Assembly (NCBI GenBank): GCA_001767855.1
Contig: MEMF01000002.1
Coordinates: forward strand, 37,095 to 101,094
Length of the DNA stretch: 64,000 bases
Direction of reading: 5' to 3'
Origin: Alphaproteobacteria bacterium RIFCSPHIGHO2_01_FULL_41_14
GTDB lineage: Bacteria; Pseudomonadota; Alphaproteobacteria; UBA7879; UBA5542
Made by a program: the position numbers and the translations under genes. This document shows positions 1-64,000 of this stretch, in pieces (position 1 is the stretch's first letter; each line of letters begins with the position of its first letter). The notes under the pieces were generated by a model. The model did not search any database and was not told the origin of the DNA. It was given only the letters and a program-made list of their open reading frames with translations.

Positions 1-134
1 CGAATGGTGGCGGAAGAAAGCTGATGACCTAAACGTTCTGCCAAAGTTAAAGACCCTATGGGTTCACCAGTTTCCACATACATATCAACAACATGGCGCA
101 ATATTTCTAAAGAACGTGGATTCAAAAGTTTCAT
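1..134 (-). CDS. hrcA: Heat-inducible transcription repressor HrcA, N-terminal part (gene continues beyond the window start)
   Basis: The reverse complement of 1..134 translates as MKLLNPRSLEILRHVVDMYVETGEPIGSLTLAERLGHQLSSATIR, which matches the HrcA N-terminal winged helix including the GEPIGS and SSATIR motifs. It is divergent from rph. Not in the supplied ORF track because it is truncated. Confidence 0.7.
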   Translation of the reverse strand, partial: MKLLNPRSLEILRHVVDMYVETGEPIGSLTLAERLGHQLSSATI

Positions 135-230
135 TGGGTTATATCTTTACTTTTATGATTAATGCTGTAATGATACCTTAAATCTAACCATACACCCGGC
201 AAACGTCAACTATCACCGAGCTTACAACTT

Positions 231-953
231 ATGAAGCGTCCCTCAGGCAGAGCACCGAATCAACTTAGATCTCTCACACTTGAAACAAACGTGGCAAAAT
301 ATGCCGAAGGATCTTGCTTAATTAAGTTAGGTGATACGCATGTATTTTGCACCGCCAGCGTGGAAGAAAGAGTACCTTCTTTTTTGAAAAACACCGGCTC
401 TGGATGGATCACCGCAGAATATGGGATGCTGCCTCGCTCGACCCACACACGCAGCGATCGTGAAGCGGCTCGTGGGAAACAAACAGGCCGCACTCAAGAA
501 ATTCAACGCTTAATCGGACGCTCTCTGCGAGCCATTGCTGACTTATCCCTTTTGGGTGAACGTCAAGTTCATATAGATTGTGATGTTATTCAGGCCGATG
601 GAGGGACCCGTACCGCTTCTATCACGGGGGCCTACATAGCATTACATGAGGCCTTGCACAAAATATATGAGCAAGGAATTATCTCTCATTTTCCCCTAAC
701 CGACTCTCTCGCGGCTGTCTCTTGTGGTCTCTATCATGACGTACCGGTTTTAGATTTAGACTATGTCGAAGACAGTACCGCAGATGCGGACGCAAATTTT
801 GTTTTAACGGGAACTGGGAAAATTGTGGAAATTCAATCAACTGCAGAGAAAACTCCTTTTTCCGAAGAAAAATTTTTAGCTCTTTTAAAATTAGCTCATT
901 TTGGTATAAAAGAACTCACAGAACACCAATTAAAAGCTTTAACGGAGAGTTAA
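231..953 (+). CDS. rph: Ribonuclease PH
   Basis: 240 aa with an N-terminal [11 protein letters not shown]...[29 protein letters not shown] region typical of RNase PH. Length and conserved rph-rdgB-hemW order fit. Confidence 0.9.
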
Positions 954-957
954 TAGG

Positions 958-1566
958 GTGAAATTAAAGCGTGGAGATACTATTGTTATTGCCACAAAAA
1001 ATGAGGGCAAGATTGTAGAATTGACCAATCTACTCGCTCCTTATGGTCTTCGCATTCTCACGTTACAAGAACTGAATTTACCCGAACCTGAAGAAATTGG
1101 CTTAACCTTCAAAGACAATGCTCTTCTAAAAGCTCAAGCGTGTGCAGATGCCTCCAACTTTCCGTCTCTCGCAGATGACTCGGGCTTGTCTATCCGTGCC
1201 CTGGGAGGACAGCCTGGTGTTTTCACCTCTCGATGGGCTGGCCCCTCAAAAGACTATCAACATGCCATGAAAAAAATTAATGACGAAATTTTAGCTATTG
1301 ATAGCCATCCTGACCGTCGTGCTTCTTTTATTTGTTCCATAGCCCTATGCTTTCCTGGCAAACAGGGGGCTTTTTCTTTCGAAGGGAAAATTGATGGTGA
1401 ATTTGTCTGGCCCGCCCGGGGATCAGATAATATGGGGTTTGATCCTATTTTTATGCCACAAGGCCATAAAAAAACATTTGCTCAGATGTCATTGGAGGAG
1501 AAACAATCAGTCAGTCATCGGCGCATAGCCTTTCAGAAGTTCTTAGAGATCTGTGTTGAAAAATAA
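958..1566 (+). CDS. rdgB: Non-canonical purine NTP pyrophosphatase (Ham1/RdgB family)
   Basis: 202 aa beginning IVIATKNEGKIVE, a Ham1-family N-terminus. It lies directly downstream of rph as in many bacteria. Confidence 0.85.
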   Translation: MKLKRGDTIVIATKNEGKIVELTNLLAPYGLRILTLQELNLPEPEEIGLTFKDNALLKAQACADASNFPSLADDSGLSIRALGGQPGVFTSRWAGPSKDYQHAMKKINDEILAIDSHPDRRASFICSIALCFPGKQGAFSFEGKIDGEFVWPARGSDNMGFDPIFMPQGHKKTFAQMSLEEKQSVSHRRIAFQKFLEICVEK

Positions 1567-2731
1567 AACTTTTGGGGTCTATATCCATTGGCCTTTCTGC
1601 CTTTCTAAATGTCCCTATTGTGATTTTAACAGTCACGTCCGTGCCTCTATAGATGTTGATCTCTGGGAAAAAAACCTGCTTGCGGATCTTTTATCATTTC
1701 ATGATAAAACCTCTGATAAAATAGTCACGAGTGTTTTTTTTGGAGGAGGCACCCCCTCTCTCATGCCACCCAAAATTGTTGAGACTCTCATCCATAAAAT
1801 TACTAACTCATGGACCGTCAGCCCTGACTTGGAAATTACGCTCGAAGCTAATCCGACGTCGGTGGAAGAAAAAAACTTTTCTGCCCTCGCAGAGGTTGGG
1901 GTCAATCGAGTTTCTTTGGGCATCCAGAGCTTAAGAGAAAATGGGTTAAAATTCTTAGGACGCACTCATTCCGTGGAGGATGCAAAAAAAGCTATTGAAA
2001 CAGCCCGTACAAAATTTGATCGGTATAGTTTAGATCTTATTTATACGCGTCCCCACCAAACCTTGGAAGAATGGGAACAGGAACTCGAAGAAGCCATTTC
2101 TTTAGCCAATGGACACCTCTCTCTCTATCAGCTGACCATTGAAGAGGGTACACCTTTTTTCCTGTCTTATCACAAAGGCGATTTTCGTCTACCTACAAAT
2201 GACCAGAGCGCTCTGCTTTATGAACACACAGCAGAAATAACACGATCTCATGGTTATGAGTCGTATGAGATTTCAAACTATGCCAAACCAGGTCAAGAAT
2301 CCCGACATAATATGACTTATTGGCTTTATCATGATTATATCGGTATTGGCCCTGGGGCCCATAGCCGCCTCACCATCGATGGAGAAAAATATGCCATCCG
2401 CCGACATCGATCTCCTGAAAAATGGGTGGAAGATGTTTCTTTAAAAAAAGATGGCACTCATGAGGTTCGAGTCATTTCAGGAAAAACAAAAAGTGAGGAA
2501 TTCTTGATGATGGGGCTCCGCCTAAAGCAGGGGATAGATCAAAGAGAGTTTACTGAACAGGTGGGATATTCTTTTTCCGAATCAACAAATACAAAAAAAA
2601 TCCACAAACTCATTACAGAAAACTTGCTCGAACTTTCTGACACAACCCTCAAGGCAACAGAAGAAGGTCGACAACGCCTGGATGGGATTCTGCGCTATCT
2701 CTTTGAAGCAGAAAGTCCACCCTCTAACTAA
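1553..2731 (+). CDS. hemW: Radical SAM heme chaperone HemW (HemN-like, oxygen-independent coproporphyrinogen oxidase family)
   Basis: 392 aa with GVYIHWPFCLSKCPYCDFNS, a CxxxCxxC radical SAM motif near the N-terminus. It overlaps the rdgB stop by 14 nt. Confidence 0.8.
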   Translation: MLKNKTFGVYIHWPFCLSKCPYCDFNSHVRASIDVDLWEKNLLADLLSFHDKTSDKIVTSVFFGGGTPSLMPPKIVETLIHKITNSWTVSPDLEITLEANPTSVEEKNFSALAEVGVNRVSLGIQSLRENGLKFLGRTHSVEDAKKAIETARTKFDRYSLDLIYTRPHQTLEEWEQELEEAISLANGHLSLYQLTIEEGTPFFLSYHKGDFRLPTNDQSALLYEHTAEITRSHGYESYEISNYAKPGQESRHNMTYWLYHDYIGIGPGAHSRLTIDGEKYAIRRHRSPEKWVEDVSLKKDGTHEVRVISGKTKSEEFLMMGLRLKQGIDQREFTEQVGYSFSESTNTKKIHKLITENLLELSDTTLKATEEGRQRLDGILRYLFEAESPPSN

Positions 2732-2734
2732 CTT

Positions 2735-4066
2735 GTGTTCAACCTCGGAAAATCATATCATCGACTTCACAAAGGCGCATACCATATGACTCGCAGTAAA
2801 ACTATAGGAACTTATTTTTTATTTTTCACACTTCCTCTTATTGCTGTTTTGAAAGGCAAGGGAATTGTAGTTTCTTTGTTTTTAGCTTTTTTCTTATTTA
2901 ATGGCCTCACAGCATTCAAAGATTTTGTGAGGCATAAAGAGTGGAGAAATATTTCCGTTAAAAGTCTTCCTCTCTTTTTTTTCGTATTCTTTTTTCTTTT
3001 CTTTATGCTTTCTTTTTTACAAAATGAGGCCTGCTCCATTTGGCGTCCTTTGAAGCTTATTGGTCTGCTTTCCTTAGTTTTCTTCACTCTGAAAGGATCA
3101 AAAACCCTAGACTTTTCAGAAAAAGAGAGGATCGTTTCTCTTTTTTTTAAAGCTTATATTTTCTACGCTTTGTTTTTGATTTTCGAGATTTATGGAGGAA
3201 GTTGGGTCTCAAAATTTTACACCGGATCAAAAGATTATAATGTTACCCTTTTTATTCGGGGAACTGTTATTTTGACGTTTTTTTTCCTCCCTTTTACCCT
3301 CCTTATCAAGAAAAAATATGGGAAGATTTATGGCCTGTTATTCTCTCTTTTTTTGCTTCTTCTTGTGCTTATAAAAGCCCAACCCAGCGCGGCACGCTTG
3401 GCTGTTCTGGTGGCAGGAATCTTCTTTGCAGCGGGATATTTTCGTAAAGCTTTTGCTGCCACCCTTCTCGGAATAGTGGGAGTCTATATATTGGTTGCCC
3501 CCCTCCTCTCCCTCCATTTTTTAAACCGGAATATTTTGTTTAATCATCTTCATTCTTTGCCGACCAGCTATCAACACCGGGTGGAGATTTGGCATGAGGT
3601 CTCTAAAAATGTGATAAAAAAACCTTGGCTGGGTCACGGATTTGATTACTCCTCACACATCAAAGAATCTCCTCACCGATGTTCCCACCATTCCCTCGCC
3701 AACTTTAAAAAGATTAGTTTTAATGATAAAATTGTCTCCAAAACTCCTCATCTTTGGGGAGGAGTGGTTTGTTATAAGGAGACGATTTTATCAAGCCATC
3801 CCCATAATGGGGCTCTTCAAATTTGGCTAGAGTTTGGGTTTTTAGGGGTCTGTTTTGTATTCTTTTTGTTATATCGGTTTGCCCAATATGCTTCCTCTCT
3901 TCCTTCCTTATTGCGAGGATATACCTACGCTCTTTTTGGGCTGTGTCTCGTTTATTGGAGTGTCAGTTTCGGACTATGGCAAAATTGGATGATTGCTCTA
4001 GCCACCTTGACATTTATTTTGTTTCAACTCATAAATGGCCTGCCTTCAAAGAATAAAGGAAGATAG
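2735..4066 (+). CDS. O-antigen ligase family polytopic membrane protein (Wzy_C / WaaL-like)
   Basis: 443 aa, very hydrophobic with about 10-12 predicted TM segments. It contains the motif RVEIWHEVSKNVIKKPWLGHGFDYSSH, resembling the conserved R..W...P.LG.G.......H loop of O-antigen ligases. The likely true start is the internal Met at about 2786 (MTRSK...). Confidence 0.55.
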   Translation: MFNLGKSYHRLHKGAYHMTRSKTIGTYFLFFTLPLIAVLKGKGIVVSLFLAFFLFNGLTAFKDFVRHKEWRNISVKSLPLFFFVFFFLFFMLSFLQNEACSIWRPLKLIGLLSLVFFTLKGSKTLDFSEKERIVSLFFKAYIFYALFLIFEIYGGSWVSKFYTGSKDYNVTLFIRGTVILTFFFLPFTLLIKKKYGKIYGLLFSLFLLLLVLIKAQPSAARLAVLVAGIFFAAGYFRKAFAATLLGIVGVYILVAPLLSLHFLNRNILFNHLHSLPTSYQHRVEIWHEVSKNVIKKPWLGHGFDYSSHIKESPHRCSHHSLANFKKISFNDKIVSKTPHLWGGVVCYKETILSSHPHNGALQIWLEFGFLGVCFVFFLLYRFAQYASSLPSLLRGYTYALFGLCLVYWSVSFGLWQNWMIALATLTFILFQLINGLPSKNKGR

Positions 4067-4069
4067 AGA

Positions 4070-5014
4070 ATGTACGAATTAGACTTTGAAAAACAAATTC
4101 GAGATTTAGAAGAAAAAATCAAAGAATTAAGCAAGATGTCCGAAAGTAAAGATGTGGATATCGTGGAAGAAGTTTTAATTTTGCAAAAAAAACTCGACAA
4201 ACTTCTCGGGGATACTTACAAAAAACTATCCCCTTGGCAGAAAGTCCAAGTAGCACGCCACCCAAAAAGGCCACACTTTTTAGACTATATCAAGCTTTTG
4301 ATTGAAAACTTTACAGAGCTAGCAGGAGATCGCTTGTTTGCAGAGGATGCCGCTATCGTGGGGGGGATTGGCACATTTCGTGGGCAGCCTGTGGTTATAT
4401 TGGGCCAAGAAAAAGGACATGATATCCAAACGCGCATGCATCATAATTTTGGAGCCCCACGACCAGAAGGGTATCGTAAGGCTCAACGCCTCATGAAACT
4501 GGCGGATCAGTTTCAGTTGCCAGTCATCACGCTTGTGGACACAGCAGGGGCTTATCCTGGTATAGATGCAGAAGAACGTGGGCAGGCAGAAGCGATTGCC
4601 CGCTCCATTGATGTCTGCCTGTCCCTTTCTGTCCCCATTGTTTCCTGTATTATTGGGGAAGGGGGGTCGGGAGGGGCCATTGCTATTGCCGCAGGAAACC
4701 GAATTTTAATGTTAGAAAACTCAATTTACTCTGTTGTTTCACCTGAAGGATGCGCGTCTATTCTTTGGCGCAGTGCCGACAAAAAGAAAGAAGCTGCTGA
4801 AGCTCAAAAATTAACAGCAGAAGACTTGATCGATTTTAAGCTCATTGATCAAATTGTTCCCGAACCCTTAGGGGGCGCTCATCGCAACCCCAAAGAAACC
4901 ATCCTATCGATGGGAGATGCAATTGAAAAATCTCTTAAAGACTTGAAAAATTTTACTCCTAAGCAACTTGTGGCCCGTCGCAGACAAAAGTTTTTAGAAA
5001 TGGGACGTTTTTAA
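4070..5014 (+). CDS. accA: Acetyl-CoA carboxylase carboxyltransferase subunit alpha
   Basis: 314 aa. An N-terminal coiled region is followed by a carboxyltransferase domain (GGAYPGIDAEERGQAEAIARS...GEGGSGGAIAI) typical of AccA. Confidence 0.9.
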   Translation: MYELDFEKQIRDLEEKIKELSKMSESKDVDIVEEVLILQKKLDKLLGDTYKKLSPWQKVQVARHPKRPHFLDYIKLLIENFTELAGDRLFAEDAAIVGGIGTFRGQPVVILGQEKGHDIQTRMHHNFGAPRPEGYRKAQRLMKLADQFQLPVITLVDTAGAYPGIDAEERGQAEAIARSIDVCLSLSVPIVSCIIGEGGSGGAIAIAAGNRILMLENSIYSVVSPEGCASILWRSADKKKEAAEAQKLTAEDLIDFKLIDQIVPEPLGGAHRNPKETILSMGDAIEKSLKDLKNFTPKQLVARRRQKFLEMGRF

Positions 5015-5767
5015 AAAATTATTGATAATCTTGGCATAACTTTTATAGACAGGGCTATTTTGGTCTAGTGTGGCAGGCTGGCCTCCATCGCTTCGACGCA
5101 CAAGATCTGGATCTAACGGGATGCTGCCCAAATAAGGGATTTCTTCTTGTTGGCAAAATCCTAAAAGCGTTTCTTTTTTAAACACATCAATATCATGACC
5201 ACAATGAGGGCATTCTAACCCCGCCATATTTTCGATCATTCCCAAAATTGGAACCTTTAACGTTTGAAATGTTTTTAAGCACCTGATGGCATCCACAAGC
5301 GATAAATTCTGTGGTGTTGAAACTAAAATTGCCCCCATCAACATAACAGATTGAGCAATGGTTAAATGGGCATCCCCTGTTCCAGGGGGCATATCCACAA
5401 TTAATAAATCTAGCTCTGGCCACTCCACATCCATAAATAGCTGCTTGATTGCCGTTTGTAACATGGGTCCTCGCCACATAACTGGCGCTTGTTTATCCAG
5501 TAGAAACCCCATGGAGATAGTCTGAATTCCATGTGCTTCTATGGGTACAAACTTGCCTTCTTTGATGGTTGGTCTTTGCTGCTTCCCCGCAAGGAGAGGA
5601 AGAGAGGGGCCATAGATATCCGCATCGACAATTCCCACCTTAAACCCACGCTCTGCCATCCCAACTGCTAGATTATAGGCAATGGTAGATTTCCCAACTC
5701 CTCCTTTTCCAGAGGCGACAGCAACAATATTTTGGATTTGAGGAAGATTAATCTTGTTAAACTGCAT
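4994..5767 (-). CDS. apbC: Fe-S cluster carrier ATPase Mrp/ApbC family
   Basis: 257 aa with the ParA-type P-loop VASGKGGVGKST and a CPHCGH metal-binding motif typical of Mrp/ApbC. It is a short form lacking an N-terminal extension. Confidence 0.8.
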   Translation of the reverse strand: MQFNKINLPQIQNIVAVASGKGGVGKSTIAYNLAVGMAERGFKVGIVDADIYGPSLPLLAGKQQRPTIKEGKFVPIEAHGIQTISMGFLLDKQAPVMWRGPMLQTAIKQLFMDVEWPELDLLIVDMPPGTGDAHLTIAQSVMLMGAILVSTPQNLSLVDAIRCLKTFQTLKVPILGMIENMAGLECPHCGHDIDVFKKETLLGFCQQEEIPYLGSIPLDPDLVRRSDGGQPATLDQNSPVYKSYAKIINNFLKTSHF

Positions 5768-5865
5768 CTACTTTTACATTAATTAAGTTGAAATCCCAAG
5801 AAGTCTTGTCTTTTTGAAACTAATGACATAAATTTATTTTAAAGCCAATATTTATAGCGTGAAAC

Positions 5866-7335
5866 ATGATCGTTAGAGTAGTTTCCCTTTTTGTTTTTTT
5901 CTTTGTGACAAACATCTCTTTTGAACCCCAAGCTGATTTAGGAAAGCAAGGATTTTCAAAAGTGGGTGAAAAAACCATGCCTGCCGTCGTTAGTGTTGCT
6001 GTCCTGGCACAAGTGAATGATGAAGAAGCCTTAAAAAACCGCATCGCTACGATGGTATTAATGCCTCGTAAAGATATTTTTGGCTATGAAATTTTAAATA
6101 ATCCCCGTCGTATCGGCACACTGGGGTCTGGATTTGTGGTAGATTCCCGAGGATACATTGTCACTAACTATCATACAGTAGAAAACGCAATCAAAATTAA
6201 AATCACTTTTTCAGATGAAACGATCATGGAAGCCAGCTTGGTGGGGTACGATCCCGGTACAGATCTCGCTGTTTTAAAGGTAGACACCTCAAAAAAACTC
6301 TTGGCTCTTTCTTGGGCAGACTCAGAGAAAATTAAAATTGGAGATTGGGCTCTTGCCTTTGGGAATGCCTATGGGTTAGGTCCCACATTAACGTCAGGAA
6401 TCGTGTCCTCTCCTGCTCGAGATTTAAGTGATCCTATGTTTGGTGGTATTGTCCCCTCACACCTTATTAATAATTTTATTCAAACAGATGCGTCTATCAA
6501 CAAAGGGAACTCTGGTGGACCTCTTGTGGATGTAGAGGGAAAAGTGATTGGGGTTAACTTTGGTATTATTTCTTCCTCGGGGGGCAGTGATGGCGTAGGA
6601 CTTGCCATTCCGGCAAATATTGCCCGAAAAGTTACCCAGAATATTATTGATTATGGTCGGGTACGACGTGCCTGGATTGGGTTAATGGTGCAAGGTGTCA
6701 CCAATGAGATCGCAGAAAATCTTGGCCTGCCAAAAGCTAACGGGGCCCTTATTGTAACAGTGACCGATAATGGGCCTGCCAAACAAGCCGGCATTCAATC
6801 TCGGGATATTATCCTTAAAATTAATGATAAAAAAATTAAAGACGCGCCTGATGTGAGTCGCATTATTGGTCAACTTGCTGTGGGAGAAAAAGTTTCCATC
6901 TCTCTCTGGCGTGAAGGCAAAAACAAAACAATACACGTTACACTTCAAGAATTCCAGAGCCATGAGGATTATCGGAAAACAATTAAAACCAGTAAAACGG
7001 AACTAAAAGATCATGTGGAGTCCAAAGAATATGAATTTGGCGTGACTTCCCTCACCTGGCAATTCCGTCAAAGATTCCATGCCGAAAATCCTGCCATCAA
7101 TGGTGTTTTGGTTTCTGATACTCAAGAAGGTGGGTGGGCTGAAAAAAATGGATTGTTGGTGGGAGACATCATTCTGGAAATCAATAAAACCCCTGTTACT
7201 TCCATTGAAGAATTTGAAAAAGAAATAAAAACATCTATTCAACATAAGAAAACAACCTTATTCTTTATTTATCGCTTTGGACAAAAATTATTCATTACTC
7301 TGAAGCCAAAACCCGAAGAGAAAAAAGAGCGTTGA
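5866..7335 (+). CDS. htrA: Periplasmic serine endoprotease DegP/HtrA family (trypsin domain plus two PDZ)
   Basis: 489 aa with an N-terminal signal-like segment. Catalytic motifs are TNYHTV (His), DLAVLKV (Asp) and GNSGGPLVD (Ser). Two PDZ-like regions lie at the C-terminus. Confidence 0.8.
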   Translation: MIVRVVSLFVFFFVTNISFEPQADLGKQGFSKVGEKTMPAVVSVAVLAQVNDEEALKNRIATMVLMPRKDIFGYEILNNPRRIGTLGSGFVVDSRGYIVTNYHTVENAIKIKITFSDETIMEASLVGYDPGTDLAVLKVDTSKKLLALSWADSEKIKIGDWALAFGNAYGLGPTLTSGIVSSPARDLSDPMFGGIVPSHLINNFIQTDASINKGNSGGPLVDVEGKVIGVNFGIISSSGGSDGVGLAIPANIARKVTQNIIDYGRVRRAWIGLMVQGVTNEIAENLGLPKANGALIVTVTDNGPAKQAGIQSRDIILKINDKKIKDAPDVSRIIGQLAVGEKVSISLWREGKNKTIHVTLQEFQSHEDYRKTIKTSKTELKDHVESKEYEFGVTSLTWQFRQRFHAENPAINGVLVSDTQEGGWAEKNGLLVGDIILEINKTPVTSIEEFEKEIKTSIQHKKTTLFFIYRFGQKLFITLKPKPEEKKER

Positions 7336-7389
7336 CAAAAACATTCTAAACTCTATAAATCGGGTTTTATAGCGTGCGAAAAGGAAAAA

Positions 7390-8196
7390 ATGACAAACGG
7401 TATAATGACAGGAAAACGCGGCCTCATTATGGGGGTTGCCAACGATAAATCTCTCGCATGGGGCATTGCTCATCATTTACACAAGCAAGGTGCAGAGCTT
7501 GCTTTCACCTATCAAGGAGAAATCTTGGAAAAGCGTGTCCGCCCCTTAGCCGAGTCTACCGGGTCAGATTTTTTGATTCCCTGCGATGTGTCAGACGAAG
7601 AGAATCTAGACAAAACTTTTTCCACATTGAAAAAAAGATGGGACAAGATTGATTTCCTTGTTCATGCTATTGCTTTTTCGGATAAGGAAGAATTAAAGGG
7701 CCCCTACTTTGATACGTCAAAAAAAAATTTTGCCACAGCTCTTGATATTTCTTGTTATTCTTTTACGTCCATTTGTCGACGGGCGCTACCTCTCATGTCA
7801 GACGGGGGGAGCCTTTTAACCCTCAGCTACTATGGAGCAGAAAAAGTAATGCCTCACTATAATGTCATGGGGGTGGCCAAAGCAGCTTTGGAGGCAAGCG
7901 TGAAATACTTAGCCGTCGACCTCGGTAAATATAACGTGCGCGTCAATGCTCTCTCAGCAGGCCCGGCACGCACCCTTGCATCGTCCGGAATTGGTGATTT
8001 TAATTACATTCTTAAATGGAATCAGTATAACTCGCCTTTGCGTCGCAACGTGTTGTTGGACGAGGTGGGAAAAAGCGGTCTTTACCTTCTCAGTGATCTT
8101 TCCTCGGCTGTGACGGGCGAGATTCATCATGTGGATTGTGGGTATAACGTAGTCGGCATGAAATCCATAGACGCACCAGATATAAGTATTGTATAA
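7390..8196 (+). CDS. fabI: Enoyl-[acyl-carrier-protein] reductase (NADH)
   Basis: 268 aa alignable by eye along its whole length to E. coli FabI (GKRGLIMGVAN..., LSYYGAEKVMPHYNVMGVAKAALEASVKYLA, SAGPARTLASSGI). An AAGGA sequence lies upstream of the ATG. Confidence 0.85.
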   Translation: MTNGIMTGKRGLIMGVANDKSLAWGIAHHLHKQGAELAFTYQGEILEKRVRPLAESTGSDFLIPCDVSDEENLDKTFSTLKKRWDKIDFLVHAIAFSDKEELKGPYFDTSKKNFATALDISCYSFTSICRRALPLMSDGGSLLTLSYYGAEKVMPHYNVMGVAKAALEASVKYLAVDLGKYNVRVNALSAGPARTLASSGIGDFNYILKWNQYNSPLRRNVLLDEVGKSGLYLLSDLSSAVTGEIHHVDCGYNVVGMKSIDAPDISIV

Positions 8197-8218
8197 ATAT
8201 AGATATGGAGGTCTCAAA

Positions 8219-8551
8219 ATGGACGTAGTTTTTTATCCCTTATTAAAGATTTTTCTTTTACTGATAGAAATTTACAAATGGGCCCTTATTATCTATGTGG
8301 TTGTCCATCTCCTCATGGTGTTTAATCTTCTTACAAAAGGAAACCAGTTTATAGACACCAGCTATAAGTTCCTTCATAAAATTATTGACCCTGTCGCCGA
8401 CCGTATTCGTAAAATTGTCCCCGTTGTGGGAGGATTAGATCTGTCCATCCTTGTCCTTTTTCTTTTGATTTATTTCCTTCAAGAATTGCTCTCTCGGCTG
8501 CTCATGAAATATTTCATGCAAGACATGCTATTCAGAGCTCTGTCTCTGTAA
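8219..8551 (+). CDS. YggT family small membrane protein
   Basis: About 110 aa with two hydrophobic segments and an YggT-like central region (DPVADRIRKIVPVVGGLDLS). The start is taken at ATG 8219, which has a GGAGG Shine-Dalgarno 8 nt upstream. The ORF track started it 30 nt earlier. Confidence 0.55.
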   Translation: MDVVFYPLLKIFLLLIEIYKWALIIYVVVHLLMVFNLLTKGNQFIDTSYKFLHKIIDPVADRIRKIVPVVGGLDLSILVLFLLIYFLQELLSRLLMKYFMQDMLFRALSL

Positions 8552-8566
8552 TCCACATATCGCATT

Positions 8567-9067
8567 ATGGTTGTTCATAAAAAACCTGTTTTCCATATCC
8601 TTCAGCCAGCGGGCAAAGTATCGAATCAATTAACGCGTAGCCTTGTTTCTAGAAAAGATAATTTCTTAGCCTCTCTTCTCTATGACTGGCCCTTTATTAT
8701 GGGGGAAAAATATGCAACCCATATAACACTCAATAAGATATCCTTCCCCAAAGATAAAAATACGGGAGCCACTCTTCACCTTTCGGTTGCAAGTGGTAGT
8801 ATGGCTTTGATGACACATCATTTGCAGCCCATGATTCTAGAGAAAGTTAATCAATTTGTGGGATACGCTGCCTTTCAGAAAATCAATGTACAACAAATAA
8901 AATGTGAGAAGTCGCCCTCTCGTCAAGCCAAAGAATCCCCTCTTTTGCCCTCCGATGATCAAGCAAAAATTGAAACTCTGCTGAATCAAACCCCTGAAGG
9001 AGATTTAAAGGAAGCTCTAAAAAAATTGGGAGAAAGTCTCTATCTTACTAAAAGAACACCTGAATGA
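8567..9067 (+). CDS. Hypothetical protein, possibly DUF721/DciA-like
   Basis: 166 aa with no TM segment. The WPFIMGEKYATHITLNKISF...TLHLSVASGSMALMT pattern resembles the DUF721 family often found near yggT/recF regions. Tentative. Confidence 0.3.
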   Translation: MVVHKKPVFHILQPAGKVSNQLTRSLVSRKDNFLASLLYDWPFIMGEKYATHITLNKISFPKDKNTGATLHLSVASGSMALMTHHLQPMILEKVNQFVGYAAFQKINVQQIKCEKSPSRQAKESPLLPSDDQAKIETLLNQTPEGDLKEALKKLGESLYLTKRTPE

Positions 9068-9140
9068 GTCAACCAACAGCAGGTATTTTTCATCCTGTTT
9101 CGGCGAAATTCTAGTCTAAAGAAAAATCACATATTTATAT

Positions 9141-9181
9141 GGCATGGAAAAACTCCCTTTGTGTGATTATTTTGGGGAGTT
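9141..9181 (-). terminator. Candidate rho-independent terminator downstream of clpB
   Basis: Inverted repeat AACTCCC (9151-9157) / GGGAGTT (9175-9181) with a 17-nt loop. On the minus strand it is followed by TTTTTCC. It lies in the convergent gap between the 8567 ORF and clpB. Confidence 0.3.
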
Positions 9182-9189
9182 ATAATAAA

Positions 9190-11763
9190 TTAATTCTTAA
9201 TTGTCAAGCCTTTATTATTTGTCGATACAGGAACCTTATCTCCCTCTTTAATCTCACCCTCTAAAATTTTCATAGACAGCGGGTTTTGCAAATAGGTTTG
9301 AATCGTCCTCTTCAAGGGACGCGCCCCATACACTGGATCATACCCCCGTTCAGCCAACCATTCTTTAGCCTTTTTATCCACCTCAAGGGTGATCTTCTTG
9401 TCCTTTAAAATGGTCTCTAGGTGCCGCAGTTGAATGTCCACAATCTTCCCCATGTCAGTGCGCGCAAGACGGCCAAAGAGCAAGATTTCGTCCAATCGAT
9501 TTAAGAATTCTGGCCGGAAAGCTCTCTTCACCACTTCCATCACTTCTTCCCGAGCCTTCTCAGTACTCTCTCCATCTTCCAGATGGGCCAGCACTTCACT
9601 GCCCAAGTTAGAGGTCAGAATGATGAGTGTATTTTTAAAATCTACCACATGTCCTTGCCCGTCCGTCAGGCGACCATCATCCAGCACTTGTAAAAGCACG
9701 TTGAACACATCTGGATGTGCCTTTTCCACTTCATCAAATAAAATCACCTGATAGGGCCGACGACGTACCGCTTCGGTTAGAACACCCCCCTCTTCATACC
9801 CCACATAGCCGGGAGGGGCGCCCAACAACCGAGAGACGGAGTGTTTCTCCATAAACTCGGACATATCAATACGCAAAATAGCGTGTTCATCCGCAAACAA
9901 GAATGAGGCGAGCGCCTTGGCTAATTCAGTTTTTCCCACCCCTGTGGGGCCTAAGAATAAAAATGATCCCATGGGTCGATTCGGATCTTGAAGTCCTGCA
10001 CGGGCGCGGCGAACTGCATTACTTACCGCCACCACGGCTTCCTTTTGGCCGACAACCCGCTTATGCAGCTCATCTTCCATATGCACTAATTTATCTTTTT
10101 CGCTGGCCAACATCTGGTCCATGGGGATCCCCGTCCACCGGGACACCACCGCTGCAATATCCTGGCTGGTTACTTCTTCCCGCACCATGGCATGATTCCC
10201 ATTGCGCTCTGAGTTTTTAAGTTTGGTTTCCAGATCAGGAATGAGCCCATACTTCAGCTCTCCTGCTTTAGAAAAATCACCTGTGCGTTCGGCAATGGCC
10301 AAATCATTACGCGCCTTTTCTAATTTCTCCTTTAGATCCTGCGCTTGGGATAACTTTTGTTTTTCGGCTTGCCATGCACCCGTCATATCCGCCGCTTTGG
10401 ATTCAAACTCTTTCAGCTCTCCCTCCAAATTTTTCAACCGTTCTTGAGAGCCTGGATCTGTTTCTTTTTTCAAAGCTTCCCGCTCGATCTTCAGCTGCAT
10501 GATGCGACGGTCCAATTCATCCAAGGCCTCTGGCTTGGAATCCACTTCCATGCGCAATCGGCTCCCCGCCTCATCAATCAGATCAATCGCCTTATCCGGC
10601 AAAAATCGGTCGGAAATATATCGGTTTGAGAGCGTTGCAGCCGCTACAATCGCCGCATCCGTAATGCGCACGCCGTGGTGCAATTCGTATTTCTCTTTCA
10701 AACCACGCAGAATAGAGATGGTCTCTTCCACCTTAGGCTCCGGCACAAAGACGGGCTGGAAGCGCCGAGCCAAAGCCGCATCTTTTTCGATATATTGGCG
10801 ATACTCATCCAGCGTCGTTGCCCCCACACAATGAAGCTCTCCGCGCGCGAGCGCAGGCTTTAGCATGTTGGAGGCATCCATGGCCCCATCCGTTTTCCCC
10901 GCGCCCACCAGCGTGTGCAATTCATCGATAAACAAAATAATAGAGCCTGCGGCAGATTCTACTTCAGACAAGACGGCTTTCAATCGTTCTTCAAACTCTC
11001 CTCGATACTTGGCACCCGCGATCAACGATCCAAGGTCTAAAGACATCAATTGTTTATCCTTTAGGCTTTCAGGCACATCTCCGTTCACAATACGCAGCGC
11101 CAAGCCTTCCACGATGGCTGTTTTACCCACCCCTGGCTCTCCAATCAACACAGGATTGTTCTTTGTCCTGCGAGAAAGAACTTGAATGGTACGGCGAATC
11201 TCTTCATCTCGGCCGATGACAGGATCAAGCTTGCCCTCTCTTGCGGCTTGGGTCAGATTGCGCGCATACTTTTTTAGGGCGTCATACGTATCTTCTGCGC
11301 TGGCGGAATGGGCCTGTCGCCCTTTACGCATTTCTTGAATGGCATGGTTTAGGGACTGTGGCGTCAAACCAGAAGATTTGAGGATTTTCCCCACTTCATC
11401 CGAGGTTTGTAAACTCATAGCCAGTAGAATCATTTCGAGGGTCACAAAACTGTCTCCCGCCTTTTCAGCCGTCTTCTCAGCTTCCTGTAATACACGAGAG
11501 AGTTCTTGGGACATATAAGGTTGGCCTGCCCCACTTCCCTGCACAGAAGGGATTTTTTTGAGAGCCGCTTCCACATCCACCGATACCAATTTTGGATTAC
11601 CACCAGCCGCCTGGATCAGGCTTGCCGCCATCCCTTGAGAATCATCATTAAATACTTTTAGAAGATGCTCTGGCAGTAGCTTTTGATGACCCAAATTCTG
11701 AGCCAACGTCTGTGCCGACTGCAAAAAACCCTTTACGCGATCTGTATATTTTTCTAGATTCAT
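9190..11763 (-). CDS. clpB: ATP-dependent chaperone ClpB (Hsp100 disaggregase)
   Basis: 857 aa. Two AAA+ modules with Walker [16 protein letters not shown] and [15 protein letters not shown], a long middle coiled-coil, and the N-terminal Clp_N domain. Near-identical stretches to E. coli ClpB ([18 protein letters not shown]). Confidence 0.95.
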
Positions 11764-12048
11764 TTCCCCATATCCTCTATCTCTTTTGTATCAAACCAGA
11801 CAAGATTTTGGAAGGAGATTCTAAAAACAGAAAACTATTTCCATCCTACCAAATACCGATCCAAGCCCGCTAAAAGTGATCTGTTGCTAAAAAAATAAGA
11901 TCTGCTAATCTCAGTAGAGATTAAGTTCTACACCCCCCCCAAGGAGTTAAATAAAATACAGAGCATCCTAAAAATAACGATCCTGAGCCTGTTTTTATTC
12001 ATCCCAGTTTTTGGAGCTTTTAATCCCACAGAGAAAAATGAGTTACCT

Positions 12049-12832
12049 ATGTCAAATCCCATCCGTATTGTTCAAATTACAGATACCCATATCATACCAA
12101 GAGGAGAATCTTGGCACGACAACAAACTTACAGATACAGCTGGACGATTAGAAAAAGTTATTGCCAGTATTAATACTTTAAAACCAGACCTGGTGATCCA
12201 TACGGGCGATATTGTGGATAGGGGAGATATTGAGTCCTATGAATACCACAAAGGCATTACTAAATCATTTAACAGTTCCTTATTATTTGACCTGCGGGAA
12301 TCATGATGACTTCCCAAATTTGCGCTCTGTTTTCCCTGAGCAACCTTTCATGGATCCCCAATTCTCCCATTATGCTCTTGATCATTTGCCTGTTAGAATT
12401 TTAGTTCTCGATTCACATATTCCCAAAAAAGATTATGGGATCTTGTGTGAAGAGCGAAAACAATGGTTAACTGCGCGCTTAGAAGAAGACAGAAAAAAAC
12501 CAACTATGATCTTCCTTCACCACTTTCCTATAGATGTTCAAGAGCCCATATTCTCCACAATAAACCTGCGTAATGGGAACGACTTAAAACAAATTATTTC
12601 AGCGAGCCCTAATGTGCGAGGAATATATTGTGGTCATTATCACCATGCAGGTGCCTCTGTTTTTGGAAGAGCGCTCTGTTGGATCTCACCCAGCACCGCA
12701 CCAAGCCATATCTTGGAGGGTGATAAGTGTATAGGACTAAACTTGACTTACCCTGCTTATAGCGTTCATGAGTTTATTAACGGAAACTTTATGAGTCAAA
12801 TCGTGTCTGTCGCTCCAACTCTTTGTCCCTAA
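12049..12832 (+). pseudogene. Metallophosphoesterase (calcineurin-like / CpdA-like phosphodiesterase) interrupted by a frameshift
   Basis: Two overlapping ORFs in different frames, 12049..12306 and 12212..12832. Frame 1 carries the metal-binding motifs D-T-H and GDIVDRGD. Frame 2 continues with YYLTCGNHDD and later GHYHH. The frame switch must lie in about 12258-12275 (ACTAAATCATTTAACAG). Confidence 0.55.
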
Positions 12833-13671
12833 CGAACCGAGTCTTTCCCAACAAAACACCGATCCAAGCCTGCCAAATCTTGATAGAGGGTAATGTGTTG
12901 AAACCCTGCAGCACGCAGCAATTCTTCCACAGGCAAGCGTTGGTTATGCCCAATTTCCAAAACCAAAGCACCTCCAAGGTTCAAGAAATCAGGGGCCCTT
13001 GGAATAATAATTTTATAACAATCCAATCCTTCCTCCCCTGCCGTAAGGGCTTTCTTTGGATCAAATTCTTTAACGTTTTTCTCTAGGATTTCGTAATCAG
13101 CTTGGGCAATATAAGGAGGGTTACTAATAATAATATCAAACGAGTCCGTGATCCCCTGGAACCAATCTCCTTGATGAAGTCTTAATCGATCCGCCACCCC
13201 ATGGTTTTGGGAATTTTTTTTGGCCGTTTCTAACACGTTCCGACTTTGATCAACCGCTGTGCCCGTCGCCTTTTTGTATTCTGTCAGAAGAGAAATGATA
13301 AGACATCCTGTGCCCGTACCCAAATCCAAAATTTTTAGAGGACGGCCCCGATCAGGAAACTGCTTCAACGTCGCCTCAATCAGCGTTTCACTGTCAGGTC
13401 GGGGATCCAAGGTTTCAGAAGACAGCTCAAAATCCATACCCCAAAATTCTCGTTTTCCCAAAAGGCGACTGAGAGGCATTCCCCCTGCCAAGGCCTCCGC
13501 TTGGGTCAAAAAAATTTCCTGCACTTTGAGGGAGACATTAGCCTCCGGATGGGCCATTAGAAACTCTGGGGATTGATGCATGAGGTGCGCCAACAAAACT
13601 CTCAAATGAGGCTTGAGTACCTGAGGATATTTTTGAAAGGTGGACAAAAGAAGACTATGAACAGAATCCAT
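12829..13671 (-). CDS. prmC: Release factor glutamine N5-methyltransferase PrmC (HemK)
   Basis: 280 aa with the SAM-binding LDLGTGTGCLIISL and the catalytic IIISNPPYI (NPPY) motif. Confidence 0.85.
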   Translation of the reverse strand: MDSVHSLLLSTFQKYPQVLKPHLRVLLAHLMHQSPEFLMAHPEANVSLKVQEIFLTQAEALAGGMPLSRLLGKREFWGMDFELSSETLDPRPDSETLIEATLKQFPDRGRPLKILDLGTGTGCLIISLLTEYKKATGTAVDQSRNVLETAKKNSQNHGVADRLRLHQGDWFQGITDSFDIIISNPPYIAQADYEILEKNVKEFDPKKALTAGEEGLDCYKIIIPRAPDFLNLGGALVLEIGHNQRLPVEELLRAAGFQHITLYQDLAGLDRCFVGKDSVR

Positions 13672-13676
13672 TGGGT

Positions 13677-14435
13677 CTAAGAATATTTCTTCATAAAAAC
13701 TTTGGGATCTTTTTTATATTCTCCTAAAATAGTCTTTCCATCCAATATAACTTGAGGATTTCCCACATACCATTCAAAAAAATCATCAGCATCGTCTGCT
13801 GTCATTTCAGCCAATAATTCGGCCAAGAATCGAGGGGTCTGGAAATGATGATAATCCATCAAATCTTGCCAATCCCCTCCCCAATCTCGAAATCCATATT
13901 TATGGAAAATATTGACAATCGGTTCCACCATTCCAACACGTTGATGCCGACGATTCATATACTCTAGGCCGGCAATGGGCCAGACTTCCACAGCCCCACA
14001 TTTTTTTTCCGCATTAATGAAAGAGTTCCCCATGTAAGGATTTTGTACCGGATTAATATCAATGGCCAAACCATAGGAATGGATAGATAAAACGGTCTTA
14101 CCCACGATAGTACGATAATTAAACGCGGAAGAATTATTGTCTGCCATGGACGCCTCATCATCCCCTTGATACTGATCAATGGGGACCACTTTATGAAGGG
14201 GGAACTCCTCTTCCAATAATTCTTGAAAAATGATCATGACAAAGGGGGAAACGGCATCTAAAACAACAATCTCGCCTTGCTTAAGATTGCCTTTGAAATC
14301 ACGATAAGTCACCTCGACTACCCGCAACCGTTCCAAGGGAACTGGGCACTGGGGTTTCCACAACCCAAGACTTCTTAATTTTTCTTGATAGGCAGAATCT
14401 AAAAGTTTGATGGAAAAAGAAAATGGGTCGACCAT
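13677..14435 (-). CDS. M15 family zinc metallopeptidase (D-Ala-D-Ala carboxypeptidase/VanY-like, no signal peptide evident)
   Basis: 252 aa containing SIHSYGLAIDINP (the SxHxxGxAxD zinc-binding motif) and DYHHFQ (second His motif) characteristic of peptidase M15. It is wedged between prfA and prmC. Confidence 0.55.
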   Translation of the reverse strand: MVDPFSFSIKLLDSAYQEKLRSLGLWKPQCPVPLERLRVVEVTYRDFKGNLKQGEIVVLDAVSPFVMIIFQELLEEEFPLHKVVPIDQYQGDDEASMADNNSSAFNYRTIVGKTVLSIHSYGLAIDINPVQNPYMGNSFINAEKKCGAVEVWPIAGLEYMNRRHQRVGMVEPIVNIFHKYGFRDWGGDWQDLMDYHHFQTPRFLAELLAEMTADDADDFFEWYVGNPQVILDGKTILGEYKKDPKVFMKKYS

Positions 14436-14440
14436 CGTAT

Positions 14441-15511
14441 TTACTCCAACGCTGAAAGACGCTCTGCTTGATCCTCAGTAGTTAATGCCTGGATCACCTC
14501 ATCTAGCGCTTCTCCGTTAATAATGTAATCAAGCTTATAAAGGGTCAAGTTAATCCGATGGTCCGTCAATCGTCCTTGGGGAAAGTTATACGTCCGAATC
14601 CGCTCGGATCGGTCGCCCGACCCCACCTGAGATTTTCTGTTTTGAGACCTCTCAGCCATGGCCTTGCCGCGCTCAAGATCATACAAACGTGACCGCAAAA
14701 TTTTTAACGCTTTGGCCTTGTTCTTATGCTGAGATTTCTCATCTTGCTGCTGCACCACCAAGCCTGTCGGCAAGTGGGTAATGCGCACGGCACTGTCTGT
14801 CGTATTCACAGACTGGCCCCCAGGCCCACTCGACCGAAATACATCAATTCGAAGGTCTTTTTCTTCGATGTGAATATCGATTTCTTCCGCCTCTGGCAAG
14901 ACGGCAACTGTTGCTGCAGAAGTGTGAACTCGACCCTGTGTCTCAGTCTCAGGAACCCGCTGCACACGGTGAACACCAGACTCGAACTTCAGTTTCGAGA
15001 AAACATTTTTTCCAGTGATGGTGGCAATGCATTCTTTGATACCCCCTAGGTCTGTCTCACTCAGCTCTAAAATTTCCACTTTCCATCCCTGAATTTCTGC
15101 ATATCTCTGATACATTCTTAAAAGAACGGCACCAAAGAGCGCGGCTTCATCTCCGCCTGTTCCGGCTCGAATTTCCAGAATAGCGTTTTTCTCGTCAGCT
15201 TCATCTTTGGGCAACAAAAGAACTTTTATCCGTTTCTCCAATTCAGGCACATGAGTTTCCAACGAGAACAATTCTTCCTGAGCCATCTTCTTCATCTCAG
15301 GATCGGTTACATCTTTTGACATCTCTTGGAGATCTGCAATTTCTTTTTGGGTTTTTATGAGCTCTTCAGCCACTTCCGTTATAGGGGTCAATTCGGCTAA
15401 TTCTTTCGAAGATTTTACAAACTCTTCTGAAGAGAGGGTACCTTGAGACAGTAGATCTTCTAAGGATCGTTTCCGCTCAATCATTTTTTCTAATTTAGAT
15501 AATAAACTCAT
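14441..15511 (-). CDS. prfA: Peptide chain release factor 1
   Basis: 356 aa with the GGQ motif ([23 protein letters not shown]) and a PxT-type codon recognition region. It is followed by prmC as usual. Confidence 0.9.
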
Positions 15512-15586
15512 TGTCTTTTTGCCTAAAATTTCTTCCTATGAGGGTGGCGATCGTGAGCTAAAAAGTCTTGACAGTTCCCGTTGCCA

Positions 15587-16819
15587 TTATAACGCTTTTA
15601 GATAGCTTAAGAGCTGGGACATTTCAATTGTTTTCTGAGTTCCCAAGTCTAGATCCTTAAGAGTTGCTTGATCATTTTGTAGCTCTTCTTCCCCCAAAAT
15701 AAGGGCATGTGATGCCCCTGCTCGATTTGCTTTTTTCATACGAGATTTTAAACTTCCGTCATAAGCCAACTGGGTGGGAATATTTTCTTTCCTTAATTTT
15801 TGGGCAAGAGTCCATACTTTATTTTCAGCGGCTTCCCCGAGCGGAATCAACGCAACGGGCCTTAAGGCCCGTAACTCTTTTGATAATAAAAGTACCAGTC
15901 TCTCTATGCCCGCAGACCAGCCCACAGAGGGAAGACGCGGGCCTCCCATTTGTACGGAAAGACCATCGTATCTACCTCCAGCCAGTACTGTATTTTGGGC
16001 CCCCAGGGAAGATGTCCTAAATTCAAAAGCGGTATGGCCATAGTAATCCAATCCTCGCACCAATCTAGGATTCACTTGAAAAGGTACCTTCAAAGCTTCC
16101 AATCCACGTAGAACGGATTCAAAAAACTTTTCTGCTTCAGGGGTTAAAAATGCCTGGATCTTAGGAGCATCCTGCACAATCCTCTGATCCATCTCATCTT
16201 TAGAATCTAAAATTCTGAGAGGGTTTTTCTGAAGACGTTCTTTAGAGTCTGGAGACAAATCTTGTTCATAGAGAGAAAAATAGTTTACCAAAGCGTGGCG
16301 ATATTTTTGCCGACTCCCCTCATCCCCTAAGGTATTAACCTCGAGCTCAATGGTTCCTGACAAATTCAGCTCTCTCAAAAAATGAGCCCCCATGGCAATA
16401 CATTCTGCATCGGCCAGGGGATGGGCCTCCCCTATGTGCTCCACCCCGACCTGATGAAACTGACGCATACGTCCCTTTTGAGGGCGCTCATACCGGAACA
16501 TAGGGCCCGTATAGAAATATTTGAGGGGCACGGATTGCACCAATTGATTGGTTAACACAGCTCGCATCACCCCCGCCGTTCCTTCTGGACGCAAAGCTAA
16601 AAGATCCTCATGGCGATCCCTAAACGTAAACATTTCTTTTGTAACCACATCTGACGTTTCCCCCAAGGTGCGTACAAAAACATCAAGATACTCGAAAATG
16701 GGGGTGGACACTTCTTCAAATTGATAGAGAGAAAGCACACGACGGGCACAAGACTCTACAGAGGCATGTTGGCGCCGCACACTTGGTAACTGATCATACG
16801 TGCCACGAAAGGCTTTCAT
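15587..16819 (-). CDS. hisS: Histidine--tRNA ligase
   Basis: 410 aa class II aaRS with motif 2 (FRYERPQKGRMRQFHQ) and GGRYDGL near the C-terminus of the catalytic domain, then an anticodon-binding domain. Confidence 0.9.
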   Translation of the reverse strand: MKAFRGTYDQLPSVRRQHASVESCARRVLSLYQFEEVSTPIFEYLDVFVRTLGETSDVVTKEMFTFRDRHEDLLALRPEGTAGVMRAVLTNQLVQSVPLKYFYTGPMFRYERPQKGRMRQFHQVGVEHIGEAHPLADAECIAMGAHFLRELNLSGTIELEVNTLGDEGSRQKYRHALVNYFSLYEQDLSPDSKERLQKNPLRILDSKDEMDQRIVQDAPKIQAFLTPEAEKFFESVLRGLEALKVPFQVNPRLVRGLDYYGHTAFEFRTSSLGAQNTVLAGGRYDGLSVQMGGPRLPSVGWSAGIERLVLLLSKELRALRPVALIPLGEAAENKVWTLAQKLRKENIPTQLAYDGSLKSRMKKANRAGASHALILGEEELQNDQATLKDLDLGTQKTIEMSQLLSYLKAL

Positions 16820-16882
16820 TGTAAACTCCGCTAAAACTAACTGCCCCTAGAATAAGGGAAAAGAAAAAGAGAGCCAAGGAAA

Positions 16883-17644
16883 TTAAGATTTTTCTTGGTG
16901 GTAAGCTCTTAAGACATTTTCCACATCCCCAAACGCTTTTAATTCTCCATGGGACATGAGAATGGCTTTATTACAAAATCGCGTAATGAGATCCTCGCTG
17001 TGAGAGGCAAATAAAAACGTATTGCTTTTTTCGATCAACTCTTCAATTTTTTGTTGAGATTTTTTGGCGAAATCTTTGTCTCCAGCCCCAAAAATCTCAT
17101 CAATCAACAAAATATCCGGTTCAAAATTGGTAGCCACTGCAAATCCCACCCGCACTTTCATGCCATCTGAATAGGTACGAAGAGGGAGATTCAGATAATC
17201 TCCCAACTCGGTAAACTCTCTTAACTTATTCATGCTCTCTTTTGCTTTTTTATAGCTTCGCCCAAAGATCAGAGCCCCCAGAAATAGGTTTTCATCGCCC
17301 GTCATTTCTTCATTGCTGCCAATGGAAGTGCCGAACAAGGTAGAAATGCTCCCTTTCACTTTCAGGGCGCCAGAAGTTGGTGTATAAATTCCCGCGATGG
17401 TACGCATTAGTGTCGACTTTCCCGATCCATTGTGACCGATCAACCCAATGCGATCCCCTACATGCGCTTCGAAGTTGATATTTTTCAAGGCTTCCACAAT
17501 TTTCAGGGATCCATCTCCTTTTGCAAGTTGACCTCCCAGTTTATTCACAAGAACATTGCGCAAAGAAAATTTATGAGCGTTAAAAATCGGAAACTGCAAA
17601 GAAATATTTTTTAAAGAAATAGTGACAGACATGATCACACCCAA
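16883..17644 (-). CDS. ABC transporter ATP-binding protein, polysaccharide/O-antigen export type (Wzt/KpsT/TagH-like)
   Basis: 253 aa with Walker A GHNGSGKST, signature YSDGMKVR and Walker B ILLIDE. Short ABC ATPases paired with an ABC-2 permease are typical of glycan exporters. Confidence 0.7.
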   Translation of the reverse strand: MGVIMSVTISLKNISLQFPIFNAHKFSLRNVLVNKLGGQLAKGDGSLKIVEALKNINFEAHVGDRIGLIGHNGSGKSTLMRTIAGIYTPTSGALKVKGSISTLFGTSIGSNEEMTGDENLFLGALIFGRSYKKAKESMNKLREFTELGDYLNLPLRTYSDGMKVRVGFAVATNFEPDILLIDEIFGAGDKDFAKKSQQKIEELIEKSNTFLFASHSEDLITRFCNKAILMSHGELKAFGDVENVLRAYHQEKS

Positions 17645-18453
17645 TACACAAGACGGTGAGAATATCTCTCGTACAAGAAAGACGCCAGCCCAAGTAAAAC
17701 AGTGATCATCGAAAATACACCTATATAATAAAAAGAGTCTGGTATCGTATTGAGAAGAGGATCTCTTACAATCGCAAGGAAATAAGTAAAAGGATTTCCA
17801 TATGCCAATAAAACCTTTTTCCCCGTTAAGATTTTAGGATTCCACATAACAGGCGTTAGCATAAAAAGGAAGGTCATAAGAGAGGAAATGGTGTAAGATA
17901 AATCTCTGAATCGAGCCCCCAAAATACCTAAAACAACACTTAATAAAAAGGCCGTTATAAGCACTAAAAAGAGCCCAGGAACAAATAAAAGAGTGATAAC
18001 AGAGACTTTAACTTGAAAGATCATAAAAACAATCACCACAATGATTATATTATGTAACAAAGTGTATAAATTCCTAAGAATCCCAGTAAATATGAAAGTC
18101 AATAAAGGAATTTTGATTGTGCGCAACATGGCACCAGGGGTCGTATATATAAGAGCCCCTTCTAGTACACACGAAGAAATAAACCCCCACAAAATAAACC
18201 CCGCAGTCATATAAGGAAAAAAATCATTCAAAGGTATATTAAAAACAGAGCCCCAAACAAACCCCATGGCACCTACACCAATCCCTGTGCCCAGAGTAAT
18301 CCACCAAGGACCCAACGTAGTACGCCGATACCGACTCATGAGATCCTGATAGGCCATATACCACCAAACGGGGGCTATTTTAAAGGTTTCGACAAGATCT
18401 CGAAAAAACATTTTCATTTGTCTGAAGATAGAGAAAAAAAAGAAAAAAATCAA
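17635..18453 (-). CDS. ABC-2 type transporter permease (Wzm/KpsM-like)
   Basis: 272 aa, six hydrophobic segments, overlapping the downstream ATPase gene by 10 nt. The ORF-track start is a TTG followed by a poly-Phe run encoded by an A8-G-A7 tract. An in-frame ATG at about 18417 (MKMFF) may be the real start. Confidence 0.6.
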   Translation of the reverse strand: MIFFFFFSIFRQMKMFFRDLVETFKIAPVWWYMAYQDLMSRYRRTTLGPWWITLGTGIGVGAMGFVWGSVFNIPLNDFFPYMTAGFILWGFISSCVLEGALIYTTPGAMLRTIKIPLLTFIFTGILRNLYTLLHNIIIVVIVFMIFQVKVSVITLLFVPGLFLVLITAFLLSVVLGILGARFRDLSYTISSLMTFLFMLTPVMWNPKILTGKKVLLAYGNPFTYFLAIVRDPLLNTIPDSFYYIGVFSMITVLLGLASFLYERYSHRLVYWV

Positions 18454-18550
18454 ATAACATTCTTCTTGATAAAACCTCCTAAAAATCTTGACAAGAGTAT
18501 GCGTATCTTCTTCTATTGTACGGTTTCAACAAACAGAAAAGAGTTTTTGG

Positions 18551-29612: not shown

Positions 29613-30761
29613 ATGGTAAAGAAAGCACTTGAAAAGTTTATCCACTTGGAAGCTTGGCACGATCCAAGCAAAAAACCTTATATTTCTATTCAAGAAATTA
29701 GTAAGTCTTACCTAGGAATTCCAGCCCTGAATCAAATATCCCTGAATATTTATAAAGGAGAATTCTTCTCTCTATTAGGTCCCTCTGGATGTGGGAAAAG
29801 TACTCTCTTGCGTATTCTAGCAGGCCTTGAAACACCTGACTCAGGTGCGGTATTTATTAATGGTGTAGATGTTACACATCTCCCTGCTTATCAACGCCCT
29901 GTGAATATGATGTTCCAGTCTTATGCTCTTTTCCCCCATATGACAGTGGCAGAGAATATTGCCTTTGGTTTAAAACAAGAAAAACTATGCCGAAAAACAA
30001 TAAAAACGCGCGTTGCTGAAATGTTGGAACTCGTTAAATTAGAAAAATATGCGGACCGTGGGCCTCATGAACTCTCGGGGGGACAACGCCAACGAACCGC
30101 TCTTGCCAGATGCATCATCAAAAAACCAAAACTTGTTCTTCTAGATGAGCCCCTTGCTGCTTTAGATAAAAAGCTGCGAGAACATACACAATTTGAGCTT
30201 GTTAATATTCAAGAAAAAATTGGAATCACCTTCATTATGGTAACCCATGATCAGGAAGAAGCCATGACCATGTCAACACGACTGGGGGTTATGGAAGAAG
30301 GACGCACGCGACAAGTGGGAACCCCTAATGAAATTTATGAATTTCCCAACAGCGAATATGTTGCGGACTTTATTGGATCCACAAATATTTTTAAAGGTAT
30401 TATTATTGAAGAAAGCCATGAAGAAACTATCCTAAGAACAGACTCCTTTAAAACAAAAATCAGAATTAGTTACGGGGGAGGACTTGCTGTTGGGTCTCAA
30501 ACGACCCTTGCGATCCGACCCGAAAAAATAAGTGTTCAAAAATCAAAACCCAAAGGAGATTTTAATTGGGCTCAGGGGATTGTCAGAAACATTGCGTATT
30601 TGGGAGATGTGTCCATTTACTATATTGAAATCCGTCCTTCCAAAAAAATTCTTTTGGTCACCATTCCAAATGTGAAGCGGCAAGAAACCTCTGGGATTAC
30701 CTGGGATGAAAAAATATATGTTTCTTGGAAACCTAGTAACGTTATTATTTTAAGTACATAA
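29613..30761 (+). CDS. potA: Spermidine/putrescine ABC transporter ATP-binding protein
   Basis: 382 aa with Walker A GPSGCGKST, signature LSGGQRQR and Walker B LLDEP, plus a C-terminal TOBE-like domain typical of PotA/MalK-type importers. Confidence 0.8.
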   Translation: MVKKALEKFIHLEAWHDPSKKPYISIQEISKSYLGIPALNQISLNIYKGEFFSLLGPSGCGKSTLLRILAGLETPDSGAVFINGVDVTHLPAYQRPVNMMFQSYALFPHMTVAENIAFGLKQEKLCRKTIKTRVAEMLELVKLEKYADRGPHELSGGQRQRTALARCIIKKPKLVLLDEPLAALDKKLREHTQFELVNIQEKIGITFIMVTHDQEEAMTMSTRLGVMEEGRTRQVGTPNEIYEFPNSEYVADFIGSTNIFKGIIIEESHEETILRTDSFKTKIRISYGGGLAVGSQTTLAIRPEKISVQKSKPKGDFNWAQGIVRNIAYLGDVSIYYIEIRPSKKILLVTIPNVKRQETSGITWDEKIYVSWKPSNVIILST

Positions 30762-30776
30762 GCAGATAGGCGCACA

Positions 30777-31700
30777 ATGCACTGGAAGAAGCTCTCTAAC
30801 CATTTTTCCCAGCTCCTTACCGAAAAAATGTGGGGCAGAAAAGTACTCATCGGATTTCCTTATGTGTGGCTTCTTCTTTTTTTCTTAGTCCCTCTTTTTA
30901 TTATTTTCAACATCAGCCTTTCTGAGTCCGTATTGGGCGTTCCTCCCTATAAAAACATATGGGAATGGACTGATCATCTCAGTTTAAAGATTCATCTCCA
31001 TTTTGAAAATTATAAAATTTTATTTGAAGATAGCTTATATCAATATGCGTTTATTCAATCTTTGAAATTTGCCTCAATTTCTACCGTTCTATGTCTATTG
31101 CTCGGATACCCTATGGCTTATACCATTGCACGCGCTGAACCAAGAACGCAAACTTTCCTTTTGTTTCTCGTGTTGCTGCCTTTTTGGACATCCTTTCTGC
31201 TCCGAGTCTATGCATGGATTGGTCTTTTATCCAGAGAAGGATTAATCAACAGCCTTCTAGTATGGCTTGGTCTTGTCGATACGCCTTTGACTCTTCTAGG
31301 CACAGGATTTTCAGTGTGTTTAGGAATGGTTTATTGTTATCTTCCTTTTATGATTTTGCCTCTCTATGCCGCCCTTAGTAAATTTGATATCTCTCTCTTA
31401 GAAGCAGCGGCTGATCTTGGATGCACTCCTTTAAAAGCTTTTCTCAAAATCACTCTCCCTCTCTCAAAAGGTGGAATTATTGCAGGATGTTTTTTGGTGT
31501 TTATCCCGTGCGTGGGAGAATTCGTCATTCCAGAACTTTTGGGAAGCTCGGAAAGTTACGTTCTTGGAAAAGTCATCTGGACCGAGTTTTTTAATAATCG
31601 AGATTGGCCTATGGCTGCCTCTGTGGCCATGCTTATGGTTTTGTTCATGGTTCTTCCCATCGTTTTAGTTCAAAAAATGAATGAACGGTACCGCGGATGA
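30777..31700 (+). CDS. potB: Polyamine ABC transporter permease
   Basis: 307 aa, six TM segments, with an EAA-like loop (EAAADLGCTPLKAFLKITLPL). Confidence 0.7.
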   Translation: MHWKKLSNHFSQLLTEKMWGRKVLIGFPYVWLLLFFLVPLFIIFNISLSESVLGVPPYKNIWEWTDHLSLKIHLHFENYKILFEDSLYQYAFIQSLKFASISTVLCLLLGYPMAYTIARAEPRTQTFLLFLVLLPFWTSFLLRVYAWIGLLSREGLINSLLVWLGLVDTPLTLLGTGFSVCLGMVYCYLPFMILPLYAALSKFDISLLEAAADLGCTPLKAFLKITLPLSKGGIIAGCFLVFIPCVGEFVIPELLGSSESYVLGKVIWTEFFNNRDWPMAASVAMLMVLFMVLPIVLVQKMNERYRG

Positions 31701-32515
31701 AAAAATCAAAACTAGGGTTTGTTTCTTTAATTTTAGGGTATGTTTTTCTCTATACCCCCATCGTCATCTTGATTGCCTTTTCTTTTAATTCTTCTAAACA
31801 AATCAGCATTTGGACGGGATTTTCCTTTAAATGGTATGCGCAACTTTTTTCTAACGAACAGATGTTGAAATCCACATGGATAAGCCTGCAGATCGCTTTT
31901 ACCTGTGCCACCTTATCCACCATTCTCGGCACCATTTCTGCCTTAATTTTAGTGAAGTTCACACAGTTTAAAGGAAAATCTCTCTTTCAAATCCTGGTAA
32001 CAGCTCCCCTGGTTATGCCAGAAATTATTATGGGTCTCGCTTTTTTACTGTTATTTTTTAATCTAGAATCTTTTATAGGTTGGCCCAGAGCGGGGACAAT
32101 ATCCACCATTACGCTTGCCCATACTACGATGGCGATTTCATATGTATGCGCTATCGTTCACGCCCAACTCCTCCATTTCGATCACTCTCTTGTGGACGCT
32201 GCCATGGATTTAGGTGCCCGACCTTTAAAAGCTTTTTTTAAAATTACTCTGCCTATTTTGGCACCGTCTCTTATTTCAGGATGGTTCTTGTCATTTGTCT
32301 TATCTATGGACGATCTCATTGTTTCTAGTTTTGTAGGAGGACCAGATGCAACCACGCTCCCCATGATTATTTATTCCAGTGTGAAATTTGGAATCTCTCC
32401 TCAAATTAATGCCTTGGCGACATTAATTGTTTTACTGGTTTTTCTCTCCTTAATTATTGTTTATCTTTTACACTCTCGGCAGAAAAAGGTCTTTGAACGC
32501 CCCCTTATTCGATAG
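31697..32515 (+). CDS. potC: Polyamine ABC transporter permease
   Basis: 272 aa, six TM segments, with an EAA loop (DAAMDLGARPLKAFFKITLPIL). It overlaps potB by 4 nt. Confidence 0.7.
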   Translation: MKKSKLGFVSLILGYVFLYTPIVILIAFSFNSSKQISIWTGFSFKWYAQLFSNEQMLKSTWISLQIAFTCATLSTILGTISALILVKFTQFKGKSLFQILVTAPLVMPEIIMGLAFLLLFFNLESFIGWPRAGTISTITLAHTTMAISYVCAIVHAQLLHFDHSLVDAAMDLGARPLKAFFKITLPILAPSLISGWFLSFVLSMDDLIVSSFVGGPDATTLPMIIYSSVKFGISPQINALATLIVLLVFLSLIIVYLLHSRQKKVFERPLIR

Positions 32516-33875
32516 TTTGTTTCTTCCAAATATTACTAAGATATCGCCATGTAAAGATAGCGAGCCCTGCTAAGGCATAGGGGACACCAAGTCCCCATAA
32601 CAAAACAGGAGATCCTTTCTGCATAATAACAAAATAATAAGTTGGCAAAAAAGAAAAGAACACAATGTTAAAGGTGTTTGCCCTTAGAATAAATTTTGTA
32701 TCTCCTGCAGCTGTTAAGATGCCACAAAAAACCCAATTCATACCGTCTAAGGCAAGAAACGCCCATACAAAAAAGAGAGACCAACGTATGGGTGTCATGA
32801 GACTCGCTGCCACATGGGGATCATGGACAAAAAGGGGAACGAGTTTATCTGAAAAAAGAACTAAGGGAATAAATATGATGCTGCTGGTAATGAGGTGCAT
32901 CTTTAGCCCCGAACGCAATACTTTTGAAATTTTATCGCTTTGTTGAGCTCCAATTAGGTTAGAAGAAATAGCCATCACCGATTTTTGAAGACCTTCAACT
33001 AAAAACAAGAAAAGAACAAAAAAGCTGGAACTAATGGCACTAATGGTTATATAAGCAGATCCCAAAGCAGCAGCACAGTTTACAAGAATGCTCCATGAGG
33101 CAAACTCTACCGTATGACTCATGCCATTCGGAAGTCCTATTTTGATACAATCTAAAAAAAGTTTTTTATCCAATTTAAAATGGTGGGTACGATAATGCTT
33201 ACGGAAAGAAGGTTTTAAAAACACGGTAAACAAAATACCAGCGTTCAGAACTTGCGCACAAATAGTGGCAAAAGCGGCACCTTTTGTCCCCATGGCCGGC
33301 ACAAACCAAAACCCAAAAATAAATAACGTGGCCAACCCCCCATTCACAACGTTGGAAATAATGGCTGAAATTGTCAGCATTTTTACCTGACCTCGTCCAG
33401 CATAAAACCCGGACAGTGCCCCGATCATGGGCATAAGATAGGCCGTTCCCATCATCCATTGAAAATAAGCTGTTCCCTCTTCTTTATAATAAGGACAAAT
33501 ATGATCCGCACCAAAATAGGCGATTGGAATATAAAAAATGGCTAATGCCATGCTTAGCCATAACATTTGCCAAACAGGTTTGCCCATTTCTTTATAACGG
33601 CCAGCCCCATTAAATTGCCCAACAAAGACTTCTGAAATACTCGTAATGGATAGAGGAGCAAACTGAAAAACCGCCACAATGGAGTTAACAACAGAAACGG
33701 CATTCATTCCATCCAAAGAATATAAAGAGAGTAACCATCTATCTGTAAAGAACATGATGTTCCCTGACATGATGGAAATCATTAACGGCAAAGCTAAAGA
33801 AAAGACTTCTTTGACACTGCCAGATCGATATTTAGTTAAATATTCCGGATTCATGTTCTCTCTTTTAATGGGCAC
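32505..33875 (-). CDS. MATE family efflux transporter
   Basis: 456 aa with 12 hydrophobic segments and an N-terminal region typical of NorM/DinF-like MATE proteins. It overlaps the potC end convergently. Confidence 0.65.
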   Translation of the reverse strand: MPIKRENMNPEYLTKYRSGSVKEVFSLALPLMISIMSGNIMFFTDRWLLSLYSLDGMNAVSVVNSIVAVFQFAPLSITSISEVFVGQFNGAGRYKEMGKPVWQMLWLSMALAIFYIPIAYFGADHICPYYKEEGTAYFQWMMGTAYLMPMIGALSGFYAGRGQVKMLTISAIISNVVNGGLATLFIFGFWFVPAMGTKGAAFATICAQVLNAGILFTVFLKPSFRKHYRTHHFKLDKKLFLDCIKIGLPNGMSHTVEFASWSILVNCAAALGSAYITISAISSSFFVLFLFLVEGLQKSVMAISSNLIGAQQSDKISKVLRSGLKMHLITSSIIFIPLVLFSDKLVPLFVHDPHVAASLMTPIRWSLFFVWAFLALDGMNWVFCGILTAAGDTKFILRANTFNIVFFSFLPTYYFVIMQKGSPVLLWGLGVPYALAGLAIFTWRYLSNIWKKQTIE

Positions 33876-33972
33876 ACTAGGCTATCGTGTTTGGGGGGGA
33901 GGAGTCAATTATAAAACCACTTAGTCATTGTGAATTATACAATATTTTGATACCGTCTCGAGAAAAGAAGAA

Positions 33973-34869
33973 ATGATGCATTTACTCTATCCAGTCGAAC
34001 CAGATCAAAATACATCCCGAATCCATTTCGCGGACGTTCAGCAGGGAACTCTTTACCTTGTCGCGACACCCATTGGAAACCTAGGAGACATTACCCTTAG
34101 GGCTCTGCATACCCTGAGGAATGTGGATGTGATTTTTTGCGAAGATACGCGCGTTTCCAATCATCTGTTAAAGGTGTATGGCATTCAGGCCTCTTTACAT
34201 GCGTATCATGATCACAGCAATGCCTCCGAACGTCACCATATTTTGAAGAGATTAAAAGAAGGCCAATCTGTGGCGCTTCTCTCGGATGCTGGCACCCCTC
34301 TGATTTCAGACCCTGGGTACAAAGTGGTGGTAGACTGTTATGAAGAAAACATTCCTGTAACCCTGGTACCAGGAGCCTGCGCTCTCATTCACGGTCTGGT
34401 TATTTCAGGCCTTCCCCCTGACCAATTTTATTTTGGAGGTTTTTTACCCTTAAAAGATAAAGATCGGCGCGAAAAACTAAGGATGCTGTCCTGCCTTCCA
34501 GCCTCTCTCATTTTTTATGAGACAGGACCGAAGCTTCTGAAAACACTATTAGATTTAAATGAATTTTTTGAGGACCGACTTTTGGCGGTTACGCGTGAGC
34601 TTACCAAAAAGTTTGAAGCCGTTCATCGAGGAAAGGTAAGCGAGCTTCTCACCCACTATACTCAGAAAGGCCCCCCTAAAGGAGAACTTGTTTTAGTTCT
34701 CCAAGGCCAGACTGGGTCTCAAGAGCATCCTCCCCTAAATCGAGATCTTTGCAAAAAGATGTTAGAAAAAATGAGTGTGAAAGATACGGCTGATATTCTT
34801 TCTCACCTATTCGGACAATCCAAAAACAGTATTTATCAAGACCTGTTGAAGATCAAAAATGAAGACTGA
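33973..34869 (+). CDS. rsmI: 16S rRNA (cytidine1402-2'-O)-methyltransferase RsmI
   Basis: 298 aa tetrapyrrole-methylase fold (GTLYLVATPIGNLGDITLRAL..VDVIFCEDTR) typical of RsmI, followed by yraN as in many bacteria. Confidence 0.85.
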   Translation: MMHLLYPVEPDQNTSRIHFADVQQGTLYLVATPIGNLGDITLRALHTLRNVDVIFCEDTRVSNHLLKVYGIQASLHAYHDHSNASERHHILKRLKEGQSVALLSDAGTPLISDPGYKVVVDCYEENIPVTLVPGACALIHGLVISGLPPDQFYFGGFLPLKDKDRREKLRMLSCLPASLIFYETGPKLLKTLLDLNEFFEDRLLAVTRELTKKFEAVHRGKVSELLTHYTQKGPPKGELVLVLQGQTGSQEHPPLNRDLCKKMLEKMSVKDTADILSHLFGQSKNSIYQDLLKIKNED

Positions 34870-35227
34870 CAAGTCACAAAGGGGAACGTTATCTTACAAA
34901 AAAGGCCTATGGGCTGAAGAGTGGGGAGCCCTTGTTTTACGCCTTAAAGGCCATCGCATTTTAGAAAAACGATATAAAACCCCTGGCGGAGAAATTGACC
35001 TCATCACCGAAACTTTAGACCATATCGTTTTTGTAGAGGTCAAAGCCCGCGCCACTTTGTCAGAGGCAGCGTACGCCCTTACCCCTAAACAAAAGTCTCG
35101 GCTACACACGGCTGCGCTTTACTATCTTCAAAGAAATCCGTCTGTAAAAAAATGTCGTTTTGATGTTTTACTTGTCAAGCCAGGCTCCTTTCCGGTACAT
35201 CTTAAAAACATCCTATGGAATGAATAA
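34859..35227 (+). CDS. yraN: YraN family (UPF0102) predicted endonuclease
   Basis: 122 aa with GEIDLI and a FVEVKAR core typical of UPF0102. It overlaps rsmI by 11 nt. Confidence 0.7.
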   Translation: MKTDKSQRGTLSYKKGLWAEEWGALVLRLKGHRILEKRYKTPGGEIDLITETLDHIVFVEVKARATLSEAAYALTPKQKSRLHTAALYYLQRNPSVKKCRFDVLLVKPGSFPVHLKNILWNE

Positions 35228-35230
35228 AAC

Positions 35231-35971
35231 GTGCATAAAAAATATATCTATCCTTTCTGTCTTATTTTTTCTTTGTTTCTAAAAGGGTGCTCTCCTTTGT
35301 CCATGTTCTCCTCTGGGGTTGCGAGCTTGGATACAGCCTCTCAAGAAAGAGGGCTCGGAAACTACGTTACCGATCAAGAAATTAAAACGCGCATTAATGT
35401 TGTTCTTTTTGAACATGACCATCTCCTACACTACAAAGTAGATGTGAATGTGTATGAAGGTCGTGTTCTTTTAACAGGGCACGTAAAAAATAAGCGGATG
35501 CAAGAAGATGCCATTCGCCTCTCTTGGCAAGTACCTGGAGTTAAAACAGTGATGAATGAAATCACCATTGAAGACCCCCGCACCCTCCTAGAATATACAC
35601 AAGACAAGTGGATCTCTACCAAATTGCATGCCCTGTTATTCTTCAATAAAGAAGTGGGGTCACGCAATTATGAAATTATTGTCTCAAGAGGGGTGGTTTA
35701 TTTAACGGGGATCGCTAAGGATCAAAAAGAATTAAACGAAGTTATTTATACCGTCCGTACCACAAAGCATGTGAAAAAAGTGGTCAGTTATGTACGCCTT
35801 ATGGATGCCTATGAGGTACGTCGACGTAAAATTTTTAATGAACGCAAAAACCCCTCTCCCTTAGCTGCCAAGCAAATAGAGCACAAAAAAATTATTCAAT
35901 CAGAAAAACAAAATACCCTTTGGGCAACAACGGATCAAAAAAAAGAGGCTCCAAAAACAAAAGGTGACTAA
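35231..35971 (+). CDS. BON domain-containing lipoprotein (OsmY-like)
   Basis: 246 aa with an N-terminal signal and a possible lipobox (LFLKGC). There are two BON-like segments (VNVYEGRVLLTGHV..., IIVSRGVVYLTGI...). Confidence 0.55.
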   Translation: MHKKYIYPFCLIFSLFLKGCSPLSMFSSGVASLDTASQERGLGNYVTDQEIKTRINVVLFEHDHLLHYKVDVNVYEGRVLLTGHVKNKRMQEDAIRLSWQVPGVKTVMNEITIEDPRTLLEYTQDKWISTKLHALLFFNKEVGSRNYEIIVSRGVVYLTGIAKDQKELNEVIYTVRTTKHVKKVVSYVRLMDAYEVRRRKIFNERKNPSPLAAKQIEHKKIIQSEKQNTLWATTDQKKEAPKTKGD

Positions 35972-37461
35972 TGGTTTCTAAAATCTGGACGGTTTCTTTT
36001 CAGGGCATAGAAGTCATTGATATTGAAGTTCAGGTTCAAATGACCAATGGTCTTCCTGCCTTTTCCATTGTGGGACTTCCCGATAAAGCCGTGGCTGAAT
36101 CTCGAGAACGAATTCGCAATGCGCTGCATGCCATGGGATTAGCTCTTCCGGCCCAAAAAATCACCGTCAATCTGGCGCCTGCTAGTGTTCAAAAAGAAGG
36201 TTCCCATTATGATCTCCCTATTGCCTTAGGCGTACTAGCAGCCATGAGAATTCTGAAAAAAGACGAACTCATGGAATACACCGCCGTGGGTGAAGTGTCG
36301 CTGGACGGAACCTTATTAGCGGTACCTGGAATTCTACCCGCTGCCTTTCAAAGCTATCTTAAAAAAAGACGATTTATTTGCCCAGCCATGTGTGGATCAG
36401 AGGCTGCTTGGATCACAAATCTAGATATCATTCCCGCCTCTTCTCTTTTGTCTCTTGTTAATTTTTTCAAGGGCAATCAAGTTATTGCCCCTCCAACCCC
36501 TAAAGTAGCGACTCCTTACCCAAAACTCATTGATTTTAAAGAAGTGAGAGGCCAACACACCGCTCGTCGCGCGCTAGAAATTGCCGCCGCAGGCGGGCAC
36601 AATCTACTGATGTCAGGACCTCCCGGCGCAGGCAAATCCATGTTGGCTAATCGCTTGCCTACTATTTTGCCCGACTTAGAACCCGCTGAAGCGTTGGAAC
36701 TCAGCATGATTTACAGTGTGGCCGGCCTGCTGCCTGAAGGTCGGCTATTGCAACAGCGCCCCTTCCGTGACCCTCATCACTCTGCCTCCCTCGCCTCTCT
36801 CGTCGGGGGAGGGCATAAAGCAAGACCTGGTGAAATTTCCCTGGCTCATAAGGGAGTCCTGTTCCTTGATGAACTACCAGAATTTTCTCGTAGCGCGCTT
36901 GAGTCTCTGCGTCAACCTCTCGAATCTGGAAAAGTAGTTGTGTCCCGAGTTAACGCTCACATTGCTTATCCCTCAGACATTCAACTGGTCGCTGCCATGA
37001 ACCCGTGCCCTTGCGGATACTTGGGAGATATAGAGCGGGGATGCCGTCGCGCGCCTCTCTGCGGCAAAGATTATCAAAAGAAAATTTCGGGCCCTTTGTT
37101 GGATCGCATTGATCTTCATTTATCTCTGCCTGCTGTTCCTCCCCAAGAACTGGTGAAGCTCAGAGAGGGAGAGTCGAGTCACACGATCAAAGAACGAGTG
37201 GGAGAAGCCCGTCAGATTCAAAAGCATCGCAATAATGGTCTCTTAAATAGCCGCCTTTCCGGCACGCAACTGGAGGAAATGTGCCAACTGACGGCGGAAA
37301 GCAAAATATTGTTGGTGGCTGCAGCAGAAAAATTCAAACTCTCCGCCCGAAGTTATTACAGGATTTTAAAGGTTGCCCGTACCATTGCCGATTTAGCCCA
37401 GAATTCTCAGACAGAACGCCCCCATATGGCTGAGGCTTTATCGTACCGTCATCAATTTTAA
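35971..37461 (+). CDS. comM: YifB/ComM family Mg-chelatase-like AAA+ ATPase
   Basis: 496 aa with an N-terminal ChlI/Lon-like domain, Walker A LMSGPPGAGKSMLA and Walker B VLFLDELPEF, and a C-terminal domain. It matches the YifB architecture. Confidence 0.85.
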   Translation: MVSKIWTVSFQGIEVIDIEVQVQMTNGLPAFSIVGLPDKAVAESRERIRNALHAMGLALPAQKITVNLAPASVQKEGSHYDLPIALGVLAAMRILKKDELMEYTAVGEVSLDGTLLAVPGILPAAFQSYLKKRRFICPAMCGSEAAWITNLDIIPASSLLSLVNFFKGNQVIAPPTPKVATPYPKLIDFKEVRGQHTARRALEIAAAGGHNLLMSGPPGAGKSMLANRLPTILPDLEPAEALELSMIYSVAGLLPEGRLLQQRPFRDPHHSASLASLVGGGHKARPGEISLAHKGVLFLDELPEFSRSALESLRQPLESGKVVVSRVNAHIAYPSDIQLVAAMNPCPCGYLGDIERGCRRAPLCGKDYQKKISGPLLDRIDLHLSLPAVPPQELVKLREGESSHTIKERVGEARQIQKHRNNGLLNSRLSGTQLEEMCQLTAESKILLVAAAEKFKLSARSYYRILKVARTIADLAQNSQTERPHMAEALSYRHQF

Positions 37462-37574
37462 GAGTCATTATTTTCCTTATTCCCCATAACTCTCTAGAAA
37501 AGCTGTTATGTTATTTATTGTGTTTTTACAGTTTGTATTCCATCATGAGATGATCTTTAATACAGGAGGTTACC

Positions 37575-38576
37575 ATGCTAAATTTCAAGAAACTTCTATC
37601 TGTTGGTTTATTGTCAGCTTTTGCCTTAGGGACACTCTCAAGTTATGGGGCACCCGATGAGGGAGCAGCCATTCAGCCGGCCCTCGTTCGCCTGATTGTT
37701 TCCGAATCAGATATCGTCGCTGTTCAACCCTCCGCCGCTGCTGTTCAACCCTCCGCCGCTCCCACTCCCATCTCTTCTGTCACACACCCCACAGACGATG
37801 CTCCCCAAGCTGGATGTTGGGGTAAATTCCTTAGTTGTTGGAAAAAAACTAGTGAAGGAGTGAATGCCATTCTCCCCATTCTTCGGAATGACTTACTGCC
37901 TATCTTACAAATAGTGGCTCTCAACTTAGATCCAAATTCCAGCGAGGCTAAACAACTCCATCAGATTGCGAGTGGCATAGAAAAAGGGACAACTATAGCT
38001 GGCATGATATTTGATCCGAGCACTGGGCAACTTACTCTTCCCAGCGGTGTAACTATTGCCAATGCTCTCTGGTATCTCTGGAATGAAAAATCTTCCACGC
38101 TTACGGATGATTCCGTAGCACTCGGTGGTGTGATGATAAATCGGTGGATGAAGGACATTAATGGAGATACAAAAAAATACGGTATTATTACTGCTAAACT
38201 TGTCCAACTTACCCTTCTCCTCTCAAAGGCAGACGACCCTAAAACCCCTTATAATCCGGTATTTAATCCAACTACAGGGACTGTGTCTCTTAAAAGTGAT
38301 CATAGCCCCCAGCTTCTTGTCAGTATTCCTCTTTTTGGGGAAGAGACTACCCCAGAGACGCATACATTTTTAAAAGGATGCTTTGCAGAATTTGTTCCAG
38401 CCTATGAGAGACGCACTAGCGAAGAAATATCCAATGGAGGGCGCAGAATCCCTGGGAGCTTCCTCCCAGCCACAGGTGTAATATTATCGGCTTACAATAC
38501 ATTAAGGGGAGAGAATCCTCTCTATAGAGCTATAGACCTAGCAATAACTGCTGCAGCTACAGTCACAGACGCTTAA
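37575..38576 (+). CDS. Hypothetical secreted protein with an internal AVQPSAA tandem repeat
   Basis: 333 aa. A strong AGGAGG RBS sits 6 nt upstream. A signal peptide (LLSVGLLSAFALGTLSSYGA) is followed by a Pro/Ala-rich repeat and a globular C-terminal part with no recognised family. Confidence 0.45.
   Translation: MLNFKKLLSVGLLSAFALGTLSSYGAPDEGAAIQPALVRLIVSESDIVAVQPSAAAVQPSAAPTPISSVTHPTDDAPQAGCWGKFLSCWKKTSEGVNAILPILRNDLLPILQIVALNLDPNSSEAKQLHQIASGIEKGTTIAGMIFDPSTGQLTLPSGVTIANALWYLWNEKSSTLTDDSVALGGVMINRWMKDINGDTKKYGIITAKLVQLTLLLSKADDPKTPYNPVFNPTTGTVSLKSDHSPQLLVSIPLFGEETTPETHTFLKGCFAEFVPAYERRTSEEISNGGRRIPGSFLPATGVILSAYNTLRGENPLYRAIDLAITAAATVTDA
37719..37760 (+). repeat. Perfect 2 x 21 bp in-frame tandem repeat (GCTGTTCAACCCTCCGCCGCT)
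   Basis: Directly visible at 37719..37739 and 37740..37760. It encodes AVQPSAA twice within the 37575 ORF. Confidence 0.85.
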
Positions 38577-38629
38577 GAGATAATTTCTCTCTCTTCTGTG
38601 AACACTGCTAACATTTCAAAAACTTGACG

Positions 38630-38666
38630 CCGACGTGGTTTTCACTTACCGTGTCGGTGTTTTGTT
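38630..38666 (+). terminator. Candidate rho-independent terminator after the 37575 ORF
   Basis: 9-bp stem CCGACGTGG / CCGTGTCGG (two G-U wobbles) with a 10-nt loop, followed by TGTTTTGTT. Confidence 0.45.
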
Positions 38667-38676
38667 ATGAACCCGG

Positions 38677-38750
38677 TGGGGGATAGTTTAGTGGTAGAAC
38701 TCTCGACTCTGACTCGAGCAGCCAAGGTTCGAATCCTTGTCCCCCAGCCA
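38677..38750 (+). tRNA. tRNA-Gln (anticodon CUG)
   Basis: Cloverleaf read by eye. Acceptor stem TGGGGGA/TCCCCCA with the U1-A72 pair typical of bacterial tRNA-Gln. Anticodon stem CTCGA/TCGAG with loop CTCTGAC gives anticodon CTG. T-arm CAAGG-TTCGAAT-CCTTG. Discriminator G and encoded CCA. Confidence 0.8.
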
Positions 38751-38763
38751 ATAGCCTTGGAGG

Positions 38764-39324
38764 TTGAAAATGTCTATTCTTGTTGAAAGATCCAACAAAA
38801 ACCATGCTCTTGTTTATGCCACAAAAGTATTATTAGGCAGTTTCTTTATTGCCGCGAGCGCCCAGATTTCCATTCCTTTCTATCCTGTCCCCATGACTAT
38901 GCAGCCTGCAGCTTTGATGATCATTGGTCTTCTTTGTTCCCCTCACATGACTGTCAGCATCGTCACAACCTATCTGATAGAAGCGGCTGTGGGCCTTCCT
39001 GTTCTCTCCAATTTCACGAGTGGGATCCCCCATCTTATCGGCACACGCGGAGGATACATCGTAGGCGGGTTTTTGCCCCTCGCTCTGATCACAAGTTTGA
39101 TGAGACAAGCTTCAGGGCATCTCCTCTATCGAATTCTTGGGTGCCTTTCCGGGAACGTTTTTTTGTACACGGTAGGCATTGCTTGGCTCTCAACCTTCAT
39201 CGGGTTTGAAAAAGCAATTCAATTTGGTTTGTATCCTTTTTTGTGGGAGATTCCGATTTATATTGCCTTTTCCATCCTAACGGCTAATCTTTCGGAACGA
39301 TATCTGAAAGATAAGTTTTTATGA
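38764..39324 (+). CDS. bioY: BioY family biotin transporter (ECF S-component-like)
   Basis: 186 aa with five or six TM segments. The N-terminal ALVYATKVLLGSFFIAASAQISIPFYPVPMTMQ matches the BioY signature region. Confidence 0.7.
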   Translation: MKMSILVERSNKNHALVYATKVLLGSFFIAASAQISIPFYPVPMTMQPAALMIIGLLCSPHMTVSIVTTYLIEAAVGLPVLSNFTSGIPHLIGTRGGYIVGGFLPLALITSLMRQASGHLLYRILGCLSGNVFLYTVGIAWLSTFIGFEKAIQFGLYPFLWEIPIYIAFSILTANLSERYLKDKFL

Positions 39325-39385
39325 AAGAAGCTCAGGGCTATTGTTGGTTTTTTCTCGACATCAAACCCAAAGAGCGGTTCCAATA

Positions 39386-39991
39386 ATGAAAATAAATAAA
39401 TATATTATTTTATTGTTATGTGCCCTTTTTCTTGCAGTAAAAACTCAAGCAGAAAGTGTGGACGACATACCAAAAACCCAAGAAGAAATGGTGAATAATA
39501 TTGGTGTCTTTGGAGGGATCGGAACGGATGATAATATCCAACAGATCATGGAAGGTAAAATACATTTTAAATCAGGCATGGTTGGGGTGTCTGCCCAAAA
39601 AGACTTAGTTAATATAACCCCCTCCACCCAATTCAATGTAGAGGGCCAACTTATCCAGCATTTCAAGGCACAAACGTGCCAAGAAATTACGATGGCTCTG
39701 CTCATCAAAGCATCCAACGTATTTAATGCTGAAAAAGTTCCTTTGAATTTTACGATAGGGGATGGTCTTTCTCTTTTGGTAGGGTCTGTTCCTAAACTAG
39801 AAAGCCATCAGGCAAAACCGCGACGTCTTTTAAACTATTTTTTCCTAGAAGCAGCCACTCCTTTGCCAAGGAAAGATACGGAAATTTTCTTCCGCTGGCA
39901 TCATCGTTGTCACATGTTTGGCCTTATGGCCCCAAATGGAACAGGGTCGAATTTTTTCCTGCTTGGCGTTCGCTTTAAATTAGAGCCTTAA
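39386..39991 (+). CDS. Hypothetical secreted protein, possibly an outer-membrane beta-barrel
   Basis: The start is taken at the internal Met (MKINKYIILLLCALFLAVKTQA signal peptide). About 200 aa with alternating hydrophobic patterns. No family recognised with confidence. Confidence 0.35.
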   Translation: MKINKYIILLLCALFLAVKTQAESVDDIPKTQEEMVNNIGVFGGIGTDDNIQQIMEGKIHFKSGMVGVSAQKDLVNITPSTQFNVEGQLIQHFKAQTCQEITMALLIKASNVFNAEKVPLNFTIGDGLSLLVGSVPKLESHQAKPRRLLNYFFLEAATPLPRKDTEIFFRWHHRCHMFGLMAPNGTGSNFFLLGVRFKLEP

Positions 39992-40070
39992 AGATTTTAA
40001 GGATATTTTTTTCTTGTTCAACATTTAGAACCCCTCTACTATGAAAAATTAATGAATGGAGATTTTTAAT

Positions 40071-40376
40071 ATGAAAAAACTTTTTGTGTCCCTCTTTGTA
40101 GCAACGCTTGGCCTGATCCCCTCTCTTTCAATGGCAGACCTGTACAGTGGAGATAATGTTCTTTTAATGAGTACAGATGGAACTTTTCAAGCAACAGAAC
40201 TACAGTTAAGAACGGCATTAGAAGAATTGGGATGGTCGGATGAAAATATCAAACAACTACGAGCGCTAACGCCCGCAGAGCGTACCCCTTTTATCATCAA
40301 CAACAATTTAAAGTCCGGAGAACCTAAAAAAAGTCTTGATACAATACTAGACTCAGACCTCTCAAATCCTAATTAA
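40071..40376 (+). CDS. Small hypothetical secreted protein
   Basis: About 100 aa with a signal peptide MKKLFVSLFVATLGLIPSLSMA. No family recognised. Confidence 0.3.
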   Translation: MKKLFVSLFVATLGLIPSLSMADLYSGDNVLLMSTDGTFQATELQLRTALEELGWSDENIKQLRALTPAERTPFIINNNLKSGEPKKSLDTILDSDLSNPN

Positions 40377-40394
40377 AAAAAGAAAAAGATTCAT

Positions 40395-40427
40395 GAAAAA
40401 AGCCAGGAGAAGATCCTGGCTTTTTTG
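40395..40427. terminator. Bidirectional rho-independent terminator between the 40071 ORF and groEL
   Basis: 8-bp stem AGCCAGGA / TCCTGGCT with a 5-nt loop (40401..40421), flanked by an A-tract upstream and TTTTTT downstream. It can terminate both convergent transcripts. Confidence 0.65.
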
Positions 40428-40451
40428 TTGAGCAGACTCAAGAGAACGGAT

Positions 40452-42131
<1,680 letters not shown>

Positions 42132-42138
42132 TTAAAAA

Positions 42139-42426
42139 CTAACCAATGATCCCAAAAATATCCGACTCTTTCATGATTAATAGATCTTTTCCACCAATCT
42201 TTACTTCGGTTCCCGACCATTTTCCAAACAATACACGGTCACCTGCTTTAACAGACAAAGGATGTACAGATCCGCGATCATCCATAACGCCAGTACCAAC
42301 TGACAATACTTTTCCTTCAATTGGCTTTTCTTTGACCGTATCGGGAATAATAATTCCTCCAGCTGTTTTTTCTTCTTGTTCAATTCGTTCAACAAGTACA
42401 CGATCATGAAGGGGTTTAAACTGCAT
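42139..42426 (-). CDS. groS: Co-chaperonin GroES (Hsp10)
   Basis: 95 aa, [11 protein letters not shown]...[13 protein letters not shown]...GKVLSVG typical of GroES. It lies immediately upstream of groEL. Confidence 0.9.
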
Positions 42427-42468
42427 CGCACTTTCCTTTCTTAAACATTTTAAAACTTTATTTCTAAT

Positions 42469-42495
42469 TTAGCACTCTAGTTAACTGAGTGCTAT
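42469..42495 (-). promoter_or_regulatory. CIRCE operator (HrcA binding site) upstream of groES
   Basis: TTAGCACTC-N9-GAGTGCTAT, one mismatch from the consensus TTAGCACTC-N9-GAGTGCTAA. It lies 43-69 bp upstream of the groES start codon. hrcA itself is at the window start. Confidence 0.75.
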
Positions 42496-42580
42496 TTTCT
42501 TTAACATAGGGTCTGATGGGTGTCAAGAAGGAGACGATCAAGATAATTTTTTACGAAGCTTGAGAAGAAATTTTAGAAAG

Positions 42581-43831
42581 TTAATCTGTTTTTAAAGGCG
42601 ATTTTTGGAAATGGACGATAACTAGAATAAGGAGCGTTATCAAACTCAATCCCATAAGTAAAAACCCTGGCGCTAAAAGAGAGTGAAATTCTTTCTGCAA
42701 GAACTGTGCCATTCTAGGAGTTGTCCCTCCTAAAATAGCACCCCCCATAGTTAAGCAAAAAGCAAGACCGGAATATCGACAGCGCGCAGGAAAAAGACTC
42801 CCAATATAAGGGGAAATACATCCACTAAGAATATTACCAAAAATATTAAGGATAGCTACAAATAAAAGGACTGAAGTTAGGGTAACAAATTCCAATGTTA
42901 GCAAGTAAAAAGAAGGCACTGCTACCACGGCAGTTGACGCTATTCCAAATGAAATTAACTCAAAAAAACCGATTTTATCGGATAGTCGACCAGCAACCAT
43001 AATGACTCCCGCACATAAAATCATGGTGGACATATTTAAAACCATACTCTGAGACTTTGTATACCCGAGCACACTGATAAAAATAGAGTTTGCAAATACC
43101 GTTGTCAGGTAAAGAGGCATAAGAGAAAGCCCAAAAACAAAGAATCCTAAAAATAAAACTTTTTTATGATATTTAAGTAAAGCGACCCATAAAAATTCTT
43201 CCTCACTAGGGTTCTTATAATCTGTAAAATATATTTTTTTTAGAAATTTTCTCCTCAGTAAATAAACCGCGATAGAAGATAGGCCTCCAACAAAAAATAG
43301 GACTCTCCAGCTCCATTCGGGCATTCCCTCTAAATTTACAATCGCTGCCAAACCACTGGCCAAAACTGCCCCGAAAACACCCCAGGCAACCAAACTACCT
43401 GCATTTTTTCCCCTGTGCCTTTTCTCTAAATTTTCCATCATATAAAGATTGGCGCCCGTCAGTTCCCCTCCATAAAAGAAACCTTGAGCCAGTCGACACG
43501 CCACTAAGATAATCGGAGCTATGATCCCAATCGACGCATGTGAAGGGAGGCACCCAATAATAAGGGTGGGAATAGAGACAAGAACCATACTCAGAAGGAG
43601 GGGTTTATTTCTACCAATTCTATCCCCAATATAGCCAAAAAATAAAGCACCTAAAGGTCGCGCCAAAAATCCGGCAGAAAAAGCTCCAAAAGTTGCCATA
43701 TTCTGCGCATACTCATCTATGTCAGGAAAAAAAATGGGAGCCAATTGAACGGCTAAGAATCCGTATAAAGTTACATCAAAGCATTCAACGATGTGACCTC
43801 CGATTATAGAAATACCCGTCTTAGTTTTCAT
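42581..43831 (-). CDS. MFS transporter (ProP/metabolite:H+ symporter-like)
   Basis: 416 aa with 12 hydrophobic segments and the MFS loop motif GYIGDRIGRNKP between TM2 and TM3. Confidence 0.7.
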   Translation of the reverse strand: MKTKTGISIIGGHIVECFDVTLYGFLAVQLAPIFFPDIDEYAQNMATFGAFSAGFLARPLGALFFGYIGDRIGRNKPLLLSMVLVSIPTLIIGCLPSHASIGIIAPIILVACRLAQGFFYGGELTGANLYMMENLEKRHRGKNAGSLVAWGVFGAVLASGLAAIVNLEGMPEWSWRVLFFVGGLSSIAVYLLRRKFLKKIYFTDYKNPSEEEFLWVALLKYHKKVLFLGFFVFGLSLMPLYLTTVFANSIFISVLGYTKSQSMVLNMSTMILCAGVIMVAGRLSDKIGFFELISFGIASTAVVAVPSFYLLTLEFVTLTSVLLFVAILNIFGNILSGCISPYIGSLFPARCRYSGLAFCLTMGGAILGGTTPRMAQFLQKEFHSLLAPGFLLMGLSLITLLILVIVHFQKSPLKTD

Positions 43832-44747
43832 GTTTATCGCGAAATATCTTTATACCAATTCTCTTGAAGTACTCTTCCATGAATTCACGAAAAAGATCCA
43901 TGTGATTTTGTGCAGAAATATTATGCGTTTCTTTCATACAAAAGTAGCTCCGGATAACAGGACCTTTGATCTTAGGGAGCACATGAACAAGCTCTCCCTT
44001 ATAAATATCGTTTGATTCTTGAGGGGCAGAAATAATGCCCAAACCTTCTTTCCCCGCATTATAAAGGGAAACTGTAGAATTTACCGTAATAGACGGAGTT
44101 AATCTAGGAATACCAAATTTCCCCTTAATATGCCAGTTAATATCATCGAAATGACTAAATTCATGCTCTCCATACGCTAAAACTTTATGTTTCAAAAGAT
44201 CCTCTGGGATTTTAGGCAAACCATACTGCTCGATATACTTGGCACTAGCCAACAAAACATGGTGATAGGGGATATACCAAACCTTTCGAAATCCCTCTAG
44301 GTCATCTCTAACAGGTCTTAAAAGAATATCAGAGATTCTTTCTGTCTGCTTAGACAAAACATCATTTGCAATAATGTTCAATCTTAAATTTTGATGTTTT
44401 TCATAAAACTCTTTAAGACCGGGCATTAACCAACTAGAGGAAACAGCTGCTGTTGTGCTAATGACAATTTCCCCTTTCATTTCCTGAACATTTTGATTAT
44501 GAGCGCTATGGACTCCTTCTAGATAAACATCTATAAGTTTCACAGCGTACGGAATGAAGGACTTGGCCTCTTCCGTTAAGGTAGTGGATTGTTTTTTTCG
44601 ATTGACGAGCTTAACCCCTAACTCTTTTTCAAGCTCGTTAATATGAGCCCACATGGTAGATCTAGGAATCCCTAGGATCGTATGCCCGCCAAAATCACAG
44701 CCGGTATGTCCTAGAAATATGAGTGTTTTTAAGGCAATTATTCTCAT
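43821..44747 (-). CDS. LysR family transcriptional regulator
   Basis: 308 aa with an N-terminal HTH remnant (LGIPRSTMWAHINELEKELGVKLVNR) and a LysR substrate-binding domain. The N-terminal helix is degenerate relative to canonical LysR. Confidence 0.6.
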   Translation of the reverse strand: MRIIALKTLIFLGHTGCDFGGHTILGIPRSTMWAHINELEKELGVKLVNRKKQSTTLTEEAKSFIPYAVKLIDVYLEGVHSAHNQNVQEMKGEIVISTTAAVSSSWLMPGLKEFYEKHQNLRLNIIANDVLSKQTERISDILLRPVRDDLEGFRKVWYIPYHHVLLASAKYIEQYGLPKIPEDLLKHKVLAYGEHEFSHFDDINWHIKGKFGIPRLTPSITVNSTVSLYNAGKEGLGIISAPQESNDIYKGELVHVLPKIKGPVIRSYFCMKETHNISAQNHMDLFREFMEEYFKRIGIKIFRDKHEN

Positions 44748-44851
44748 TTCTGCTCTTCAAAATACCCCTAAATTGAAAGGTATTTCCTAACATCTCTGTC
44801 AAAGTCAACTTATTGTTATACATAGCCTTTTTTCTATTAGAAAAAATACTT

Positions 44852-45997
44852 TTATTTCTCTTCTAATTGAGATCTTGCTTCAGATACCCAATCAGGCTCT
44901 TGTTTTTTTTCAATAAATTCCGCAGGATCAAACAAAAGATCTTCCGTATTTCCACCACCCGCACTAGGTTGATCAACCGCCATGATTTCACCAACCTCCG
45001 GGACTAGTTGTGGAGAATTTATTTTAAAAGACATGGCTTTACTAGCTCCAACCACGCTTTTAAGTTCTACTCTTTTTTCCGCAAGTTTTTTTGTTTCTGC
45101 GTCTGTTGCCTTACGATTTGCTAAAATTAAGACAAAATCATACGTTCCATCCAAATTCGGGGTAGAAACAAGATCAATAGTATCTGTATTTTCTTTTAAA
45201 TCCATCATAATAGTGGAAGAACCAGGAACAGATTCATCCACTGCATAAGATTGCACGCTACCGCTATCTATCACTTCTGTTTGCATTGAAGGCCAATTAA
45301 TTTTAGGCAAATAAAGGTACAGTTTCCTGGTTTCTGGCACGATCTGAGATTCAAAAAAATCCTGTTTGTCTGAATTAATAAGAATCCAAGTTGTTCCGTC
45401 TTCTTTAGGCGTGATTATTAAGGCATTAATTTCATTTTTGGGAAGTTCTAACGTTTGTTGAATATTAACTGTGGTCGGCTGGGGAGGTTCCGGTGGCAAG
45501 GCATTTAATTCTGATTCTTGTTCTTCAGGCTCAGGCTCTGGTAAAGGAGGATCATCAGTTATAAGATCCAAGATATACGTTTTTCCTCTTAAGAAACTTC
45601 CCACAAGACGTGTGTAGGGTTCTAAAATCAAGTGACAGGCGCGACGCGATCCAAATCCCATAAGATCATATTGAATAAGAGCCCCCTGTTTTGCTTGCTT
45701 TTGTTCAGGTATCTTCCAAAAGGTGTCTTCCGGAGCCTTAACTAATAAAGAACCATCCTCTGAAGACTCTACATACAGAGAAATGGGATGACTTAAGACA
45801 AAAACAATCCGTGTTTTTTTTATTTCTGTCCCCACCTGAATGTCTTTCACCGTGAGGTTGGCGCGCGGGACACAAACACTGGCCCACAAAAGAAAAAAGA
45901 GAAAACTTTTTTTGCAAAACTGAATCATACACTTCCCTGCATCCTTTTCAGGATACAAGACTTTTTTTATTTTTGCATTATTTTTGAGCCCACTCAA
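44852..45997 (-). CDS. Hypothetical exported protein with AMIN-like domain and Pro/Glu-rich linker
   Basis: 381 aa with a signal-like hydrophobic segment. The TVKDIQVG...TRIVFVLSHPISLYVESSEDGSLLVKAP segment resembles AMIN domains. A PPLPEPEPEEQESE linker follows. No catalytic domain recognised. Confidence 0.4.
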   Translation of the reverse strand: MSGLKNNAKIKKVLYPEKDAGKCMIQFCKKSFLFFLLWASVCVPRANLTVKDIQVGTEIKKTRIVFVLSHPISLYVESSEDGSLLVKAPEDTFWKIPEQKQAKQGALIQYDLMGFGSRRACHLILEPYTRLVGSFLRGKTYILDLITDDPPLPEPEPEEQESELNALPPEPPQPTTVNIQQTLELPKNEINALIITPKEDGTTWILINSDKQDFFESQIVPETRKLYLYLPKINWPSMQTEVIDSGSVQSYAVDESVPGSSTIMMDLKENTDTIDLVSTPNLDGTYDFVLILANRKATDAETKKLAEKRVELKSVVGASKAMSFKINSPQLVPEVGEIMAVDQPSAGGGNTEDLLFDPAEFIEKKQEPDWVSEARSQLEEK

Positions 45998-46002
45998 AAA
46001 AC

Positions 46003-46512
46003 TTAAGGACGTTTTTCTTTAGAATATCCGCTCTGAGCAATGGGAGAAGCCATCTTTATTCCATCTGAATGTGCCCGTGGATAAGAAGAAAAGACCTTAT
46101 AAAATAAAAACAAAGTTACAATGACCAGACTTAAAATCAAGATTTTTTGAGAGTTATATAGTACAGAAAAAGGGCTGCTTAATTTATCTGACATGGAAAT
46201 AAGTCTCAATTCTTCTCCACTAGGAACCTCTAGGGTTTCACTGGTATGAATATGATATGCTTTTTTAAAGGCATCAAGCGTTAAAAAAGGGTCCAAATCT
46301 AAAAACTGGGCATAAGATCTGACAAACCCAAGTGTGTACGTTTGTGACGGTAATTTGCCCAATTGTCCTGTTTCAATAGCCCGTAAAAACTCTTCTCTAA
46401 TATTGAGAGACTCCACCACGTGATGGATTTTATATCCTTTTTTCATGCGAGCTTCTCTTAAGAGAACCGAAATATGCTTGCTATAGATATTATTTTTTTC
46501 TTTTTTATTCAT
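46003..46512 (-). CDS. Helix-turn-helix (XRE-type) membrane-anchored protein, RodZ-like N-terminal module
   Basis: 169 aa. An N-terminal HTH (ISVLLREARMKKGYKIHHVVESLNIREEFLRAIETG), a linker and a C-terminal TM segment (ILILSLVIVTLFLFYKVF). It is separated by 5 nt from the downstream AMIN-protein gene. Confidence 0.45.
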   Translation of the reverse strand: MNKKEKNNIYSKHISVLLREARMKKGYKIHHVVESLNIREEFLRAIETGQLGKLPSQTYTLGFVRSYAQFLDLDPFLTLDAFKKAYHIHTSETLEVPSGEELRLISMSDKLSSPFSVLYNSQKILILSLVIVTLFLFYKVFSSYPRAHSDGIKMASPIAQSGYSKEKRP

Positions 46513-46567
46513 TGTAGTGCGCTCCCTATTATTTATTGTACATAGAGAGCAATGGAATTCAAGAGAT

Positions 46568-48022
46568 TTAGTCTTTCCAAAAAGAAGGGAGAAATAAAAT
46601 TAAGATGGTGACTAATTCTAAACGGCCCAAAAGCATCCCCAACATCAAAATCCATTTAACGGAATCCCCAAGCTCAGTGTAGGTTTGGCTAGGCCCTATA
46701 TGATTGCCCAGTCCAGGACCCAAGCTTGTCAACATAGATGCTGAAGCCGAAAGAGTTGTCACAATGTCTAATCCGAAGAGAGATAAACAAAAAGATAAAA
46801 CAGCAAAACAAAAAATAAACAGAATGAAAAGAGCCGCAACAGAATCAAAAATAGATCCTGAAATTTGTTTTCCATTATATTTTGGCAAGAAAACACCATG
46901 AGGTCGACGAAGCTTTTGTAAATAAATAAAGGTGAATCGCCATAATACTTGAAAGCGGAACACCTTAATACCCCCTGCCGTCGATCCCGTGCAGCCTCCA
47001 ATAAAGGGGGCAAAGAAAAAAACCATCAAAGCAACTCCCCCCCAAACATTATAGTCTCCAGAACAGAAGCCCGTTGTTGTGACCGCCGACACCACATTAA
47101 ATATGGTCTGGGTAATAAGATCAAAAACATCTCCTCCTTTTTGAGTCATCAGATTCCATACAAGAACAATCCCGACAAAAAAGAGGGTAATCAATCCATA
47201 AGCCTTTATTTGATCATCTTTAAAGAAAAGCCTCCAATTTTTTGTGAACAGATGACCAAATAAAAGCTGGGTCACACCCCCCAAAAACATAAAAAGAACA
47301 AGCACATATTCCAGGGGTTTATTTTGAAAAAACCCAATGGATAGATCGTGCGTTGAAAATCCTCCCGTTGACACTGTGCTCAAGCTATGACACAGAGCAT
47401 CAAACCAACTGAGCCGCAAGGCAAGTAAAGCCAAAAAACACAACAAAGTCAGGCTTAGATAAGTAATAAAGATAACTTTGGCGATCTGAGCAATCCGAGG
47501 CAAAAACTTCTCTGACCGATCTGACGATTCAGACTGGAATAACTCAAGCCCCCCCACGCGCATATCTGTTAAGAGGGTCAAAGCCATCACAATGATTCCG
47601 ATACCCCCTAACCACTGCAACATAGCCCTCCAAAACAAAATGCCTTTGGGCATTGCGTCTAAATTTTTTAAAACAGTAGCACCCGTTGTCGTCAGGCCAG
47701 ATACCGTTTCAAAAAACGCATCCGTATAACTCACATTAATAGAAGATAGGACAAAAGGAATGGATGAAAACCCAATCCCAACAAGCCAGGTAATTGCCGT
47801 TAGAATAAAAGAATCGCGTTTATCAAACTCAATTTCAGAAATAGACTTATTGGAGAAAACAAAAAGCACCCCAAAAAAAACCATAATGGCTTGAGAAAAC
47901 AGGTAAACCTTATAATCTGGATTATTAGTAAAAAAATCAATTAAAACAGAAGGGATCATGGCAGCAGCCAGAATAAGAACAAGCCACCCAATTAGATAAA
48001 ATATAGATCTAAAATGTACCAT
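46568..48022 (-). CDS. trkH: Trk-type K+ uptake protein TrkH/TrkG family
   Basis: 484 aa polytopic protein with repeated M1-P-M2 units and TTGF/TGG selectivity-filter-like motifs (SGLTTTGATV, TVSTGGFS, VTTTGF). Confidence 0.8.
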   Translation of the reverse strand: MVHFRSIFYLIGWLVLILAAAMIPSVLIDFFTNNPDYKVYLFSQAIMVFFGVLFVFSNKSISEIEFDKRDSFILTAITWLVGIGFSSIPFVLSSINVSYTDAFFETVSGLTTTGATVLKNLDAMPKGILFWRAMLQWLGGIGIIVMALTLLTDMRVGGLELFQSESSDRSEKFLPRIAQIAKVIFITYLSLTLLCFLALLALRLSWFDALCHSLSTVSTGGFSTHDLSIGFFQNKPLEYVLVLFMFLGGVTQLLFGHLFTKNWRLFFKDDQIKAYGLITLFFVGIVLVWNLMTQKGGDVFDLITQTIFNVVSAVTTTGFCSGDYNVWGGVALMVFFFAPFIGGCTGSTAGGIKVFRFQVLWRFTFIYLQKLRRPHGVFLPKYNGKQISGSIFDSVAALFILFIFCFAVLSFCLSLFGLDIVTTLSASASMLTSLGPGLGNHIGPSQTYTELGDSVKWILMLGMLLGRLELVTILILFLPSFWKD

Positions 48023-48025
48023 TCA

Positions 48026-48418
48026 TTAGTGGAACTGATGGTGTTCGTAAGGGCTGTCTAAAGAAAAAGCAGGAATAGAAACTTTAAAGGGCTCTCCTTC
48101 TAAGCTTTCCATCTCATAATTTCCAAACATAATACCAGAGGGTGCGCTTAAAACAGCCCCACTTGTATAGCTAAAGGATTCCCCGGGCTTCACAACGGGC
48201 TCCATCCCAACGACACCATCTCCTTTGATTTCGTGTGTTAATCCGTTCGAATCAGTAATTTTCCAATGCCTCTTTCTAAGCTTTACAGCACGTTCGCTCT
48301 GATTTTTGATAGTGATTTTATAAGACCAAACAAATTGCTCAGAATAAGGTTCCGATTCTTCTTCTAAATAAACCGGTTCCGCAAAGACTTCAATTGGTTC
48401 TTTTTGTGTCATAGACAT
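48026..48418 (-). CDS. apaG: ApaG (DUF525) protein
   Basis: 130 aa with RHWKITDSNGLTHEIKGDGVVGMEPVVKPGESFSYTSGAVLSAPSGIMFGNYEM matching the ApaG family pattern. Confidence 0.75.
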   Translation of the reverse strand: MSMTQKEPIEVFAEPVYLEEESEPYSEQFVWSYKITIKNQSERAVKLRKRHWKITDSNGLTHEIKGDGVVGMEPVVKPGESFSYTSGAVLSAPSGIMFGNYEMESLEGEPFKVSIPAFSLDSPYEHHQFH

Positions 48419-48493
48419 AAGTCTTCCCTTCGCATCTATTTATAGAGTATCTAAATTATAGTCCAAGTTCAATCGAATTTTTACATAATCTAT

Positions 48494-49894
48494 TTAAGAA
48501 ATACTCTGAGTTAAAGAGGTGACTATTTTATCTTGCAAATCCTCATAAACCTTTCCATCTTCAGAAAAATTTTGCATCATCATTACAAAAAGATATTTAG
48601 GCTTTTCGTCTTTTAGGATGTATCCTGCAAGGCTTCTAATGCTTGTTAAGCTTCCTGTTTTCGCCAACACTTTTACCCCTTTTGGTAAGTTCTTAAGTCG
48701 GAGCTTCAAAGTACCGTCCTCTCCCCCCACCGCTAGTGAGGCTAAGAAAGGTTCCTTTAAAGATTTATGACGAAACGCCTCCCAAAGAAGGTCTGCCATC
48801 TGATGAGCGGAAATCAAATTATGGTGGGAAAGCCCAGATCCATCCATAAACACGGCTCGAGATAAATCAACGGATAGGCAGTCCTGCAGAGTTTTTTTCA
48901 TAAAAGTATCGAGATATTTGGGCTTCCTAAATTTATCAGGGTTTTCCAGCATAAAAGGGATTAGAACAGATTCCATAATCGTATCATCCGAGTCTTTTAT
49001 TCCCTTTTTTAAAATATCATATAAGGGGTCCGAGAAATGTTGGACCAAAACATGGGGTTTTTCTTTAGGAAAGGGGCGGAAAAGAATTTTTCCCTTTAAG
49101 AAAACCCCCGCCCCTTCTAAAGCCGTATGAATACATTTTCGTATATATTCTTTAAAACGATGTTCTTTTACAGGGAGGCATATCTTAAAAGCAGGAGATC
49201 CATTCGGAATGCACCCCTTAATGGAAATCCTCTCTTCCAGATCTAAATCACATCGCTCAATATATTCTTCCTCTAAACAAGCGGTTGAGATAGATTGGTT
49301 ATCAATCTTATAGGGGGGTTGATTCTTATCATAAATAAGGGTGGGCTTTCGTTTATCTGTTATCCCTGGAATCAATTTGAAACAAATCGTATTTTTGTTG
49401 ACATTAAGTACGGAGATAGGAGCTCCATATAAAAAACGCGTTGCCTCAATTGACCACCCTTCCACGTGAGGAAATACGGGGACAGTCTCTTGGTTGATCA
49501 TAATATCCCCTGCAATAGTGGATCCCTTTTTTTGCTTATAGGCTTTAAACAGAGCCGTTAAATCAACCAACGTAAACGTGGGGTCTCCTGCAAATCTTAA
49601 ATAAACAGCATTCCCTTTTTTCAATAGGGAAGTTTCAAACTGATAAGTGGGCCCAAGCTGAGAAAGGGCAACCAAGGCTGTTGGGATTTTTTCCAAACTG
49701 GCTGGCCTCATCAAGAGATTCGGGTTCTTTTCGTAAATTATTTTTCCAGAATTCAGATCTCGAATTTCCATACCAACCATAGAATCGAGGGCTGTTTTCT
49801 GAATTAAGGAATCGATCGTCCCCGTAAGTGAAGAACCAAAAAAAGCTGAAGACATGTGACATCCAAAAATGGTTAAAAGAAAGAGTTTTTTCAT
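48494..49894 (-). CDS. dacB: D-alanyl-D-alanine carboxypeptidase/endopeptidase (PBP4, peptidase S13)
   Basis: 466 aa with a signal peptide, SLEK (SxxK active site), and KTGSL (KTG box) near the C-terminus. The length fits PBP4. Confidence 0.7.
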   Translation of the reverse strand: MKKLFLLTIFGCHMSSAFFGSSLTGTIDSLIQKTALDSMVGMEIRDLNSGKIIYEKNPNLLMRPASLEKIPTALVALSQLGPTYQFETSLLKKGNAVYLRFAGDPTFTLVDLTALFKAYKQKKGSTIAGDIMINQETVPVFPHVEGWSIEATRFLYGAPISVLNVNKNTICFKLIPGITDKRKPTLIYDKNQPPYKIDNQSISTACLEEEYIERCDLDLEERISIKGCIPNGSPAFKICLPVKEHRFKEYIRKCIHTALEGAGVFLKGKILFRPFPKEKPHVLVQHFSDPLYDILKKGIKDSDDTIMESVLIPFMLENPDKFRKPKYLDTFMKKTLQDCLSVDLSRAVFMDGSGLSHHNLISAHQMADLLWEAFRHKSLKEPFLASLAVGGEDGTLKLRLKNLPKGVKVLAKTGSLTSIRSLAGYILKDEKPKYLFVMMMQNFSEDGKVYEDLQDKIVTSLTQSIS

Positions 49895-49977
49895 GAGTTC
49901 AGTATGTGTGGAACGCTCTGGAAAATCAACCTCCGTTTATTGCGGATTCTTGAATAAATAGATAGTATACTAGCGAC

Positions 49978-50547
49978 ATGGTAAAGTTAACGAAGATTTA
50001 TACACGAACAGGAGATAAGGGAACCACTTCATTAGGAGATGGAAAAAGAATTTCAAAAACCTCTTTACGTATTCAAGCTATCGGCTCCATAGATGAATTA
50101 AATGCCGCTTTAGGCGTGACCGGTCTTTTTTTGTCTGACCCCTCATTAAAAGAGATAAGACACATTCAGAATGACCTTTTTGATGTGGGGGCTGACCTAT
50201 GTATTCCCGAGGAATCTCCTAAAAAATCCTTGCAGTTGAAAGACAATCAAGTGCAGTGGCTGGAAGAAAAAATTGACTCCTTTAATAAGAACTTAGCCCC
50301 TCTTTCTTCCTTTATCCTCCCCGGTGGATCTGCTGCCTCTGCCCATCTTCATCTCTCTCGAACTATTGCACGACGAGCGGAGAGAGATGTGATTGCCCTG
50401 TCTGAACAAGACAAAATTAATCCAGAGGTAGTCATGTACCTTAATCGTCTTTCAGACTACCTGTTTGTGTTAGGACGGGTTTTGAATAATAATGGAACAG
50501 AGGATGTTTTATGGATTCCTGCCAAAAGCCAGATGGAAAGAGCTTAA
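49978..50547 (+). CDS. ATP:cob(I)alamin adenosyltransferase, PduO type
   Basis: 189 aa. The N-terminal KIYTRTGDKGTTSLGDGKRISK is the hallmark of PduO-type corrinoid adenosyltransferases. Confidence 0.8.
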   Translation: MVKLTKIYTRTGDKGTTSLGDGKRISKTSLRIQAIGSIDELNAALGVTGLFLSDPSLKEIRHIQNDLFDVGADLCIPEESPKKSLQLKDNQVQWLEEKIDSFNKNLAPLSSFILPGGSAASAHLHLSRTIARRAERDVIALSEQDKINPEVVMYLNRLSDYLFVLGRVLNNNGTEDVLWIPAKSQMERA

Positions 50548-50548
50548 A

Positions 50549-51106
50549 ATGAGTTTATTTTTATACCTATTTCTTTTAGGCACCTTGTTCGTTAGCTCTG
50601 GAAGTACAAAAAATCTGGGATATTGCCCAAAAGACCCTGCTAAAGCCTGTCAAGCCTCCCTATCTACCGCCCTAAACATACTCACCAACTGTGCCCTTGA
50701 CAGACCCCGCATAAAGGAATGCGCAATGATTTTTATTGAGACGCTTTCTGAGGCGGATGACAAGGCCCCCTTTTACGAAGAATTCTATGAAAAGAATTTC
50801 GAAGTGGGCAATGTGGAGGCTTACAAAAAAGAGATAGAAAGCCTAAAACAGTATAGTCAGCGTGCATGGCTTGTTCTTCATAACTTATCAAAAGCTCTCA
50901 TTCTAAATTATATAGATGTATCTAAATTAACAGCGGAACAAAAAAGAGAGATAGAAAACCTCATCCAACCCGTCTTCGAGATATCGGAAAACCGCAAGTT
51001 TGATATTAATGACGCCGTTCACAGAAAGCTTTTCATAGAAAAAGAATTAAGCCGCGCTCAAGCCATCGAATGGGGATCCCCTGACAAAAAAATAATTCTT
51101 TCCTAG
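50549..51106 (+). CDS. Hypothetical secreted Cys-containing protein immediately upstream of the T6SS genes
   Basis: The start is taken at ATG 50549 (MSLFLYLFLLGTLFVSSG signal peptide) to avoid the 5' overlap. About 185 aa, four Cys in the first 60 residues. No family recognised. Confidence 0.4.
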   Translation: MSLFLYLFLLGTLFVSSGSTKNLGYCPKDPAKACQASLSTALNILTNCALDRPRIKECAMIFIETLSEADDKAPFYEEFYEKNFEVGNVEAYKKEIESLKQYSQRAWLVLHNLSKALILNYIDVSKLTAEQKREIENLIQPVFEISENRKFDINDAVHRKLFIEKELSRAQAIEWGSPDKKIILS

Positions 51107-51216
51107 CCCCTTTTTCTGCTGGCATTTTTTCTTGAGTTGTCTGAATGGAAATTGTAAGGTGAAGGGGAGAGACTCTTTTAGTATTTTATATTAAAAAGTC
51201 GTCTACCGGGGCAGGT

Positions 51217-52557
51217 ATGGAAGAAAAATTTAGCTTTAAAATTCAAGATTTTGTTCAGTGGTATGAAGGGCAGCTTCTTTATCCTCATCACTATCAACAA
51301 ATGCGGTATGAAATCCAACAATTAGCCCTATGTTATCTTTCCATCTCTACGCCGTGGTATTGGGGCATACGGTCCCTAGAAATAGACGAAGCCTTATTGC
51401 CAAGTGGTATCATCAGAATTAATTCGGTTTTAGCTGTTTTCCCAGATGGATCTGTCTTGGAAAAAGACAAGATCACCCCCCCCTTCTTAGAAATAGATAT
51501 TTCCTCTCTCAAAGGAGAATTAGAGAATAAAGAAGCGACCATTTACTTAGCTGTTATCAAGCGTCAACCAGACAGCGCCAATACGACAGGTGATTTCCCT
51601 CGCTACATTTCCGCAGAATCAAATGCCATTGTAGATGAAAATACAGGAGAAAGTCCTCTTAACATAGCCAAACTTTCTTTAAGAGCGCTGCTCGTTACAG
51701 AAGAGAAGCTATCTGCTCGCCTCTCTGCTTTCCCTCTGATGAAAATTCTTGTCCAAAATGGAGCTTTTCGTAAAACTAACTTTATTCCGCCTACTCTTTC
51801 TTTTGGCACAGAGGGACCCATTGCAGAACCATTAAAAATTTTGATTACAAAACTAAGGCAACACATTTCTTATCTGTCTGTTCGTCTTCAAGGGCTTAAA
51901 ACAAAAGATCTGATTTCAGTATTAGATTATTACAACACCGTTTATAACGTTTTAACCAGCCGCATTTTATCGCTAGAAGGTATTTATGAGTCAATCGACA
52001 CTCATCCCTATGAGATGTATAAAGAGCTTAATATCGCTGCGGGTACTTATTGCGCTCTGAACCACAATAAACCTCCGCCTGTTTTTCCTCCTTATAATCA
52101 TAGTGATCTAAACGCCACCTTCAGCCCGATAATGGATTTCATTAATGAAATCATAGAATCTATAAAAAGCGCCTCCATTTCTATTATTTTTGATCAAGAC
52201 GGAAGCGTGTTCCAGCAACAAATAAAAGAACCGTATTTGGCTAATAAAATCCTTGTTATTGGTGTGCGTCTTGGAAAAAACATGAGCCGGGCCACAGGCA
52301 TTAGCTGGATTAAGGGAGCTGTCATCTCTTGTGACTTTGCGATCAAAGATATAAAGGAAAAAAGAATTCTAGGGGCAGAAAGAGAGCTGGTAGAACAAAT
52401 TCCCGAAATGGGTCTAGCTGCAGTTCAAGATCAAGTTTTCGTGAAGGTTACAGTAGATCCTGCCTTCATTCGAGCCGATGAATTCTTAAAAATATTTAAC
52501 CCTTCTGACAGAGAAGATTCTCGTCCTGAAGATCTTTTTCTATACGTGGCAGGGTAG
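51217..52557 (+). CDS. tssK: Type VI secretion system baseplate protein TssK (ImpJ/VasE family)
   Basis: 446 aa. The N-terminus VQWYEGQLLYPHHYQQ...PWYWGIRSLEIDEALLPSGIIRINSVLAVFPDGSVL parallels the TssK signature (W.eG..L.PQHFQQ ... PWG...D...L..G.L.....A.FPDG). Its stop abuts the tssL start. Confidence 0.8.
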   Translation: MEEKFSFKIQDFVQWYEGQLLYPHHYQQMRYEIQQLALCYLSISTPWYWGIRSLEIDEALLPSGIIRINSVLAVFPDGSVLEKDKITPPFLEIDISSLKGELENKEATIYLAVIKRQPDSANTTGDFPRYISAESNAIVDENTGESPLNIAKLSLRALLVTEEKLSARLSAFPLMKILVQNGAFRKTNFIPPTLSFGTEGPIAEPLKILITKLRQHISYLSVRLQGLKTKDLISVLDYYNTVYNVLTSRILSLEGIYESIDTHPYEMYKELNIAAGTYCALNHNKPPPVFPPYNHSDLNATFSPIMDFINEIIESIKSASISIIFDQDGSVFQQQIKEPYLANKILVIGVRLGKNMSRATGISWIKGAVISCDFAIKDIKEKRILGAERELVEQIPEMGLAAVQDQVFVKVTVDPAFIRADEFLKIFNPSDREDSRPEDLFLYVAG

Positions 52558-53343
52558 ATGCACACAGATATCTATTTGAAATCTGCCATATTACAAGATT
52601 TTAGAACTTTCTATCGTGAGTTGCTTATCTTACAAGACATGGCTCTTGAGCATGGGATTTCTAAAAAAGAGACAAAAACACCCGATGAAACCGCGGTTGA
52701 ATTGGCTCAGTCCCAAGACCAAACGCTCGGTCATCGTATCCGACAACGATTAGAAAACCTCTTTATGTCTCAATATTCTGAAGTGAGTAACCAAATCTAT
52801 GTGGCGTCATATTATCGAGAAGCTCAATACATCATGGTCGCTCTGGCAGATGAGATTTTTATCAATTTAAATTGGCGCGGCAGTGAAGAGTGGAAGGATA
52901 ACTTATTAGAATCTCTTATTTACAACACACAAGATTCGGGGGATAAATTTTTTGAAAATCTAGACCTTCTTCTAGGTGCTAAGAGTTCCCAATCAACAGA
53001 TATGGCTGCCCTTTATTTGTTTGCTTTGGGTCTGGGCTTTAAGGGAAGATACCGGGGAACAAAAAACGAAGACGAACTTTTTGCTTATCGAAAAAAACTA
53101 TACCGGTATATTACTGCTGACAATCTAGACTTATTGGAAAATAGATCCCCTCTTTTTCCTCAGGTGTATGAAAACATTATTGATGATCGGCAAAACATAA
53201 TAATCCCAGATTCTCGCCCTTGGTGGATATCATTAGGAGTCATTCTGGTAGGTTTTATCGGCGTGTCTTCTCTCATTTGGTTAACGCATATGAATATTTT
53301 TTCTCCTCTTATTCGCACACTTGAAAAATGGTCAGGATTTTAG
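52558..53343 (+). CDS. tssL: Type VI secretion system membrane protein TssL (DotU/ImpK family)
   Basis: 261 aa with a DotU-type core (YIMVALADEIFINLNWRGSEEW ... MAALYLFALGLGFKGRYRG) and a single C-terminal TM helix (WWISLGVILVGFIGVSSLIWL). Confidence 0.8.
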   Translation: MHTDIYLKSAILQDFRTFYRELLILQDMALEHGISKKETKTPDETAVELAQSQDQTLGHRIRQRLENLFMSQYSEVSNQIYVASYYREAQYIMVALADEIFINLNWRGSEEWKDNLLESLIYNTQDSGDKFFENLDLLLGAKSSQSTDMAALYLFALGLGFKGRYRGTKNEDELFAYRKKLYRYITADNLDLLENRSPLFPQVYENIIDDRQNIIIPDSRPWWISLGVILVGFIGVSSLIWLTHMNIFSPLIRTLEKWSGF

Positions 53344-56300
53344 ATGAGTGATATTTCTTCATTCCAGCTCATTCTCTCTATTCTCGGACTGGGAAGTCTT
53401 GTCTTTATGTTGGCCACTTATTTGTCGGGAATTGGTCTTAAGGAGCAATTCGAAAAAGTAGGCATCCGTACTCTTTCAATTTTTGGGGCCTTAAAAGATG
53501 TGTTGGGAGGAAAACGAGAGCTTAACTCTCTTTCCTTTAAACATTTTTTTCAAGATCTTTTTTATGGCATTCTAAATCTATTCGGCATTTATCCTCAGGG
53601 ACCTTTTTATGAATCTATGCGACAAGTGGTTCGGGCTCTCGAGGAAAGAACGGGCTCTAAGAAAACTCTTTACGAACTTCCTTGGTTTATCATGGTTGGT
53701 ACTGAAGGTGCAGGAAAATCATCTTTATTAGGAAACTTGACCTTATCAACCCCCATTTCCAGCCCAAATTTTGGCAACCCAGATGGCCATCCTCTCATCC
53801 AGTGGTGGTTCTATGAAAGGGGAATTGTTCTTGATATTAGCGGAAGAGTTCTGGACTCAAAACAACCCTCTCTGACAGAGTCTTGGGAAACTTTTTTGAA
53901 AGCACTCAGACGGTATCGCCCTCATCGTCCTCTGGATGGGATTATTTTTACTGTCCCCTCTACTCAATTTGCAGGCCCCGGGCAGCTGTCAAAACCTGAA
54001 CTGGTAGAACAAGCACACCAGCTCTCTAACCAGTTGGTCAAAATTGAAAAAATATTAGGCCTGAAACTTCCTCTCTATGCTTTATTGACAAAATGCGATG
54101 AAGTTGGAGGGTTCCAAAGCTTTGTAAAATCTTTGCCTCAAAAGTCTCTGGGAGAACCATTTGGATGGTCCAACCCTTACGCCACCAATCTCTCTTTTGA
54201 TCCAAAGTGGATCTCAGAAGCATTTCAAACCATGTATGCCTCAGTATACGAAATCATTATTCGAATTTTCGGGAATGAATCGACGGAAAACCCTGGTCGT
54301 AATGAAGTTGTTGCTTTCCCAGAAAGTTTTATTCAGCTCCAAGATTCAGTTCAAACCTATCTCAGCGTTTTATTTAAAACAGGAGACTATGACGATCACT
54401 TTATCTTTAGGGGCCTCTTTGTCACAGGAACTGGGGAAGAGAATGCATCGTTAAAAATACTAGCTCAACCTTTTTTATCTGATTTATTTACCAAAAAAAT
54501 ATTCTCTGAATTCGGGCTTGCGACCCCTATTAAAAAGTTTTTCCTCATTATGAGTAAAAAAATTAATTTACTGAGATTCTCTATCTCGGCAGCTTTTATT
54601 ATCGCGATTTATGGGCTCTGTTGGACCAATCAATATTTGACAGATACCCTTTACCATATTCGGCCATTAATCAAACAAGTTCAGGAAGATCTGGAAACTA
54701 AAAACTGGGACAATAGTTTTAAAGAAAAGAAGGTGGATATTACCCAACACGAAGGGAAAGCAGTCCTCCAACTTTTAGACACTATTTATACTTATCGGTT
54801 ACGCCACCTGTTGATTCCCATGTCATGGGTAAGCCCCACTGTTTACAAACTTGATCATGTCACAGCCGAACTTTATAACAAAATCATTGCAAGGAATATG
54901 GCCGCCTTTTTAGGAGCGAAAGCAGATCGCTTAACAACGGCTCCCCTCTCGATAACCCCGTCTCAAAAAGTATATCAGTCACCTCTTGAAACTTCAGAAT
55001 TTTTGTTACTGGAAGGTTATGTAAAAGGTCTGGCTAACTTAGAGCGAGCAAGCCTTCTTTATGCAACTCTACAAGAAACTCAAGATCTCTTCCAATTAGC
55101 GGAAATTCTAAATTATCTTTATGGTTACTCCCTCAGCCCTGATTTCTTAAAATCCAGAGTTGCAAAAAGAATTCTTATTACACAGGCCTCTTACGAAACA
55201 TTTGATATAAGCAGCTACCGCCTTTACGCCGAAAAACGACTTTATCTCCTCTATGATGTCTTCCTTAGAAAAATTCTAGACCCTGAGTATATTTATTCTT
55301 TAGCTGGTCGATTGCAAAATTCTCTTCAGCATGTGGAAGGAAGACGCCAGCCTGATCTGGAAATCCTGAAAAAAAGCATCTCCGACATTAAAGAGTTAGT
55401 AGGATTCTTAACTCAGGCTGGAGGAAGCTGGCTTTCGAACCCCCAATTCAACCCCGGCTCTCGTTATCAACAATTGATTGATCAAATCAAACATATTGGC
55501 TTGCTAGGAACGAATATTCCTCAAACTCTGTCTGAAACCTCTGGTAGAATGTATGAAAAAGCGGTTCGATATCTAAGAAGTTATGGATCTTCTATAACTG
55601 GTTATTTTTTAAGTGTTTCCCCCCAGACTCAGAAATTAGAGCCCTCTCCTGGCCTTATCAATCTTGAAAAGCAATTAGATACCTTCTTACAACAACCTTT
55701 TATGCAAAAAGCATCCGGATCTTTCTTTGTTGATAAAATTCCCCAAGGACAATTCTTACACTGGGATTCTCAGGCCGTACGCAATGCTGTTTCTCTCGTG
55801 GAGGCTTATAAATCTTTCGTAGGGACAGAGCTCACAAAATATCCTGCTAATTTGCAAGATACTCTTCGTCAAGCTGGTTTTTACCAAACTCAAAGAAATA
55901 TAGAAGCCATGCTTGAGCAGGCCCAGACTTTCTATGAAGATCCTCAGCGTGATTGGTCAGAACAAGCTGAAGATGCGAGACGCGCCCAGTCTATGAACAT
56001 TAATGAAGTGGGTCCTTTGTTCATCAAACTCATTAAGGATCTGGATGCGATGGGAGGAGGAGCAACTTATTTAAGGCTTAGAAATCTTTTGTTTGAACAA
56101 ATGTATAAGAACCTAAAAAACCTCGACAAAACTTTAAGAGACAGCGCCTATTATCAACCCCCAGATCAAAGTTTTTCATCCTGGAAAGGAGAAACTGACG
56201 GTGTCCTTAAGGCCTTTAATATAACCGACGTCTCAGAGATGAAGGATTATTTTGCGAATCAGAGTGCCCGAATTTTAACTATGGTCATTAATAATGCCGA

Positions 56301-57411
56301 ACCTGTTATCGAAATATTTAAAGCAGATTTGTTTGATACCAATATTGATCAAATTAAATTGATTAGTAAATGGAATGGTCTTGTGGAGCAGGCCATTTCC
56401 TACAAAAAATCTAAAGCCAGCGGCTCTATGAAGTCTCTTGAAAAATTCATGGAAGAGGACGGTAATAAAATTACTTATGCAACGTGTTTCACAGACTTGA
56501 AACCAGAGAAATTTGATCAACCCTCTAGTGATTATTTTACTGAGAAACAAAATGATCTCAAGCGGAGTATGTATAAACGTTGTCAGGAACTGGCAGCTGA
56601 GAAGGGGGCTCAACAATATAATAAACTGGAAAATACCTTTAACACTTATCTTGCAAACTCTTTCCCATTTACGAGACAGGTTCCCAACACCCCTCAACTC
56701 GAATCTGAAGCTTCTTGGCCACTCTTACAAGAACTCTTTACAGAGTTAGAAGTTTTAACACCTGGTGTGAGACAATCCTTAAAAGAGTCCAAAAAATACA
56801 GCAATGGATGGAAGAAAGTCGAAAAATTCATTTCTCAGCTTGATAGCGTCAAAAAATTCTTCGAGACTTATTTTTCTCCCCTAAAAAAAGACAGTGATCC
56901 TGGGATGACCTTTAACATTAAATTCCGAGACAATAGGGTTAAAGAATCCTTCGGAAACCAAATATCAGATTGGGCCATTATTTTTGGTGATAAATCTCTT
57001 AGTATTCGACAAAATGGTTCAGGGGTTTCCAATGGACGATGGGTGATGAGTAGCCCTGTTTCTTTCGGCTTTCAGTGGACCACTCCCTCTGTTCTCCTAC
57101 CCTTAACAGAGACGAATATTCCCTCCCTCGTAAAGGTGAATGATCGATCCTTATTTGTTTATGAAGGCACTTGGAGTATCTTGCGTGCGATCATGCTGCA
57201 CCTTGCAAAACCAGAAGAAGGAGGCTCCCTTACCAATGATGTCCTTTTAAAATTTGAAATCCCCCTTGGACCCCCTTCAGCCACCGCCCCAGTTTCCCTA
57301 GCTAAATTGTATCTGAGACTTATGCCTCAAACAGAGAAAGGCCAAAACGCTGTTAACTTCAAGATTCCAACTTTCCCGGTCCAAGCTCCCAAACTAATAG
57401 GAGAAATGTGA
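53344..57411 (+). CDS. tssM: Type VI secretion system membrane subunit TssM (IcmF family)
   Basis: 1355 aa. An N-terminal TM helix, a cytoplasmic P-loop (WFIMVGTEGAGKSSLLGN), a further TM at about residue 410, and a large periplasmic C-terminal region. The gene order K-L-M matches T6SS membrane-complex operons. Confidence 0.8.
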   Translation: MSDISSFQLILSILGLGSLVFMLATYLSGIGLKEQFEKVGIRTLSIFGALKDVLGGKRELNSLSFKHFFQDLFYGILNLFGIYPQGPFYESMRQVVRALEERTGSKKTLYELPWFIMVGTEGAGKSSLLGNLTLSTPISSPNFGNPDGHPLIQWWFYERGIVLDISGRVLDSKQPSLTESWETFLKALRRYRPHRPLDGIIFTVPSTQFAGPGQLSKPELVEQAHQLSNQLVKIEKILGLKLPLYALLTKCDEVGGFQSFVKSLPQKSLGEPFGWSNPYATNLSFDPKWISEAFQTMYASVYEIIIRIFGNESTENPGRNEVVAFPESFIQLQDSVQTYLSVLFKTGDYDDHFIFRGLFVTGTGEENASLKILAQPFLSDLFTKKIFSEFGLATPIKKFFLIMSKKINLLRFSISAAFIIAIYGLCWTNQYLTDTLYHIRPLIKQVQEDLETKNWDNSFKEKKVDITQHEGKAVLQLLDTIYTYRLRHLLIPMSWVSPTVYKLDHVTAELYNKIIARNMAAFLGAKADRLTTAPLSITPSQKVYQSPLETSEFLLLEGYVKGLANLERASLLYATLQETQDLFQLAEILNYLYGYSLSPDFLKSRVAKRILITQASYETFDISSYRLYAEKRLYLLYDVFLRKILDPEYIYSLAGRLQNSLQHVEGRRQPDLEILKKSISDIKELVGFLTQAGGSWLSNPQFNPGSRYQQLIDQIKHIGLLGTNIPQTLSETSGRMYEKAVRYLRSYGSSITGYFLSVSPQTQKLEPSPGLINLEKQLDTFLQQPFMQKASGSFFVDKIPQGQFLHWDSQAVRNAVSLVEAYKSFVGTELTKYPANLQDTLRQAGFYQTQRNIEAMLEQAQTFYEDPQRDWSEQAEDARRAQSMNINEVGPLFIKLIKDLDAMGGGATYLRLRNLLFEQMYKNLKNLDKTLRDSAYYQPPDQSFSSWKGETDGVLKAFNITDVSEMKDYFANQSARILTMVINNAEPVIEIFKADLFDTNIDQIKLISKWNGLVEQAISYKKSKASGSMKSLEKFMEEDGNKITYATCFTDLKPEKFDQPSSDYFTEKQNDLKRSMYKRCQELAAEKGAQQYNKLENTFNTYLANSFPFTRQVPNTPQLESEASWPLLQELFTELEVLTPGVRQSLKESKKYSNGWKKVEKFISQLDSVKKFFETYFSPLKKDSDPGMTFNIKFRDNRVKESFGNQISDWAIIFGDKSLSIRQNGSGVSNGRWVMSSPVSFGFQWTTPSVLLPLTETNIPSLVKVNDRSLFVYEGTWSILRAIMLHLAKPEEGGSLTNDVLLKFEIPLGPPSATAPVSLAKLYLRLMPQTEKGQNAVNFKIPTFPVQAPKLIGEM

Positions 57412-57418
57412 AAAGATC

Positions 57419-58558
57419 ATGCCCCTTTATGAAACGCTAGATCCTCTTTTACAAGACATCCCCGGTCCAAATCCTCAAGGAAAAGACCTTAAATATAGCA
57501 CAGAATATGATCAAATCAGAGAAGCCTCTCGAGAAGACTTAGATTTGCCCCAGGGTGTGTGGGTGCAAGATTTAAAATCTGCAAATTGGGGGGACGTTGA
57601 AAAACTATGCCTAAATATTTTACAAACACAATCGAAAGATTTGCAGGTTGTTGCTTGGCTCTTAGAAGCTTGGATGTCTCTTTATAGTATGAAAGGGCTC
57701 AAGCAAGGGTTTGATTTACTTTTACAGATGTCTCAGAAATATTGGGATACAGCATTCCCTCAACTTAATCCGCAAGATCCTGAGTTCAGAAGCGCGCCAT
57801 ATAATTGGATTAATGAAAGATTATCTAATCGGTTTAATAAGATTGAAGTAACAGCCCCTGATGATCCAGATCTTTTAACTTATTCCTATTCAACCTACCT
57901 TGATCTCCAAAAAGATGGGGGTATTGTTATTACGGGTTCTTCAGAAGAGCAAAACCTTTCTGAAAAGAGAACCGGATTTGCAAAAAGTCTCAAAAAAACC
58001 AAAGACGATTTTTTTGTTGGTCTTAAAGCTGATGGAGAAGAAACCCTAACTCTTATTAAAAATCTGCAGTCGTTTTTAGACAGTAAGTTCGGGGCTGACG
58101 GCCCCTCTCTTTATCACGCTCAAGATAAAATACAAGAATTTATTAACTTTTTCGAACAGACGCTAGCCGCTCGGCATCAGCCTCAAGAAAATGTTTCAGT
58201 CAAACTCGAGGCAGGAGAAGAGGAAGAAAACGCCTCTTCCTCAGAAAACACGCCCCCTGCTGCCAATACAAATGTGCATGTGGACATGGTGATGAACAGC
58301 CGTTCTGATGCCTATGCTCTTATCAATCAGGCCGCAGATTATTTAGAAAAACTTGATCCCCACAGCCCATCACCCCATCTTATTAAACGCGCGATTCGAT
58401 GGAGTAATTTAGACTTAAAGAACTTGCTGCAAGAAATGATTAAAGATCCAAGTTCCCTTGAAGACCTCAAACATCTTCTCGGCATGGCCCAGGAGACAAA
58501 TACCTCCGAAACAGGTGACGCTCTCTCCGGCCCACAATCAACCGATCCCTCTTCTTAA
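57419..58558 (+). CDS. tssA: Type VI secretion system protein TssA (ImpA N-terminal domain family)
   Basis: 379 aa. The N-terminus LLQDIPGPNPQGKDLKYSTEYDQIREASRED...WGDVEKLCLNILQTQSKDLQVVAWLLEAW matches the ImpA_N signature (P.G.DL.YD..F..L...R ... SKDL.V..WL..A). Confidence 0.75.
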   Translation: MPLYETLDPLLQDIPGPNPQGKDLKYSTEYDQIREASREDLDLPQGVWVQDLKSANWGDVEKLCLNILQTQSKDLQVVAWLLEAWMSLYSMKGLKQGFDLLLQMSQKYWDTAFPQLNPQDPEFRSAPYNWINERLSNRFNKIEVTAPDDPDLLTYSYSTYLDLQKDGGIVITGSSEEQNLSEKRTGFAKSLKKTKDDFFVGLKADGEETLTLIKNLQSFLDSKFGADGPSLYHAQDKIQEFINFFEQTLAARHQPQENVSVKLEAGEEEENASSSENTPPAANTNVHVDMVMNSRSDAYALINQAADYLEKLDPHSPSPHLIKRAIRWSNLDLKNLLQEMIKDPSSLEDLKHLLGMAQETNTSETGDALSGPQSTDPSS

Positions 58559-58659
58559 TCCTTTATGGCCCCAGCAGTTTTTAAGAACTTGGATATCTTT
58601 TCCTAGTTGCACTCTCTGCATGATCATCGTATGGTTATTTCAAATGTATATGGGTTAAC

Positions 58660-59763
58660 ATGATTTTTATTTGGAAAATTTTATTCTTCTTTTCTATCTT
58701 CTGTTTTTCTTTTACAGCTATTTGTAAAAAAGAAGAAAAAGTTGTTCATGTTTATTTCTGGGCTGGCACGATTGATGAAAGCACCATAAAAAAATTCGAA
58801 AAAGAAACCGGTATCAAGATTAAATGTGACTATTATGACGGCGATGAAATTCTAGAAACGAAACTCCTAACAGGAAGCTCCCTTTATGATGTGGTGATGC
58901 CTTCTGCTGTGCCTTATTACAGCCGTCAGGTACGGCTTGGATTATATCGTCCCTTAGATCGCTCACAATTACCTAACTGGAAAAATCTAGATCCGCATAT
59001 TGTGAAACTACTAGAGACGGTGGACCCAGGTAACAAATATGGAGTCCCTTATAGCTGGGGCACCACGGGGTTTCTTTATAATCCAGACACCCTTAAAAAA
59101 TACTTGCCTCCTGATACGCCTCTGGATACATATCGTATTATCCTCGATGAAACAATTATGAGAAAATTATCTAAGTGCGGTGTTGGATTGATTGATCAAC
59201 CTCAAGATGCATTGGAAGCTTTTCTCGCTTACCTAAAAATTAAACCTAACTATAAGGACTTATCCCAAATAGACACCGTGAAAAAAGTTGTGGAGAGAAT
59301 TCGTCCTTATATAAAGTTTTTCGCTATTAGTTCGGATAAAATGATCACAAACGCAGTGAGTGGGGAAGCATGCCTTGTTCAAACATGGTCGGCAGAGGCA
59401 TTTCACGCTCAAAGACTCGCTGAGAAAATCAAAAAGAAATTATTGTTTGTGATTCCTCGTGAGCACAGAGGAGCTTGGTGTGATTTACTAGCGATTCCCA
59501 AAAATGCGCCACACCCAGAAAATGCGCATAAATTCATTGACTTTATGATGCGCCCTGACATTGCTGCTGTTAATTTAGAGAACACATTCATGACCATTGC
59601 CAATGTTCCAGCCCAAAAATTAATACCGGCTTACTTAAAGAACAGTAAGATTATTTTTCCACCCAAAGAAGTTCTAGACAATTTGAAACTAAGCGAAACA
59701 CTACCCCTCAATTACGAAAGAAAAACAACCCGAATGTGGGCTCATATTAAAGCAAGACAATAG
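58660..59763 (+). CDS. potD: Spermidine/putrescine ABC transporter periplasmic substrate-binding protein (PotD/PotF family)
   Basis: 367 aa with a signal peptide, then VHVYFWAGTIDESTIKKFEKETGIKIKCDYYDGDEILETKLLTGSSLYDVVMPS typical of the PotD N-lobe. It lies about 26 kb away from potABC. Confidence 0.75.
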   Translation: MIFIWKILFFFSIFCFSFTAICKKEEKVVHVYFWAGTIDESTIKKFEKETGIKIKCDYYDGDEILETKLLTGSSLYDVVMPSAVPYYSRQVRLGLYRPLDRSQLPNWKNLDPHIVKLLETVDPGNKYGVPYSWGTTGFLYNPDTLKKYLPPDTPLDTYRIILDETIMRKLSKCGVGLIDQPQDALEAFLAYLKIKPNYKDLSQIDTVKKVVERIRPYIKFFAISSDKMITNAVSGEACLVQTWSAEAFHAQRLAEKIKKKLLFVIPREHRGAWCDLLAIPKNAPHPENAHKFIDFMMRPDIAAVNLENTFMTIANVPAQKLIPAYLKNSKIIFPPKEVLDNLKLSETLPLNYERKTTRMWAHIKARQ

Positions 59764-59776
59764 ATAGGATTTTTCC

Positions 59777-60253
59777 ATGAAAATAAAGATATTTTTTAAC
59801 AGTGTCTTCCTGTTGATGTTAACTTCTTGTTCCTCTTTTAAAGAAAAAATTGGCATTACTCATTATGCCCCCAATGAATTTGAAACGGTTCAAAATGAGC
59901 CTCTTGAGATTCCTCCTTCCTTGAACATAGAAAACCCCGAAGAAGGACCATACAAAAGAAAAAAATCAACAGCAGAGAAAGCACGGGGTCTTCTGATACC
60001 GGCTTCTAAGGCCCTTCCCGCTTCTTCTTCTGATCACAAAGCCGAGCAAATTCTTTTAGAAAAAATTGGATCAGACAAAAGAAACCCCAACATTCGACGC
60101 GCCATTGATCGTGATAACCATGCTGAACCTACCATGCAAGAAAAGATCCAACGCACCCTGGTGTTCTGGAAAAAACCAGAAAAAGGCACGATTATTGATC
60201 CCCGTAAAGAACAAGAAAAATTAGAGACTGAATCATCAGTTGAGGACAAATAA
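59777..60253 (+). CDS. Hypothetical lipoprotein
   Basis: 158 aa with signal peptide and lipobox LLMLTSC. Lys/Glu-rich and low complexity. No family recognised. Confidence 0.4.
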   Translation: MKIKIFFNSVFLLMLTSCSSFKEKIGITHYAPNEFETVQNEPLEIPPSLNIENPEEGPYKRKKSTAEKARGLLIPASKALPASSSDHKAEQILLEKIGSDKRNPNIRRAIDRDNHAEPTMQEKIQRTLVFWKKPEKGTIIDPRKEQEKLETESSVEDK

Positions 60254-61561
60254 ATGTATTTTCATCAAGAGATTAAAGGTTGTCTCAGTAAAACCATACA
60301 TACTGAAGGGTTATCTGAAAATTTTTTGAAAGAGTATCTTCCGACTTTAAAAAAAACTCTTCAAAAATTAAAGAAGGCTCATGAAGAAGAAACACTCCCC
60401 CTCCTTAGATTGCCCTATTTAAGAACTGACATTGCGGCGCTTCGGGATCTTGTCTTAGAAATCCAAGATGATTTTACCGATACCGTTATTTTGGGTACAG
60501 GTGGATCGAGTTTGGGGGGGCAGGCTTTTTATGCTCTTGCCCATCGAGAAACATCGCATCGCCTCCATTTCATGGATAACATTGATCCACACACCTTTCA
60601 GTCCCTTTTCAAACAGCTTAGCTTTAAAAGCACCTTGTTTGTTGTGATTTCAAAATCTGGGAATACTGCTGAAACTCTTGTTCAGTTTATGACGTGTCTT
60701 CAAAAAGTACAAAAAGAGGTGGGCACGGATTCTGTGAGGGATCATTTCATCATCATCACGGAACCAAAACCATCTCCCCTCAGACAGCTTGCAGACTTTT
60801 ACCATATTTCTCTTTTAGACCATGATCCTAAGATAGGGGGTCGTTTTTCTGCCCTGTCTATTGTTGGTCTGTTTCCTGCCATGATTGCGGGCGTTGATCC
60901 GGTCCTTATTAGGGAAGGGGCTGCCCGAGTATTTGATCGTCTTTTGTCTTTAGATGATCCTTCTAACTTTGGCCCGGCAGTAGGGGCTGCCCTCTCTCAT
61001 GCTTTAGAAGTCAAAAAAGGAAAAACCATTTCTGTCCTGACTCCTTATGTGGATGATCTTCATTATTTTAGCCTATGGTATCGTCAACTGTGGGCAGAAA
61101 GTCTAGGGAAGAAAGGCCATGGAACAACACCCGTGAGTGGGCTAGGCACCGTCGACCAACACAGTCAATTACAGCTCTACTTAGACGGCCCCTCCGATAA
61201 ATTCCATACAATCATTGTTTCTTCTATGGAGAATAAAGGGGAGTCCATTTCAGAAAACTTTTCTAAAATATCTGCTGATCTTAAATGTTTTTCATTCTCT
61301 ACCATGGGAGATTTAATGGAAGCTGAGCAACGCGCCACCATCGATACCCTTATTAAAAATCAGCGTCCTACCCGTGTTTTAGAAATTCCCATTCTTTCTC
61401 CTGATTTTATGGGAACCTTAATGATGCACTTTATTCTAGAAACTATTTTTATGGCCGATCTGTATGGAGTCGACCCCTTTGATCAACCTGCCGTTGAAGA
61501 AGGAAAAGTGCTCGCCAAAAAATACTTGGAAAAAACCATAAAAGAACGGTTGCATCCCTAA
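60254..61561 (+). CDS. pgi: Glucose-6-phosphate isomerase (short bacterial form)
   Basis: 435 aa with the SIS-domain motifs VILGTGGSSLGG and VVISKSGNTAETL characteristic of PGI. Confidence 0.75.
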   Translation: MYFHQEIKGCLSKTIHTEGLSENFLKEYLPTLKKTLQKLKKAHEEETLPLLRLPYLRTDIAALRDLVLEIQDDFTDTVILGTGGSSLGGQAFYALAHRETSHRLHFMDNIDPHTFQSLFKQLSFKSTLFVVISKSGNTAETLVQFMTCLQKVQKEVGTDSVRDHFIIITEPKPSPLRQLADFYHISLLDHDPKIGGRFSALSIVGLFPAMIAGVDPVLIREGAARVFDRLLSLDDPSNFGPAVGAALSHALEVKKGKTISVLTPYVDDLHYFSLWYRQLWAESLGKKGHGTTPVSGLGTVDQHSQLQLYLDGPSDKFHTIIVSSMENKGESISENFSKISADLKCFSFSTMGDLMEAEQRATIDTLIKNQRPTRVLEIPILSPDFMGTLMMHFILETIFMADLYGVDPFDQPAVEEGKVLAKKYLEKTIKERLHP

Positions 61562-63366
61562 TGGCCACAACGATCCAACGCCTCTCTTCTAACCTCATTA
61601 ATCAAATTGCTGCCGGTGAAGTTATTGAACGTCCAGCGTCCGTGGTGAAAGAGCTGACAGAAAATGCCATTGACGCAGGCGCCACTCAGATTGATGTGGT
61701 TCTTCGTGATGGCGGAAAAAGCTATATATCTGTCACAGACAATGGGTCTGGGATGGGTCTTGAAGATTTGCGCCTTTCCATCGAACGTCATGCCACCTCC
61801 AAACTGCTTCATCAAGACCTTTTTAATATTGCAACGCTTGGATTCCGCGGCGAAGCCCTTCCTTCCATCGGGGCCATTAGCCGGTTGACTCTCACCAGCA
61901 TGACTGCGGAGACAAATCAAGGATGGTCTCTATCCGTGGAAGGAGGCACAATCCAAGAGTGCACCCCAGTGGCTGCCCATCTGGGTACTAAGATCGAAGT
62001 CCGTGATTTGTTCTTTGCGGTCCCTGCACGCCTTAAGTTTTTAAAAACAACGCCTGTTGAAACTCAGCATATAGAAGATCGTCTTCAGCGATTGGCTCTG
62101 GCTTATCCAGACCGATCCTTTTCTCTGATGGCTGACCAAAAACTTATTTTTTCATACGCGGCTCAGCAAAAATCTCAAGAAGGATTGCTAGCACGCATCA
62201 GCCAAGTGATGGGACATAAATTTGAAAATGATGCCCTTGCTGTAGACGCTCATCGTGATCACTATCTTTTATCTGGATTTATCGGCCTCCCCACTCTGAA
62301 CCGCACCAATACCCAATTTCAGTTTTTATTTGTGAACGGACGCCCCGTAAAAGACAAACTCTTTTCCGTCTCTATCCGGGCCGCCTATCAAGATTTTTTA
62401 GCTCATGATCGCCACCCTCTCTTATGTCTTTACCTCACCGTCCCTTCTCGTTCTGTTGATGTGAATGTGCATCCTGCCAAAACAGAAGTACGCTTTGAAG
62501 ATACCCAATTTGTCCGCAGCTTTCTTATCAGCACGTTAAAACAAGCCTTATCAGGAATGCAGCATCGATCCGCCACAAGTGTGGCCGACGACGCACTTAG
62601 TTCTTTTCGACCCAAAGAAGTTTTTCAACAACCTTTGTTAGGATCCTCATCTCCTTCTTCCTATGGCCCGTCTTTTTTTCAGCCCATGAAAAAACAGACT
62701 ATGGCCTTTACATCGTATCAGCCTGTTTCCAGTAGCATTATGGAATCTGTTGCTGTCATGGATGCTCCCTCCGTTGATCCAACCCACTTTCCCTTAGGCG
62801 CTGCCTGTGCCCAGTTGCATGAAAATTATATTGTGGCCCAAACCCAAGATGGATTGGTGATTGTCGATCAGCATGCGGCCCATGAACGCATCGTGTATGA
62901 AAAATTAAAGCAGGACATGAGTCAGAATCAAGTAAAGCGCCAAATCCTACTCATCCCAGAAGTGGTAGAACTGACTAAGAAAGAATATGAGGCACTCATA
63001 AAAAACCAAGAAGATCTCGTTCAATTTGGGATTGTTCTTGAATCTTTCGGTACTAACTCTGTTCTCATCCGCGAGGTTCCCACTCTTTTGGGACAGACGG
63101 ACATACGACCCCTGATCAAGGATTTATCGGAAGATCTCGCTTCAGAAGGAGAGGGCATGACAGTACAAAAAAAATTTCATGAGATTTGTTCTTCCCTTGC
63201 GTGCCACGGCAGCGTCCGTTCTGGCCGCCAATTGTCTTTGTCAGAAATGAACGACTTGCTGCGCCAGATGGAACAAACGCCCTATTCTGGCCAATGCAAC
63301 CATGGCCGACCCACCCAAATTGAACTCAAGCTCAAAGATATTGAAAAACTTTTTGGTCGGCGCTAA
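61561..63366 (+). CDS. mutL: DNA mismatch repair protein MutL
   Basis: 601 aa. The GHKL ATPase N-terminus LINQIAAGEVIERPASVVKELTENAIDAGAT, GFRGEAL, and a C-terminal dimerisation domain. It overlaps the pgi stop by 1 nt. Confidence 0.9.
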   Translation: MATTIQRLSSNLINQIAAGEVIERPASVVKELTENAIDAGATQIDVVLRDGGKSYISVTDNGSGMGLEDLRLSIERHATSKLLHQDLFNIATLGFRGEALPSIGAISRLTLTSMTAETNQGWSLSVEGGTIQECTPVAAHLGTKIEVRDLFFAVPARLKFLKTTPVETQHIEDRLQRLALAYPDRSFSLMADQKLIFSYAAQQKSQEGLLARISQVMGHKFENDALAVDAHRDHYLLSGFIGLPTLNRTNTQFQFLFVNGRPVKDKLFSVSIRAAYQDFLAHDRHPLLCLYLTVPSRSVDVNVHPAKTEVRFEDTQFVRSFLISTLKQALSGMQHRSATSVADDALSSFRPKEVFQQPLLGSSSPSSYGPSFFQPMKKQTMAFTSYQPVSSSIMESVAVMDAPSVDPTHFPLGAACAQLHENYIVAQTQDGLVIVDQHAAHERIVYEKLKQDMSQNQVKRQILLIPEVVELTKKEYEALIKNQEDLVQFGIVLESFGTNSVLIREVPTLLGQTDIRPLIKDLSEDLASEGEGMTVQKKFHEICSSLACHGSVRSGRQLSLSEMNDLLRQMEQTPYSGQCNHGRPTQIELKLKDIEKLFGRR

Positions 63367-63613
63367 CGACTCTGTACACTCTATCTCTATTTGATAGGGG
63401 ACCCTCTGAGTTAGAGCGCTCTTCTCGTGTAAAGAGGAGATGGGTTGTTGTCGGGAGCAGAAGTAAGGGAGGTGGACAACAGAGTGGCGAGTGCCATAAG
63501 AGTGATGGCAAGAGGCTTTGTGCAAATGTTTTTAAAGAAATGAATACGGCGTATCAGATTTTGACTCAAAATTCAATGAGATGTGACAAAAATATAACTC
63601 ATATAATTCAGCT

Positions 63614-64000
63614 TCAAGCCACGGGCACCGCGTCTGCGAGAGCATCCAAACGCGTCAGAACAAAGTAAGTTCTCTGTGCCGCTTGAAAAGGTTCAGTAAA
63701 TAGCCATTCGTAACTTGGATTCCCTTTTTCTATAGACATCCAAACGGAGTGATCTTCCCCTGGCTTGTATATTGTCACGTGATCTTTTATTGCTACTCCG
63801 TCTCCATCACCGAAGGACAGAAGAGGGGGATGGTCCTTCATTAAGCCCAAGAATTCCTCCGAATCTCCTTTTTCAGAAAGAGGAGAAAGATAAGGGTTTC
63901 GAAACATTTTAAAATCAAACTCGTCTTTCTCTGAGTTGAGATCTTTCTTCCTGAACTCATCAAAAGAAATAGAAATGCCTTCCAACATATGTTTTCGCAT
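63614..64000 (-). CDS. Hypothetical protein (start codon at the window edge; may extend upstream beyond the window)
   Basis: At least 128 aa with an ATG exactly at the last three bases of the window. No family recognised. It lies convergent with mutL. Confidence 0.3.
   Translation of the reverse strand: MRKHMLEGISISFDEFRKKDLNSEKDEFDFKMFRNPYLSPLSEKGDSEEFLGLMKDHPPLLSFGDGDGVAIKDHVTIYKPGEDHSVWMSIEKGNPSYEWLFTEPFQAAQRTYFVLTRLDALADAVPVA

What the first reader, a model, noticed from the sequence alone, without database searches (positions are those of the whole stretch)
37575..38576. Secreted protein with a perfect 2 x 21 bp in-frame tandem repeat, next to tRNA-Gln
A strongly RBS-driven ORF (AGGAGG 6 nt upstream) encodes a signal peptide, then AVQPSAA-AVQPSAA-PTPISS, encoded by an exact 21-bp duplication at 37719..37760. 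A 270-aa globular region follows with no recognisable family. Perfect short tandem repeats in exported proteins are contingency or length-variation loci, and copy number can differ between strains by slipped-strand mispairing. The gene lies immediately 5' of a tRNA gene, a classic hotspot for acquired DNA, and it has its own terminator (38630..38666).
Basis: seen in the sequence. Interest (0 to 1): 0.5.

Follow-up and report, generated by a model that had tools for sequence, protein, structure and literature searches.

The report
Orphan exported protein with polymorphic linker duplication
This is a real, fast-evolving exported protein of unknown family from an uncultured groundwater alphaproteobacterium; its floppy N-terminal linker carries a recent 7-residue duplication that is present in one or two copies in nature, and the gene is a stable resident of the chromosome, not DNA acquired next to the tRNA.

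Summary
ORF 37575..38576 (333 aa) has a strong RBS, a type-I signal peptide and an exact 2 x 21 bp in-frame duplication (37719..37760, AVQPSAA x2). A conserved terminator hairpin and tRNA-Gln(CTG) follow.

- **Copy number varies.** Public assemblies of the same near-clonal groundwater population carry two copies on at least 24 contigs and one copy on 2 contigs. The one-copy contig matches the window over 7.3 kb apart from the 21-bp gap.
- **The repeat lies in a length-tolerant linker.** The linker is predicted to be disordered and ranges from 6 to 54 aa across the family. No orthologue has a repeat and no allele has more than two copies. The change is in frame, so nothing is switched on or off. 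I read it as a slippage-type length polymorphism, not a contingency locus.
- **The tRNA-island idea fails.** The order yifB–X–tRNA-Gln–bioY–…–groESL is conserved in every relative, down to 25–29% identity of X. There is no att-like duplicate of the tRNA end, and GC3 is native.
- **X is an orphan.** About 15 sequence clusters exist among 1.8 billion representatives, with no Pfam, NCBIfam, PHROG or PDB match by sequence or fold. X is under purifying selection (dN/dS about 0.14) but diverges much faster than all its neighbours.

Interest is modest.

The parts
37525..37554 (+). Sigma-70-like promoter candidate for X (TTTACA, 18 nt, TG-GATGAT)
   Evidence: Consensus scan only, and the number of matches equals what shuffles give. 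This is an inference, not shown.
37564..37569 (+). Shine-Dalgarno AGGAGG, 5 nt before the ATG
   Evidence: Read directly from the sequence.
37575..38576 (+). Gene X: a 333-aa exported orphan protein
   Evidence: ORF list. The identical protein is on at least 24 public contigs. Orthologues at 51-58% and 25-33% identity sit in the same slot. dN/dS is 0.135 in the closest pair.
37575..37649 (+). Type-I (Sec) signal peptide, residues 1-25, predicted cleavage SYG|A
   Evidence: The n, h and c regions were read by inspection. The segment is conserved across the family. AF2 models residues 3-23 as a helix. Cleavage was not tested.
37650..37814 (+). Disordered linker rich in Pro, Ala, Ser and Thr, residues 26-80
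   Evidence: pLDDT is about 32-42. Linker length is 6-54 aa across the family, and 52% of residues in this protein's linker are P, A, S or T.
37719..37739 (+). Repeat copy 1 (GCTGTTCAACCCTCCGCCGCT = AVQPSAA, residues 49-55)
   Evidence: TRF. One of the two copies is absent in L011/P0006.
37740..37760 (+). Repeat copy 2, identical to copy 1 (residues 56-62)
   Evidence: TRF, 100% match.
37815..37838 (+). Conserved Cys motif C81-W-x2-F-x2-C88, followed by K-K-T; a possible periplasmic disulfide
   Evidence: C81, W82, F85, C88, K91 and T92 are invariant in the close orthologues. The GCW…C..KT consensus holds across the family. The disulfide is an inference.
37860..38534 (+). Conserved helical core with a 3-stranded beta-meander (residues about 96-320), no known fold
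38626..38666 (+). Intrinsic terminator hairpin (14 bp) plus T-run, conserved
   Evidence: All 8 loci keep the hairpin, with one compensatory change and several wobble changes.
38677..38750 (+). tRNA-Gln(CTG), a conserved neighbour and not an integration site
   Evidence: ARAGORN and Rfam. The tRNA is present between X and bioY in L011, L012, L015, L018, L019, L021, L023 and L024.
38770..39324 (+). bioY (biotin transporter S component), starting 19 nt after the tRNA
   Evidence: Pfam BioY, E = 5e-25. The tRNA-bioY gap is 17-22 nt in all loci.

Best explanation
X is a genuine, vertically inherited, lineage-restricted gene of an uncultured groundwater alphaproteobacterium (Alphaproteobacteria bacterium GWB1_45_5 and related RIFCSP MAGs).

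**Protein.** It is exported by Sec through a cleavable type-I signal peptide. The mature protein starts with an intrinsically disordered linker rich in Pro, Ala, Ser and Thr. A small two-Cys motif follows, and then a conserved domain of about 230 aa, mostly helical with one beta-meander, that matches no known fold.

**Repeat.** The 2 x 21 bp repeat is a recent in-frame tandem duplication inside that linker. It arose by replication slippage or unequal exchange, and can be lost the same way. It lengthens a length-tolerant spacer by seven residues. In the natural population it segregates as a one-copy versus two-copy polymorphism, most likely neutral or nearly so.

**Rate.** The gene evolves much faster than all its neighbours, as expected for an envelope or extracellular protein facing a changing partner or under weak constraint, but it is still under purifying selection.

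**What is shown and what is inferred.** Shown: the anatomy, the polymorphism in assemblies, the synteny, the rate difference and the absence of known homologues. Inferred: export and cleavage, the slippage mechanism, neutrality and cellular location.
For: **Polymorphism**
- P0006 is the window protein minus exactly one AVQPSAA unit.
- Its contig L011 has 0 mismatches to the window over 7,278 bp, plus one 21-bp gap.
- Ten other contigs all carry 2 copies. The index lists the two-copy protein in 26 blocks, and P0006 on 2 contigs.

**Linker tolerance**
- pLDDT is below 50 for residues 11-93.
- Linker length is 6-54 aa among family members, and the orthologues have no repeat.

**Real gene under constraint**
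- dN/dS is 0.135 for L012 versus L015 and 0.216 for the window versus L018.

**Fast evolution**
- X is 25-29% identical where YifB is 67-84% and GroEL 86-95%, and 51-55% identical where YifB is 83-87%.

**Vertical inheritance**
- The same rsmI-UPF0102-BON-yifB-X-tRNAGln-bioY-…-groESL-MFS-LysR order appears wherever the contig extends that far (L012, L015, L018, L021, L023, L024). The short contig L019 shows X-tRNA-Gln-bioY.
- GC3 is 0.368 against 0.384 +/- 0.041 for the window's genes.

**Orphan status**
- 17 hits among 1.84 billion representatives, about 14 of them real.
- No hit in 80 outgroup yifB loci.
- No match in any family or structure library.
Against: - The one-copy allele rests on 2 assembled contigs only, and I could not inspect reads.
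- Neutrality is assumed, not measured. The gene is exported and is the fastest-evolving gene at the locus, so selection on linker length cannot be excluded.
- Signal-peptide cleavage and the protein's location were not tested. No dedicated signal-peptide predictor was available.
- The N-terminal half of the structural model (residues 1-160) has low confidence.
Confidence: 0.7

Rival explanations
1. Contingency or size-variation locus. On this view the repeat is a hypermutable tract, and its expansion and contraction are selected to vary a surface-exposed protein for antigenic, phage or host evasion.
For: - One- and two-copy alleles occur on an otherwise identical 7.3-kb background. At this site the indel therefore appeared before any point mutation nearby.
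- The protein is exported and is the fastest-evolving gene at the locus.
- Linker length differs widely across the family.
Against: - Only two states were seen, and the 90% cluster contains no allele with three or more copies.
- The unit is 21 bp (3 x 7), so slippage cannot switch expression.
- None of the orthologues or distant members has a tandem repeat at this position.
- About 25 contigs carry two copies and 2 contigs carry one, so one allele dominates instead of a spread.
- MutL is encoded in the window.
- From my own knowledge: two copies of a 21-bp unit is at the bottom of the range where slippage is frequent.
Confidence: 0.15
2. The repeat is fixed at two copies, and the one-copy 'allele' is an assembly collapse of the tandem repeat.
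For: - Only 2 contigs carry it, and the one shown (L011, k141_3987722) has a k141 (MEGAHIT-style) name.
- Zero flanking SNPs is also what an artefact would give.
- Reads could not be examined.
Against: - The whole repeat is 42 bp, far shorter than reads and than the final k = 141, so a collapsed path should lack k-mer support. This is reasoning, not a test.
- Two separate contigs of different length (23.5 kb and 44.7 kb) carry the allele.
- At least 24 other assemblies of the same region did not collapse the repeat.
Confidence: 0.12
3. X is horizontally acquired cargo of a genomic island integrated at tRNA-Gln.
For: The gene lies beside a tRNA, belongs to an orphan family, and has a slightly higher overall GC than the window (0.459 against 0.418).
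Against: - X lies 5' of the tRNA, whereas islands integrate at the 3' end (own knowledge).
- There is no att-like copy of the tRNA 3' end in 64 kb.
- None of the flanking genes examined has an integrase or recombinase domain.
- Synteny is identical in every relative, with X diverging in place.
- GC3 is native.
Confidence: 0.02

Closest known systems
In-frame tandem-repeat (VNTR-type) size variation in bacterial surface and exported proteins, such as group B Streptococcus alpha C/Rib and Mycoplasma Vlp (own knowledge)
   Same: An identical in-frame DNA unit sits in tandem inside an exported protein, and copy number differs between otherwise identical genomes.
   Different: - There are only 1-2 copies of a 7-aa unit, not many copies of a long unit.
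- The repeat lies in a disordered spacer, not in a folded repeat domain.
- No antigenic role has been shown.
- Orthologues lack the repeat.
Simple-sequence contingency loci, i.e. phase-variable genes in Neisseria, Haemophilus and Campylobacter (Moxon and colleagues; own knowledge)
   Same: Both involve repeat-mediated slippage as the source of variation in a gene for an envelope or secreted protein.
   Different: Contingency loci use long tracts of 1-8 nt units that shift the reading frame or change promoter spacing, giving reversible on/off switching. Here the unit is 21 nt, in frame and present twice, so no switching is possible.
Flexible Pro/Ala/Ser/Thr-rich spacers of envelope proteins, such as the TonB and TolA periplasmic spacers and OmpA-like linkers (own knowledge)
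   Same: A low-complexity, disordered, length-variable segment connects an N-terminal targeting or anchor element to a folded domain.
   Different: There is no sequence or fold relationship to those proteins. Here the N-terminal hydrophobic segment looks like a cleavable signal peptide, not an anchor.
tRNA-linked genomic islands
   Same: Only the adjacency to a tRNA gene.
   Different: There is no integrase, no att repeat and no compositional anomaly at third codon positions, and the locus is syntenic in all relatives.

Membership tests
Contingency (phase-variable simple-sequence repeat) locus | A repeat tract within the coding region or promoter | tested here: met
   A 21-bp x 2 repeat lies inside the ORF.
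Contingency (phase-variable simple-sequence repeat) locus | Copy number differs among closely related genomes | tested here: met
   One-copy (P0006/L011) and two-copy alleles occur on an identical background. The evidence is at assembly level only.
Contingency (phase-variable simple-sequence repeat) locus | A copy-number change switches expression, by frameshift or altered promoter spacing | tested here: not met
   The unit is 21 nt, i.e. 7 codons. Both alleles encode full-length proteins of 326 and 333 aa.
Contingency (phase-variable simple-sequence repeat) locus | A long hypermutable tract with many units and many allelic states | tested here: not met
   There are 2.0 copies. The 90% cluster holds only 326-aa and 333-aa forms.
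VNTR-type size-variable exported protein | Identical in-frame tandem units with size variants among isolates | tested here: met
   This is the minimal case, one versus two units.
VNTR-type size-variable exported protein | Surface exposure or a selective role for the size variation | not testable with these tools
   This needs localisation and serological or phage-adsorption experiments.
tRNA-linked genomic island | A direct repeat of the tRNA 3' end (attL/attR) | tested here: not met
   The 25-nt tRNA 3' end has a single match in the 64-kb window at up to 3 mismatches.
tRNA-linked genomic island | An integrase or recombinase adjacent to the tRNA | tested here: not met
   The flanking genes are UPF0102, BON, YifB, BioY, two small hypothetical ORFs and GroEL. 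Those scanned with Pfam show no integrase domain, and GroEL is identified by the precomputed Cpn60_TCP1 annotation.
tRNA-linked genomic island | Variable presence among relatives and atypical composition | tested here: not met
   X is present in the same slot in every related locus. GC3 is 0.368 against 0.384 +/- 0.041.
Sec-exported protein with a type-I signal peptide | A positively charged n-region, a hydrophobic h-region of 10-15 residues, and small residues at -3 and -1 | tested here: met
   By inspection: K5 and K6, then L7-L21, then S23-Y24-G25|A26. The segment is conserved across the family. No dedicated predictor was available, and cleavage was not tested.
Bacterial lipoprotein | A lipobox [LVI][ASTVI][GAS]C at the end of the signal peptide | tested here: not met
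   There is no Cys before residue 81 (translation).
Any curated protein family or solved fold | A significant match by sequence or structure | tested here: not met

The most novel reading that the evidence does not exclude
X would found an undescribed family of rapidly diversifying exported proteins with a new fold. The family is confined to one uncultured alphaproteobacterial lineage that also carries a type VI secretion system. On this reading the protein mediates contact with a host, prey or phage partner. Linker length, changed by tandem duplication and deletion, would tune how far the folded domain reaches from the envelope, so the one- versus two-copy polymorphism would be under selection and not neutral.
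Probability: 0.12. Interest if true: 0.5.

Novelty: new member of a known kind. Interest (0 to 1): 0.27.

Why it matters
This is a clean natural example of a tandem-duplication indel arising on an otherwise invariant genomic background, inside the disordered linker of an exported protein. It shows how linker length drifts in such proteins. It also flags a small, unannotated and fast-evolving exported family with no known fold in an uncultured groundwater lineage, which is a reasonable target for structural or metaproteomic follow-up. Nothing here currently points to a new mechanism or an unusual biological system.

Tried and rejected
- **JGI metagenome-contig scans.** I ran two, one with a variable-gap pattern covering one to three copies and one with a plain flank pattern. 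Both returned nothing, although the pattern works locally. That collection evidently lacks this lineage, so I obtained no broader allele census.
- **Genome contigs with the family alignment A3.** No relative was found.
- **Genome contigs with YifB as anchor.** This returned 80 outgroup loci (YifB at most 63% identical). None carries a family member, or a tRNA-Gln in the six closest loci scanned, downstream of yifB. The organism's own genomes are not in that collection.
- **Word-indexed homologue search with the 15-sequence profile.** It added nothing new.
- **First AF2 model from 3 sequences.** It was unusable at pLDDT 44. The second, from 15 sequences, is good only for residues about 170-310.
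- **Weak PDB sequence hit 8an0_A ('putative secreted protein', E = 0.25).** It was not recovered by either family profile and I rejected it as chance.
- **Spurious profile hits.** P0021 (Calx-beta-like repeats) is a false hit. P0023 shares only the N-terminal leader, linker and Cys motif.
- **Literature search for the MAG name.** No papers were found. NCBI taxonomy gives only 'unclassified Alphaproteobacteria'.
- **Paralogues of X in the window.** None was found.
- **Codon-usage distance.** X ranks 2nd of 42 genes, but this reflects its amino-acid composition. GC3 is normal, so I did not take it as evidence of transfer.

Full report
**1. Checking the observation**

- The ORF 37575..38576 (+) encodes 333 aa. 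AGGAGG at 37564..37569 lies 5 nt before the ATG.
- Tandem Repeats Finder reports 37719..37760 as period 21, 2.0 copies, 100% identical. This corresponds to residues 49-55 and 56-62, AVQPSAA twice.
- It is the only perfect tandem duplication with a period of 12-60 nt in the 64-kb window. Only 1 of 20 Markov-simulated windows had any.
- The N-terminus has the n, h and c anatomy of a type-I signal peptide (KK, then L7-L21, then S-Y-G|A) and no lipobox cysteine.
- tRNA-Gln(CTG) is at 38677..38750.
- A 14-bp hairpin plus T-run at 38626..38666 folds at -23.9 kcal/mol, z = -3.4.

**2. Source organism and copy-number variation**

The identical protein is on at least 24 public contigs. These include NCBI MAG GCA_001767775.1 (named 'Alphaproteobacteria bacterium GWB1_45_5' and similar), a UBA MAG, and JGI, ENA and Logan assemblies labelled groundwater metagenome. 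NCBI places the organism only in 'unclassified Alphaproteobacteria'.

The population is nearly clonal. Eight of the ten contigs fetched for the two-copy allele are 100% identical to the window over 5-13 kb.

The 90%-identity cluster has three members:
- the window sequence, 333 aa;
- a G288E variant, 333 aa;
- P0006, 326 aa, which is the window protein minus exactly one AVQPSAA unit.

P0006 occurs on 2 contigs. The one I fetched (L011) matches the window over 7,278 bp with zero mismatches and a single 21-bp gap. Copy number therefore does vary (1 versus 2), and the indel is the only difference on that background. No allele with three or more copies is on record.

This evidence comes from assemblies only. 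Both scans of the JGI contig collection came back empty because that collection lacks the lineage, and I had no access to reads.

**3. The gene is not acquired DNA**

Homologues at 51-58% identity (P0002, P0003/8, P0009) and at 25-33% identity (P0011, P0016, P0017) lie in exactly the same slot. The order is rsmI, UPF0102, BON, yifB, X, tRNA-Gln(CTG), bioY, a short variable stretch, groESL, MFS, LysR. P0012 sits on a 2.5-kb contig (L019), which still shows X, tRNA-Gln and bioY in that order.
- The tRNA 3' end has no second copy in the window.
- None of the flanking genes examined carries an integrase or recombinase domain.
- GC3 of X is 0.368, inside the window norm of 0.384 +/- 0.041.
- Outgroup genomes, with YifB at most 63% identical, have unrelated genes after yifB. 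The six closest have no tRNA-Gln there, and none of the 80 encodes a family member.

X is a lineage-specific gene that has diverged in place. The truly variable spot of the locus is the interval between bioY and groEL.

**4. What the protein is**

It matches nothing in Pfam, NCBIfam, PHROGs or PDB sequences. A profile search of 1.84 billion representative proteins found 17 hits, about 14 of them credible. The family is therefore tiny.

All full-length members share the same plan:
- a signal peptide;
- a linker of 6-54 aa;
- a GCW…C..KT motif;
- a conserved core with invariant G151, D220, G235, A276, R280, Y307 and L310.

**5. Evolutionary rate**

| Comparison with the window | X | YifB | BioY | GroEL |
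|---|---|---|---|---|
| L012, L015, L018 | 51-55% | 83-87% | 70-73% | 94-95% |
| L023, L024 | 29% | 82-84% | 65-70% | 93-95% |

In the least saturated pair (L012 versus L015), X has dN = 0.100 and dN/dS = 0.135. That is the highest ratio at the locus, where the other genes range from 0.004 to 0.116, but it is far below 1. X is a real, constrained gene and the least constrained one at the locus.

**6. Interpretation**

The duplication sits in a disordered spacer whose length is free to vary across the family. It is in frame and has only two states, and it is absent from the orthologues. Those carry a single related segment, for example TPVRPAVPTP, where the window protein has AVQPSAA-AVQPSAA-PTP.

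The simplest reading is a recent slippage-type tandem duplication, or its reversal, that segregates as a length polymorphism of little or no functional consequence. 'Contingency locus' in the accepted sense requires switching and long hypermutable tracts, and those features were tested here and not met. I cannot exclude a size-variation role under selection, because the protein is exported and fast-evolving, and I give that 0.15. I give an assembly artefact for the one-copy allele 0.12, and the tRNA-island reading 0.02.

**7. Side observation**

The 55-nt element between X and the tRNA (CTTGACGCCGAC..GGTTTTCAC.TACCGTGTCGGTGTTTT…) is almost invariant across eight loci, even where X has fallen to 25-29% identity. 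The hairpin is kept with one compensatory change and several wobble changes.

The hairpin ends about 15 nt before the mature tRNA 5' end, and bioY starts 17-22 nt after the tRNA CCA in every locus. tRNA-Gln and bioY must therefore share a transcript.

A plausible promoter is embedded in the terminator: a -35 element TTCACA in the hairpin loop, 16-17 nt of spacer, and a -10 element TATTAT (TGTTAT in the window). This is my reading of the alignment and is untested.

**8. Verdict**

The finding is a new member of a known kind, namely an in-frame tandem-duplication length polymorphism in the linker of an exported protein, carried by an uncharacterised orphan family. Interest is modest.

Noticed in passing
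window 38623-38676 (and L012, L015, L018, L019, L021, L023, L024): The X-to-tRNA-Gln intergenic hairpin element is nearly invariant across loci in which X itself is only 25-29% identical. A possible promoter for tRNA-Gln/bioY is embedded in the terminator: -35 TTCACA in the loop, 16-17 nt of spacer, then -10 TATTAT, ending about 8 nt before the tRNA 5' end.
   Followed up: partly
window 38677-38772: bioY (ATG at 38770, RBS GGAGG at 38759-38763) starts only 19 nt after the tRNA-Gln CCA end, and 17-22 nt after it in all related loci. The tRNA and bioY mRNA must therefore be co-transcribed and then separated by processing.
   Followed up: partly
window 51217-58558: A type VI secretion gene cluster: an IcmF/TssM-like protein of 1355 aa (53344-57411) and ImpA/TssA (57419-58558). 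The two ORFs just upstream (51217-53343) were not examined.
   Followed up: no
window 39341-40376: Two small ORFs with signal-peptide-like N-termini and no family (216 aa and 106 aa) lie between bioY and groEL. In related loci this interval holds different small ORFs, or an acyltransferase in L021, so it is the variable spot of an otherwise syntenic region.
   Followed up: partly
window 44852-45997 (-): A hypothetical protein of about 380 aa with no Pfam match is conserved next to the LysR/MFS pair in the related loci that extend that far (354-374 aa), at only 49-72% identity over partial alignments.
   Followed up: no
window 37668-37688: A possible degenerate third copy of the repeat upstream in the linker: GCCATTCAGCCGGCCCTCGTT (AIQPALV), in frame, with 13 of 21 nt matching the unit. 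A similar [RQ]P.[IVF][RK][LF] motif recurs in the linkers of distant family members. The evidence is weak.
   Followed up: partly
window 40458-40491: A 9-bp x 3.8 repeat, which is the reverse strand of the GroEL C-terminal GGM repeat tail. This is ordinary.
   Followed up: yes
window 2977-3018: An imperfect T-rich 12-bp x 3.5 tandem repeat (TTTTTTCTTTTC) lies inside the ORF 2735-4066.
   Followed up: no
L009 about 5010-5163 (window about 41666-41818): The end of this public contig diverges sharply inside groEL. It looks like a chimeric assembly end joining another organism's groEL, not real strain variation.
   Followed up: partly
L020 7001-7960: The most distant family members (P0020 and P0022, 21-24% identity) have almost no linker. 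P0020 sits in a different context, after era and before a thioredoxin-reductase-like gene and a phage-type integrase. The family is therefore not always tied to the yifB-bioY slot.
   Followed up: partly

Follow-up and report, generated by a model that had tools for sequence, protein, structure and literature searches.

A tssK-tssL-tssM-tssA operon in an uncultured Holosporales bacterium as a probable module of a split type VI secretion system

[quoted passage not shown] The TAG of tssK abuts the ATG of tssL, the TAG of tssL abuts the ATG of tssM, and 7 nt separate tssM from tssA. These data show that tssK, tssL, tssM and tssA form one translationally coupled operon. All four ORFs are intact, including the 1355 codons of tssM, and the module sequence is identical among six assemblies. 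Coordinates, strand and every motif quoted in a preliminary description of the locus, made from the letters alone, were recovered in the translations. A promoter and terminator scan of the region returned fewer promoter-like sites than shuffled sequence did. The same description had called the host gene-poor; the window is gene-dense instead, because 94.6% of it is coding.

Profile HMM searches bore out the four proposed gene identities, and with them the assignment to membrane-complex, baseplate and cap functions. TssK matched PF05936 (E = 9.5e-41; 140.4 bits versus a cut-off of 23.4) and passed the TIGR03353 equivalog model (197.5 bits versus 100), and it is 56–63% identical to the same-position orthologues of three relatives (L007, L008 and L012). 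It is the baseplate subunit that links the wedges with the membrane complex. TssL, the inner-membrane subunit of that complex, matched the DotU family PF09850 (E = 1.6e-30; 106.7 bits versus 27) and fell marginally under the cut-off of TIGR03349 (87.9 versus 89.95 bits). Its single transmembrane helix is a C-terminal anchor (residues 224–242), and the protein has no peptidoglycan-binding extension. TssA, which acts as the cap or coordinates assembly when tube and sheath polymerise, matched PF06812 (ImpA_N; E = 2e-33, 115.4 bits) and TIGR03363 (260.3 bits versus 160.85), with residues 7–355 aligned to positions 3–353 of the 353-position profile. A cluster representative close to this TssA (P0432; 337 aa, from a TPA MAG labelled Holosporales) has been annotated as ‘type VI secretion system protein TssA’; the exact sequence of the window carries only the name ‘hypothetical protein’.

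For TssM, recognition by sequence models stopped at the N-terminal third. PF14331 (IcmF-related_N) covered residues 179–397 (E = 6.4e-40; 137.6 bits), TIGR03348 matched only residues 91–483 (171 bits versus a cut-off of 388), and residues 88–399 aligned with a classical TssM at an hhalign probability of 100%. The protein begins with a transmembrane helix (residues 9–27), followed by a cytoplasmic NTPase domain with the Walker A motif GTEGAGKS (residues 119–126), in which G119 and K125 are invariant in 21 homologues, and by a further helix (residues 409–427). Beyond this lies a sequence-divergent periplasmic region of ~925 aa, which matched neither PF06761 (IcmF-related) nor PF06744 (IcmF_C), was not recognised by hhalign against a classical TssM, and found no TssM in a sequence-profile search of the PDB with the 21-homologue alignment. 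Many of its residues are invariant across those homologues, and its predicted structure is confident (pLDDT 85.9), with a C-terminal periplasmic domain of the TssM fold, corresponding to the TssJ-binding, channel-forming domain. Two domains are thereby retained in TssM: the NTPase domain and, judged from the model, a periplasmic domain of TssM type at the C-terminus. The protein had been called long at 1355 aa, and it is long throughout the clade (1340–1490 aa). Compared with the canonical T6SS-i TssJ–TssL–TssM complex (EAEC Sci-1; PDB 4Y7M and 6HS7), the periplasmic region is ~200 residues longer and unmatched by the two periplasmic Pfam models, and no recognisable TssJ adjoins the operon.

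The tssJ position is taken by a small secreted ORF on the plus strand (50549–51106; 185 aa when read from the second ATG), which lies 110 nt ahead of tssK. This ORF had been overlooked, and it stands at the place of a published T6SS lipoprotein gene (CPBP_00933, see below). The encoded protein starts with a hydrophobic stretch and contains the conserved motif KNLGYCPK; L007, L008 and L012 have orthologues with 58–66% identity at the corresponding place. If started at 50492, the ORF would encode 204 aa (615 nt), and this length and its position, both matching CPBP_00933, speak for membership in the module; against membership, its ATG lies 1 nt past the stop codon of the adenosyltransferase gene upstream. 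Also against membership, no TssJ match was found at E ≤ 1 (TIGR03352 or PF12790), and KNLGYC, which follows the hydrophobic N-terminus, shows no canonical lipobox when read by eye. A single-sequence AF2 model was all-helical and unreliable (pLDDT 46). In Caedimonas (L017) and in two unsplit clusters (L023 and L024), the slot upstream of tssK holds a lipoprotein with a lipobox; that of Caedimonas reads LAGC, and the protein matches the TssJ model TIGR03352 below threshold (E = 2.3e-4). At most, the ORF of the window is a candidate for a fifth module member.

Other T6SS genes were sought in three ways. Precomputed Pfam annotations of called genes were inspected for window positions 1 to ~10.7 kb and ~41–64 kb and for 10 kb on each side; all unannotated ORFs in the window were searched with Pfam; and the window and flanks were searched by tblastn with a PDB-validated VipB probe and lineage-matched probes for TssB, TssC, Hcp, TssE, TssF, TssG, VgrG, DUF4280, MORN and ClpV. 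By Pfam and tblastn, no further T6SS gene, ClpV included, was found in these 84 kb (the window ± 10 kb). The three checks agree with the earlier statement that the window holds no others. The sole tblastn match came from the ClpV probe, which cross-matched ClpB. The Hsp100 at 9190–11763, previously described as a canonical ClpB, scored as such on TIGR03346 (1388 bits versus a cut-off of 1232) and stayed under the cut-off of the ClpV model (839.5 versus 885), on which the true ClpV of L023 scored 1225.

The window is identical to MELX01000007.1, from an uncultured groundwater MAG (GCA_001767775.1), and identical or near-identical proteins (HCI48744–47) occur in an NCBI MAG named ‘Holosporales bacterium’. 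Relatives retrieved with the TssM profile are titled as Holosporaceae or Alphaproteobacteria MAGs, the closest loci as Holosporaceae bacterium, and Caedimonas contributes one of the TssM homologues. On these sequence relationships the host can be placed in the Holosporales, in line with the earlier guess at an intracellular-type alphaproteobacterium. The gene order K-L-M-A is the same in L007–L012. L007, L008 and L012 also share the flanks, with ApaG, PBP4, CobAT and the small ORF on one side and PotD, DUF3035 and Pgi on the other; MutL comes next in L007 and L012, and L008 ends inside Pgi. Module proteins are 50–66% identical in relatives, comparable to the flanking housekeeping genes (38–89%). 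These data show that vertical inheritance has kept the block, together with its housekeeping surroundings, throughout the clade. Isolated among non-T6SS genes in the window, K-L-M-A is likewise isolated in Caedimonas (L017); L019 has an isolated K-L-M block only, with no TssA Pfam match downstream.

According to a review, nearly every sequenced genome of the Holosporales/Holosporineae has conserved a T6SS, Holospora itself having lost it (PMC11909080). The conserved arrangement, published for Bodocaedibacteraceae, Paracaedibacteraceae and Caedimonadaceae, is a split into at least four loci, and tssK-tssL-tssM-tssA in exactly this form is one of them; ClpV is not listed among the components, and the T6SS genes are transcribed in Ca. 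Bodocaedibacter (PMC8163844). The preliminary description had considered a T6SS, or a split one, no routine expectation in such a host, but both were already in print for Holosporales (PMC11909080, PMC8163844). For Ca. Bodocaedibacter vickermanii (Midha et al. 2021, PMC8163844), the supplement lists CPBP_00933 (‘T6SS membrane lipoprotein’, 615 nt) directly upstream of tssK, then 934 as TssK (1341 nt), 935 as TssL and 936 as TssM, followed by CPBP_00937, which we infer to be TssA from the K-L-M-A order stated in the paper. TssB/C/Hcp-like genes are listed there at 985–987 and VgrG at 353/355. As far as that gene list goes, the two loci are alike in layout and lengths: the same K-L-M-A order isolated among housekeeping genes, a 1341-nt tssK, a 615-nt ORF directly upstream and a long tssM (4272 nt there, 4068 nt here). 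They differ in that the upstream ORF of the window lacks a lipobox or TssJ signal, whereas CPBP_00933 is annotated in that supplement as a T6SS lipoprotein.

We also looked for T6SS genes beyond the window. The closed 558-kb alphaproteobacterial genome CP060235.1 carries a fused tssBC with an ORF in the Hcp position, and tssG-tssF ~2.6 kb from tssBC; LigA and a BamD-like gene lie in the interval. At L058, a locus that groups with the window's clade by tetranucleotide signature (r = 0.926), tssC, an ORF in the Hcp position and tssE lie beside housekeeping genes. L058 was considered as the window genome's own tssC locus and rejected in favor of a clade relative: its PrmC shares only 39% identity with that of the window, and its r is below the 0.946–0.968 of window fragments. 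A search anchored on ApaG, chosen because ApaG of Bodocaedibacter lies four genes from tssBC-hcp, showed no T6SS genes nearby among the homologues and two contexts viewed. With a TssC profile seeded from the unsplit clusters, the best 120 matches were all TssC of Desulfobacterales, Myxococcota or Acidobacteriota type; from a 50%-identity representative library came ~16 divergent, AT-biased TssC representatives, with TssB-TssC fusions frequent among them. One of these led to CP060235.1 and another to an uninformative 3.4-kb contig. Metagenome DNA was scanned with the clade-derived TssC motif Y-x-[LMI]-N-x-S-R-F-A-H-Y-x-K, and 80 of the loci listed (L027–L106) were screened, leaving out 40 (L107–L146). 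All 80 were TssC, mostly GC-rich, and the window's JGI contig was absent among them. A scan of viral contigs for this genome's sheath genes gave no match.

For comparison, two contiguous T6SS clusters, L023 (JGI 3300078403) and L024 (GCA_024449895.1), contain K-L-M-A in the same order. Their TssM proteins (1404–1488 aa, with PF14331 as sole Pfam domain) are of the same long type as that of the window, and TssK, TssL, TssM and TssA are 23–35% identical to its counterparts. In both clusters the block runs on into tssB-tssC-hcp-tssE-tssF-tssG-clpV, and in L023 clpV-vgrG-MORN/YwqK-like-DUF4280-SPOR-lipoprotein comes before it, whereas none of these T6SS genes occurs within the 84 kb examined here. 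MAGs of Desulfobacterales, Myxococcota and Acidobacteriota contain TssC proteins that share 70–88% identity with those of L023 and L024.

All four genes are genuine T6SS components. We consider it very probable that they constitute the tssK-tssL-tssM-tssA operon of the multi-locus (‘split’) T6SS that typifies Holosporales; the present one comes from an uncultured member of the order found in groundwater. TssL and TssM would form the envelope-spanning membrane complex, onto which TssK would dock a TssE/F/G–VgrG baseplate, and TssA would prime polymerisation of an Hcp-like tube and TssB/C sheath. To judge from the relatives, the partner modules [tssB-tssC-hcp], [tssF-tssG] with or without tssE, and [ywqK-vgrG] would lie at other loci of the same genome. 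Sheath contraction would then deliver effectors, and the recipient would most likely be a eukaryotic (protist) host. The split layout probably arose by break-up of an ancestral contiguous cluster with the order J-K-L-M-A-B-C-Hcp-E-F-G-ClpV.

Such a system might be complete and yet run without canonical TssJ and ClpV, with a lineage-specific periplasmic partner and an extended TssM, and with ClpB recycling the sheath. We regard this variant as rather doubtful, yet more likely than a tail-less K-L-M-A complex. In sheath disassembly, the T6SS-ii of Francisella reportedly uses ClpB, not ClpV. The window resembles that system in that the sole Hsp100 seen in it is a canonical ClpB, and differs in being of T6SS-i type by HMMs; the absence of ClpV covers 84 kb. 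Another comparison is offered by Acinetobacter baumannii, where, as outlined in PMC10564176, a non-canonical membrane complex without TssJ has co-opted lineage-specific envelope proteins and gained a new TssM domain; AsaA is described as a periplasmic partner of TssM (PMC6602968). This complex could, speculatively, serve as an analogy for the KNLGYCPK protein and the enlarged periplasmic region of TssM, although a Holosporales relative, Caedimonas, keeps a TssJ-like lipoprotein.

Alternatively, the operon could be a decaying remnant, in which sheath, tube and spike have been lost and the leftover K-L-M-A genes are heading to pseudogenisation. The absence of any other T6SS gene in 84 kb would fit, as would the genome reduction of the host lineage and the loss of the T6SS from Holospora (PMC11909080). 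Yet decay is hard to reconcile with four intact ORFs, the long tssM among them, whose order and lengths are kept in species-level relatives and whose products, at 50–66% identity, are conserved like their housekeeping neighbors. Nor does it suit the Walker A motif and the many periplasmic residues invariant in 21 homologues, the confidently predicted fold of the periplasmic region, or the fact that an isolated K-L-M-A block is normal in relatives described as carrying the other modules (PMC8163844). We judge a remnant improbable.

Less probable still, and very unlikely, is a stand-alone envelope complex of TssK, TssL, TssM and TssA, perhaps with the KNLGYCPK protein, that works with no contractile tail in a genome devoid of sheath, tube and spike genes. 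It would account for ~900 periplasmic TssM residues unlike classical TssM in sequence and for an unrelated-looking secreted protein in the clade's tssJ position. However, we know of no role for TssK and TssA beyond baseplate docking and tail polymerisation, the same long TssM is found inside complete contiguous clusters with sheath, tube, baseplate and ClpV (L023 and L024), and tssBC, tssE and tssFG are present in relatives whose T6SS is split. A Dot/Icm-type T4BSS accessory pair (IcmF/IcmH), as the preliminary description had already argued, is effectively refuted: DotU and IcmF-N families are common to both systems and the T4BSS models match weakly, but IcmH_DotU_IVB (38.7 bits versus 50) and IcmF_IVB (31.9 versus 1000) stay under their cut-offs, the T6SS-specific TssK and TssA equivalogs pass theirs in the same operon, the window contains no Dot/Icm gene that we could find, and the homologous blocks of L023 and L024 lead straight into tssB, tssC, hcp and tssE-G.

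The split-module reading does not overturn current understanding, and its main yield is a correction of annotation: proteins labelled ‘hypothetical protein’ in 2016 groundwater MAGs are the products of an operon for membrane complex, baseplate and cap. The long TssM is genuine, but divergence has carried its periplasmic region past the reach of sequence models, which explains the patchy automated annotation. With a different-looking secreted protein in the clade's tssJ slot and no ClpV nearby, the review's remark on a ‘non-standard T6SS’ becomes testable. The published Holosporales modules map one-to-one on consecutive segments of the contiguous long-TssM cluster of free-living-type bacteria, and this mapping provides a concrete ancestor for the fragmentation of the T6SS. 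The operon belongs to a secretion system that is thought to mediate the interaction of Holosporales with their hosts.

Curated HMMs bore out the preliminary description of a type VI secretion system (T6SS) module, tssK-tssL-tssM-tssA (K-L-M-A), at 51217-58558 on the forward strand: the coordinates of all four ORFs were exact, and the gene identities right. TssK matched TIGR03353 at 197.5 bits (cut-off 100), TssL/DotU matched PF09850 (E=1.6e-30), and TssA matched TIGR03363 end to end at 260 bits (cut-off 160.85). TssM matched PF14331 (E=6.4e-40), with TIGR03348 covering residues 91-483 only. The T4BSS-specific IcmF and IcmH models scored far under their cut-offs, in line with the original reading of a T6SS rather than Dot/Icm. 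TssL has one predicted TM helix, at its C-terminus, and in TssM a Walker-A NTPase region lies between predicted TM helices 9-27 and 409-427. No base separates the tssK stop from the tssL start or the tssL stop from the tssM start, and tssA follows tssM after 7 nt. This layout fits what would be a single translationally coupled operon. A scan for consensus promoters and terminators gave nothing informative for the module.

By hhalign, the window TssM aligns with classical TssM over residues 88-399 only. Its IcmF_C-less homologues (n=26) carry only the N-terminal Pfam domain and measure 1340-1490 aa, leaving aside two fragmentary ones (936 and 823 aa). A search of the family profile against PDB sequences found no TssM. 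Based on the homologue lengths, the N-terminal-only Pfam and hhalign matches and the lack of a PDB match, the window protein is a true TssM, of which the periplasmic part has diverged in sequence and is ∼200 residues longer. The predicted TssM fold is regarded as established, as are the component identities, the operon layout and the conservation.

The window is identical to MELX01000007.1 (247 kb), of MAG GCA_001767775.1, and to JGI and ENA groundwater contigs. Six independent assemblies, from different samples and pipelines, are nucleotide-identical wherever they cover the module and its flanks (window 49978-59763), and four of them span all four genes. The population is therefore clonal or highly homogeneous. 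Identical proteins have been deposited for 'Alphaproteobacteria bacterium GWA1_45_9 / GWB1_45_5' and for a TPA MAG labelled 'Holosporales bacterium' by NCBI; all but one of the deposited copies are named 'hypothetical protein'. We found no mention of MAG GCA_001767775.1 specifically in the literature. On the same contig, ∼2 kb past the right window edge, lies an alternative oxidase gene (PF01786 AOX; L015:13314-13934).

The module is conserved. All six species-level relatives carry K-L-M-A in this order. The three closest (L007, L008 and L012) share with the window an upstream flank of ApaG-PBP4-adenosyltransferase-small ORF and a downstream flank of PotD-DUF3035-Pgi, followed by MutL in L007 and L012; L008 stops inside Pgi. 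Identities of the module proteins in these three are 50–66%, comparable to those of flanking housekeeping genes. When one genome per species was scanned with the TssM profile, six loci came up, each from a Holosporaceae or Alphaproteobacteria MAG, one of them a closed 1.02-Mb chromosome. Caedimonas supplies one TssM homologue, and its K-L-M-A block is likewise isolated. In L019, a JGI relative, the isolated block is K-L-M alone; Pfam gave no TssA match downstream of it. In the closed Holosporaceae chromosome CP060261.1 (L012:9347-14055), tblastn aligns TssL, TssM and TrkH only in fragments or in part, which points to frameshifts, whether long-read assembly errors or real pseudogenisation. A SPOR-domain (peptidoglycan-binding) gene sits directly upstream of lipoprotein-tssK in Caedimonas (L017:5903-7141) and in L023 (6732-7352). 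The SPOR gene of L019 (324-1418) lies ∼6 kb upstream of tssK, in the opposite orientation and separated from it by several housekeeping genes; none adjoins the window module.

The absence of the remaining T6SS genes from the window, as first described, was upheld by Pfam and tblastn. In precomputed Pfam calls for this contig, which span window 1-∼10.7 kb and ∼41-64 kb as well as 10 kb past each edge, all genes other than K-L-M-A are housekeeping genes, and Pfam found no T6SS domain in those window ORFs that could not be named by eye. A VipB probe, validated on PDB 5MXN (1078 bits), had no tblastn match in the window and flanks; nor did lineage-matched TssB, TssC, Hcp, TssE, TssF, TssG, VgrG, DUF4280 or MORN. 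The sole match from the lineage-matched probes was that of ClpV cross-matching ClpB, as expected, and curated models agree that the Hsp100 of the window is ClpB. The coding share of the window is 94.6%. Among the matches listed, indirect routes such as searches of representative proteins and a metagenome motif scan yielded no tail-gene copy of this genome. The case for a complete T6SS in this genome would draw on relatives and the literature.

An isolated K-L-M-A in an intracellular-type alphaproteobacterium, initially regarded as the special feature of this locus, proved to be the documented norm for Holosporales. In Bodocaedibacteraceae, Paracaedibacteraceae and Caedimonadaceae, a T6SS dispersed over at least four loci, with tssK-tssL-tssM-tssA as one of them, is conserved, and in Ca. 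Bodocaedibacter its genes are transcribed (Midha et al., PMC8163844). Entries in the supplement of that paper include CPBP_00933 ('T6SS membrane lipoprotein', 615 nt), CPBP_00934 (TssK, 1341 nt), CPBP_00935 (TssL) and CPBP_00936 (TssM, 4272 nt). From the K-L-M-A order stated in the paper, we infer that CPBP_00937, next after TssM, is TssA. Elsewhere, the supplement lists TssB, TssC and Hcp-like (CPBP_00985-987), VgrG (CPBP_00353 and 355), and, at a separate locus, TssG and TssE (CPBP_00258). According to a review (PMC11909080), nearly all sequenced Holosporales genomes keep a T6SS, 'probably a non-standard one' since it seems to lack the inner tube and the outer-membrane lipoprotein, both main components; the review uses the names TssD and TssJ swapped relative to standard usage. 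The window module is a further instance of this documented arrangement.

The long TssM also has two more remote homologues, which lie within unsplit T6SS clusters, in L024 (GCA_024449895.1; lipoprotein-K-L-M-A-B-C-Hcp-Hcp-E-F-G-ClpV) and L023 (JGI 3300078403; ClpV-VgrG-MORN(YwqK-like)-DUF4280-SPOR-lipoprotein-K-L-M-A-B-C-Hcp-E-F). Given these gene orders, each published Holosporales module corresponds to one consecutive segment, suggesting that the split layout is a broken-up ancestral contiguous cluster. Among the matches listed, TssC of the two clusters is 70–88% identical to TssC of Desulfobacterales, Myxococcota and Acidobacteriota MAGs.

Split modules were also seen in two further relatives. 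The closed 558-kb alphaproteobacterial genome CP060235.1 has a fused tssB-tssC followed by a 180-aa ORF in the Hcp position (L026:12064-12606, forward strand), with tssG-tssF ∼2.6 kb away, beyond ligA and a BamD-like gene. A 444-kb metagenome contig (L058, 40.6% GC) carries tssC, a 194-aa Hcp-position ORF (4403-4987, reverse strand), tssE and a 752-aa protein, adjoining prmC and nth. Neither Hcp-position ORF has a Pfam or NCBIfam match, consistent with literature in which Hcp of Holosporales is 'apparently lacking' or only 'Hcp-like'. The tetranucleotide signature of L058 is within the window's clade (r=0.926, versus 0.91–0.97 for clade relatives and, among the matches listed, 0.46–0.89 for other AT-rich TssC loci). 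As the window genome's own tssC locus it was rejected: its PrmC and that of the window share just 39% identity, so the contig belongs to a relative. Its 752-aa protein (1417-3675, reverse strand), encoded directly downstream of tssE, is Lys/Glu-rich, begins with a hydrophobic stretch and matches no family; it is a candidate for an effector or accessory function. Many AT-rich, fast-evolving (endosymbiont-type) members of this T6SS lineage have TssB-TssC as a single ORF of 587–690 aa, seen in CP060235.1 (L026:10001-12052) and in some twelve representative proteins (e.g. P0340, P0345 and P0320). Several fusions have derived TssC motifs: FCW for YLW, LNxSRFAHY for LAASRFAHY, and FFSxQS for FFGG.

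The slot upstream of tssK differs among these loci. In Caedimonas, L023 and L024, a canonical lipobox (LAGC or FPAC) marks the ORF there, and the Caedimonas lipoprotein matches TIGR03352 (TssJ) near full-length, at a sub-threshold E=2.3e-4. In the window, the slot holds a Cys-rich, predicted helical and, as read by eye, secreted protein (50549-51106, forward strand), which starts 1 nt past the adenosyltransferase stop. It and its orthologues in the three closest relatives (L007:7241-7795, L008:7005-7577 and L012:7144-7725) share an invariant KNLGYCPK motif that follows a hydrophobic N-terminal stretch, by eye a signal peptide. HMM searches gave no TssJ signal and no family match for the window protein, which could have diverged from TssJ, could replace it, or could be unrelated to it. 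A precedent comes from Acinetobacter, in which a membrane complex lacking TssJ draws on recruited envelope proteins and a new domain of TssM (PMC10564176). Other forward-strand window ORFs with signal-peptide-like N-termini and no family match are the adjacent 20536-21084 and 21144-21749, with hydrophobic N-termini, conserved cysteines and weak mutual similarity (24% identity over 139 aa, E=0.002), and 37575-38576 (333 aa), with a short N-terminal-proximal AAVQPSAA repeat.

The ancestral-type clusters L023 and L024 include ClpV, which was not found in the 84 kb examined of the window genome (window and flanks). In Francisella, ClpB recycles the sheath. Because ClpV is absent from those 84 kb and is not among the listed Holosporales T6SS components (PMC8163844), ClpB may do the same here. 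By established T6SS biology, TssL and TssM would build the envelope-spanning channel, TssK would dock the TssE/F/G-VgrG baseplate, and TssA would prime polymerisation of the Hcp tube and TssB/C sheath. Contraction would then deliver effectors into a host cell, for which a protist is the most plausible candidate.
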